A stretch of DNA of 64,000 bases from Tubiluchus corallicola (lineage: Eukaryota > Animalia > Priapulida), in assembly GCA_030141605.1 (NCBI GenBank), contig JAQGDQ010000147.1:124001-188000 (forward strand), read 5' to 3'. Position 1 is the first letter of the stretch. The number at the start of each line of letters is the position of its first letter. This document shows positions 1 to 64,000 of this stretch, in pieces. The translations under genes and the position numbers were made by a program. The notes beneath the pieces were generated by a model. That model saw nothing but the letters and a program-made list of their open reading frames with translations. It did no database searches and was not told the DNA's origin.

Positions 1-3000
1 TGGAACGTCACGGACTCGACAGCTCCTGTTCACACATTCGTGGGCCATACTGATGTCATACTAGAATTTCAGTGGCGAAAATCAGAGGGTAAAATATTGT
101 TTATATCCGGCTTGTCGAAAATGACAGTGTTGAAAGTATTGTTTTTTGTATTTAGAGCTTAGCATGATAATAATATTGTCATAATTTATGTCATTGAAAT
201 AATCATTGTTATTCTCGTGAAAGAGAAAATATCTTTACGTTTCATCGTAAACTGTAATTTAAAGTTTTTTTGTGTATGTCGTGAATTAAGATGTGAAAGG
301 TTGCCTTAAATTCTTTCAGAAGCTGCAGACTTTCAATTGGTTACCTGGTCTAAAGATCAAAGCCTAAGAATCTGGAAAATAGAACCACATTTGCAAAAGG
401 TAAGTAACCTTATAAAGTTGTTTGTAACTCAGTACATCAGAGACAGTTAACTGGTACTCATATTGCATCAATGACACAAATTCGTTTTTTAAAGCAAAGT
501 GATCTTAAATTTGTGCCAAAATATTGTCTGAATACGAGCTGATATATTAATCATTCACTGTTTTAATTAAGAATGTAAGCTAATGTGCAGTATTTTATCG
601 CGAGCAAAATTTTTGTGTTGCAGTTATGTGGATATGACACTCAGAATGATTCAGGAAATGAGTTAGAAACTCCTGGCATAATAGATATGGTTTCTGAATC
701 AGGAGCTGAAACACTGAGTGTTGCTTCACGGGATTTTAAAGAAACAGATGGCACACCGTTTTCTGCAACGCCACCATCGACACCCAAAGTTGTCACAGAT
801 GCGCCATCTCTTGGCCAACCGAAAACACTGCAGCAAGAGTTTGCTCTAGTCAACATGCATATTGATAATGTGATTTTCGGCAATGTGAGTTCGATAAATA
901 TGCTTTTGCTGTTTTTGTTGCCTTTAATATTAACATAGGTGTCTTAGAGACTTGTTTGTAATTTAGGAAAGTTTTTGGTCAAAATTTGGCTGTAGAAACA
1001 GAAGCATTTATTATTCTTTTTTGACATTGACACTGTAGATTTGCCATAATATTAGTTTGAAATTTGCATAAAACCCATGCTCTTTACTGATTTTGCATTT
1101 GAAAGTTGTTATCTTTCGCAGTGATAACTGAAATGGCACAACATGCATAACAATTCCATTCATCTTTGTTTTTATTAAAATGTTCTTTTTAATACCCCAG
1201 TTCATTGTTCTATCTGTTTGTACTTATTTTATTCAATGCGATATTTCTCACATATCACAATTGTAAGCAGAACTCTTTGAAGTGATGTGTTCTGTGGTTA
1301 TGTGCATGAATAATGTCATTGACGAACCACATGACCACGTAAAAATGTTATTACGAAAATGTAAACATTTAATTTCTGCAAATAATGGTAGCAAAATTAG
1401 TGTGTGCAAACTAAGCAATCCCAAACTTAATATGCATGATGTTTACTTTACACAATCTAATATTAATGAAACTAATCAGATTTTCTCGGGACTAGCACTT
1501 GGCTTTCTGCTCACAGCATCTGCATTGAGACAGGCAGGTGGTTGAAGACCAATGGACTATAAATTATGTGTTTTTGTAATGGCAAGAATTTGCCTGTTCA
1601 GCCCAAGTTTCATGCTTTATGATGTCACCACTATAGACAGAAGGTTTATGCATCCTTCAACTTTGATAGTTTGCAATCAACTTTTAAGCATAAAAATGCT
1701 AATGCTAATTCTAGCTTTAATGCAATAGCTGAAATTCTCTGCATACATATTTAACTGTGGTGTTTTATGATGTGTTGGTAATTGCACATTGTAATTTGTA
1801 CATCGATTATGGTGTGTTAACCCACGATGTATGATTTTTGTAATTGTTAGCTAAAATTATGTAAATCAACATACGAAATTCAGTTCAATTCACTGCCAGT
1901 TCTACTGTACATGATAGTCTTATGTAACTGAAAACTTAGAAATTTTTCCACGCTAAACATGTTTAGTGAACATTTAATTTCACTCAACTGTAAAGCATTA
2001 GTAAGTGATTAGTAACATTGCAATTGATGGTCTAAATTGCTGAAAAATTTTCGTGTCTCATTTTGTCGTAACAAAAACCAAATAGAAAAAGAAAAAGTTA
2101 CATATTGAAAAACATTACAACTTATGCATTGTTTATATGTGAAACATGTTTTTATAGATGGATGCAGCTAAGGGCACTTGTACAGTCATGGCTTCCAGTG
2201 GCAAGTACAATGTTAAATTACAGCTGACATTTCCACCGACATATCCAAATAATGCAGCGCCATCTTTCCAGTTCCTAAAATCCACCACAGTTGATAATGT
2301 GACTAAAAGCAAACTTCTCAAGGTAACCATAACCATGGCTTTAAAGTTTTTTCAGTGAGAAACGCGACTTTAGTTTTAGGCGTAAAAAATAAGAAGGGCC
2401 AGTGAACGGTAATTTGTAAATATTGTGTATATGGACCATTTGTTTTGGTTGTTGACATTTCAAATGTGCAAAACTCATAGAGTGTTAAACATTTTAATGT
2501 TAGTTGCACAATACACAATGACATTGATACAATGAATAATAAATCTGATGTGTCTCAGCTTTTACTTAATGTAGGTGTTGCGTGAAACTTCAGCACAGCA
2601 TGTTAAGAAAAACAGAACTTGTCTAGAACCTTGTTTACGACAGCTTATTGCTACGCTAGACGGGATTATGGTAAATATTAACACTGAAGTATATCTTTCT
2701 TTTTGATACAAACGAAGATTCAGTTAGAGCAGGTCTGCATTTTTAGTTGTTGAGTATGTTTAATCGTTGAAAATATTTAACCATTGCTTTTACGAGTGGT
2801 TCACTTATAACATAGATTTATGAAATGTGTTTTCTTGTGAATTTTTGTTCTGATTTTTCTTCCCTTCCTGACATTAGGAACGGAAAATGAGAAGATAGTA
2901 AATGCTTAGGTAACTGCTGGAAAAGTGTTTTTGATAAATTTGTCTGCACCTCAATTGGCCAAGACACTTCTGACAGTTTAGTGTTTCATTTTAAAGGGCT

Positions 3001-6000
3001 ATCATGGTGATATAATACTCTTTGGTCTTGTCACAACATTCAATATGATAAGTAGGTCCACCATTCAATGCTTGTTGTCAGTTTGCACTGTATAAAAACG
3101 TCCCAAATCATACAAAAGTTGTCAAATGCATTCTAAAAAATCTTAGTAGGATAAGATGAATAGCTGATTACGGGTTGAATAGTTGATTTACGGGTATTAT
3201 GCTTGGCAACCAGAGTTAAGCACTGGTCAGTGAATAGACACCAAATGGTGGATCACATGGGTGATTGCCGGATTCGATACCGTCTCGGCAATTTCATTCG
3301 CCATGCTGATTTTTGTTGTTTACCTCTTAGAAGGATGCACTCACATCCAAGTATAGCTATCATGATTCACTGTTTCTATAGTCTTGAGTATGTGCCATAT
3401 TTTGGTACTTTCATTCACATTAATTAGACAGATTATGCTTTAACTGCTGGATTCTGGCTGGCTTGCAATGTACAAATTGTATAAAAGTGTTCACAGCATG
3501 GCTACATTCAAGGTCTTTTACTTACTATGTAATTTAAGCCACAAATTTTAACTGGTGTATAGTATACCACATTGAATTGCACTCTTTCCTGAATTTACAC
3601 AAATTACTGTAAATTCTATTTAACACACAACTAATAAATGTAGATTTGATGCTTATTGTATAACTAATCAAATGTTGTGTTTTTCAGAGTAAAGATAGTG
3701 ACAATTCTGAAAGTGGTAGTCCATACAGACAGCCCATAGTATCGCAAGTTGGTCGTGTTTCTTCGTTTTCCAGTTATGCGTATGGTTTTCAAGACACTAC
3801 GGTTCCCTTTCCTAGGACATCTGGTGCTCGTTTTTCCAAGACTGGTGTGCTGAATAAAACCAATATATAAACACTAAGTACAGCACTAGGTCAACTGCAT
3901 AGAGTAAAACTAGAATCATTATTCAAAGTTTTTAATTTTTCTTTCATCAATTTGAAGCTTGTTTCACAATGAACTGACAAGTTACTGCAAAGATACTTTT
4001 GAGCTGGTTTTATAACATATCTTAAGATAAGTGTATTGGTGTTGTACTGGATTTTATGAAAACCATCCAGTATAATAACTAAGAACTCTTCGGTTTTTAT
4101 TTAGCCACAGGTAAACACAGATGAGAGATAAATATTGTATCTGTCAAACAAAATTATTATAGTAACTATCAATCGTTGAAAGTGATTGATAATTTAAATT
4201 TCGATGACATTTTTTCTCCTGCAGTTTTTTTGCAAAGGATTTTCTTTTATTTATTTTTTGGTGCAGATTCACACTGTATCTGATATGTCAAAAGATTCTG
4301 TTTTACTCATGAAAGTAACTCAGTAGCAGCACCAAAAACAGCAAACCTCAAGATAAATTGAAAATTTAAAAATTTCAGAAGAATACCACAATATTATTTT
4401 TAAAAAGATTTTTATTGTAACTGATGACATTTTAAGAACCATGCTTATTCTCCTTTTCAGATCACTATAATCATATTGTGGGATTCTTTATAAAAGTCAG
4501 TTGATTCTTGACATAAATAACTTTTTAGTCATGAAAATTGAAAATCTTTAATAGACTCAATTTGCAAATTTTCTTGTTTTTCTTTGTTTCAGGAGTGCTC
4601 GTGTGTTTTTCTCGTCCTTCTGGTTTTACAAGAGTTCCGGGGGCAGAAATGACGCCTCGTGCTTTGTCGGCACTTGCTGCATTCGTTACACAGCACCCGA
4701 TCTCAGTGCCGGCTCCGGCATCCATCTATCAGCCAAGTGCTCGAAGTCCAAGCAAGGATGATCGCATCTCCATCAGTTCGTTTTACTTTGAAACGGTACT
4801 TATGTTTTATATGTTGAAAGCTAATGTAAAGAATGTGTGCCCTCATCCTCAACTGTATGTAACTTTTCTGAAATTATGGCAGTATATGGTTACCTTTAAG
4901 CAGAAACATATGCTGTGCACATTTGTTGCAGACTCATGACAAAAATTGATTGGAGCTGCATAGATCGAAAAGCAGTTAACAGAAATTTTTTCTGCTTTTG
5001 TCATTGTCAGTCAACTGTGGAACTTTAGTTGCAGTGATCAATGAACAAGAAGTCAAAAGTGGTGCCATCATCAGTTGCAGTAGTTTCCTAGTAATTGTTG
5101 CATTCATTTAAGGTTTTTACCTTTTTATAGCATACTGTTTAGAAGGTGCTACATTTCAGTGAAGCCATGTACAGTTGCCTCCTTAATTGCACTGGGCTCT
5201 GCTTTATTTATTCTACATTCACAATATTTTCATTTTGCTTGTAGAATCTCAAATTACAATATAAGTTTATAGTGACATTTTAACTTTGGAAACTCTCCAT
5301 CATCTGATACTAATGCTTGTTAGGTATTGAATTTGTGGCCTTGCGTACTCTAAATTCTGGCAGTAGATTTAAGTTGGGACCAAGTAAATATCTGGGTGGT
5401 TACTTGTGTGCTACAAGCCTAATCAGTAAACAGTTGGATGTGAGTCAGTGGTTCAAAACTTGTTCTCGGTAGTTTCATCTGCCATAAAGTTGTGGCTATT
5501 TGCTTTTATTTGTTGAGAGAGGATGTATACACATCTAAATGTGACTAGAATACTTCTGCCAGTCCCGTATCTTTTCTTAGAGGCTTATCCTTCATGTTTT
5601 TTTCTGATTTAGCAAAGAATGCGAGGAAAGATGAAGAAGAGACAACAAAGAGAAGCCAGCCCAACGAAAATTGAGTGCAAATGTGGATCTGTCGTGTTGT
5701 ATGATGCAGCCAAACTGGAACCTGTTAATCGGAAACTTGCAGAGCTTTATGTGTATGTTTGCTTTGCTGATCTATTATAATTGTATATAATGTTAGTATT
5801 TCATGTCGTCATTAACAATGTATGACTGTGTTTAATGCAGTTGTCAGCGAGTGCCAGATGAGGCATAAGTTATGTGGTGTCTAAGTCAGTAACTTAGTGG
5901 TTATTGTGTGCTAAGTTACCAAAGTTAAGCATGAACAGTAGATGGATGGGTGGCCTTTCATGTGCCTTTGCATCTTAGAGAGGGATCCCATGTCTGAATG

Positions 6001-9000
6001 TGGCCTGAGACACCCTTCTGGGTACAGTTTCTCTTCTTATTGGATTAACATTTATAATGAGGTAGACTTCAATTCCGCCACTAAGCCTTAGAGATGTATT
6101 TTATATTGCAGCATGTAGAGCGCCGACCTGTGTAAAAATTAAATCATAACATTTAGTTGAATTTTGGTCCAATGAAGTATTTAAATAATTCAGTTTTTTT
6201 CCTTCCTGTAAATTTATTTAACTTATTTTCATTTTTGGATGTCATTTGGTTTTTCAGTCGCTCAGTTTTGCTTTTCAAGTAAACATTATTTAGTGCTAAA
6301 ACAATCATAAATATTTAAAAAAGTGTTTAAGTTCATACATATGCTATATTAAGCCTAAAATAAAAAGTGCCCGTAATTTACTATAGAAATTCGATCATTT
6401 GACTTAATAATGACCACATTGCATTCATTTACATGGTTGTTCACAATAATATGTTGTTGCACGAATTGCCTGGCATGTTATGCTTAGTTGCTTTTGTACT
6501 TTGAATAACTCCTGTTTGTGGTAGACAGATTTTAAAGATCTCAGTACTCTGAGTATAGTAAATATGTAATTTATGAGAGATTTTGACTATGGTTAATGAT
6601 TATGGGATTCTTAAATTGAATGATTGTTCAGATGATCGACAAATTGAGGTTTTTTCCATTATATAATAATGTGTTATGTTGGCGGTTTAGGTTGAATCTG
6701 TCAGATATTCCTGAGATGTGCAACAGAAATGCTGCTGCTGCAAATTCTGTAGGGAGGAAAGATTTAGTGCAGGTATATATATTTATACAAGTTGCTCTTC
6801 TGTGCAGCAACAGCTTTTGAAAGTTTGTTGGACTGCCTAGTCCTTTTTATTATGATGCTATCATTGCCTTGTGTAAAGCATCCTTGTTAGATCCAAAACA
6901 GGCCTATCTAATTTATTACAAACAGTGGTGGTCTTAAAATTTAAAATTTTGTGTTTTTCCAATTTATGGCAAATTCGAATTAAGCAATTAAATAGCACCT
7001 GTTTTTCATATTTATTTTTTGTTTATTTTGTTTATTGAATACCATGTTTGTTACATTTGTCAGTCAGACGAAAATTTCAGCACCATTTACTAGTTAGGTA
7101 GTCTTCATACGGAAGACAATTTTCCAAACGATTATGCTGTAGGGCAGTGCGATATTTGAGGCAAACAGAGCATAGTGACTTTTCGAATTTGCTCAGTTGT
7201 TTTGAAGGCCGTTTATTTGAGTAATGTGAAAAATTTCATGTTATGCTGTCTTCATGTTTTTAAGTTCAATTACTACTGGTCAGTATTTTAATGTGCAGAA
7301 TTGTTTTCATGTCTGAAATATGGCCCGTAAACTGTGAAATGAAACAATGCTTGTTTTAAGTAAATCATCAGTTTACAAATGTCACCATTTACACTCTGTC
7401 TTATTTTAGTTGTGGTCAATAGCAGCAATTGCCTCCCACGAGAAATTAAAACCAAGTACAGATCCAGATCAAGAGCCTTGGGCATTCCATCCATTTGGTC
7501 GGGAAATGTTACAATCGTTGTAAGAGGTTTTTTTTTATTTAATTCTAATTTTACTTTGATATTATTATTAGACTTTAGCCATGGTTTCAATCTTGTTTTA
7601 TAGTTGATTTGTATTTGCTACATGAAGCAGTTGTGTTAATTAAAAAAGTGCGACTTCTAATGGAATTTATATCTTCTGTACATTAACGATTCATTTCAAT
7701 TGGTTTTACAAGGTGATTAAAAATTCCTGCCATGAAATTTTGTTAATGTTAACAAAATACATCTAGTAATAATAATAATAATGATCATATTAATAATGAT
7801 GATGATGATGAGAATGATGATGATAATAATGATAATAATAATAATAATAATCTTTTTTGAAGTTGATTTCATAATCAATGGGTAATACAAGCCATGAGGC
7901 ATTTATCATTGATTCCAATAATGTATAAATAACGAACTAGAATTCCATAATAGAAATAATTATTGCTAACCTGTTTTATTTTAATTATAACATGCTACGC
8001 AGAGTAACAATTTGAAAAATTTACCATTTTTAACAGGTTCCATTTTTAAAACATTTGTTATGATATTATAGTATCAAACCAAGAACTGCCCACACAGGAA
8101 GCATGCCTATTATGCATTTTAAACTACAATGCCTTTCCTATTAAACGTGTTTATGATTTCAGCTTCTGATGGTAGTTGCTTTCTAGTTTTTAAAAAAAAG
8201 CCGAATCTGAACTGGCCATTCATCCATTCACGTATAAAAGTGTTGGATTATATGTAGTAAGCAAACCATGAAATTTTTATTAAGCCACTTTCCACTTCAG
8301 AATTAAGCATTATATTGGAATGAAGGATGTGCAGACGTTAGCGATGTTATGTTGTGTTTTCAACTCTGATCCTTTACCTGATCAACACCGGCGAACTAGC
8401 AGAGTAAAAGGTGATAGTGAATCTTCCTATAGCGTAAGTAGTATTCATTCACTTCATTATAGCATTTACACCTTTACAGGATTAGAAGTTTGAAATATTT
8501 TTTCACCTTATGTCAAGATTGTACACAATGCAATTTGATTAAGTTGGTATATAGTTTTATTGTAGATGTGTATTTACGTAAATACTTCATTATTATCATT
8601 ACTCTTAATTTCACAAGATTGTAAAATGGTAAAATGATTTTGCACTTATTAAATTTTGGAAATCAAACTATACTAAAAAAAGTAATAAATGAATTGGTTT
8701 GTCTGAGCCTGAATTTGAACCAGGACATTTTTATACCAAGCATCTTTGCCATAACTACTACACATCTCCTTGTAATGCATGTGATATACTGATAATCAAA
8801 CGTCTTTTATTCATCTCTTAGCTTATTTTCACCGTTTTTACATTTGATTTCTTCTGGTCTCTGTGGTTTCAAAAATTTCACATTTCTTCACTTTATTATT
8901 AATCAGTCATTTTAATACTAAGATAGTAATTATGATTCACAATTTTCTGTTGGTTGTAAATTAAATACAAAAATTAATCTAATTAATCACTAATTGCTCT

Positions 9001-12000
9001 AATGAATAAATTACACCTAAAAATTTTGGATTGGTTGTTTATCTATTGTATTGAAATCTGTAATGATCACTAGGGGCTGTGTGGCTTAGTAAGCATGTCA
9101 CTGGACACTGTAATCCAAAGATGTCACTTTCAAGTGTATACCGATTCATGACTTTTTCATCTTTCTTTAGTTTTAGTCAAATTTAGTGTCAAAAATTTAA
9201 TACATGGGCTCAGTGTACAATGCATGGACAGTGTTTGTCAAAGTGAACAGAATGTGTTATGTAGTCATTTAAAATGAAGTGAAGACTGTTTTGCTTTTGT
9301 AATATGAGACCATTTATGGGAAAAATTCCTTTCTTGTTTTCATTAATTTTTTTAATGAGATAATTGATTACCTTTACCCTTTCTATGAAATGAGAAGTGA
9401 GCTAATTAAAAATTGAATCAGATAAGGTAGATATTAGTGTGAATATTTTATATACTCAGTATAATATTTTTAAAATATTTTTTTGTTTAGCCGTCATTTA
9501 AATATTGGACAATGCCTAAGGTAACTGGAAATGAGTTCATTAATGTAATTAATTACTGTAACCAACTGCATCTTATGTACTAGTGTAGCAGATCTTTTAA
9601 ATTTTAATATATGAGAAGGAAAAAGGTATATCAATAGCTATGTATTGTACAGTGTTTATAAAGCTGACTGAAGACAATAATTATTTCTGTGTCTTTTTTA
9701 GTCTTCTGGCTCACCATATCAAACTATACATCCATCAGACACAAGCTTGGATGGATGGGGAAACTCAGGTAAGGATCATTAACAGGTATTACCATTTCTA
9801 GATCGAGTTTGCTATAAATTTATGAACTATTATTGCTTTAGCAGGTGTAAAAGTACATTTCAAATTGTTTATAAAATCAAAAAATGAAAAACAAAAGCAT
9901 TTTTTATATTCCATGGCTCAAAGCGAGATCATGACTGAGTAGACAGGCATGCTGCTTTCAATCGGTATGTGCTGGTATGTAGTTGCCTGGGTTCTATGCC
10001 AGCTTGCTTCAAGTGGCATCATTTCTAAATTTTGGCTGTATACCTCATATGTACATCAGAACATCTGGTCTACACAGCTTTGTTAGTTCAGCGGCTGTTC
10101 TTGAAGGGTAATCCTTGATGAACCAAGCTCCGGTCACGTCACGAACATCTCATTGAATTGGCAATGACGTTGAATGCTGGATTCCGGCTTGCAATGTGCA
10201 GACATTTTTTATTTCATTTTCAGTTTTAGCAAATTCCTGTCATTGTTTTTCCAAATATGACCAAGCAGAAAATGTTAGCCAACTCTGAACAATAGGTTAC
10301 AACTGTGGAACAAAGTAAATACAAGAAACAAGCATACTCACATTCACTTGTGCTCTGCAGAATATGTGAGGGAGTCAGAAGCAAAATTTGTGATCATTAC
10401 ATTCCTGTTTAGTTTGTGTGGTCCATAAGTTCTGCGAAAGCAGCTTTGAGGACGACAAATACATTGCTCAAGAATGGTGGACATTCTCTGTTTAGTGTAT
10501 GCTAGATGAGTAATTCTATTACTGTTGCTGTTAATAATTGTCAGCATTCTAATTGCAATGGGAATTCTGTATTAGTATTTCAATTGCAAATACATGTGGG
10601 CTGGGAAGGGAAGAGTTCCATAAGGAAGCAACACTGAGCTCCACATGAAGTATTTTGGTTTCACGTTGACAGTGGGTTGTCAGAGTGAAAAAATTCCATG
10701 AGCAAGAAAGTTTCTTGTAGTAGCAACTCTGGGAAACAACTTAAGGTTCTTACCAGTTTGAAAAGTTCTACATGCTTGAATGTTTGCTTTAGTTTGTAAT
10801 TCTTTATCGCCTTTCATTGATCAGCTGTATGCAAATTACAATCACGTTCCTTAAAATTTGAAGAATTTTTGACTCATCTTGATTTGTTTTAGTGTCTTTC
10901 ACGCTTCGTCGTACAAGCAGCTGGTCTGAGCCATTGGACTGTGGTTTTTGGGCAGATGTACAAAAGGTTAAACAGGAAAAAGAAAAAGAGACACATCATG
11001 CTAATATGAGGTATGCTGGACTGTATGTCAATGAATTGTAATACGATTCTAAGAATTATAGTCATATCCAAAAGTCTAGTCACTCGAAGTTTCATGTACA
11101 GTTATTATCTGTATAAAACCAAGTTATGCTTAAAAAGTTTCAAGGATGCATGTACTGTGAAATAAAAGCCCTTAAATACAACAAAGGTTTATTCAAATGT
11201 AGCAGTCTTAGACTCTTCCTTACCCGACTTTTCTCATTTTATTAATACTGCATTTATGGAAAGTTGTTTTTGAAAATGTGGATAACTGTAGCACATTATA
11301 CTGTTATTTACACAGGTGGTATTATTTTAGGTAAGATAATGGCCACATCTCTCTAACTGTATATCCAACTTGGTGTTTGTCTGTTTCACCGATACTAACC
11401 AGATACATTATCACTGAAGAGGTCAACTCCTGGTCACCGATTTATTTATTTATTGTTTTACATTAGTTGCTGAAACAAATAACTGAAATGAAACTAAATT
11501 TGAATGAAATGAAAACAAGAACAAGATTACCCACCGACTTCACTGACTGGCATAAACGTGTTTCATTACCCACCAACTTCACTGACTGGCATGAACGTGT
11601 TTCATACTAGAACAAGAGTACTACTATTATGTTCCAAATATAATGAAATTTGGCAGGAGGCTGAACATATAGTTTAGTTGTGTTTATGTTTTGTGAGTTA
11701 GAGAATTACATGTAGGCATGCTTCTGGCTTGGTCTGATTCAGTTTATGAGTTTATTTGAACTTTTGCAGATTGTTAGATCCAGAAATGACTGGTCAATAT
11801 GATGCATTTAAGCAGATATATGCAAACATACTGTATTATTGGGGGCTGCACCTAAAACGGGCGGAGGTTTTGAAGTTTGTGTCCGGAATGACAGAGGCTC
11901 ATAAAGGAATAGGTATGGAAGAATTGTAGGATCATATTTAAATTTGGAGAATTTCTCTGACAAACAATGTTATGTTAAGACTAAGACGACTTATGGAATG

Positions 12001-14470
12001 TTTCATGGCAAACTTATGAAAGTGTGGATCTTTATTTTTGCCACCTTGTTTTTCATTATTGCAGAATTTCATACGCTATGCCTTCACTGTGGAAAAGCTA
12101 TACGAGGAGCACAGTGTAGCAGTTGTAGAAACTATGGTCTTCGTTGTGCCATCTGCCATGTGGCTGTCAAAGGTACTCACAACTAGCTTGTGATAAATTC
12201 TTGTTTCTCCTGCCATATTACATTGTATTACATGTAATTTGACTGATTTGAAAGCATGTAATTAATTGTTTGCCTGATTAGCCAAGTTAAATATGTGATG
12301 AGTATAAATTCCATTGTCAGTGAAGTTACATAAATAGGTGACATACATGGGTACATCTAAGTGCAGGAGGGGGGTTAGGGGACAACTAGTGCAAATAAAA
12401 TCCTCTAGGGATTTTATCCTTAGCTGATTGTTAGTGATTCGACTTTTGCTAACACCTTTTTCACTGTTTTTGCATTTGCTCTTATATTCATATTTCCTGG
12501 AATCTGATGATCTAAAACTGCACTGATTCAGAGAAAGCAATTAATCACAGCAGACTTATAGCTGCAGGTAGCTGATGATGCTAATAATGAGATTGTACTT
12601 CCAGCTGCCACATTTTTCAACTTAAATGAGCATTATAGTTTATCAATTACATTCTACAAAATGTTTTGCAGGTAAAAATAAATGCTTATCAATCACAAAA
12701 ATTATGCAAACCATGTCAACAAAAACAAGCCACTAAAGTAAACTGCAAACTGTACATTTCATTCAATAAGAAATGAGAAATTTTATTTCATTTAATTAGA
12801 GAGAGGGGGGAGGGAGAGAGATGGAGAGAGAAAGAGATTTTTGATTTACTTCTTTATTTCAAACTTTCGTTCATATCATATCTTTAAAAATATATACAAC
12901 GAAAATACAAGTAAATAAACACACAAGCACACAAAGTGAACAATATTACAAAAAATAATAATAATAATAACATTTCGCATTGGCTTCAATCATTATATCA
13001 ATGAACATCAACAATGTAAAAATTAAGCATACAATATCCTTCTCCAAATCCTTCTTACACTGGAAGTAAATAAAGCAACACTACCGAATATCGTTCTACA
13101 TAACAAGTTTTCACTGTTTGAAATTCTAGTATTCAGGCTGTAAATGCTTTTCCTGTAAATAACATCAAAGTACACTAATTTATGTGTCACAGAAATGTCC
13201 CTAGCACTGTGATCGAACTGGTAATTAAAAAATTTACGCATTGATTTATTGTGAGCAACCTTAAGTTTTTTCAGATTATAATTATGAAAATGCCGCCAGG
13301 TAGCTATACAGTAGAAGCTATTACAATAAGTATTGAATAGACATGTTTTTACAGCATTGGTGCAATAATAAAATTTACGGCATAACTTATTTGCTCGAGA
13401 GTAATAAATGCCTACTTGTCGTATGATATCTAGATCGTCTCTGTTGTCCCTAGAAATGATGTGACCAAGATATTTTTCATTATCACGAGGCTCAATAACA
13501 GATCCAGCTAACTTGACTGTTCAGAACTCAAAGTTGCTCATATTGTTAGGCGTTATAGTCAGAAGCTTAGTTTTGTCAATATTAATTAAAATATCAAATT
13601 TTGCTGCATAATCAACATATGTATCACATAATTTCATCAGAGCAGTTGTCGCGGTACTTAATAGGCAAATATCGTCAGTGTATGTCAAATGATTGTAATA
13701 AATATCTGCAATTTGACATCCAAAATTACTAGAGGCTAGATTTTCACTAAGTTCTCTAAAGTAAAAGTTAAACAGAAGAAGAGACATCTTTTCCCCCTGC
13801 CATACACCATTGTCAAATTTAAAAATCTCAGAGTTACAGTTGCCCCTCACCAGCATGCCTTGATGGGTGTAATAAAAAACAAGTAAACGAACAATAACGT
13901 TTGGCATGTCAGTTTCAATGAGTGCTAAAAACAGTTTAAAATAATTAATTCTATCGAAGGCTTTGGAGGCGTCTAAAAACATTATATGTACAGTACTCTG
14001 GCGGTCTATATAATAGTCTACTACTTCTTTTAACATGTTAATACATAACTCAGTACCCAAATTCTCCACATAACCAAACTGGTTAGGTGTGGCAGGTAAA
14101 CAATCAGCATAGCAATTCAATACAGCAATTTCTAAAAGTTTACTAGAGACAGAAGATAAAGCGATGTGTCTGAAATTATTTCTGTCTGTTATATTTCTAT
14201 TTCTGTCGAGAGAGAGAGAGAGAGAGAGAGAGATTTAGTGAACACTCCTGTAAGCCTGCCTGGTTTTCTTCTACATGTCTTATTGTTTAAGCATAATTAT
14301 GATTTATTATAGGTCCAGCAAACTTCTGCTTGACCTGTGGTCATGGTGGTCACACATATCACATGATGAACTGGTTTTCTAAACAAGTGGACTGCCCGAC
14401 AGGTTGCGGATGTAAGTGTCAAGATGCCAACATTTTTGCAAATGAATTTAGTTCAGAATTTAATAGTTAG
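1..14470 (+). CDS. WDR59: GATOR2 complex protein WDR59 (SEA3 homolog), 5'-partial, spliced
   Basis: Phase-consistent GT-AG exons: <1-88, 320-399, 624-884, 2158-2322, 2575-2670, 3688-3844, 4593-4795, 5613-5752, 6691-6772, 7410-7519, 8301-8433, 9491-9520 (microexon), 9702-9768, 10893-11010, 11770-11912, 12065-12172, 14313-14470 (TAG). Translation gives WD40 end PVHTFVGHTDVILEFQWR...FQLVTWSKDQSLRIW, RWD-like FPPTYPNNAAPSFQF, CLEPCLRQL, VPFPRTSGARF, PWAFHPFGR, DVQTLAMLCCVF and the C-terminal RING/zinc region CAICHVAVKG...CGHGGH...CPTGCGC, all characteristic of WDR59. Confidence 0.96.
7766..7850. repeat. Compound (AAT)n/(GAT)n microsatellite in a WDR59 intron
   Basis: Run of taataataat...gatgatgatg...aataataat directly visible. 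Confidence 0.9.
9491..9520 (+). CDS. WDR59: 30-nt frame-preserving microexon of WDR59 (PSFKYWTMPK)
   Basis: Acceptor ttttttttgtttag| and donor aag|gtaact; phase 0 on both sides, matching flanking exons 8301-8433 and 9702-9768; open frame. Confidence 0.6.
11526..11603. repeat. 39-bp tandem duplication (2 copies)
   Basis: attacccaccRacttcactgactggcatRaacgtgtttc twice with 2 mismatches. Confidence 0.9.
12838..14207 (-). mobile_element. 5'-truncated, degenerate non-LTR retrotransposon (RT domain, RTEX-like) in the last WDR59 intron
   Basis: Minus strand reads NNFRHIALSSVSSKLLE...NQFGY...FLDASKAFDRIN...GVWQG...YTDDICLL (RT motifs), with in-frame stops downstream (ORFs 13521-14120 and 13023-13241). 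AATAAA lies near the 3' end (tttatt ~12853). Both ends abut GA-repeat tracts (12798-12837, 14208-14232). Clade call is from recalled RTEX motif pattern. Confidence 0.85.
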
Positions 14471-17400
14471 TCAAATCAAGATCAGGCTAGATGAATAGAT
14501 AAAAAAGCAATTTTCTATTTGTTTAGTTGGGATGGGGTGTCTATATGCCATTTCTGTAAATATTGTTATACATTAAATTGTAGTCTGTATTGCTCATTGT
14601 AGCTTGTTTTTGACTTTATCTTTAATGTATATTAGAATGATGTATTAGTGGCTTTAACAAGACTGGCCTTCTATACAATACTCTCATCTGCTTCCTTTCC
14701 TCAATTCTTCAGCTTTTTAAAATGTGTTCGTCACTGTTGTTCCAGAATACCAATTGTTTAATTTCAGTAAATCGGATCTGATGCATGTAACTAGCCCTGT
14801 TTGGCCACACTTGAGAGAGTTATTATTGAGACAAGCTTTAAAAACTAGTAGAAAAGCTAATGATTTGTAATCTTACGTAATGAATGTGTAAAACATGTTA
14901 ATTCAGTAAACGTCTGTAGTGGTACCCCAGTTTTAAAGTAACTAAGTCCTAATGGCTCCTGTAATACATATAATTATATCTGTAAATTTGGCCACTCTTT
15001 GTCTATCATTTTTTTTACCAATGTACTATCCACCGGCAGCTTCTATTACAGTTTTGCACCTTTTATTCTGTAGCAAACAATGGCAGGTTTCATAGATGCT
15101 TTGCATGCTGATCTTGGCCTGTTACCTTGGTCTAATCACTGTAGTAGGCATTAGTAATAGCTGCATGTTTAAAATTGACAAATGTGTTAGGTTATTTAAG
15201 CTTGCGCTGTTTTGCTTACTGTGCCTTTGTTTGTTCCCATCATATACCTGATTTGTCAGGTTTTATCTGTCATTCCGCAAATGTGACAAATTCGTTAATC
15301 AACTCAAGAAGTTTATTGTACCATCACTGAACAGAAAAATTAATAAAGCTTCATATATAAAAATGAGTCATGCATTGACGTGAGCGTTGCTTAAAAGGTG
15401 AATGTACCTGTGCTGAGGTTACATCGTTGAATAAACTTTGATTAGTATATAATTCTCTTTTGCACTTTTCCTTGTAGGTGCATACCCATTCTTTGCAATA
15501 AATAATGCACAAACGAATGATTAATAGTAGCTGTCTCTGTGTGAGACGGGAAGTTTCTTTTACATTAACAGCAGACTAAAGTAATTGACCTTTCTTGGGT
15601 GTAGTAATCAATGTGTGACAACATTCACAGCTTCTTTATTACATATGACAGAGGATTTGTTGCTTTGAAGCTGCACGTTCTTTTTTTCATTTTCAGTCAA
15701 GACAATGAGGCAGCTAATTAGCTACCCAAACAATCAATCAGCCAACCAGTTAATCGATTAGTCAGTCAGTCAAAAGAGCTTCCAAACAAGCCACCTGTCA
15801 ACCAATCAGTTAGTTGTTCAGTCAGTCAGTCAATCAGCAATTTTTAAATCAGTTTTTATGTACAAAAAGGGTTAATATGAGTAAGACTTTTAGTGCCGCT
15901 GTTTTGTTTTAAGTACTTTTCACATTTATTTGGCTCTAACGATTTTCATTCTGTACATTCAATGACATTTTTTCTGCTGCTGAACACGACTAAAAATAAC
16001 CTGGTTGAAGGAAGTAAATCTAGAAATATTTTGTATCTTCTATATCTTGTTTTGTCTTCGATAAAGGCTATACGTAAATGAATATTTTTAGGAGGATATT
16101 ACTCTCAAGTAGTGACATCGAAAAGTTTACATTTGCCTGCACCGCACAAAGTGTAATTAAAATAATGTTATTTTGACATTACAGCGATTTCTTACAGCAT
16201 CTCAAATGTAATTGAGAATTGAAGAAGTAGCAATAGGCATCAAATCTTCATGATGTTCCATTGCCAGACAGCTGAAAATCCAAAACGGTAGTGTTCAAAA
16301 CTGCAAATCCAATAGTTCTTTCTGTTTTTCTCATCTTTCTAACTGCATTTTCAATATCTTTTATTAAAAGGCAGCATCTCTTCAACGACCAATATCCTAT
16401 GTGTGTAGGTGTAGACTTATTTATAAACACTGCCGTAATATTGATATAGAAGTTGTAACTTCAAAATTTGAGCAACACAGAATTTAATCATCTTTCTGAA
16501 ACGAAATCCTCTTTGAGTATCTTGTTTTCGCATGTTTTTTCTTGAGAGAGTGTCAAAAAACCTTAAGCCATCACAATTCTGAGTCACGATTATATGACGG
16601 GTTTATATAGGTTCACTCTGCTGAGAGGCAGCACATGTAAGATACACGTAATTTAAATTTGTGGAACAGGCACTCTAACGTGTCTATGGCACTCTTGTTT
16701 TCAACCCACGGTTACACAGACGCATACAACTGTGCGTGTTAAAGTGATAATAAATAAATCAATAAAATATTATGTAAAGAAAATTTAGTAAAATTTGCAC
16801 ATAACATAAAGTGACCTGCTGACAATTAGCTCGTAAGTTTACTTCGAGAAAAAACAGATTTGTGAATAATTTGATAAGCTTCTTCCTTAACTGTAAGGTA
16901 CGGTGTTTAACGATTGAGACGTAACAATTTGATGTAATGAAAATAGTTACTATTGATATTAGAAATTCATAGTGCTGAGTTACCCAGACTTTGCTGTGCA
17001 GATTATGAAGAATATGAAAATAATATTTTTTCTTGGTATCTAGTAAAGCGTGTAGAAAGAAAAACTCTATTTGGCACTATAAAAAAACAGGGTCAGATTA
17101 CTGCATTGACCAACTTTTACTAGACCATCGGCTTATATGGCTGTATGGGTTTGAGATCGCGCCTCAGCAGAGCCCAGTGAAGTAATACTACGAGTCTGTT
17201 TTACTTGTGTTGCAGATAGATAGATAAACAGATGCATAATACAAATAATATAACAATTTTATCAAATATGAGCTCAACTTTGAACCACAAAAACCAAATA
17301 TTTCATAGAATTAAAAAGTGAAAGAAGAAGGTGACAAGTAATGTGCGTATAGACTTACTCAGACCGTAACTAAAATGTACAACACATAAGCACAAAATTT

Positions 17401-17503
17401 GTGAACATTTAAATGACAAAACTAATAAAATAATTTGTGGTTCACGTTAATTTCATCTGTACAATAGTTTTCTCCGTTTGTCCAACATCCCAAGCAGATT
17501 TTC

Positions 17504-17799
17504 GGCGCGTTCAAACTAGCGAGTTTTCTCGCCAAGTAACTCGCAAGCGTTTTCAGAGTAGAGAACAAAACTTGCTGTGAGTTACTATATATATATCTGA
17601 CAGTAGGCGCAGCTGACTCCCTTCTTTATTCACTGTGAAAAGTATCGAGAGTAACTTGCGAGGCGTTCACACTAGAGAGTAACACGCAGGAAATCGCATC
17701 AATTGTCAGAGTTTATAATAACCTGCCGACAGTAACTCGGAGAAAGAGCAATTCACACATGCGAATTTACTATCAGAGAGAAAACTCGCTGGTCTGACC
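17504..17799. mobile_element. MITE-like element with ~22-bp imperfect terminal inverted repeats
   Basis: Left gttcaaactagcgagttttctc versus the reverse complement of right gagaaaactcgctggtctgacc (ggtcagaccagcgagttttctc); internal related copy ggcgttcacactagagag ~17662; no ORF. Confidence 0.65.
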
Positions 17800-17829
17800 T
17801 TTTGGCAGTAGTTTAGCTATCTCAATATT

Positions 17830-18073
17830 AATAATAAATAATAATCTTTATTTAAAGTCGACTTTAAATTCAACAGACGAACACAACCCTGCCACGAGGC
17901 TTTCATCGCCGACTGTAAAAAGGAAGTTACACGTTCAAAGCAGAAACTATGATGACCTCACTTTTACCCTAAACATCACACGCCAGTCAAGGTAACAGCA
18001 GGTATAATTTTTAGTCTTTCCAGACCTGGAACTCGCGACCTAGACTCTAGTTACCACTAGATTACACCGTCCG
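17830..18073 (-). mobile_element. tRNA-derived SINE remnant with a Meta-domain-like core
   Basis: Minus strand: ggtgtaatctagtggtaac (A-box-like) ... ggtcgcgagttccagg (B-box-like), then aaagactaaaaattatacctgctg...gactggcg...gatgtttaggg resembling the recalled MetaSINE core, ending tttaaataaagattattatttatt. Confidence 0.5.
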
Positions 18074-19964
18074 CATTAGACTATCTCCCATTAAATAAAC
18101 AAGCTTATCGAGGCCATTTCATTCATAAAGTGGGCTTCGTATTGAACTACAGAATCTATCAATTTAATACATTCATTGCCAAAAACCGATATAACCGATA
18201 TCTCATTCTCAACTCGATAGCTTGCAACTTAATTATTTTGACTTTCAGCACTGTGCTGAGAAAAAAGACAAACTACTATGAAAATGAAGTTGCTTGTTTG
18301 AACAGTAGTATATATATATATATATATATATGCTCCTCTGCAGAAGATTAAATATGTAGCCTAATAACATTTGGTGCAAATAAACACACACCTCTGTGAT
18401 GAAACACTGAACCGACAAAGGTGTCTCACTTACCCTCGGGCGTCGTATTATCCGTATAATAATCACGGACATATGGCATAACGAATATCGAACATAGTGG
18501 TTACCCATTCATAAAATATCAGGCTAAATGTTGCGTAACTTTGGTCGCTAAGCACAAAAAGATCTGTTCCGCTACATTGCTCGTCTGCTTTACATGGTTG
18601 TTATCAAATCGTTTATCTAATTTGAACACTAATTAATTTCCATTTTGTAATTTTGTCCCATGAATTTCGCACCCTAAATGTATAATTTTCATCTCTGAGG
18701 CAGTTGGGGGGCTAAAGAGGGGTTGAGCCATTCCTTTTCTTTTGTTATTAGACCTACCGACATCTTACAAGTATCTGCTCACGCGAAAATGTAAATAACA
18801 CCCAGTAACATCTCGGTTAATTTGCTAAGCTGTCACGTTTACAACATCTCAAATGAAGCCAACGGGAACAAGAGTCATTTTATGCGGCTTCACGCGCTCT
18901 GCGTCACATCGCTTCTACTTCGAAGGTGACATAAACTTTACATGAGCAAACTAATTACAAACACATTTTCATTAGTGAAAACGGCGTATAGCGAGAAAAA
19001 GTGCATAGAGCGATTACGAAGCCATTTGATTTATGAATTCGTGCGTAAGAGCTCATCAGTGCAATTGCAATGCTGATAAAATAGGCTTCATTTTCCTATT
19101 AAAATGCCACACTTAGTACATGACACCGCAACTTTAGTTACTGTCAGAACTCAGGATTGTATCTTCGCGATAAACACTGGACGTTATTCAGTGCATCATT
19201 ATTGCATTTGAACAGCTTATTCACGCTGAAACAGTGTGTCACTTTTTATGAACGCGATTACTTGATCGTTTGAAGTAGAGACAGCCTGTCGAGTTCAAAA
19301 CTGAAGATATTTACGGGTAAGTTAATGAATAAATTCTGCCCCACGTTACTGTACCTGAACGCAGCCTATCCACACTGAAGCACGTCTGCATAACAGTAAG
19401 TGACGTTTAAAAAATCCAAAGCCAGTTTTATATCTTGTAATCCCAACTTTGAGTGATATTACAAGAGTTGCTTTCTTTTTAATATGAATAATCATTAAAC
19501 AATGCTTCTAACAACATTTTCAATCCGTAAAGATTTGCAAGGAGCCTGTAGTTAAGTAGTTAGATGAGTTAACTTGACTGCTCAGGGAGGTTTAGGGAAT
19601 GTTCGTATGGTCAGCGTAGACCTGAATTTATTTGTCACTTAGAAAACTAAATTAAACAAATAAATAGTACGTTGCCAAAACGAATTACAAGTGTACCGAT
19701 CCCTGTTGTTCTAGTGAAAACTAAACGCTTACTAGTTCTGAACCTGTTTTATCCCACTAAGCAGAAAGCAGCCTATTTTTTCAAGGAATGTCAGTAGCAG
19801 GTTAATAGGAATTAAATGCCGAATCCAGAAGCTTATGGGAAGCGTGTTTCAACAAATCCGTTGAGGTAAATAACATTGCAAAATACATGTTCAAACTACT
19901 TCTTGGCAACTTTTTTGTTTTCAATACCTGGACTGTTATTACTTATTAACCATTGTTACCAGTG

Positions 19965-20070
19965 TCATTATTATCATCATCATCATTGCTTTGATTACCA
20001 TCATCACCATCACCATCATCATTTTCACTATTATCATCACCACCGTGACCATGACCATCATCATCATCAC
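19965..20070. repeat. Imperfect (CAT/CAC)n microsatellite
   Basis: catcatcat...caccatcaccat; explains the His-rich ORF 19876-20202. Confidence 0.85.
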
Positions 20071-20560
20071 GTACCGTATGTTGTACAGTTGCACATTACT
20101 GTGAGGCTGTCAGGTGATAAACGAAATACATGTACATTTTTTACACATCAACTGAAAGCAAACATCAGTCTGACTGAGTTCACTTTTACACGGCATGTGT
20201 AAGAGCTTAATTGAAGCAGTTGCGTCATCTTAAATTTATTGAAAGTCAAAGCAAAATCAAGAATACATGCATAATTTTACGGTTGGGTAATCTTTCGTTA
20301 CAAGACTGCCATAACGTCTTCCGAAAATAATTTCCGGTCGAAACACATTAGAGTTAACATTTTCTGCTTTCCGAGTGTTGTTAACCTTTGCATCAAAAGA
20401 GTTTTGCTTTAACACGGAGAAACCCGCATGTAAATGAGTTTGGTATATTCTTGACATAAATCGACGAACTGTCATGTATGGGGTTTTCAAAAAAAGAATA
20501 AAACTATTCAAACGTTAAGTAGTGTGATCATTTCGCAGATTATCGTCGTCTTAATGTTGC

Positions 20561-20577
20561 ATTATTATTACTATTAC

Positions 20578-20626
<49 letters not shown>

Positions 20627-20643
20627 GTTATTGTTATTGTTTT

Positions 20644-20731
<88 letters not shown>
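20561..20731. repeat. Compound (ATT)n(GTT)n(ATT)n microsatellite
   Basis: Directly visible trinucleotide runs. Confidence 0.95.
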
Positions 20732-20732
<1 letters not shown>

Positions 20733-21188
20733 GGATAAAATGCAATGACTTGCAGCATCCCAGACAGTTATAATAATCGACCAGGCTCAACCCACACCGA
20801 ATTCCCTGCGTAGATAAAAACAGGAAAGCAATAAACAGTTAACCCAAGCACTAAACGTTGCTACGACAGTAGTTTGTCAGTTGTCAGTATCACTTGCCGT
20901 AATAGACCTTTGGACTTTGAAAGCACATTGACGAGCTCAAATTTTCTAGCGTATTTTTGCGAACTGCTTATTGAAGACCTGAACGCTTGCTTCATTAAGC
21001 CTACTTTAACAGCTGCCCGCCAGCGCGTTACTGGGTGTCTTTTCACATTACTTCTAAAGGCAATAAAGTAGAAAACCTCCCTAAACGTTACTGAAAAGAA
21101 CAAACATATAGGTATAAATATTTAGAGGATGCCACGTTGACTGCTAATAGCTGTTTTTCTCTGTTTATTTTATAGTAAATGAAAAATC

Positions 21189-22352
21189 ATGGCCGCATCA
21201 AATGGACATCAGTCTGCTGATTCGGCGAATGCCAACCAATGTGACGTAACTTTGTCCACGCCAGGTCCTTCAACGGGGAACTTGTCTTCAGTAGAATACA
21301 CTTTTCGTGACAACGTCCTTCAGTTCTTAAAACAAATACCACTAGAGTTTGATCCGGCTCCGATAGGATTCTTCTATGTGGTAACTCTTCTAGCCGGACT
21401 GGTCGCCGTCTTGGGTAATCTCTTGGTGATCGTATCGATGCTATGTTGTATCAAGAAACTAAAACCGTCACTGATCATCATTATTAGCCTCTCCATCGCT
21501 GACATGATTCAAGGACTTGGTGGCGTCAACAAGGCACTCTACGTCTACTTTCATGTCATTCCCAGAAACATTGCATCTTGTTGGCTTAGCTTCACCCTTC
21601 CCTCTTACAGCTTCTTAGTGTCGTCTCTGAATATCATGTTGCTGTCGGGGGAACGGTATATTAGTGCAGTAAGACCGCTTCAGTATAAGAAGACAGTGAC
21701 TCGGAAGCGCACATTCTGGGCCATGGCTATTACCTGGGTTTTTGCAGCATTGTTCTCATTGTTAATCATTTCTGTATCCATCAGGGAACAAATCCACAGT
21801 GGCTTTACCGAACATTTACTGAAGATATGGTATTCGAATTTCGTGTGCGTCTATGACGGCGGTTACCACCAACACTGGCTGAATATCTTCTATTTTGCCT
21901 TGCTAATTTTCGGAGTATTGCAAACCGTCATCATGTACAGTCACATTTACGTTGTTATCATCAGGCGGGGGAACGCAAAGCCAATGGCGACTACCATTCC
22001 AACAGTAGACGTCCGAAACCAAGCTAGAATTCTGTTGACCATCTTCATTATTGTCTTTACCTTTGCCATGTCGTATTTGCCTATCATTGTCTATACAGTC
22101 TTACATATTAAAGTCAGTTTTCATAGCCATTCCTACAGTGAAAGAGTTCTGATTGTAGCAGGGTTCTGTCTCCCTGTCTTGGCTTCAGCAGTCAGTCCTC
22201 TGATTTACGCTCTGCGTTATAACGTAGTGAAGCGCAGCGTGTTGACGACATTACGAAAGGTGACCAGCAAGCAATATAACCTAGAAACGTATAACACTTG
22301 TCCTGGCAGACTGCAAAACATGACATCTTTTTCGGTGAATGAATCCATTTGA
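21189..22352 (+). CDS. Orphan class A (rhodopsin-like) GPCR, 387 aa, intronless CDS
   Basis: Seven hydrophobic segments; GNLLV (TM1), SLSIAD (TM2), Cys at the top of TM3, ERY followed by AVRPLQY, TM4 Trp, SYLP (TM6), SPLIY (TM7); N-terminal sequon NLS. Polypyrimidine acceptor tttatttttatag-type at 21175 suggests a 5'UTR intron. Confidence 0.93.
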   Translation: MAASNGHQSADSANANQCDVTLSTPGPSTGNLSSVEYTFRDNVLQFLKQIPLEFDPAPIGFFYVVTLLAGLVAVLGNLLVIVSMLCCIKKLKPSLIIIISLSIADMIQGLGGVNKALYVYFHVIPRNIASCWLSFTLPSYSFLVSSLNIMLLSGERYISAVRPLQYKKTVTRKRTFWAMAITWVFAALFSLLIISVSIREQIHSGFTEHLLKIWYSNFVCVYDGGYHQHWLNIFYFALLIFGVLQTVIMYSHIYVVIIRRGNAKPMATTIPTVDVRNQARILLTIFIIVFTFAMSYLPIIVYTVLHIKVSFHSHSYSERVLIVAGFCLPVLASAVSPLIYALRYNVVKRSVLTTLRKVTSKQYNLETYNTCPGRLQNMTSFSVNESI

Positions 22353-25300
22353 GCAGACAATCAGTGATGATGAAACGCCAATAGGAAGGAATGCTGTTGT
22401 GAGTACTTCTAAGGAGACGTGTCATAAAAACATAAAATTGTTATATTTATATGTGTAATTTTTGACTTGTTGCACGCACAAATAAGTGAAACTCCTACAA
22501 AGATCTGGAATGAGATAATAATGAATTCTTGACTGTATATTACAATACTCGTCTTAAACTTCTAATCTAACTTGCACTCATTTGATAGCACCGTGCACAG
22601 TACACTGCATAAAATCCAACTTAAAATTGTTGACTTCATAAGTTGATGGCTTCAGGTTCGCGTCCCACTTCGTCAATATGTTTTTTAAATAACGAAATAA
22701 GGTCAAATTTCAGCAACAAGAATAAGAAGTGCAACAAGAATCTTAGTGGTACATAGGGCTTCTGTTACACTTTAGCCAAAGTAATAGTGTGCTAATTATA
22801 TAAGCGATTCCTTTACAAGCAAAACAACAGATCGCTTGTAAACGCCCACCACAAATGACGTAAACTGTGCGTGCATCTTAGCAGAGCAGGATAAACAGAA
22901 CAACCTTTGAGGAAACCCAGTAACTCACACATCCGACATGCTGAGTAGATAATTTCACAGATGTAATAGTGCCTCAGTGTCACGTCATCATTAAAAATGC
23001 TTAAATTGTGAAAATAAGATTTTGCTAGTCACGCCTTATCTGTAACCTAAACTTAATTTATGATCTGTTTTCCATCTTACTGTGTTTTATTTACTACTGT
23101 GACAGTAATTCGGTATAGGAAGATTACAAAAAGTCAGGCAAGGAAAAAATTACATAATAAAATGCAGGAATTCAAATAGGAAAACTATTAAACTGGCTGT
23201 TTACAAATTTATGAGTTTTATGTAAACGTTTTCTTATGACTAACGATATAAAGAAGTTTGATTTACCGTATTAAAATAGTGTGTCGTTCTCACAGATTAA
23301 TCCCCTGCTTGTCAGTAATTAACTAATTAACTAAAAGTTTATCAAAAACAACTCATTATAGAAAGCAACATTAGGCGAAGCTGCTTGCATAAATGAGAGC
23401 AGCATTTCTACTCGAATTGTACTACCAACAGTAATAGTAGAAACATTACAGCCAAGAGCATTATCTAGAGATTCAAGTTACGCGATTGCAGTTTATGCAG
23501 GCATCTGTAATACATATAACTTAGAGATTATAGCTTCCTGACAGAGCGAACGTGATCGAGTCTTTATTATCTCCAAAATGTCATGCACCAGGACAGGTCT
23601 CTAATTAGAGAGATAATTACTGCACTTCAATGACTTACGTCTAGAGGCTTAATTAAGCGACACCTCAGATGTAGAATAAAGTTATAACGAGGAGGCCTGT
23701 AACGGATGTTATGAATATAATCCAATCCAGACGTCAACGAAAATGTTCAAACACCGAGATATTGCTTGGCAACAGAATGCCTGAGTTTCTTAGATTACTT
23801 GGCCACTTGTAAAGATAACAAAAATTATATCTTGGTTGTCAAAGACTGAATATACTTAATTCATGTGAATACACTTGCCTATCTTGCTTAAATCATATAG
23901 TTGTTCAATTACTCAGTCAATGATCACAAACACCCATAGTAAAGATCACAGTTAATTATCTTGACCTTTGACCTTCTGTACACACTAACAAACCATTCGA
24001 TTCTTCCCGTCTGTCTGCCTAGAAGGTAATGGTGCATCAAAAATTGGGTGTGATGGGTCAAAGCTAGGTCGAGCTGTGAGTAGACACGACCTTTATATAG
24101 TGCTCTGAAAGAAAATTACTTTATAGCACCATTAATAATGAACTTGCACAACTGCAAGTTTCAGACAGACAGCCTGTGAGTGGTTGCAAAAGGTTAAGGT
24201 TCAATGTTAATTAGCTGGGGTTGTGATCTATGTGGAGTGAAAATGTTCTTATGTGCTCCCCGAAAACATATTAGTGCTGTGAGTAGAAACAAAACTCCTT
24301 GAAATATTAACACTAACAGTTAAGGTCTGCTAAATGTTCTAATCACGCATTGAAAGTGGATTCATAAAAACAATGAAAGGTCAATGTCAGGGTAGGTACG
24401 ACCTTTTGATGTGAGCATGTTCTTGTGTGCTGTGTAAAATGTGTTTAGTCTAGAATTTAGAAAGAAAACTCATTGGAATATTGACATTAAACTTTTGGTA
24501 CAACAATAAAGGTTCATTTCAAGTGTTTTGGGTTTAAAAGGATATTGTCTGCGGTGTAAAACATTATCTCCTGTGTTTTAAAAAATGTGAGCTGCGTACA
24601 TCTATATGTCGACTGCTCTTTCTTACATATGCATTCACTATTTTGAGGATTAAAATGGCTTTGGCAGATGTTCATGAAGGTCAAAGGTAATATAATTGAA
24701 TATGCAGGTACTTCCTTTTGAAAATTTTATTTCAACATTATTACATACGAATTTGATCTGCAAAAAAAGATACTAAACCTTATAGTGGTTTGTGAAAGTA
24801 TCTAATTACTACTTGTTTATTTAAATGCATTTCATAATTTTATTCCATCAAACTAGAAATTAGTATTGTGCATTAAAAATCTTATCATAATTCACGTGGC
24901 AAATAGAACTATGTTTTTCACTTGTTTTCAATAATTTTACAAATCAATAGTTTTTTAATTTGTTCCAGATTTGATTTGGTGAAGTACCTCACTTCATTCA
25001 CCATGTGCAGGCTAATTTTTTTCCAACGGTATTCATAAAAAATAATGTTTAATGAATAAACAACACAAACTCATCTTTATTCACAAAAACTAGTATTTAC
25101 AAGCTCTATAAATTATGTACAGTTATCTCAGTTGCCTTAACAAACAAAAGATATAGCAAATGCTATAATATTACTAAACATTATACAGGTAAACAACTAG
25201 TCAGATGCATTAATATGACGCCATTGATTATCTCGCCAGATATGTTTCTACCTGTATCAGGAAAAGGATAAGGTCATGTTATGATAACAAACTTGTTCAC

Positions 25301-27056
25301 GACTAGTATTCCTTAGTGCATGTAATAACAATCATGGGCATACAGGAAATGCTTAATGCAGCAATATCATAATTCTTAATATGTTTAGTAGCTCTGTCAT
25401 TGCATCTGCTTTCGGTAAGTAGTTCATTTGGTTAAAAAACTATCAGTTAAATATTATCCAGGATGATTTTAAAAATAATATCTAAGCTAACAATGCACAT
25501 ATAAATTAGACTTGTTGTGTCTAACAGAGAATTGTAGAAAATATCATATTTATTATCAACTTATTTTTTAGTTACACCTTATTATTGTTATAATATCTCA
25601 CTGGTGTTTCTTGCAAAAAAATACATCAATTATTTCTGTAATAACTTGCAATTTATTACACAAAGATTTACTATCATAAACAGTGTGTTATTGCATGAAT
25701 AAAAGCTATAAGATCAAAATGAGTTGCAACATAAAAATTATTATGCATTCATCAAATCATTATCAACAAAATGATACAGTGGTATTTATAAGCAGAACTC
25801 TCAAAGCAACTCCATTACAAAGGCAAGATGATGCAACTTGACACAAAGGCAACTATACATCTCTAATTTATGTACTAGTGACAATAATTATTTATACCTG
25901 TGCCAAACGTTTAATATGAAGTGTAAAAATAAGGTGATAAAGGCTAAGAACACGACATTAAAAAACTAAAAGAGGAAAGAACAAATAATGCATCATGCTA
26001 TTTATAAACATTCATATGTAAAAAGGTTATTACTTTATTAACATCTTAAAAGATATTAACATAATAAATTAAGTGATTAAGTATTTTGAAAATAAAGCTT
26101 GGCCTTGAGAAAAATAACAAAAACACAAATAAACGCAAAGAAAAATGATGAGAATGACTGAATTGAGTAATATATTTGTTTGCTGCTTAATGACTAGCTG
26201 TCATTATGAAAAAAAAACAATGAAAGTACATGCGTTCTAGAAGGTTTAACGAAAAATTTTGTTTTTTGACTAGACTAAACTACATTGTAAAAAGTACTGA
26301 GACCTTTACTTCAAATAATCCCTAACTTGATATTAATTTACTTTATTTACAAGTTGTGATTTTCTCAGATATTGCACATAAGTGGCAACAACAAAATTTT
26401 GGCATGAAAATATTCTGTAAATTTTAAACTAATTGCAGCCCACATATTTAAATGCTAAACGTTTTGGACATTTAGAAATCGTTCAGATACTAGTAATTAT
26501 TTTAAAACCCATAAATGGTAATTACATGTGATTTGTTCTGCAAAAAGCACTCATGAATCAAACAAACTACTTATTGTAAATCTTGAACAATGGTTTTTAA
26601 CCAATCTGAAAACACCTTGTACAATGATTTATAACATGATTTATTGTTTCTGCCTTAAATGATCATTGTGTTTAAAACTTTTACAGATCATTTTGTTCAT
26701 TTCAATAATAATAGTATGCTTTTCACAGTACGACAAATAAAGATTTATACTATTCCAACGTACGAGTTCAACTTCCTGAAAGTTCAAACAATTGAATTTC
26801 AGCTATAATGAGGAAAGGCAAGCCATAAGTCTTTCAGCAGCAAAATATTGTGCAAATGTTAAGGAAAGCCATGTTAGAAATTTAAATCAAGATTTTAAAT
26901 AGTCTGCACAACTTTTCCAATCAATTTGTACTTCCTGTAAAAAATAAATAAATATTACCAAATAGGAGATCACAGCAAATGTTGCAACATTCACTATCAA
27001 TCCTGAGCCAAAACAGGTAGTTTTTTCACTTGAGTGTATAAAAAAATTTGCTTTTG

Positions 27057-30000
27057 TCACCAGTCATCTGGTTCCATATGCCTCCTGTCTTCTTTGCTGA
27101 GCGTATTAAAGTGAAAACGATTTCGTATTTCATGTGCCTCTGTGTACGACCTGTGAGCATGCTGTTCATAATCTGCATCATCAAGTTCACTGTCTGATTC
27201 ATCATTGCCTTGTAGCTGACTATATAAATACTCATTCGCTTTTTCCTCTCTGAAAACACATAGGTATAAGTCTTCGGGACACAAATATAATGTATTTCAA
27301 ATACAGTAGAACAATAAACAGTGGTTTAATACATCAGTATATCAGCCACTGTGCCACTAATATTCATGCTAACATTTCAGGAAAAGCAAGTGAAGTTAAA
27401 ATGGTAATAATTATGCAAAAAAGAATAAATTCTATAATCTAAGGTCAAATTACCTAGGTACCAATAGTAAAGAAACCTCAAAGTTCGAGTTTAAACATAA
27501 AACTGGGGGCAGCACATAATCTTTTGCCACACTGGTATAGAAGTAACGAGTAATAACACCGAACAGTTTATTACATCAAAAATATTGTGAAACCCCGAGA
27601 AGCTCATGTACCCTCAAATTCAATGTGGACATCCTCGGTGCCATGCACAGCCTGCAATCATGCTGAGAGGTATGATTGGACCAGTGATTTGAAGGACTCA
27701 AGATCTTCTAACACATCTTGCAGATTTTTCACACGTTTGTGTCTTGAATACTGATCAACGACTTGTTTTTGGATCATTTAAGCGACCACTTTGTCCTTCA
27801 GGATAGCTCCAGTGTATTTGATGTGATATAGACGAATTTCTATCCCATTCAGCTTAGTTGAAAAAAATTAATTCCCGGTTTTCGGGTCACTGCTCAGATC
27901 ATACACTTCAAGATCGCAGACTGTGTGAGATGCTAGAAGTTTTCACTAAATACTGAGGGCATCATAGACTCACAATTGTTTCAGCAATACTTTGATGGAA
28001 CAAACTGTTTTGCACTATTTACACGCAGCTTCTGTACACCCTAGCAAGAAGTTATGTACCATTCTGTATTATATTTTCTCCAAACCAAATCTTTAATAAG
28101 ACTTAGAAGTTACACATTCAAAAATATTTCTCTAACGACTACGCAAAAATGCTGACTTTTAAGTGTTTGTACATTTTTTTTGGAAATGGGTGTTCTATGT
28201 TCTGTAAGTGTAATGTAATGTACTGTGTATAATGTAATGCAATATTGTAAAGTAATGTAATACACTCACTGTACTGCATCATAAGCTAGATAACACAAAA
28301 GCATCAAAACAAAAAATCCACCCATAATGACCATGAACCAGATGATTATGACTGACGCGGAACCCTTCAGTCCCGGATGATGGAAATATGACTCACAGTT
28401 CAAAACTGAACACATTGCTTCTTGCAATTCATCTGAAATAAAACAAAATGCAATATAAATTTACAATAATAGGAAATTAATTGAAAATAAACATTGGAAA
28501 ACAACTTGCAGAAAAACAAATGCTGCAGCCTCATCATTGACTGTTTCATATAATCTATTACTGCACTACAACTGGTGACTAAAAATAAGTAAACTACGCA
28601 GCATGATTTGCAATAATTAAATCACTAAATGCTTGACCAGTAGAGACACAATTCTTGGTGCACGCTTTTTCCAACAAAGTGCTAACCGATTTTATTAAGT
28701 ACTTGTATGTACAGCTGTTATCACGATCAGGAATAATCAGAATATTGTCATAATAATCAGAATATGGAGATGTTCTTGTATACTATTTAGTATAAACACT
28801 CAATCATAAAAGAAACATTTCTAGATATAATACTGAGAAGTTTTGTTTAGTCTGAAAACTTTCCGGTTAATTGGCCTTGGTTCAGTCACGAAATTCTTCA
28901 GCTAATTAAACCAAGATAGCATCCTTTTCAGATAGAAGAGAAATATACAATACAGCTTAGAAACAGAGTACAAAAACAAGCCAAACGTTATTAAGAGCAG
29001 CTTAGAAATAGAGTATAAAAACATGCCGAATGTTATGAAGAGACGTCTCTGTAAAGCATTCAAAGCAGTTTCAAAGCTTACGAAAAACCACAGTTCTCTC
29101 GAAATCCAATTGCTATTTTAATAGTATTTGTGCTCAGTATTGGCATTATTTTACATATGGGGATGATAGCTGTCTAAAGCACATATCCATTTTCAGAAAC
29201 TGATGCAGGTCATTGTCAATTAGTTGGTTTCTCTAACTGAAAAACATTTTGTGAGACTAAAACACAAAAAATTAAAATTTCAACTCTGATTTGAGAACTA
29301 ATAAAAATAATGACAAATTAAGGAATAAATTGTCAGTTATTAAAAGCTTGACGATTTTGAGTGTTTTACTTACTATATCACTTAAAATAAGGAACAAAAG
29401 TTATTCATACAATCACTAAAGCTGCAATTACTAAAGCTTTACAAAAACCTTTTTTGCTCAAAATGTCTAAACAATGTGGCACAGTCTACAACTTATAAGA
29501 GGCCTTCTTTCGAATGATATGTAGCCTGGTATTCTTTTATAACCAGACAACAGTTACCAGAAGATGAAAATGCACAGCAACCAAGTCAGAGTTTGGTGAA
29601 TAGTTGTCAACGATAAACATCTTTTCTGTTGGCTTCACGTATAATTGTACACAAACAAAAATTTGGCCTCCATAGGACATATAATGGCAAATGTTTGAAA
29701 AACCTGAAACAATTGTTGTGTAAGTGCTGAGATTTTCTGTAAAAGATTATTTCTGAAAAATAATCTAATTAAGAACAAAAATTGCTACATAATTTTTACA
29801 AACCTTCAAACTCTTCTGCAGAAATATTTTTGCTTATTACTTCTGGACAACATTGTCTCGCTAAATTCTAAGAAAATGAAAATTCAATTAGTAACTTATT
29901 ATTCCAGCAGATACTGCATCTATAAACTATATTTGCAAGTGACAACTACAGCAACAAACAACCACTAGCTTTGTGTTGATAGAAGCACATACAATGTGAT

Positions 30001-33000
30001 TTTAAAATATATCAAAAGTTTTTAGGGTATCCAAATAATACTAATACTAATGATGGAATGGACCTGCAATTGTTAAATTTTTGAAACCAGTTTGGCTGAA
30101 AAAATTGAATAGATTTATACTAGGATTGAATCAAAATTCATTTATTGCATTACAAGTATTATTATAGGATCTTTGGAATGCCATGACCCAATGACCAAGA
30201 ATTTAATATTGACAGTAACCACCTAATTGTGTGACCACAATAGGTCTTTTAATTCAATATTATTAGCCAATCCTAGAAGACTTGGGGGAAATAATTTTTG
30301 AAACTGACTTAGCAGTAAGGACTCTGGTTCAGGCTCAACTTTTTCAAATTACAAGTTGGTTTCAAAAATTTAATTTTTGTAGGATCATTCTATCATTAAA
30401 AATAATAATAATAGTGCAATCAAGAATATAAATACCAATACATAAAACATAACAATACAATATAACTTGCAGAAAATTAAACAATGACAAATAGGTAATT
30501 TTTCTTGTCTAGTTAACACAAAAGCACTTGTGTAGTCTGCTGATACAATGGTACTAAAGAGCAATATGAATTACTTCAATTTTTGAGAAATTTTGAGAAA
30601 AAGAAATGATATAAACTTTAAAAAGCATCATTTATATGTATGATAATCTTTGGCCAGCTAAATTTAACGATGAAAAAATAATGTGTTTGAATTTAGAATT
30701 ACACGTGGGCTCGTTATTTAAATAGAAAATGAATGAAAGACAAGCAAACAAACTATAAATAGTTAAAAAAACCACTGTTGTGACATCTAATAGACTCACA
30801 TAACACTGAATTTTTAACTTCACCATCTCATCGTCTTTGCAATTTTTTGCTGCTGGTTTAATGTTCATCAGTAGATCACATCGAAATATAAGACAGTAGT
30901 CAGCTAGACAGATGGCGTTTGTGGGCTGAAAATACATGCCTGGCATCTATAAATAATAATCACTGCACATTTAACAATGTGAAGAAAATAAAAATTGTTA
31001 ATAAGCTTGTAAAGTTTACATAGCTTTTCTATGGCCTAATATACAGGAAGTGCCAAAAGTAATGGCAACTGCTACATTTCCATACCATAACTGAATTCAC
31101 CAAGTTCATTACAGTTGCCATTTACCAAGATTAGATTAAAATAATTGGTTTAAAATCCAATTAAAATATAAAACACAGAAAATAAACCAATTGTTTTTCT
31201 ATTATGATTTAATCAGGATAAAGCTTGGAGAATTTAGCACTCATATAATACCTATAAGTACATACTCAAGATCGAATATTTCATATTAAGAAGTCCATCA
31301 AAATAGATAAATTTTCCAATTAAAACCAATTGTCAGTTTAAACATTGAAGGAAATATTGTGTTTTTAAAATACGAAAATATGGAACTTAACCCTGGTTTC
31401 AGCCAGGGACCACTGCAGTTTGCATATATTTAGCTATAATACTAATTACACTACTAACAGGTGCCAGTTGCAGGAAAATAATACTAAACACGATTTTCAT
31501 CAGTCACTACCTTTTCAACTTTAGACAGTAGTACAGCAGCATAAATTGATCAGCTATGCAATCAAGTGCATTGTCAAGTTTCAGAGTACAATGAATGACA
31601 CTGTAAAATCTCACTCTAGCTATTCAACTAAGGATTCAGCTAACAATAAAACCCACATACATTCCTCAGTAGCAAATTAATTGACTAATTAAGAACATTA
31701 CGTGTAGCTACCGATTCTTGTATGTCCAAATGTCGATTGCGAAAATGCTGATCCAAATAAAACTCTGAGTGAAATGATTTTCCACAGAGCTGACAGGTCC
31801 ACTTATTTCCCAAATCTTTGAGTTTCTTTGACTCGTGAAAAGCGTAAATGTCTCTACTTTGTCCGAGTGGACAAGATGGCGGAAGTTCAGCACCATATTT
31901 TTTAAATATCGGAAAAACAATCTAGAAATAAAAAGCAACTTCAGGAAACCAAATTGCATTTACCTACTGCAATCTTTTTAAAACAAAGAATGCTTTGCAA
32001 GTATATCAGTTGCATCAGATAGTAAAATAATATGATTATGATCTTATGGCAGAAGATGTAATACTAAAAATTAAAATGAGTATACATTGTCATACTAAAT
32101 TTAAAGTTCACGAACAGTTGCATTATTTAAGGTCATTGTATGATTTGCCAAGCTTCAAGTTTTAGTAAGAATGTATTGCAATGTGAGAATTTTACTTGTA
32201 TTTATAAGCTACTCTATGAGTATGAGGGTTAAGTTGAGTACAACGCACTGTTCAAAAGCCAGATATAAAACTTTTAAGATTAAAACTTCAGTAAAAAACA
32301 TAATAAACAGAAATAAACATAAATAACAGGATAATATACTGAAAGAAATTGATGCTGACAGAATGCTGATTTGCAATAATCTTGATTAATACGGCAACCA
32401 CGTTCATTAATTTCAAATTTAGTATCTTAGCTTCAACATATTTCTGTTTTTACTGTTACATTTGGAAATGAACTGTGCATTGATTATAGAATATTATTTT
32501 ACTGCCTCAGGAAGCAGATAGATCTGCAAAAGACTGTTGTTTTATTTGCACTAACTTATTGTTATTTGCACCATAACATTATTTCTCAATTTTGAAACGT
32601 CATGTTTTTTCTCATTCTTCACTGTGAGATTTTTTTAATTATATCTATCTCTGTCATTAAGAATCATTTCCAATTTTTCTTATTATTTCTCAGTGCTATA
32701 AATATGCCACTGAAGCAATACATATTTTAGATGTGTAGAATTCAGCCAAACAGTGAAACCTACCCATCATGACAAATACACTTAGTCATTTTAAAAATTC
32801 ATTTAACACAGAACGAAGTTTGTGAATGTAACAGTAAATGTTAGTGTATATGTTACAGGTAATATATAAAATTTAGAAATTTTAGAAAATACCTAGACAT
32901 TTTATATAATATCTATGCATTTCAAGAAAAGCATGAAATAAATGTTTTTCACTGCAGCTTTTATATATTTCATATGGACATTTTGCACAATACCTAGGAT

Positions 33001-35164
33001 ATACACAGAATACGTAAAAAGTGACTTTGGAAAAGTGTAAAATGACATAATTTGCGCTGAATCTCAAACCTTTTCTAGATATTTTGTACACTACCTCGAT
33101 ATTGCATAGAGTGCATAGAATGACACAGTCAGTGTATTTAATTAAGTGGGCAATTTAAGTAAGCAGATGTATTAAATATTTTACTGGCAATAGATGTAAC
33201 ATCAGCATGCCTCATCAGGCGGTCCACTTTCACACCTTGGAAGCCATCTGTTTAACTAATGCACTTCCAAAAAAGGCATAGTGCAACGAGCAACTCACGT
33301 GGCTGTGAAAAATTTGCGAAATGATGAAACCGTCATCATCTCATCATTGCCTTATGGCTGTGAAACGTGAACTCTCTATTACTGTGACCTCAAAACGCTT
33401 GAACTTTTCCACCAGCAAAAGCTCCGCTCTATTCTGTATATCAAATGCAACTAGTATGTCACCAATATTGGCGTGCTTGAAAGAACCAACATCCGGGGCT
33501 TCGACTCCACTATCTTCGTTGGTCAGGCCATCAGATGAGCAACACAAAGTTTCCTCATCATATTTTCTTTAGTGCACTCATAACTAGCAAAAGACTACGA
33601 GGATTCCCTCTCTGTCACTACAAAGACTGATTAATTGAAATTCATGCTCAAACCAACCAAAGCAAACAGAAATCAAAATTAAAACATTAGAAAATCAAGC
33701 TGGAATCAGACCATTCTCAACGAAATGCAGCATTTCGAAGATGAAATCAGGAGAGAAGATAAAAAACAGTAATAGTGCAAGATCATCATTCGACAAACTC
33801 AACTGTGCCTTCTACCAACACTTGAATGCTATCTGTGTCACTGACTATTCCATGTCAGATAAACTCTCCTAAGTCATCAATGTCACCACCACACAGCTGG
33901 AACGACATCCGGCTGACTTTAAATTTTCGGGCACGAGAAATCGTCCACGAACAAATGAACGTGTTTATGTGAAAATTTGCAAGCACATTGAAACATGACC
34001 TTTTCAGACAACACCTAAATTTTAAATGACATTATATAAAATGCCTAGGAATATTACAGATAGTTGACCAATTTTATTTTTATATTAACCAAAATCTATT
34101 CAGCATTCTATAAAATGCTTAGGAAAAGTACATGCAAAAATTTATGAATCGTACAATTTGCCTAAACAAGATTTTGCATTATATATAATGCCTGCGAAAA
34201 TTGTTGAATAAATTATTTTAAAAGAAAATAACTTTTGCTAACAATGCTAACAAATTATCAAGCACTATATCTTTTTTACACAGCATTTGTCTACATCAGT
34301 CCAACAGTGCATTCTACATTAAACATTCTTCGTAAAAAATATAGAAAAACTGCACCTGCCGCAAAGAGTTCCGAACTACTGTTGAACGTTCCCTGTTACA
34401 AGCTTCTTCTCTTGCTGCCTGAAAAATTTACCACATATACAATCTGATTATCTAGATACAGTAAGTTCTCGCTTAATAACACTAAAGGGTTCCAGAAAAA
34501 AGTGACGTTAAGCGAAACATCGTTAAACGAAAAGAAGACTTCCAAAGATAATAATGTAGAAGAATTAAGATACGTTCGAGAAGCAAAAATCAGTGCTGCT
34601 TAAATCATATTAATTAAACAGTTTAATTCATGTTTCTACTGATAAATTTCTTTTTGCTTGCTTGAAAATAGCTATCATTCTATAATATCTAGCTAGATTT
34701 GATAGCGGTTGTCTTTCCTTGAAGCCTATATATAGACAGTTAGCTGTTAAACAAGCTTGCAAGAAGCGACCTTGAAACAATTTCATGTAGTATTAACCTG
34801 CCTGCAGCGAAACGTCACTAAACAGGGAGTCGTTAAGCAAGGACTTACTGTACCACTACTTGCCCAGTAAGCATGTATAACAGTAACATGCTAATTGTTA
34901 GTCTCTTATAATAAGTTACAAATTACTTTTTATTGACTAAAAACATTCTGATCATTGTGGATAATTTTGTATATATATTCTTATGATTAAACAAAAATAA
35001 CATCACTCTTCTAGACTTTGGCATTTTGCTAGAACCTGAAAATTGCTGAGTCAACTTTTCATCATACGTTTATACACTAACAAGTGTGCACAATAAAAGT
35101 TAACATAACGTTGGAAACATTTTATTACCTCACCAAAGAAAGACAACTTCAAGAAAATTAACAT
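27057..35164 (-). CDS. Predicted type I membrane protein (~284 aa) with Cys-rich ectodomain containing a C2H2-type zinc-finger motif
   Basis: Phase-consistent exons (minus): 35164-35129 (MLIFLKLSFFGE), 34418-34356 (AAREEACNRERSTVVRNSLRQ), 31921-31712 (…PPSCPL…WTCQLCGKSFHSEFYLDQHFRNRH…), 30925-30800 (PTNAICLADYCLIFRCD…; alternative acceptor 30946), 29867-29804, 28432-28270 (…MCSVLNC…TM IIIWFMVIMGGFFVLMLLCYLAY), 27249-27057 (acidic tail, TGA). Total 855 nt. Start codon is uncertain. Confidence 0.8.
28953..29041. repeat. ~45-bp tandem duplication (2 diverged copies), intronic
   Basis: cagcttagaaaYagagtaYaaaaacaWgccRaaYgttatKaagag twice. Confidence 0.8.
34459..34850. mobile_element. Tc1/mariner-pogo (Tigger-like) MITE with TA target-site duplication
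   Basis: TA|CAGTAAGTTCTCGCTTAA … TTAAGCAAGGACTTACTG|TA; TIRs match 16/18, CAGT terminus, no coding capacity; lies in an intron of the C2H2 membrane-protein gene. Confidence 0.85.
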
Positions 35165-36421
35165 CAATACTTCTCTGAAATCCACTTTCATCTTAAAAGA
35201 TTTGTGTAAAAAGATCTGTAAAAAACAAGAAATATATTTACCAATGTTCACAAAACCATGTTTAATACCGCAAACTCACAGGCATGTCATATATTTACCC
35301 ACATTATTTCAAGCACTCATTCTCCATTTGCATTGCCTGGGAGCAGAATTCACTCAAAGAGGATGTGGTAAATGGCTCCATCGCCTGCTGTCTTTAAGTC
35401 TGTTGTCTGCTACAGCAGACTGCATCATATGAGTTACAGGAGACTGCCAAGTCGTTTGTTATTGAACAAGCAGAAGATATTACATTAACACAAGTAAACA
35501 TTTGTTTGTTTAAACAAAACAGAAAATTAATTATACTGATGAAGTTACAGAAATCTTATTTACAGACACGCACACACCATACATCTACACACTCTTCTAG
35601 CAGTCAACCAAATCTTGCAGAGCACATTGTTTTCCACGTCTCCTACTTGTATGCCTACGCATGGTATAGCCACTCTTTATCATAAATCCAATGATGGATA
35701 CTGCTGGGAGATGTTTCTCACTGCAGGAAGCTGAACCCCTGCCATTTGATGTTGCCTGTAGAGGAACAAGACAACAATAAGATTTTTTGTTCACTCTAGC
35801 TTAGGCCTTTGGCAATATGGATATTTATAATGGGATTTTCATAATTATTGTTATAAAGATAAATCACCTTTACAATGTAATGGCAGTGACACACCAAGAA
35901 GACGGAATGTGTGTTGGGTGATTGAGGGTTTTACACAATGTTGCAGGGCTTTCCAGCCTGTGAGAGATGTAAGCATGAATGCTCAAGCTATGAGACTTGG
36001 CATCAAGACTTGATGAAAACGCATTTCTGAGACTCTATCAGCTTATTTAGACAACCCTTCATTGTTAAATAATTAGGAAAATCCCTGTATTTTAAATTTT
36101 ATACAGCAATGTTATGAATGTATAATTTCTAATGTTTTTATTGTTATAAAAATTGTTATACGGTTCCAGCCAAGGTATTACTTATACGATAATTGCTCAG
36201 AACACCTATTAATAATCACAGAAATCAAAACTATACAATGCAATCCTCAACTTCACAAAGGGAAGTGAATGAGGATACTTATAATTTATTTTGCCTAAAC
36301 TGTTAGAGGTTTGGAGACCACAATTTTAACTACTACTGAATTATTAGATCAATTTATCCATATATTTATCCGTTTCAAGACCTAATTTAAAAAAGGCCTA
36401 ATAATTTAAATCTAATCTTGT

Positions 36422-36808
36422 GTAGGACGCTGAGTAAATAGCCAAAATAGCCACCAGCCGAAATAGGAGACTTGCGCTAAAGCCTATGTACTAAATATGC
36501 GGAAAACCAATGTCGTACATGGGCAGTCCAAGCAGGGCACTGGCGATTTTTCTCACTCTTTTAAGTTTACATCGAGAATTTTATCAAATTTTTAAAAAAC
36601 TCTGTGAAAGTTTCTTCATTTTATTAAAAATTGTGCTTGTTGGACGAGCTGCCGTCAATTATAATAATATTATTAAATAAACAAGAACAACGGACGCTGC
36701 CACAACGGTTAACGACTCAATTCGAGATCTGTCTCTTTGTCCTACTTGGGCTAGCCCATGTACGACGCGTCCTACTTGGGCTAGCCCATGTATGGCAATT
36801 GTCCTACT
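36422..36808. mobile_element. Non-autonomous DNA transposon-like element with short TIRs and 30-bp subterminal repeats
   Basis: Ends gtaggac…gtcctac; direct repeats gtcctacttgggctagcccatgta at 36739 and 36769; degenerate inverted copy gtcgtacatgggcagtccaagcaggg at 36512. Confidence 0.6.
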
Positions 36809-37339
36809 CTTAATTCTTTTAGCACCTCGCTTACCGTTACCGTCGAAAGATAGAGGTTAAACATAAGCAGTTTATGGACTTCTCCACTTCTTCTTGAAAC
36901 TCTTGAAACACTCTTCCTTGATTACTTTATTAAAATAAAAACTAAAACAATTTTTTACATAATTATTGCACACACGTAGACAAAGACATAGAACATTTAT
37001 TTTCTCCAGTTAGTTTAACATCTCAAGTTTTTTAAATATTACGTAATTATAATCATGCAGCAGGGCAGGGAAGGACCATAGGGTCATCTAGTCTCCTGCC
37101 CTTTAGACGTACTTCTAATTGTAAGACAAGCACGGAAATTAAACTAAAAATGCAATTAACTACAATAGCATTTTTTTCGCCAAACGTTTCAAAATTCTTC
37201 TCACTTGCGTTTGTCCTCAAATTCACTGCAACTTTGAGAAAGCATTATGGAGAATCATTTAGTCCCAGGGCAGTGCGAATTTTGGGGCTAAATTCTTCGG
37301 AAAGATTTCTGCGGTTGCACATGATGCCGAAAAGGAAAG

Positions 37340-37763
37340 GTTTGTGAAAACAAGCTTACTTAAAACTCACAAAAGTTTTTGAGAATAGGAAGATTTCTTT
37401 GGAAACAAAAATTAGAATATTCTCAGCCTTAGTTGAAACTGTATTTCTGTATAACTCTGAGCTCTGGACATTAAAAGCAAAAGCGTTTCAAAGGCGAAAA
37501 TACAGAAACATTTTGGGTATTAGATGGCCAAAGAAAATTTCAAACAAAGATCTATATGAGAAAATAAAAGAAGAACCTTGGACAACAAAAAGAAAAAGAC
37601 GCCGTTTAAGATGGATTGGGCATATGCTTAGACTACTTGATGATATTCCAGTGAAGATAGCTCTACAACAAGCCATAGAACCAGCTAAAAAAAACTGCAG
37701 GAGGACAAATGTTAACATATTTAGGTTTTGCACAGAAAGATTTAAACACTTCAGCATTGATCC
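37340..37763 (+). mobile_element. RTE-clade LINE C-terminal remnant
   Basis: ORF 37399-37767: KIRIFSALVETVFLYNSELWTL…ILGIRWPKKISNKDLY…RRRLRWIGHMLR, the typical RTE post-RT region. Confidence 0.85.
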
Positions 37764-38090
37764 TTAGAAATAAATGGATCTTGGATATCTAGGCGATGAT
37801 GTTATGTGCACAAAGTCATAGGCGGTGGCAGACTCTACGCACTCAGAGTTTTCAAAGTTTGGCCCATTATCAGTCATTAGGACATCCGGTATGCCATGTC
37901 TAGCTAATATCGATTTCAAATGCACAATAATGTTGGATGGTCTTGTATTTTTACCTAACTTAGCCATCTCAGTATAGTGACTATAATAGTAACCTATCAG
38001 GACAAGATACTGATTACCTTTAATTTCCTTTAAATCTGCTGCAACTTTTTGCCAAGGACGGTGCGGCATCTTTGTGGTAATCAGTGGTTG
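37764..38090 (-). mobile_element. Gypsy/Ty3 LTR-retrotransposon integrase core fragment
   Basis: ORF 37764-38069: PWQKVAADL…YLVLI…ILARHGIPDVLMTDNGPNF…HITSSPRYPRS (rve domain), truncated before the catalytic Glu. Confidence 0.88.
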
Positions 38091-38516
38091 AGCTTAGTCA
38101 TGCAGTCCTGCCCGTCCCATCGAGAATGAAAACTTTTGAAATGCTCCAGCATTGCGAAGGTGTTCATGTTTTTAAATTAAGCTTTTTAGAGAAATTTTTC
38201 AATAATGTTATTGCAAATAAAACAGAATTGACGTCGAACTGACTAGAAAAACAACCCTAAGTAAGAAGAGCATACAAATGTATGCGTTGAAGTTGTCATA
38301 ATCATTTTAGTATTACAGGCTTTTACTTTCTCAGTAGGCCCAACAATTGAATAAAATTATCAATGTGAAATGAAATGTAATGTGTAAGTGTGGCTTACAG
38401 CTCACACGGCAAGTCATACTAAAACTAAACACAGTTGTATACATTTGCACTTTTTGTAGATACATAGCTAGCTTTAAAAGTGATAATTTGTGTTTAGCAA
38501 GTATAAGACAGAAGTC

Positions 38517-41500
38517 ATGAAGCAACCAAAGATCGTTGTTGTTGGGGCCGGCGTTGTTGGTCTATGTACGGCTGTTCGTATCCAGGAAGCTGTGCCCAGC
38601 GCAGTGGTTACAATTGTTGCAGATAAATTGATGGACGATACAACTAGTTTTGTTGCTGGTGGAATGTTCAGACCTCACACACTGAATAGAAATCCCAGCG
38701 AAGTGTGCAGGTATGCTATTCTGTGTATAATAACTTTTGGTAACGTTTTAACTATTTCAGTTGTAATATAATAACAGTAGCGCAAATCACTACAGCAGCA
38801 TGAAAAATTTTAGTTTATAAATGCACTTCAAGAGGTCCACTATATACTGGATCCAGGACGAAAGCAGTGCTTACTCAGAGTGCTGTTAGTGGTTTGAGCT
38901 AAGTTAATTATTAAGGGTTTTGCAAAGGTGATTCACTGAATCAGCAGAGGTGTCTGAGCCACGTGGTATTTGCGAGGTAAACAGGTAGGGTAAACATCTA
39001 GAAGAAGCATCACACTCAGGTGGCCACATACTAGTCACATAGAAAGCACCCACCTATCCACTTGGCCATGAACTTTGCCAAATTGCTACAAGTTGAGACT
39101 CAGTAACAGAAGCTAATGTTACTTTGATCTTTCTTGATTCTGATGCAGTTTTATTATCAATGAGCACATTAAAATGCTAATTTTTAATACTACAGTCATC
39201 ACATAGCCATTGTAGTAAAATAATTCATTTATCTCTTGTTTTTATGGAAGTGTTGTTGTTACACTGTATGATATGTAGTAATTGCTTACTTACATTAGTT
39301 TGTGCAGTTTATGTAGTAGCTGTTTATGCACAGTCGAGCTTTGAATTTATAGATGTATACATTATTATTATTATGCCCTTGTGCAGTTTAAATTTTCGTT
39401 TTAAACATTTTTCTTTCATAGACGTTGGATTGAAGATTCCTTTAAGGAGTACTCACGCCTCGTTCACTCAACAGAAGGTAAAGAGGCTGGAGCAACGCAG
39501 TTGTCACAATATATTTTTGACGACGAACCTTACGTGAGTTTGTAAAAATAATATTAGGTGATATTTTCAAATTATTGTGGTGTTAGTAAGGATTTTATTT
39601 AATAATTTTTTAATTTCTTCACAAGTTTTGTGATGTAATATCATTATGTTTGGAATAAACAAGTGAAATTTCTATCATGCATGTGTGCTTAGATGAAATG
39701 TGATACAAACAGGGAGTTCTAGAGGAAAGCCAACAGTGTTTTATTTTTTTTGTTTCAGACAGAGGCAGGCTTGGATATCATATACGGCTGTAGGGAACTC
39801 ACAGAAGCTGAAAAATCGGCTTTTCCTGTGAAATGGAAGTAAGGAAAGACTTTGCTGTTGTTTTTGTCCATAAATGAATCATCAAAATGCCTTTAATTTT
39901 AGAGTTGTCGAAGGTTGTCTGTTGACTGTCGTCAAAGTCGCATTACTTATTGATTTTTAAACATTGTCTTTATTAACCCTTTGCTAATTTAATTTTTGCA
40001 TCTTAATGTTCAAAACTCATCAAAGGCATTAAATCAGGGCATATTTCTTTAGCTTTGTTTTTTCTATTACACTAAGTCACATTTTTCAGGCATGGCATAT
40101 TTCTTACAACTTTGCTGATAGAACCCAGATACTATATGCCATACTTATTGAAAAGGTAAGCCTACCTAGACAAAGGGAATGGTCAGGCTTTGTTAAATAA
40201 ATTTTTAATGCGTCTATTTTTTTTGTATGTGTTAATATTTTGATCTTCAAAGATACTTTTGCTAGCATCATATTTGTAATCTGTCACTATAATACTGCTA
40301 GTTTCATTCTTATGCAATGATATTATTTTGTAAAGTGTTTCTAATTCATATGTTCAGCGTGTTGAATAGTTAACTTTTAGTAGTCGTAGACTTTATGGTT
40401 GTAGACTTTGTTGCTCTGTTACAAATTAACCTTTGAATAAATTAGGTTTAAGAGCAAAGGAGGAACTGTGGAACAGAGACGAATACATAATTTTGAAGAG
40501 GTAATTGTTTACTGTTTTTTGTTAAATCACTTAAATAAATTGTACTTGAAAAGTAAAAACAAATCTTTAGTAAACTGCCTACATTTTGAACATCATAAAT
40601 TGGATTTTGCTAAATGTATATTATTACAACTGGTTTTCCATTTGCTTTAGATTTCTGTTTGGATTTTTAGTTTGTTGGCAAATGTGATTTGGTGGCAAAC
40701 TGCACTGGTCTCGGCGCACGCTTACTTGCCAATGATAATAAAGTCTTTCCAGTAAGAGGTCAAGTGTTTCGGGTAAGTCTTTTGATGGAGTCTCTTTTTC
40801 GAATTTCTGGCATTGTCAAGCATGCCTGCATCCTTAAAAATTGCAAAAAAACATATTGGCTAATTCTGCTAATTGACTAGATTTTCTAACAAAACTACAG
40901 ACTAATTAGTCGTGTTCTTAATTCTTAAGATTGTTATTGATGATGGAATAAACCCAAAGTTGTTGAATTTTGAAACCAAGTTGGCTTGGGAAAAAGAATT
41001 AGAATGATCACTCAAGCTTGGTAGTCTAACTTTTAAGACATTTGCCTTGTAAGCAAAAAGTCTCCAGTTCAAATCAAGGCTATGTCCTGACTTGTTCACA
41101 TTTCTTTTCTTTCCAGCAAGCTTTGTTTCAAAATTTGTACATTCTAACACAAGTGCGTACATTGGTGTTTTCATGTGTTTGACAGTGTGATTTAGATTTT
41201 GACTTGTAACAATGAAAGTATAAAGTCATTTGTAAACAAGAACCTCACTTGAGATAAGAGTTACAGCTCTTAGATCTTTTTTTAAGCTGTAACCAGTGCA
41301 TTGCAGCTTTCCATCAATCTTTCTAATCAAACAATGTTTTTCATAAAAGACAAAAATGTCAAGGCCATTTCCTAAGTAAACATTACAATGACAGTACTGC
41401 TGTGCTGGTTGTTATTTCAGGTGAGAGCACCTTGGATAAAACATACAATCTATGGGTCATTTAAAGACAGGTTTGATGCTTATATAATACCGCTGTAAGT

Positions 41501-43575
41501 ATGTACATTGCTGTTGTTATTTCTTACAAGTTTTTGTGAACTCGATACTTTGGTACACAGGATATCACTATTATCATTTTATAGTTCTAGATTACAGTTA
41601 AATTACTGTATAATATGAGTGGCAGAAACACGTAGGTGTTTGCTTTTCTGTGTCTACTTGCTTTCTGACGACACACGATCACCCCAGTCGTTTTATTACT
41701 ATTTAGCACAATCGAGATTGTCCATGTGTCAACCTCATTCAGTTTTGTCTCATTCTTTTGCAGGCAATTATAAGCATAAATTGGTAAACCCTTATCTCTG
41801 CTATTAGAATTTTAAAGTTCTATTTTTCCATTATTTTTTTGTTTGGTTAACACTTTGTTTCAATGCAAACACCACTATGCAAACAGTTCAATGAAGTCTT
41901 TAAACTATTGTGAACAAGTTTCCCAACTGAACTGCTGTGAATTCATAATGTCAGCTCTGGTTAGAAATTCTATTACGAATCCAGTATAGATGTTGCATTT
42001 TAATTTATAACAACATCTGATTGTAACCTATTATTTTAAAAAAAATTAGAAAGTTGCCTTTCTGCTTGACTGCCTATAAATCGAGAATTGCTATCACATT
42101 CAAACTGTGAAGTAGACTGTTCTTCATGTGCTGCTGACATGGTTGCACTGACAAAAACAATTAATTTGTAAAAAATGCGTGACAAGAAAGTTGCGAGCAC
42201 ATGTGCAGACTATAATATGCAGACTAATGAGTAAACAAACTGCATGGCGTCAAATAATTAAAGATCAAGTCATTGTCATCATATTCGTTTCAAAGATGTC
42301 AGTTGTGCTGGAAGCAATAATGCTTTTTAAAGCATTTATCGCACAGTTTCACTAACGATAAACAAAAAAATAGTCCAAGTTGTACATAGAGCATCAAAAA
42401 TTGTGTAATACTCCTATCAATGAGAATGTGTTCATGACTTTGGATAATGCTTTCATATGATTGACATTTTTTCTAACTGCAGTTAATTAAATTTCTCATT
42501 TTTGATATTAGCACTGCCGTGTATGTGGTACGGTTTTCCACTGAACTAGCTGCACAAATCCCTGTGTTATTAATTAAACAGCTGATATTACAAAATTAGT
42601 AATTCTTAGCTTGTACAAAAAAAGAATTAATGTGGCCATTTTCAGTCGTGACACAGTTGTGGTCGGTGGATGCAGACAAATTAACAACTGGAATACATCA
42701 GTCAACAAGGATGACAGTGAGAATATATGGAAACGATGTACTACTATGGTGCCTAGCTTAAAGGTAATTTTGTGGCCGAAACTCATTAAATTAACTTGTG
42801 CCTTTTTTAGCTGTTATTATCTTAATTACTCAGATTTTATGATTGAAATGTAATTTCTCAAGCTTATATACTCCGTGAATCAGTAAATATAATTGAAAAT
42901 CAAAACTTTTTTATGTTTTGAAATTATTTGGTATGTTTAGCATGCCGAAATTGTTGGTGAATATGTTGGACTTCGACCGTATAGAGATACTATTCGAGTG
43001 GAAGCGGAAACTATGAAGTTTCCTTCTGGATCGGTTAAGGTAAACTGTTTTGGCTAATCTTAACAGGTGCACAACGTGATGAGTTTGACTTTCCTAATTT
43101 TTTGTTTCTGGAGTGAATTACTACCACAATTTAATATATTGATTTTCAGTTTGTCTTTGTGCCTTGATAGTTTGCTTCATTAGTGATTGATATGTATAAA
43201 CAGACTAAAACTTTGTGGCTTCTAGTCAGCTGTTGGACACTAAATGGACAGGTTTGAATGCTGTTAGGACCTCTGCAGCTTGAGCCTGTAGCAAATTCTA
43301 ACCATGCCTCAACAGTTAAGTGCATTCACTAATGTTGCAGTACTGAAACATTTGTACTTACGACATTATTCATAGTTCCTGTTAAATATATTTGCTTTAC
43401 TAATGTACTAACGCTGCCTTGATTGTGTGGCTGCATGATTTTTGCCTGTGTTTGAATACAGGTTGTGCATAATTATGGACACGATGGTGCTGGAATCTGT
43501 TTCGCTTGGGGAACTGCAGGTACTGCAGCTGAGTTGGCAGCTGCATCGCTCTGGAAAATCAGACCAAAACTCTAG
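38517..43575 (+). CDS. DDO: D-aspartate oxidase / D-amino-acid oxidase family flavoenzyme, isoform using terminal exon A (337 aa)
   Basis: Exons 38517-38710, 39422-39533, 39759-39838, 40090-40155, 40446-40500, 40671-40772, 41421-41494, 42646-42763, 42941-43039, 43462-43575 (1014 nt, phases consistent). Motifs: GAGVVG FAD-binding, VANCTGLGA, PVRGQV, APWIKH, YIIP, VGGCRQ, GLRP, VVHNYGH. The Arg in GGCR resembles DDO (GGTR); DDO versus DAO is not certain. Confidence 0.93.
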
Positions 43576-44645
43576 TGACGGTATGTATTGTGTTGTAGGC
43601 AGGTTGCGTAGATTCTGTATTTATCAACTGCCTGCTAACGAAATAACACAATTTTAACCTTTAAACTTCAATCACTTATCCATTCTCTTAATGCATGGCA
43701 TTGTGTCACTTTAGAGAAAGAATAGTTTAAGAAGTAAAAAGTTCCTTTTTATGAGTATCGAGCTGGCACACACTGTAAGAATGTCTTGTTGTTGTATTTA
43801 AGCAAAATTCGCTCAAAATATGAGGATCAAATGAGTTACCCACATTTTGTTTTTATGGCCTGTAGCTTTGCTGGGGTGCCCTCTAGTGTCTGTTGATCAG
43901 TGGTTCTTATTTATTATGTACAATCTTGAAATAACCTAATGTCAAGTAACACATTTTGCCTCGTTGCAAATTTCCAGATCATGTTTCCTGTCTTTACCAG
44001 AGGTCCAAATTTCAATCCTGTCAAAAACACGTATTTAACAGCAACGCACTGTACTTTAGAGCTTTTCCTATATGTATTTTATAATGTATTTAACACACTC
44101 ACCATCAAGAATGACATTAAAATTTATTTCCTACCTCTGTTCTCGCCCCCGATAACTAAGAATATGACCTGTAATTGCTTTAAATGCAATGACAGTTTGA
44201 ATGAGAGTTACATAGACTAAGTCTCGTAGGACTTTTGGCTTGACAAATGCCAAAAACAAGGACGACTTGTGATGCTCACTATTGACTCTCCCAAAATAGT
44301 AACTTCACAAAAATAGGCACTAGACAATTTCTATTTATTATTTTTCTTTTCTGCTGTATTTCTTTTATTTGCATGGAAGCATACTTGTTATAATTCACAA
44401 CTTTTTACAAGTGAGTAAAAATCTTTTCGGCATTTACGTAATATTTCATAATTTTCGTTGCATCTGGTTATGACAGGTGAAAATTTGTTTAACTTTAAAC
44501 AAAGTGCTAATTTATGTAAAATAGGTAGCCTTTTTCGGCGGGAATGTGTGATAAACAATCTTAGGATTGAAATTGGAATAGCATCATGTTTGCACACCAT
44601 TAGCAAGTGTGAATCTAATTTTATAAATACTTTCATTTGTGACAG

Positions 44646-44759
44646 GTGGTGCACAATTATGGGCACGGTGGGAATGGAATTTGCCTTGCTTATGGAACTG
44701 CTGTGCATGCTGCAAACCTGGTACAGCAGCAACTTGCTTTGAGAATTTCTAAACTGTAG
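44646..44759 (+). CDS. DDO: Alternative (duplicated) terminal exon B of the D-amino-acid oxidase gene
   Basis: Acceptor tttcatttgtgacag|, phase 0, VVHNYGHGGNGICLAYGTAVHAANLVQQQLALRISKL*; same 114-nt length as exon A; canonical PTS1 -SKL; AATAAA at 44891. Confidence 0.88.
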   Translation: MVHNYGHGGNGICLAYGTAVHAANLVQQQLALRISKL

Positions 44760-45461
44760 GTTTCTCCACAAGATGCGCACATTTTTACGTTTTCGCTTAT
44801 TTAATAATACTGAATAGGCTGGAAATTTTATTTTAAAAGATAAGCAGAACAATTATTATGATTGATAAATGCAGCGTGATAGTTGCTATGAATAAATATT
44901 TATGTAGGTAAGACCTAATTACGCATGTCTAATTACACATTATAATATTGAAATTGTTTGTTAATGAAAACTGCAATGTTCTTATCAAAGAAAGAGTATA
45001 TTAGCAGAATATTCATACCATCATTTAGTTTAGTAAATTTGTACTACATTTTAGAAGTTTGTATGAAGCATAAATAGTGGAAAACACAAAACCTTATGGT
45101 TTTAGACTTAAGTTTTAGGTGCTCCTTTATTACTTTTTTTCTTAACAGTTAGAACTACATTATAAATTTGGTAATGTAATTTTTATAGGAATGTTAGTTT
45201 TAAGTTTACAAAATGCATGTTATTGTCTTTCTATAAGACAATTTTTTCATAAATGGTAGTTAAAATTTTGATATGAGTAGAAGTCAAGGCAACATCAAAT
45301 CACGATAGTCAGTGTGACTCTATAACTCTTAAACTTTTTGCTTTGACTTAGAGTTGTGAATTTAAATAGTGTTTATTGCAACATTAACTACTGGTGCTTA
45401 AAGAAGTGTAATGTGTATAAAGTGTATAGAAATGTAATAAGTATAAAGAAGTGCTTGAAGG

Positions 45462-46175
<714 letters not shown>

Positions 46176-46229
46176 ATATGATGTTCTAAGACAGTTGCTG
46201 TTTTTCAGATCATTGGCTTCTTGTGTTTG

Positions 46230-47200
46230 CCTGGAGTGATTATTGGTAATGTTGAACTTACTAAATCGCCAGAAAATGACACATTAAAGGTGCCTTGCTG
46301 AAAAGCTCCACGTTTTTATCCACTGACTGAGAAATTAGTCTAGCGGTTATATATTGAGTTGTTACAATTGTATCGATTGTACTAGCACCCATTATTGATT
46401 TAAACGTTTCATCATCTGATGCCACTATATCAAATTTTCCATTAGTATTAACGCTTGCATTATGCAGTATATGACCATGATCATTTGTGCACTTGTCCTT
46501 TGTAAAGTGCACAAAGCATTGATATCACCTACTGCCATGACGCCATACAAACTATGCAATTGCATCTTGGAAATTAATTAACCGTTCAGTGCAAGCTTCC
46601 AGAGAGTTTGGCATAACATAAGTTCAACCTACTAGTAGTTTAATGTTCATTATATTAATGATGACCCAGACAACATCAATGCCTGGATTTTCTAACTTGG
46701 GAACACGACAAATGATAATATTGTTTCTTGCAAGTGAAGCGCAGCCACCTGAAATGCCCGTGACATGATTTACCATACTATCTGTAATTACTAAGACCAA
46801 ATAAGTTGCTGTCTTTACGAGAATTTTGGTTTCCTGCACACAAACCAGGTCACATTTAATGGCATATTTAATGGAATTTAATTGTCTAAAGCAATATTAG
46901 ATTGAGCAGAAAGAAATTTATATTAATTTGCAAAATGCTAACTTTCATAAGGTTTGATTATTGAACATAATTTTGTTTCAATTTTTCAGCTAATTTTTGT
47001 AAATTTCAGTCTTTGCTGCTGCTCGATTCGTGACTTTCCGTGCAGTTTGCACACTGTTTGGCTTTCTACAGCTAACTATACATTCTGAAGCCTTATGAAA
47101 AAGTGAACATTTACAACACATCAATTCTCTCGAACACCATTTGGTAGCGTAATGTAAGTCAGCTTGGGTCAGTCAAATGCACCTTTATGGTCTGTTTGTT
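46230..47200 (-). mobile_element. Degenerate LINE 5' portion: ORF1 CCHC zinc knuckles plus APE endonuclease domain
   Basis: Minus strand: CCKCSLFHKASEC and, after a frameshift, CANCTESHESSSSKD (~47020-47120, knuckle-like); then DLVCVQET, SGGCA, NDHG and ETFKSIMGASTIDTIVT (APE motifs) with stops and frameshifts. No RT domain follows; ends near the (GA)n tract. Confidence 0.7.
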
Positions 47201-49259
47201 GTCCTTTCATTGCTTATTAAACATCCAGTTTTTATATATTATGACTGTAATGTTTGTAAGCTGTGAGATAAACGAACCAGTAAGGTCATATTTGGCACAG
47301 TGACTGTTGCTAACAGCATCGTTTAATTAGCCTGCATAATTATCTTTAAATGGCTAGGTAACAGACCGTGGCAACACTCAAGTTAGTTAATGTTAAGGAA
47401 CGATAGAAGTGATAGAATACAGGTGATATTTTTCTCTTAAGAATTTTTTTTTTTTTGATAAAATGATTATGATTGTCATTACCTTGTTTATTAGAATGCA
47501 ATCAAATAGTATTTAATCGCTAATGTACTATACTATTTTTATCGTGTGTTAGAATGTTGAAATAAATCTTGGAGATTGTGGATGAGTATGTTGATACGGA
47601 ATGCTACATTTGTGCAGTTTTATCTGCTGCTTCTGCCTGTTTATGTTGACGATGTACATTAGGGGTGTCAGGGAATGACTACTGCCCTCAGCACAAAATT
47701 AATTGAAATGAACAAATAAAAACCCACAAAACTACAAGAAAGAATATTTTATTATTAGTAAAAAACACTACACTGCCATCATTTGTAGCTCTAACTTCAT
47801 GACTCATTTCTTCAAGAATTTGATTTTTGACAAAGAATCGAAAGAATTTAAAAACGGGTTAAATAGGGACATATACTGTAATTATGAAGATAGTAAAATA
47901 TTTTATATTAACTTGTAACAACTTTTTTAAGTATAACGGGGCAATTGTTTATGGATTTTCACAGTGAGACAAAAATCACAGAAAATATTTTTCAGAAATC
48001 ACAGAAAAAATTCTTATTCTTTCATATATTTTCGGAAATTATCGGCAAACCACGCCCACCAAAAAGGTCCCGCAAAAAGAAAATCGTGAAATTATTTTGT
48101 AAATGACCCATTTTTCTAATATTAAAAATCATGGATGAGATGAGAAGTTTGGGAACGGGGTTCGGGATGGGACTGGATGCTCGTGAACAAACGGTAATGC
48201 TCGGAAACGGGCTTGGGATTTGAGATAAGTTCAGGATTGAAATTCAGGGATTGTGATTGTGGCACCTCAATCATGGGTAACCCTGCTATTGTTTCACGAC
48301 ACCCTGTACGTACAAGCATGTGGGTAAGACCATTTTGGGTGGCAAGCTGATAACAAGAACAAAATAATACATTTTTAGTGATTTTAAAATATGAAACAAA
48401 CCCAGTTTGGTGTCTCATCTTAGAAAATTATGACAATCTTATACATTCTGATCTTGCCACAGTTAATTGTTGGGTGGTAGTTGTTGAAAAAAATACACAA
48501 AGTAGTTCATGCATGAATCACTCAACACGGAGAGCCTCGATATGCAGTGATCATGTTACTGAAGTCATGAATAAGAAAAAATATTTAACATTTTTTGCAA
48601 CTACCTTCTTTGGCTTGCAAGCTGATTACAAGAACGAAATGATATTTTCTAAATGCTTTTAAAATATGAAACAAGCCCAGTGCTCACTAAACTTCAAAAA
48701 AATCAAAACTTGCAAAAATGCATATCGCAAAATTTTATTTACAAAATGTTAGTAATTCTGCAATAAAAGTAAATATAGGACAATTTAATAATAAAAAGAT
48801 CAAGAAACTGTAAATTTGGTGATTAAAGTGAGTTTTTTGTTGCAGTAACACTTCTGCATGTTGTCACAGAACAATGTATGACAGTTATGAGAATCCTTTA
48901 GCAAAAGTCATTCTAAAATAAATACAACAGTTATCAGTCTAAACTTATCTACCAAAAAAAAACTATAGGACAAAATGTATCAAAAATATAACTGAAAGCT
49001 TTAACATTACTTGTGAACCAAACAGTAAATTTCATGTAATTCAAATTCTTTGAGCAAGCATGTTATCTCTACCTGTTCTATAAGTGTGCAATGCATATTC
49101 CATGATGTCAGAGATCTTTATATTCACAATCTATTAAAATAACAACAAAGTAAAAAGACACAGTAATAAAGACTGACTCCAAATGAATGTTTGTGGTAAT
49201 AATAACATTACATTCTTGAACTTTATCATAAATATAGTTTTAGTATATCTATCATAAAC

Positions 49260-49590
49260 ATGATTTTGTGCATAGAGGTAAACTATGAGAAATTTTTGAT
49301 CACAGAACATACCTGTACAATAAGCATGATGAAAGTCTACAACTGTACATTTAAACATGATCAAAAACTACACCTGTATGTTTTGGTATGTTCAATGCAC
49401 ACATTTGTATATGCAAGTATGATCAAGAACACACCTGCACATATAAGGATGATAAAAGAACACTGTATATACAAACATGATCGAAGATAGTACCTGTAAG
49501 TCCAAGCACACACATGTATGTGTACGCATGATCAAAGAATAAACCTCTACGATGGTGGAAGCCACGTTTAAAGAACACATCTGTACGTGC
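49260..49590. repeat. Degenerate ~30-bp tandem repeat array in the CEP76 3'UTR
   Basis: Recurring units like tgatcaagaacacacctgcacatataagga, tgatcacagaacatacctgtacaataagca, tgatcgaagatagtacctgtaagtccaagca. Confidence 0.7.
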
Positions 49591-52500
49591 AGGCATACAT
49601 CACCCAGACAGCGCAAACATCTTCCGGAAAGACACAAATCTTGACTCTAATTGCCAACTTCATTGAATCGCCACGGCAGTTGATTATCTCCAAACATTTG
49701 TCATACCTTACGAATAAAAATAGTCGGTGCTTTATAATTTTTAAGCGTTTAAGCCTTTGTAACATTTGCACAGAATGTTACAATATAAACAAGTAAGTTT
49801 TTTAGATCTTACTCAAACCTCAAGCCAAATTAAAATTTTACAATAACAAGATCCAGGAACTTTAAATTTAAAGCCAGACTGTCACACATCAAGAATCTAG
49901 ATGATTACATGACTAAATACAATTGCAAATGAACTGTTAATCCAAAAAGCCTATGTAAAAACATTTTGAGAATAAAAAGTTGAATTTTTCACATTTCAAG
50001 TAATCCAGTTACTTTCTTTTACTGCTCAAATTATACCAATTTCAACATTTGAAAAAGAATTAAACAAACTTTAGCGAATTGGCAAATATTCTACGGTGAT
50101 TCCTATGGAGATACTGAATGGGAAACCCTTTAAATGTGTGTCCATCAGGTACAGCAAATCTGATAGCATGAGCAAATTCTTCACTACCTGCAGTTACACC
50201 TAAATAAATAATGAAAAGATGCAAGAGTTAATGTACTGCTTGAGATATTATCAAAAAATCTTACTCCTATCCGAAAACAGTATTTAAGAACAATTTCTAT
50301 ATATTGACTATATTAAAAGTACATTATGTCTGTGCTTACATAGCAAAAACGTCCATAAGTAGACAATTAAGTTTTTCTAGTTACCCACACATCCTGAATC
50401 TCTATTTCATGAAGATTATTTTGATACTGAGTTCATCAAACTACGTTAATACTAAGCTTAGATATCCCATGTTGAAGTTGAGGTGCACCTTACGCACTGA
50501 AAAACAATTTCCACAAAAACAATTAGCAACTGTATGAAAGGGTGGTTGCTATGGACTTTGCAAAAGCATATTGAAGTTATGTTTAAATCCAGTATATGGT
50601 AGACTCTTGCAAAGGGTGATCTAGGCTTGACAGTAAAAAAACAGCAAGCAAAATAACAGCTTCCTCGAACTACTATCGGAGTTTTCCACAACTGTAGTAC
50701 TAGTTTTTAGGTACAGAAGTAGATAAGGTAAAAAATTTAATGTTTAATATTTTTTGAACAGTTTCCTGACGATTTGATGCTAGAATATAAATTCAATATA
50801 TTTGGAGTTTGTTTTTATAAAAAATATGATATTTGACCCAATTTTCGATGCATTCTACTTTGAAGCACCATAACGTAGTTTTAACTATACCTACTTATGG
50901 AAGGTTTTTGTTTGCAAGCACACATATAACAGCATTGTAGTGAAGTACAAGACAATTTAAGATGCCATCTAACTAATTCATTATTAGATTAACCTTCTTT
51001 ATTTGTGAATATCATTTGTCTTATTATATCATCGAGTATGGTTAGAATATATCTACATGAAACATAGTACATGTACAATGTAGATATTAATTACTTTTGT
51101 AGTGTGTGAACCTATATATATATATATATATATACATACATACATACATACACACACACACTACAAAACGTATCATATGGAAGGGTTAATAATCCACACC
51201 CAGTTAAATGAAAAAAGAAAGGTTTTAATACTTGATAGTTGTTACACACCTGTATTCCTTTCTATTTCATATGCAGCCAGAGCTGGAGTAAGTAAATAAC
51301 TGAGCCTTTCATCCCACATTGTTGACAGACCTTGATCCTGAAAAAGATTAAGTATACATTACTGAGAGTAAACAAACTCTGGAAAAATAAAAATGCATGT
51401 ATACCTTACAGATCGTGACAAAATGCAAGGTTGTCCAAGATTAAATTAGTAAAATTACAAAAAAATGATACAAAATTTTAGGAAATAATAACAACTTAGC
51501 GAAGACCTTCACAGATGTCTATACGTGGCTTCTTAGGAAAGCTTCGGGACAAAAGTGACAGATAACAGGCTTGATCTGTATTGCCTTTAGAGAATTTGCA
51601 CAAAACACCATAAAAGAATGCTACCATGACCAAAAACAGCTAATAGATGCGCTTGACTTCAGCTAATGCTGCCACCTCACCTATCTGGTACGTTATCTCA
51701 CCTAGCTAAAAACTTTTCTAACATATTCTTATTATCGACCAGTTTCACTTCAGACCAGAAGTTGCTATTTGTACCGGGAGATTCATTGTACTAAGCTGGA
51801 TCTTTCTGAGTCTCAAATATAATGTCGATAATAATATCAGCAAATGAACGAATAAATTTGTTTGCACAATTGTTTAGACTATAATTGTTAAAACATATTC
51901 TACCGTTCTGTGTTCTGTAACCAGTGCTTGTAACTGTAGTTCTAGATTTGCGCTAAGCAAAGGAGCATCCAATGTTGGAGCACATAGTGATATGGCACAG
52001 ACATACACCGGTTGAGAAATTGACGATAGTGTCTCCTTCGACATTGCCTTCCAGCGAGATTCATTGAGCAAATCAAAATGGCAGACTTCCACGGCTTCAG
52101 ACGGCTAAAAGAAAAAACTAAAATAAAACAATACCTCAAACAATAAACATAAAGATTACTATTTATTGTTTAATCAAGTTACATCAGCACAGCAAATGTA
52201 GATATTTAAACACACACTCTGCTGTTTGTGCTATCAAGAGCAGCTTTATCATTCTAATTATTTACAATAAACGGCCAATCAGGCAATACTAATGCGAAGA
52301 CATGCAATCGCATGCAGTGCATACTTTCTTTGTTTTCTCGAAAATTGTTCATGATATCTATTATCCAACACAGAATTTTTGTTACTGATATTTTGTGTCG
52401 ATTTAACAAATTTGCATGTTTGATTTACTTATTTGATTATTATAGCAATGTCACACTTCATAGTATCAATGTTGGCTTTGTTCACTGTAGCCAAGATTTC

Positions 52501-55500
52501 TGCTAACAACACATTATTTCAATATCTAATCTTACTATCATGCCTAACAAAAACTTTCGGACATGATGAATGTACAATGGCATCTAAAAAACTTCACACA
52601 CAAACTGTATTCTGAATTAGCCAGGCAGTCCAGTCTCTGGCTGACTAACTCTTGTTTTTTGTCATTGTAGAAATTATGATCAGTTATTACTGCATACAAA
52701 GGTCAACGATGAGAAACGTGATCTGTTAAAATGCTACCCTATGAGCCTAATGCCAATTGTCAGAAAGGTCTTTAAACCAAATTAAATGAGTATTGTGTTT
52801 TTATACAATAATAATCTTCTTGTCGATGTACAGCATCATTTTATATTAATTATACAATGCTTATAGAAAAAATAAAGCGGTAACTCAAATTTAAATTATT
52901 ATACAATATACATTTCTTAATTGTACTACTCACTTGAATGTTAGCATAGAAAGCTTCATGGTTAAAAAGACAACCAACTGTTCTGTATGTATGCAAAGGT
53001 TGGGGAGGAACAATAACCCCAGGCTCATCCACCTGAATAGGCTGATGCAGGAACCTGCAAAACATAAATAAAACAAATGAAAGTATACTTTCGTATATGT
53101 GTACATATGTACACATGTACATTAGTAAATAACTGTGAATGCATTATAATGTGAAGTCATTTAATAATGTGATTAACTGGGATCTTGTATAACAAACTTG
53201 TCAATTAGCAATGAAGTGAGTAGAATGCCATTTTTACAACATTTAACACCCTTTCTTTAAGACAGATGATGAAAATACAGTGATCTTTCACTAACCACTT
53301 ACCAAGAGACCTCTCAGAGTCATTTGAAAAACAAAAAATTCTAATCATGCCTACAGATAGAAAACAAAAAAATGAAGACAAAATAATGTCACCTGTTTCC
53401 TGTGAGACTCTCCCAAAATATGGTTTCACTATCAGGGGTATTAGTGAGAACCCATGAATGAGGTGTTCCATTACCCTTAGTACCAATGCACACGTAAGCG
53501 TCTAAACCAAATCCTAACAGCAGATTACACAGCAGGATGGAATGGTTCTCGTGGTCCTGGAATAATGCATATATACATTTATATATGTTGTCAACAGCCA
53601 CAAAGTGACAATTCTTATCAGTTACAAGATTTTATGCATTCGCATTTAAAAACATTGGGAGCAGGATATCTGGCATAAAGGCACAAGTTTTTACTGTTGA
53701 TCACATGACAAATTTGCGCAAGTTTACAATTTCACTCGCTGTTGATAAGGCCTGTTTATTCTAGTTCAGCTGCTGTGTAGAGGCACTCCGTGTCACATAG
53801 CAATGACAGTGTCCTGCTACCCATTCGAAACTACTGGCCACTTTTCGTCCTGGAATTATTAGGATTTTGTGAAAGCAACTAATATCTTGAATTGCATAAG
53901 AAACAAGAACAGACAGGAAGAGACCCGAATTTACAACCTTTAGACCAAACACCAACAAGAATCATGTTGAGCGAGTCAATCAAACAAGAACAGAAGCAAA
54001 ATAGACTAAGTTTCTTTAGCGTCACTTGCCTTTTAAATGTCAACATGCACTTTAACAAATAACCTCATTAGAATCATAGGATACTCTAAGCAAAATACTA
54101 ACTTTTTCTATTGAATCGGGCAAAATTGATTCCCAAACTAAGGCCCCTAAGGCTCTTTATCTCTATACAATCTTTAAAATGGAGTTGTCTCTCCAAGAAG
54201 AGTTAAAGCAAGACAGCAAGAGCTAGAGACAGACACACCAATCCTAGAGCATTTACACCATATTACACAGATACTTCTTGTATTCGGGTTACTCATTAAC
54301 AAAGTTAAATGAATACTCGAAGCATTTACTTCTGATGAACATATTTTTGTTAAAGCCTTCTACCTCATCCCAGTTTTGCATAAAGTTAACAAACCTGTTT
54401 TTTAAATGGCCTTGTCAACACATGAATTTCACAATAATTGCATTTTGTTCCAGGCTCCAGAAAAAGACAAGCTTAATTGTTTTCTAGTACAAAACAGCCA
54501 TTGTTTCATTGTTTTCTAAAGGGATTGTTAAGTACTAAAGAACAAGACATTATTGACCAGTAGGGTAACTCCCATTTTCAGTAAGTTGTAGCAGTGTGAT
54601 TTTGGAACTTTCAACATTAACCAGTTCTGTGAAAAAAATTTGGTTCAATAATGTTTGATTTAGCCAAAATGTTTTATTAGAGTCCACTATCATACAGTAA
54701 TGTACATATGAAAGAACAAAATGATATAGTATTAAAAAGGCAATGACATTGCTTAAATGCATATCAGCAAAATGTTCAGTAACCAAGTTAATTAGCACAG
54801 ACTGCACTAATGCATGTACTTGCAGTATATAAATTTTTATAACTAATTATTCATCATTAGTTAGGCTTAATAAGAGACTATTTTGTTTAATATAGTACTA
54901 TAATGGTAATGGACTCTATCGAAATGTGTTGGTCGATAAACATTATTAAGTGAAGTGAAGACAAAGCTATGATATACCGATGTTCGAACTTGTTTTACAA
55001 AAACTTTTTTATTAATTCAGAAAGATGAAAAATAGAAAAGAAAACAAATGAAAAGTGAAAACGGAGATATTGAATATTAGCAGATACAAATGAGATCCTT
55101 GTCAAGAACATGTGATATGGCTTACATTATTTACTACACAGTATCAATGTCTACCATCTTCAATCATCTTGCTGCTTATGATGTTCATTGCCCTACTCCG
55201 TGGCCATACCCATCAAGGGACAACTGCTTGGGAAACTTAACCACTTGCATCTGCGATCGTGGACGACATAATGACCTACAGCACTGTCAGTTTGTCAGAT
55301 GCGAAAACACTAATCAAGATGCTTTGAGTGAAGCCATTGCAAGAATTGACAGACCCATACAAGGCATAGATTTGCTTCACTACAAAGACTTCTTGCTGCC
55401 GCGAAGATTTCTGGATGGCAAAATTGCTACTACTGTTATTTTGGAAGAGGGTCACATTGGTTTGAACAAGATTGGTTTAACAGCATTAGAAAATGATACA

Positions 55501-58500
55501 TTTGCTGGTCTTTCAGGGGTCTCTAAGATCCTTGTAAGAGGTCACCAAAACATGAAAGTCATCGAACGCCTCACTTTCTTGCCACTAGAGAACTTGAGTG
55601 AGATTGTAATTGTTGACAATCCGTCTTTGGAGAAATTACAACTGAATTTGGAAACAATGTCAAACCTTACAGCTTTGGATCTATCGGCAAATAACCTTTC
55701 TTTCGTTGAGATGCCTCTATTTCATCCGAATGTGAAGACGCAACACGTGCGATTGACCTTCCTAGGAGGTCAAGAAACGAACCTTCAATTTTGTCGAAGT
55801 AAGTGTAATTTAAACATAAAAATTTTTGGCAGTTTTACCTATTTCACTTTACAGAGTAGTAGTATATGATGTTCAACATTTATGGGAACTTGCATAGAAT
55901 GTATAATGCATACATTGCATAATGCATAAGTTCAAGTACAAGCAGTGTTGTGCAAAGAAATTTAATTGCGAGCTGCAATTTTTAAAAACAAGCTACTTAA
56001 TATACTGGTTACATCCAGGAATCCTTTAGAACAAAAAGGTCACTTGGGAGGGAAGAACTGATCCTGCTAGTGCAGATAGTCACTAGAAATTAAACTGGAT
56101 TATAGCCTTCACTACAAAGTTGTTTGATGAACTTTAAAACTGGTGCAAGTTTACCACCACCTGGATGAAATAGTAAAAAGTTCCTGGCAAAAAGCAGTTT
56201 ATCAAACAAAGGAAGATCATCAATGGATTAATTTTGCTGAGATTTTTAAGACAAAGATCTTTTTAACTGGAAGATGCATATTTTGATTAACAGTATGCTT
56301 TGTAAATCAGAAAGTTAAAGCCAATTATAAAATTGACAGTGTTTATAATGTTATTTCTATCTAGGCAACAAATTAATTTGTAACTGCAGCCTTGCATGGG
56401 TGAAACAGTCAACTTGGAAAAACAATGACAGAACACTTGGACAGTGCAGTGGACCACCAGTTCTTAGGGGACAGTTCATTTTCAAGCTGAGGCTAGAAGA
56501 CTTTGGAAATTGCGACACTGGTGGTGTATTAGCATCAGGTCAGGAAAGCTACTGCTACATTACTGGCTTACAATATTTCATGACAGCAGTTATCATACTC
56601 AACTTACCATTGTAGCACAATTCGTTAAGAATACTGCTTTTCTCCTTGATCGATGATCAGAGAGAATGAGACTGCATGTAAGTTTTTCAATGAAATGTAG
56701 AACTCCACATTTCAATGTGGATTACAATGTGAGTCAAATATATACTGACAAAACATCGTTAAGTACATAAACAAACTCGGAAGATGTACAATATGAACAA
56801 AAGAGTAAGTAGTAGCTCTATGATAATAAAAGTAATGGCTCACAATTAATTAGCAGTATCTAAATTATTACAGCAAAATAAAAAGTACAAATGAAATGCT
56901 CAGTTGTCTAATACGATCAGCAGTTTGATTAGTTTCACTATGTTGTTATATGTTTCACTATATGTTGACTACGATAAAACTACAATTACATGCTCGACAT
57001 ATACAAAAATACGCATTACCAATTTTAGAATTACATTGAAAGCACCGTTATTTAATTATATACAGCAGAGCCTATTTTCAGAAGATAACTCCACAATTCT
57101 TGTCTAATAAAATGGTTTTTGAACTCAGCAGCCGGTAGTCAAATTTCTAGCTTAACTTTATGTTTAAGAAAAATATTCTGAAACAATTACCAATTCTGAA
57201 GCAATTTATGGAAATGATTAATTATTACCTATTAATTAATATTTGTTGTTATTTGCAAAAATTAAACAAAATATATACATATATACAATAAAACATATAT
57301 GGTATAGTTTTGCATATTATGCAGAGTGTATCCTGAATAATCTATACTCTTATATTAATATTCTTGGTATTGGCTTAATATATTTATTTATATATATATA
57401 TAAGATTCGAGGCTACAGCCCGGACGAGGGCACCATTTGCGGCGATCTGTATATCAAACGAAAGGTCTCGATCTAGTGTCGTACCATTGATGGTTTATTT
57501 TTTGAATTGGGCCCACCGGGAGGAGGGGGAGGCGAAAAACCCCCAAAAATGGCTCTTTTTCGGCCGTTTTTTGCAAAAGTTATACGGCTGAGATGTAGAG
57601 AACGGGAACGGGCCGAGGGGGGGTGCTGGGTATGGATAGATAGTCCGTTCAGCGGTGGGTGTAGTAGGCCTATTTAGAATTCGCGAGAGGGCCAGGGCGC
57701 CCCGCAACGGGCGTTTTCCCGGACCCAACTCGCGATTTTTTCGAAATTTTGACCAAACAGCCTGCGGAAAAAACGTTCTAGCGGCGCCCGGTGGGACTCT
57801 CGGAAGGAGATATATAGCTCTTTACAAAGAGGAAGGACAGGGCTACACGATGATGTGGGATATATTTTAGGGCAGGTCCACCGAGAGGAGTATCAACGAG
57901 TTAGTTAGGAGTTCTATTTTCGGCAATTTTCACTTAGAAAACTGCTGACGCAAAGGCATTGTTGTGACGTCATCCATTGTACTCTGTCTATAATCTTATA
58001 ACTTTAATTCAGCAAAAAGCTGCTCCAGGCTTAGTTAAACAAACAGTAGACACGATGTTACGGGCTTTGTGTTATAAATGTGGACTAGGTAGGATGTTCG
58101 CGTATTATTGATTACACGTGTATTTATACGCAAAATCTTTTGCGGGGCCTTTGCTATTTATTATATTATAGCACATAGTTTCAACTTTGTGAAAAATGTT
58201 TGGAATGGTTTTGTTGTAATGCTGTACTGTTGGTGCTTGTGCTATAGGTGTTGTCATCGTTGCCACCGTCATCATCATCATCATCAACATCATGATCACC
58301 ACGTGAGGTGGTGGATTTGATGTGGTGTGGTGGTGGTGTGCTTTGTGTGTTGTGCTATGGATGGTGTGGTGGGGTGATAGGGTGTGTTGGGTGTGGTGTG
58401 GTGTGTGGGTGGTGCAGTGTGGTGTTATGGTGTGGTGCAGTGGTATGGTGTGGTGCAGTGTGGTGTGATGTGGTGGAGTCGTATGGTGTGGTTGGTGTGG

Positions 58501-59444
58501 TGTGGTATGTGGGTCGTGCGGTGTGCTGCAGTGGTATGTTGTGGTGCGGTGTGGTGTGATGTGGTATGGTGTGGGTGGTATGGTGTGTAGGTGGGTGGGT
58601 GGTGTGGTGCAGTGTGGTGTTGTGGTGTGGTGCTGTGCGGTGTGATGTGGTGGAGTATTATGGTGTGGGTGGTGTGGTGTGTGGGTGGTGCGGTGCAGTG
58701 GTATGGTGTGGTGTGATGTGGTGGAGTCGTATGGTGTGGGTGGTGTGGTGTGGTGTGTGGGTGGTGCGGTGTGCTGCAGCGGTATGGTGTGGTGCGGTGT
58801 GGTGTGTAGGTGGGTGGGTGGTGTGGTGCAGTGTGGTGTTATGGTGTGGAGCAATGTGGTGTTATGGTGTGGTGCTGTGCAGTGTGATGTGGTGGAGTAT
58901 TATGGTGTGGGTGGTGTGGTGTGGTGTATGGGTGGTGCATTGGTATGGTGTGGTGCAGTGTGGTGTGATGTGGTGGAGTGGTATGGTGTGGGTGGTGTGG
59001 TGTGTAGGTGGTATGGTGTGGTGCAGTGTGATGTGATGTGGTGGAGTGGTATGGTGTGGTGTGTAGGTGGGTGGGTGGTTTGGTGCAGTGTGGTGTTATG
59101 GTGTGGTGCTGTGCGGTGTGATGTGGTGGAGTGGTATGGTGTGGTGCAGTGTGGTGTGATGAGGTGGAGTGGTGTGGTGTGGGTTTTGTGTTGATTTGTG
59201 CACAAAATTCTTTTTGTGGGGTTTGGCTAGTATCTTCATTAATTTTCAATGAATCACTGGAAAAAGGACATTTGCTTGAGATAGTAAGGAAATACACATT
59301 ATAAAAACAAAATAAATACAAAAGACAATACAGTGATTCTAGAAACATAGTTTCACTTTTCTGCAGGCACATTCGACAATGAACAATATATATACATATA
59401 TAGAACAGTATATCCAAATACTGTTTTATATGTTTATGTATATG

Positions 59445-59476
<32 letters not shown>

Positions 59477-62400
59477 CATATACATAAAAATATATTATGG
59501 ATAAAGCGTTCAGCGTCAAATTTGTGAACTTACTACATGAACAATAATTGAAAAAATAAGCTGAGGAAGCAACAAATGCTTATACGATAACCTTACATAC
59601 TTGTGCATATTTTGTAATATGACAGATTCGATACATGTAACAAGAATTATTTTAAATAAAGATATATTTATTTATGACATACCCCCTTTTTACGAGCCAG
59701 AAAAGCATGTATGCTAGTCCATATCTCTACGGCATCATCAAAACCAACCGTGGTGTTTCTTTCATACGGTATCAGTGAGACGAATCTGGCACACTGACGT
59801 GGGGAGTCGAGCAACCTGCCAGCTCGCAACGGTTTCACGTAACAACAAACGGGTCTGTTTGTAGCCGTTTCATCCTAATAAATTAAATGGGCAAAATGAC
59901 AATAACACGTTACTAATGATAAAAATAATACTGCCTTTTAGTGAGGGTTTGGGGCTATTTTCATAAAAGTTGTATAATTCACTTGGGTTTTGGTAGCACA
60001 ATCGATATATTCAAGTGCGATAAAATGGGCCATCAATGCTTAAAGAAGGTGTGTCAAAGAAAAACTAACCTGTGCAAATATTTTGATCTGTCTCTTGCTA
60101 TGAGTATCTCGTATTTGTAAATATTCCTGCCACCAATGTTTAGCATAAACTAAGAACAAATGTTCCTTCTCTGAAGTTCTTTTTCTTTCCATTTCCAGTT
60201 GCATGTGAACTATATCGGGTGAAATCGGTTGAACTAATGCTGGAATGAGTTCCATTTGAATGGCTAAGACTCCAACAGTAACTTTTGCTTCTTTGCCTAA
60301 ATAGAGATCCAGAAAATTAGGCTTAACCTTCTTTGAAATATTCTCAAATTTAATCATTAATGGTAACTGCTTCTAAAACAAAACTAACATTTAATGATAA
60401 CTTCAATCACTATCACTACTGCTGTTGCTACCAATATTACTGTAAGTACAGACACGCCTGAATTGTCACGTTGTCAAGCAAAAGCAAAAGTAAGCTAATA
60501 ACATTTTCAGCAAAGTCCAATAATCACAATGGTTAAGATTAACAAAACATGTGCACATCTATGTAATGTAGTTGCCAACAGTATCTATAGTACTTTAAAT
60601 GCTAAGTTAAGTAAGCAGAAATGTGCATTCTATTAACTGAGACTGCTAGGTGAAATAAGATTAGCAGAGACCACAGAATATGCCAAATACTAGTATGTGA
60701 TATGAATGACATTTAAATTCTGAATCATTAGATTTTTGTAATCCAAAATAAAATATAGTGATCAAATTCAAACTGTGCATTCTTTACTGATGTAGACTCA
60801 CAATAGATAAAGCTAAATATTAATACTATTGATAGAATTTGTGGAAATAACAATCTTTGAACTAACGCTAAATAACTGTAGATAATCACAACTTTAAATG
60901 TTGTGCTAAAGGAATCTCACAAAAAGATGAATCTTAGTTTGTCACTGGACAATGTTTTTGTATTTTGTGATTGTGCTGAACTGTATGGTTGTCAGATTTT
61001 GAATTTGTCAATAAACATTATAAAACAATTAAAGGACATATTCTTTACCGATTCCGCACAGCTGAATTTCGCAGTTTCCAGCTGAGTTTTCAGATTCCAA
61101 TATAGTCCTCCACTCTAAGCTGTATGACGATAATAAAGTAGTTTCTCCAGTTGGACATGACCTCGTTAAGACAATATGCACATGATCGGCAAAAGACAGT
61201 AAATCGCTTTCATCGGGTGCTACATAAAACAAACGTTAAGCATAAATATAGTCTCTGTCTTTCAGAGAAGAGCTGTTTTCTAACAAAAAAAGCAGTAAAA
61301 AATTCAAAACGATTCACATTTCAGTAAGACACTGTCAGTGTTATCAGGCAACCTCTGAAATGTGTTACACGCAATATGAAATGTGAGCATGTCAATGTAA
61401 TACACTCATTGCCAAAAACACTTACCAGAACTATTGCTATGTAGTTCAAAAAGAAAATTTTCGCGAAAATCTGGTTCGCACGCACAAGGCACTGGATTTG
61501 AGCAAAATCTTTGACCTCGAAAATATAAATGTAACACTAATACTGCTGGATTCTGACCTAGGCAAACAATAAACATAAGTTAATATTAAACAGGATTTTA
61601 TTAGGTCTGGTATCAATTACTGTAAATACCTATAAAACAAGGATTATATACAGAATTACGGATGTTAATATACGTATAGCGTATATACATTAATATAATA
61701 TTATATCTGATATTACAGCAAATGCTCATAATACTGCTTGAGCAAAGCCTTGGTACACATTAAAATTAATAAATTATGATACCTGGCAATGTCTGTTGGA
61801 CTTCCACGAAGTCCAGGAATGACTTTCCTCCACATATTTGCAAGTAAATGTACCTCTTGGATGGATCAATGCTGACTAGAATATACAAATGAGTAATTTT
61901 AACAACAATAGCTGTAAGTGTGAATGAAGTATGTGAATAAACATATGCAACCACAGTTAGTTATCATCCTTTTTAAATTTTCATCATGTTAGACTTATAT
62001 AAACTACAATTATCAAGAAACATACCTCTGCTAGCAGGCACTGGTGCATCGGCTAGTGACCTGGTACATTTTAAAGCTTGCAATACATCCTCAAGTAATC
62101 CCCTTGATTTTATTTCCTGCAATGAAAAGAAAAACATAAAATGAGATGCAAAATAAGGTTTTATCTTCCCAGATCTTGCATACAGACAGAAATTCATCAA
62201 AAATCATCAGAAATGACACATGCAGAGCTAGTGAATAAATTACTAATTTGAGGTAGAATATCAAATATGAAGAATAAATAGATAATAAGACAAAAATATG
62301 AATGCTAAGCATCTTTATGCAACGAAAATTTGCAGTTTGTAAAGCGTCTTTCTAATTATTAAAACTAAAAGCAAACCACATCTACATTTACTTAGCTATA

Positions 62401-63372
62401 GATTTACTATGACCAGGTGTTCTACTAGTGCAGGATTGTGCATTTGCAGTGTAATGTGAATATCCATTGCTTATATTATAGTTTCAAGTAAATGTCACAA
62501 TGGTTTCTTTTTCCACTGTGATTTTGGCTGTTTATGACATTGAGGGGAGGATGTATTTACATCCAGATTGTGGCTAAGACATTGTTATGTCAATGGGTCA
62601 TCTTAGAGGATAGCCTTGAAAATGACCTACCCCCAGTCTTGCCACAAGCCCACAACCATCTAAATTAAACAAGGTACTGTCTCTTAGTACTAGATCTGCA
62701 ATTGCAGAAACAGCTATTTTTTTCACATCATGCATAGCGCAAACAAACAACACAAATGTAGAAACCAAGGCGACCTTTCCTAAACAAGATGATATTATAA
62801 TTTATTAATTTTAATATGTACCAAGACTTTGCTCAGACAGTAATATTGTTGAAGTTTCCTTTGTTTATCCATGGATGCAGCCTTTTGTTTGTTCAAGGAA
62901 AGGACAACATGGCAATAAGACAAGGAAAGCTGAAAAGCTATGTTTTCTATTAATATATTTTTATTACACTAGGAGCAAAAAGAAGGCTGCTACAATATAT
63001 TCATTCTATTTAATTTGCTACTAAAAACAAAAATCGGACCTCTCACTTACTGAGGATTTAGTTAACTATATCATACCAGCTAGTGGCTTAAACCTTGCAC
63101 TTGTAAACATATGGTAGCACTAATTAAATATTAAACTACAGAAACCTTATTAAGTTTACCTAGAAAAAAAAGTTTAATTAACATGTATTAAATCAATATG
63201 TATTATTATCAATATATAAAATAATAACACTTCCATGAGATTGTTAAATGAAATAAAATAAATTAACAAAAAATTAAAAACTCACTTGAAATATATCTGT
63301 TTCACTCAAGGTGTCTACACCTTTCCCGAGTGCTTCCGACAAAATAGCTGTTACATGACTCCGCAGATCTAC
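49568..63372 (-). CDS. CEP76: Centrosomal protein of 76 kDa (C2 plus transglutaminase-like domains), 5'-partial
   Basis: Phase-consistent exons (minus): 63372-63286, 62116-62026, 61875-61783, 61557-61426, 61219-61049, 60296-60070, 59874-59683, 53556-53393, 53054-52934, 52104-51904, 51337-51250, 50199-50070, 49706-49568 (TAA). Motifs: DPSKRYIYLQICGGKSFL, FRGQRF…PVPCACEPDF, FLVYAKHWWQEYLQIR, PLRAGRLLDSPRQCARFVSLI, LLLGFGLDAYVCIG, FWESLTG, VPDGHTFKGFPIQ, C-terminal CAVWVMYACTYRCVL. The first coding exon is not found in the window. Confidence 0.96.
55090..56615 (+). CDS. Extracellular leucine-rich-repeat protein (LRRNT-like, LRRs, LRRCT, hydrophobic C-terminus), nested antisense in a CEP76 intron
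   Basis: Exon 1 55090-55768 (or -55798) and exon 2 56365-56615, phase 1. Cys-rich CP…C…CIC…C…C N-cap; LRRs LTALENDTFAGL, IERLTFLPLENLSEI, LTALDLSANNL; LRRCT NKLICNCSLAW…CSGPPVLRG…C; terminal hydrophobic stretch with no cytosolic tail. Start Met (55090 or 55117) is uncertain. Confidence 0.85.
57401..57960. mobile_element. GC/CpG-rich interspersed-repeat-like insertion next to a (TA)n run
   Basis: Abrupt shift to high GC and CpG content within AT-rich intron, begins right after tatatatata; no convincing coding motif; termini not resolved. Confidence 0.45.
58305..59185. repeat. Complex G/T-rich satellite built on GTG / GGTGT units with longer recurring blocks
   Basis: Recurring gtggtatggtgtggtgcagtgtggtgtgatgtggtggagt and gtgtaggtgggtgggtggtgtggtgcagtgtggtgtt blocks; strongly strand-asymmetric. 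Confidence 0.95.
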
Positions 63373-63399
63373 CTGTTTTAAACATTACAAGAACAAGAC

Positions 63400-63806
63400 C
63401 ATATTTATTGACGATTTTCCATGAATTAAAAGAGCTAAAGTAAGAAATTGGCATTCAAGAATCACACTCTGCTATACAGTTCTTCCTCTATGCAGGAAAT
63501 GTTGGAGTACCATCCATTATGGTTTTTGACAAACAAGCCAAACAGTTACAAATAGCTACTACAGTTACTCATAATATATGTACAGTTTTTTCTCAGCTTC
63601 TTATCTGTGGAATTTTCTACCAGAAGACTGTTTACCTGAAAATTACAACCTCACTCGATTCAAGTTATATGTATATAAACAAGTCACTAGTTACATAAAC
63701 AAAGCACTACTTTTCTGGCCATGTATTCATATCTTCACCTTTTTAGTGCAGCCCCTTACTTTAAGTGACCATTGGCCTTGTATCGGGGCAATTCGTATTA
63801 AAAAAG
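63400..63806 (+). mobile_element. 3' end of a CR1/Jockey-group LINE, degenerate, upstream of CEP76 exon 63286-63372 (intronic)
   Basis: ORF 63578: YSFFSASYLWNFLPEDCLPENYNLTRFK resembles the SFFxxxxxLWNxLP…YxLxxFK ORF2 terminus, followed by a short 3'UTR ending in ttaaaaaa. Confidence 0.7.
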
Positions 63807-64000
63807 CAAGTACAAGTTGTATTTTACAATATGGTGCTGCATAATGCAACAGGTTTTGCTAGGGTATTGAAGGCAGAAAGGCCTTACTAATACAGGAATA
63901 ATTTAGCAGTATGTGTGAACTAAAGAATCCCATTTTATTTCTTTTCGTGCATGTGAAGATAATCTTTTCACATAGGATTGCAGACAGATTGCGTAAATTG

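What the first reader, a model, noticed from the sequence alone, without database searches (positions are those of the whole stretch)
43462..44759. D-amino-acid/D-aspartate oxidase with two intact duplicated terminal exons that swap the GHGG motif and the peroxisomal signal
Seen: after exon 42941-43039 there are two paralogous phase-0 exons of identical length (114 nt), each with an acceptor and its own stop. A (43462-43575) is VVHNYGHDGAGICFAWGTAGTAAELAAASLWKIRPKL*. B (44646-44759) is VVHNYGHGGNGICLAYGTAVHAANLVQQQLALRISKL*. Conserved residues often use different codons (GTT/GTG, CAT/CAC, GGA/GGG), neither has an indel, and no other exon appears duplicated. Known: HNYGHGG lines the FAD/substrate site in DAO and DDO; SKL is a canonical PTS1 and PKL a weaker variant. 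Inference: one gene makes two enzymes by exon choice, one canonical and peroxisomal, the other with Gly-to-Asp in the flavin-binding loop and possibly different activity or localisation. I do not know of this arrangement being described for the family.
Basis: partly seen in the sequence, partly recalled or inferred. Interest (0 to 1): 0.85.

Follow-up and report, generated by a model that had tools for sequence, protein, structure and literature searches.

The report
D-amino-acid oxidase with two swappable tails
A D-amino-acid-oxidase-family gene, likely from a priapulid worm, carries its last coding exon twice, and one probable RNA contig joins the first copy to the second, so the gene likely makes two enzymes, by keeping or skipping the first copy, that differ beside the flavin cofactor and are both predicted to stay peroxisomal.

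Summary
The two exons are real, at the stated coordinates, and old: 21/37 aa identical, dN/dS about 0.23, no other exon duplicated. Nine shared exons plus A or B give 337-aa proteins closest to Priapulus caudatus DDO-like.

One contig of probable RNA run X2 joins A to B. A is therefore a stop-bearing cassette with B as its 3' UTR, and B codes only if A is skipped. That skip junction was not seen.

Asp308 is unique (0 of 366 homologues; Ser, Glu and Tyr occur). It sits next to, not at, the substrate-binding glycine, at the start of the flavin-side helix. The substrate residues lie in shared exons. PKL ends 10 of 338 homologues, so a localisation switch is unlikely.

RefSeq already lists the same last-exon swap in the clam Mercenaria, apparently independently, and swaps of the substrate-loop exon in sea urchin and amphioxus. 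The mechanism is of a known kind; nine literature searches did not find it described for this family.

The parts
38517..38710 (+). Coding exon 1 (ATG, GxGxxG FAD-binding motif, His54 equivalent)
   Evidence: Pfam PF01266 E=4e-8
39422..39533 (+). Coding exon 2
39759..39838 (+). Coding exon 3
40090..40155 (+). Coding exon 4
40446..40500 (+). Coding exon 5
40671..40772 (+). Coding exon 6
41421..41494 (+). Coding exon 7: substrate loop (Tyr at the Arg216 position, Tyr223 equivalent). Single copy here; the matching stretch is swapped between isoforms in sea urchin and amphioxus
42646..42763 (+). Coding exon 8 (Arg237 equivalent)
42941..43039 (+). Coding exon 9 (GLRP, Arg278 equivalent), ends in phase 0
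43462..43580 (+). Exon A: duplicated last coding exon (GHDG, ends PKL, stop 43573-43575) plus 5 nt of UTR up to its own donor
43581..44645 (+). 1,065-nt GT-AG intron between A and B, skipped by the X2 contig; crossed unspliced by X1 contigs as far as 44530
44646..44759 (+). Exon B coding part (GHGG, ends SKL); out of frame 3' UTR when A is included
44891..44896 (+). AATAAA, candidate poly(A) signal after B
   Evidence: use not tested

Best explanation
This DAO/DDO-family gene has two intact copies of its last coding exon, and it likely makes two 337-residue flavoenzymes by including or skipping the first copy, both predicted to be peroxisomal and to differ in flavin-site tuning rather than in substrate. 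Shown: A carries a stop and, 5 nt later, a donor, and one probable RNA contig joins A to B. In that message B is out-of-frame 3' UTR. Inferred: the A stop escapes EJC-type nonsense-mediated decay because it lies within 50-55 nt of the last junction (a mammalian rule). Inferred: skipping A joins exon 9 to B and gives the canonical GHGG/SKL enzyme. Inferred: Asp308 at the start of the C-terminal helix, whose dipole stabilises reduced flavin in human DASPO, weakens that stabilisation or changes FAD binding, so A is a kinetically different but folded enzyme.
For: A>B join: the loose end matches 43550-43579 at 28 of 30 nt (next best in the window 19), and the skipped part is GT...AG. Both copies are constrained: pN 0.33 against pS 0.69, dN 0.43 / dS 1.92; identity by codon position 26, 24 and 14 of 37. 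In a neutral-decay simulation at 0.95 substitutions per site, 0 of 20,000 runs kept an open frame with 21 or more identities; 0.24% did at 0.5 and 12% at 0.3. B still looks coding: it has the higher profile score, SKL, and 3 of the 4 listed X2 differences are synonymous. Non-Gly residues occur naturally at this site (Ser 6, Glu 3, Tyr 1 of 366), and it is the first residue of helix 308-335 in the Priapulus model (pLDDT 94.9). Substrate-amine Gly313 (hDAO) / Ser308 (hDASPO) is the next residue and is Gly in both exons. The same swap appears in Mercenaria RefSeq X1/X2.
Against: No 43039>44646 or 43039>43462 junction was seen. Only 1 of 70,053 X2 records was laid, and X2 is only guessed to be RNA. 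That contig runs unbroken across A>B, so skipping may be rare or absent in that sample. Three further X2 differences in B were not listed, so their effect is unknown. Asp occurs in 0 of 366 homologues, and exon A has the longest branch in a poorly resolved 39-column tree, which also fits partial loss of function. Priapulus caudatus has one annotated protein with a B-like tail. No structure with FAD could be modelled for the window's own proteins.
Confidence: 0.6

Rival explanations
1. A is always included and is the only coding end. B has recently become a purely non-coding 3' UTR exon and has not yet decayed.
For: The only junction seen is A>B, at contig depth 61 with no branch at B's start.
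Against: B is the better family match (64.2 against 51.6 bits). It keeps its frame and PTS1 despite near-saturated synonymous divergence from A, and 3 of 4 listed differences between the window and X2 are synonymous. That last count is small.
Confidence: 0.15
2. Both messages are made, but the Asp-bearing A protein binds FAD poorly or is inactive and serves as an off-switch or dominant-negative partner for B. This would work like the inactive alternative-last-exon forms of UGT1A (recalled, not checked).
For: Asp in 0 of 366 homologues. The site is in the YGHGGxG motif (PMC9844085) next to flavin-contacting residues. A is on a long branch.
Against: A keeps the rest of the motif, the W-G-T-A helix start, Leu325, Leu330 and a PTS1. 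Ser, Glu and Tyr occur at the same site in other proteins. An inactive form would not need this much conservation.
Confidence: 0.15
3. One reading: A and B are true alternative terminal exons, with A polyadenylated inside the A-B intron. The A>B splice is then a minor extra form.
For: X1 contigs cross A's donor unspliced at depth 124-181 over 43492-44530, against 2-15 on the neighbouring exact-match contigs. Variant poly(A) hexamers lie at 43733, 44116, 44414, 44550 and 44622.
Against: X1 shows no splice joint anywhere in the gene and crosses other introns unspliced, so it is probably DNA with uneven depth. Contig depth is a poor measure of expression. The protein products would be the same as in the best explanation.
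Confidence: 0.08
4. B is the last exon of a separate paralog whose upstream exons are missing.
For: None found.
Against: The window has no N, no second copy of any upstream exon was found in 64 kb, and A is joined directly to B.
Confidence: 0.02

Closest known systems
Tandem-duplicated-exon C-terminal substitutions (human catalogue PMC8373072: 77 C-terminal events among 236, e.g. GNAO1; passages and supplement table searched)
   Same: Homologous duplicated last coding exon gives two C-termini. The paper names alternative poly(A) and frame-shifting exon skips as the general routes to C-terminal substitutions.
   Different: DDO and DAO have 0 hits in that table. The paper assigns the duplicated-exon C-terminal events to alternative poly(A); here the upstream copy has its own donor 5 nt after its stop.
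Mercenaria mercenaria DDO-like isoforms X1 (XP_045193020.2) and X2 (XP_045193029.2), RefSeq models
   Same: Identical over residues 1-306; all 12 differences fall in the 37-aa tail that starts VVHNYGH.
   Different: Both tails keep Gly at this site and end SKL or SRL. They group with Mya and one unnamed protein (98/92 support), apart from A and B, so the duplication is likely independent. The genomic layout was not seen.
Strongylocentrotus purpuratus (X1, X2, X4) and Branchiostoma (X1, X2) DAO/DDO-like isoforms, RefSeq models
   Same: Homologous-looking alternative segments inside one DAO/DDO gene.
   Different: They swap the substrate-loop stretch (window residues about 204-227), which is single-copy here.
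Priapulus caudatus D-aspartate oxidase-like XP_014679777.1
   Same: 55.6% identical over 320 aa, sister on the tree (SH-aLRT 99), no indel across the exon 8, 9 and 10 boundaries.
   Different: One annotated protein in its cluster, with a GHGG tail ending SQL; its genome could not be searched for a second exon.
Human DASPO (PDB 6RKF) and DAAO (2DU8); PMC8260693 section 6 and passages, PMC6279847 passages
   Same: Same fold (orthologue model TM 0.92-0.93); His54, Tyr223, Arg237 and Arg278 equivalents kept.
   Different: Arg216 is Tyr. The four human DDO isoforms differ by exon skipping and an N-terminal extension, not by a duplicated exon.
Vertebrate ACOX1 duplicated internal exons (listed in the supplement of PMC8373072)
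   Same: A peroxisomal flavin oxidase diversified by duplicated-exon choice.
   Different: Internal mutually exclusive exons, not a stop-bearing last exon.

Membership tests
DAO/DDO family (PF01266, DAAO-like) | N-terminal GxGxxG FAD fingerprint | tested here: met
   Exon 1, PF01266 33.6 bits, above the 27.9 cut-off
DAO/DDO family (PF01266, DAAO-like) | Arg-Pro substrate-carboxylate pair (GxRP) | tested here: met
   GLRPY, Arg279 (feature from PMC9844085)
DAO/DDO family (PF01266, DAAO-like) | YGHGGxG-type motif, isoform B | tested here: met
DAO/DDO family (PF01266, DAAO-like) | YGHGGxG-type motif, isoform A | tested here: not met
   YGHDGAG; Asp in 0 of 366 motif-bearing homologues, though 10 of 366 have another non-Gly residue
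DAO/DDO family (PF01266, DAAO-like) | C-terminal PTS1 | tested here: met
   SKL and PKL fit the consensus in PMC8919083; import itself not tested
DAO/DDO family (PF01266, DAAO-like) | DAAO fold | tested here: inconclusive
   Met for the Priapulus orthologue model; the window's spliced proteins were not folded
DAO/DDO family (PF01266, DAAO-like) | FAD-dependent oxidation of D-amino acids | not testable with these tools
   needs an assay
Vertebrate-type D-aspartate oxidase | Arg216 for the acidic side chain | tested here: not met
   Tyr214 aligns there, as in Priapulus, Mercenaria and Aedes; the loop is gappy, so the alignment is approximate
Vertebrate-type D-aspartate oxidase | His54, Tyr223, Arg237, Arg278 | tested here: met
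Tandem-duplicated-exon C-terminal substitution | Two homologous, phase-matched, adjacent exons in one gene | tested here: met
Tandem-duplicated-exon C-terminal substitution | Upstream copy present in spliced RNA | tested here: met
   One X2 contig joins A to B across a GT-AG intron; X2 is RNA by guess only
Tandem-duplicated-exon C-terminal substitution | Downstream copy joined in frame to exon 9 and translated | tested here: inconclusive
   No joint listed; indirect support from sequence constraint

The most novel reading that the evidence does not exclude
Invertebrate DAO/DDO genes are a repeated target of exon duplication, at the substrate-loop exon in sea urchin and amphioxus and at the flavin-helix exon in a clam and this worm. 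Here the main message encodes the odd form: an Asp at the head of the flavin-stabilising helix that retunes or silences hydrogen peroxide output, with the canonical enzyme made only when that exon is skipped. Splicing would then act as a redox switch on D-amino-acid breakdown.
Probability: 0.25. Interest if true: 0.65.

Novelty: new member of a known kind. Interest (0 to 1): 0.42.

Why it matters
The gene offers a natural pair of enzymes that share 300 residues and differ only in the loop and helix beside the flavin, a clean test of how that helix sets DAO/DDO chemistry. The recurrence of homologous-segment swaps in clam, sea urchin and amphioxus gene models suggests that invertebrates diversify D-amino-acid breakdown by splicing as well as by gene duplication. 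The splicing mechanism itself is well known.

Tried and rejected
No whole genome is held for this window and no eukaryote genomes are searchable, so exon A could not be sought in related genomes. The run search listed no holder on record as RNA; this is no evidence on expression. X2 did not cover exons 1-9 or the first half of A; this lack of cover is not used as evidence. X1 depth was not used to rank A against B. An X1 contig starts exactly at 44645, which could mark a graph branch between two junctions into B, but X1 looks like DNA, so I set it aside. The exon 1 word search found none among 176 candidates. The C-terminal profile search (354 hits among 698 candidates, best 120 listed) returned no priapulid-like fragment and no Asp variant. 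The Atlas search with exon A gave unnamed short clusters only. The last-exon tree is too short to order events: A+B as one clade was not rejected (p-AU 0.385), nor A+B+Priapulus (0.154), and five further clade tests did not finish. In-frame readthrough from A into B was rejected: B is out of frame after A. A localisation switch was judged unlikely. Literature searches listed no paper on duplicated exons in DAO/DDO genes or on this Gly position (search 64 was for the NMD rule). I judged most from listings and abstract starts, and the library lacks most subscription journals, where much invertebrate DAO/DDO biochemistry is published. Earlier scan notes held nothing on this gene.

Full report
Observation. 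They share 67 of 114 nt and 21 of 37 aa without indels, and 12 of the 21 shared residues use different codons. Nine upstream exons with GT-AG introns end in phase 0, so either exon completes a 337-aa protein. A profile of 103 homologues over all 3,506 six-frame pieces of the window finds only the last exon twice: B 64.2 bits, A 51.6, next 5.3. The flanks of A and B show no similarity beyond the exons, and the window has no N. A missing paralog is therefore excluded.

Identity. The best of 150 representatives is Priapulus caudatus D-aspartate oxidase-like, 55.6% over 320 aa. The shared 300 residues are its sister in a 34-row tree, SH-aLRT 99. The animal is likely a priapulid other than P. caudatus (inference). 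The orthologue's model has the DAAO fold, TM 0.92-0.93 to human DAAO and DASPO. The human DASPO residues His54, Tyr223, Arg237 and Arg278 are kept, but Arg216 aligns with Tyr in a gappy loop (roles from PMC8260693 section 6). The substrate is therefore open, and all five positions lie in shared exons.

Two runs were listed, neither on record as RNA. In X2 (RNA by guess), 1 of 70,053 records was laid: a 181-nt contig covering 44645-44760 with 61 loose letters before it. The 30 loose letters shown match 43550-43579, the end of exon A and the 4 nt after its stop, at 28 of 30; the next best match in the window is 19. The skipped 1,065 nt begin GTATGT and end TGACAG. Exon A thus runs to 43580 and is spliced onto B, where B is out of frame. 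The stop ends 5 nt before the junction, inside the 50-55 nt zone that escapes NMD in mammals (PMC1854916 passages; applying it to this animal is inference). B can code only if A is skipped. No joint from exon 9 to either copy was listed. The contig is unbroken across the join, so A inclusion may dominate in that sample; contigs drop rare forms, so this is not absence.

Run X1. 40 of 2,906,401 records were laid, with no splice joint, no listed differences and contigs crossing introns. It is probably DNA and may be the window's source. Its depth rises to 124-181 over 43492-44530. This could be an A-specific 3' UTR or uneven amplification; I leave it unexplained.

Selection. A against B: pN 0.33, pS 0.69, dN 0.43, dS 1.92; identity by codon position 26, 24 and 14 of 37. 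Letting one copy decay neutrally from B, an open frame with at least 21 identities survived in 0 of 20,000 runs at 0.95 substitutions per site, 0.24% at 0.5 and 12% at 0.3. Both copies have been constrained for most of their history; a recent loss is not excluded. X2 differs from the window at 7 of 116 nt on B. Of the 4 listed, 3 are synonymous and one is Gln>Glu; 3 are unknown. In the 30 nt of A seen, the stop and PKL are kept, with one Arg>Lys and one UTR change.

The Asp. Position 308 aligns with hDAAO Gly312 and hDASPO Gly307 (numbering). The next residue binds the substrate amine in hDAAO (Gly313, PMC6279847 passages) or contacts the flavin by its backbone in hDASPO (Ser308), and it is Gly in both exons. 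Of 521 proteins fetched, 366 carry the motif: Gly 356, Ser 6, Glu 3 (one cluster), Tyr 1, Asp 0. In the orthologue model 308 is the first residue of the helical stretch 308-335. In hDASPO the dipole of helix A11 stabilises reduced flavin; equating the two helices is my inference. An acidic residue at a helix start is structurally plausible (general knowledge) and would be expected to dampen that dipole. Tuning is my best guess, and loss of activity is the rival.

Targeting. PKL fits the PTS1 consensus and is counted as PTS1 for zebrafish Idh1 (PMC8919083 passages). It ends 10 of 338 homologues, amphioxus DDO among them. Both forms are likely peroxisomal; relative import strength is untested.

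Precedent. I compared 11 groups of annotated isoforms or close paralogs. In one, Mercenaria mercenaria X1 and X2 are identical over residues 1-306 and differ at 12 positions, all in the same 37-aa tail. In three (S. purpuratus and two Branchiostoma groups) the exon-7-equivalent substrate loop is swapped. Among 431 pairs at least 95% identical over the 100 residues before the tail, only three Mercenaria pairs and one unnamed pair with frayed ends had tails at most 70% identical. The Mercenaria tails group with Mya and one unnamed protein (98/92), apart from A and B, which points to independent origins, though the 39-column tree is mostly unresolved. These are database models; I saw no genomic layout for them. 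P. caudatus has one protein in its cluster, closer to B (22 of 37) than to A (20 of 37).

Literature. The human catalogue has 77 C-terminal tandem-exon substitutions among 236 events, and its supplement has 0 hits for DDO or DAO (PMC8373072 passages and table search). Human DDO isoforms arise by exon skipping and an N-terminal extension. Searches listed nothing on duplicated exons in this family; most were judged from listings, and subscription journals are largely missing.

Verdict. A real, old, stop-bearing duplicated last exon in a DDO-like gene: a new member of a known kind, already mirrored in a clam gene model. The open points of interest are the unique Asp in what may be the main message and the repeated use of exon duplication in this family.

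Noticed in passing
P0285, P0286, P0287 (S. purpuratus); P0209/P0424, P0425/P0196, P0241/P0423 (Branchiostoma): RefSeq isoforms of DAO/DDO-like genes swap a homologous stretch matching exon 7, the loop that holds human DASPO Arg216 and Tyr223; three versions in sea urchin, two in amphioxus. This could switch substrate specificity by splicing and may be more striking than the present finding.
   Followed up: partly
P0176 and P0409 (Mercenaria mercenaria): The same last-exon swap as here; a second locus (P0408/P0410) carries the X2-type tail.
   Followed up: partly
window 43492-44530: Run X1 depth is 124-181 here against 2-15 on neighbouring exact-match contigs, with adapter-ended contigs starting at 43801 and 43812; unexplained.
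   Followed up: partly
window 44906-44912: A strong donor-like AGGTAAG lies 10 nt after the AATAAA behind exon B. If used, it would put A's stop far from the last junction and expose the A message to NMD.
   Followed up: no
window about 45495-46170: Roughly 680-nt AG microsatellite downstream of exon B.
   Followed up: no
window 21183-22352 (+): 389-aa single-frame rhodopsin-family GPCR (PF00001, E=1e-23).
   Followed up: no
window about 51870-62200 (-): CEP76-like gene (PF24656 E=5e-18), with an LRR-containing 262-aa frame on the opposite strand at 55081-55869 inside its span.
   Followed up: no
window 13023-14234 (-), 37348-38093, 46624-46896 (-): Fragments that read like retrotransposon reverse transcriptase, integrase and endonuclease (recognised by eye, not searched).
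   Followed up: no
P0131, P0151, P0152 (unnamed contigs): Full-length DDO-like proteins with Glu at the site where exon A has Asp; a natural comparison for the acidic substitution.
   Followed up: no
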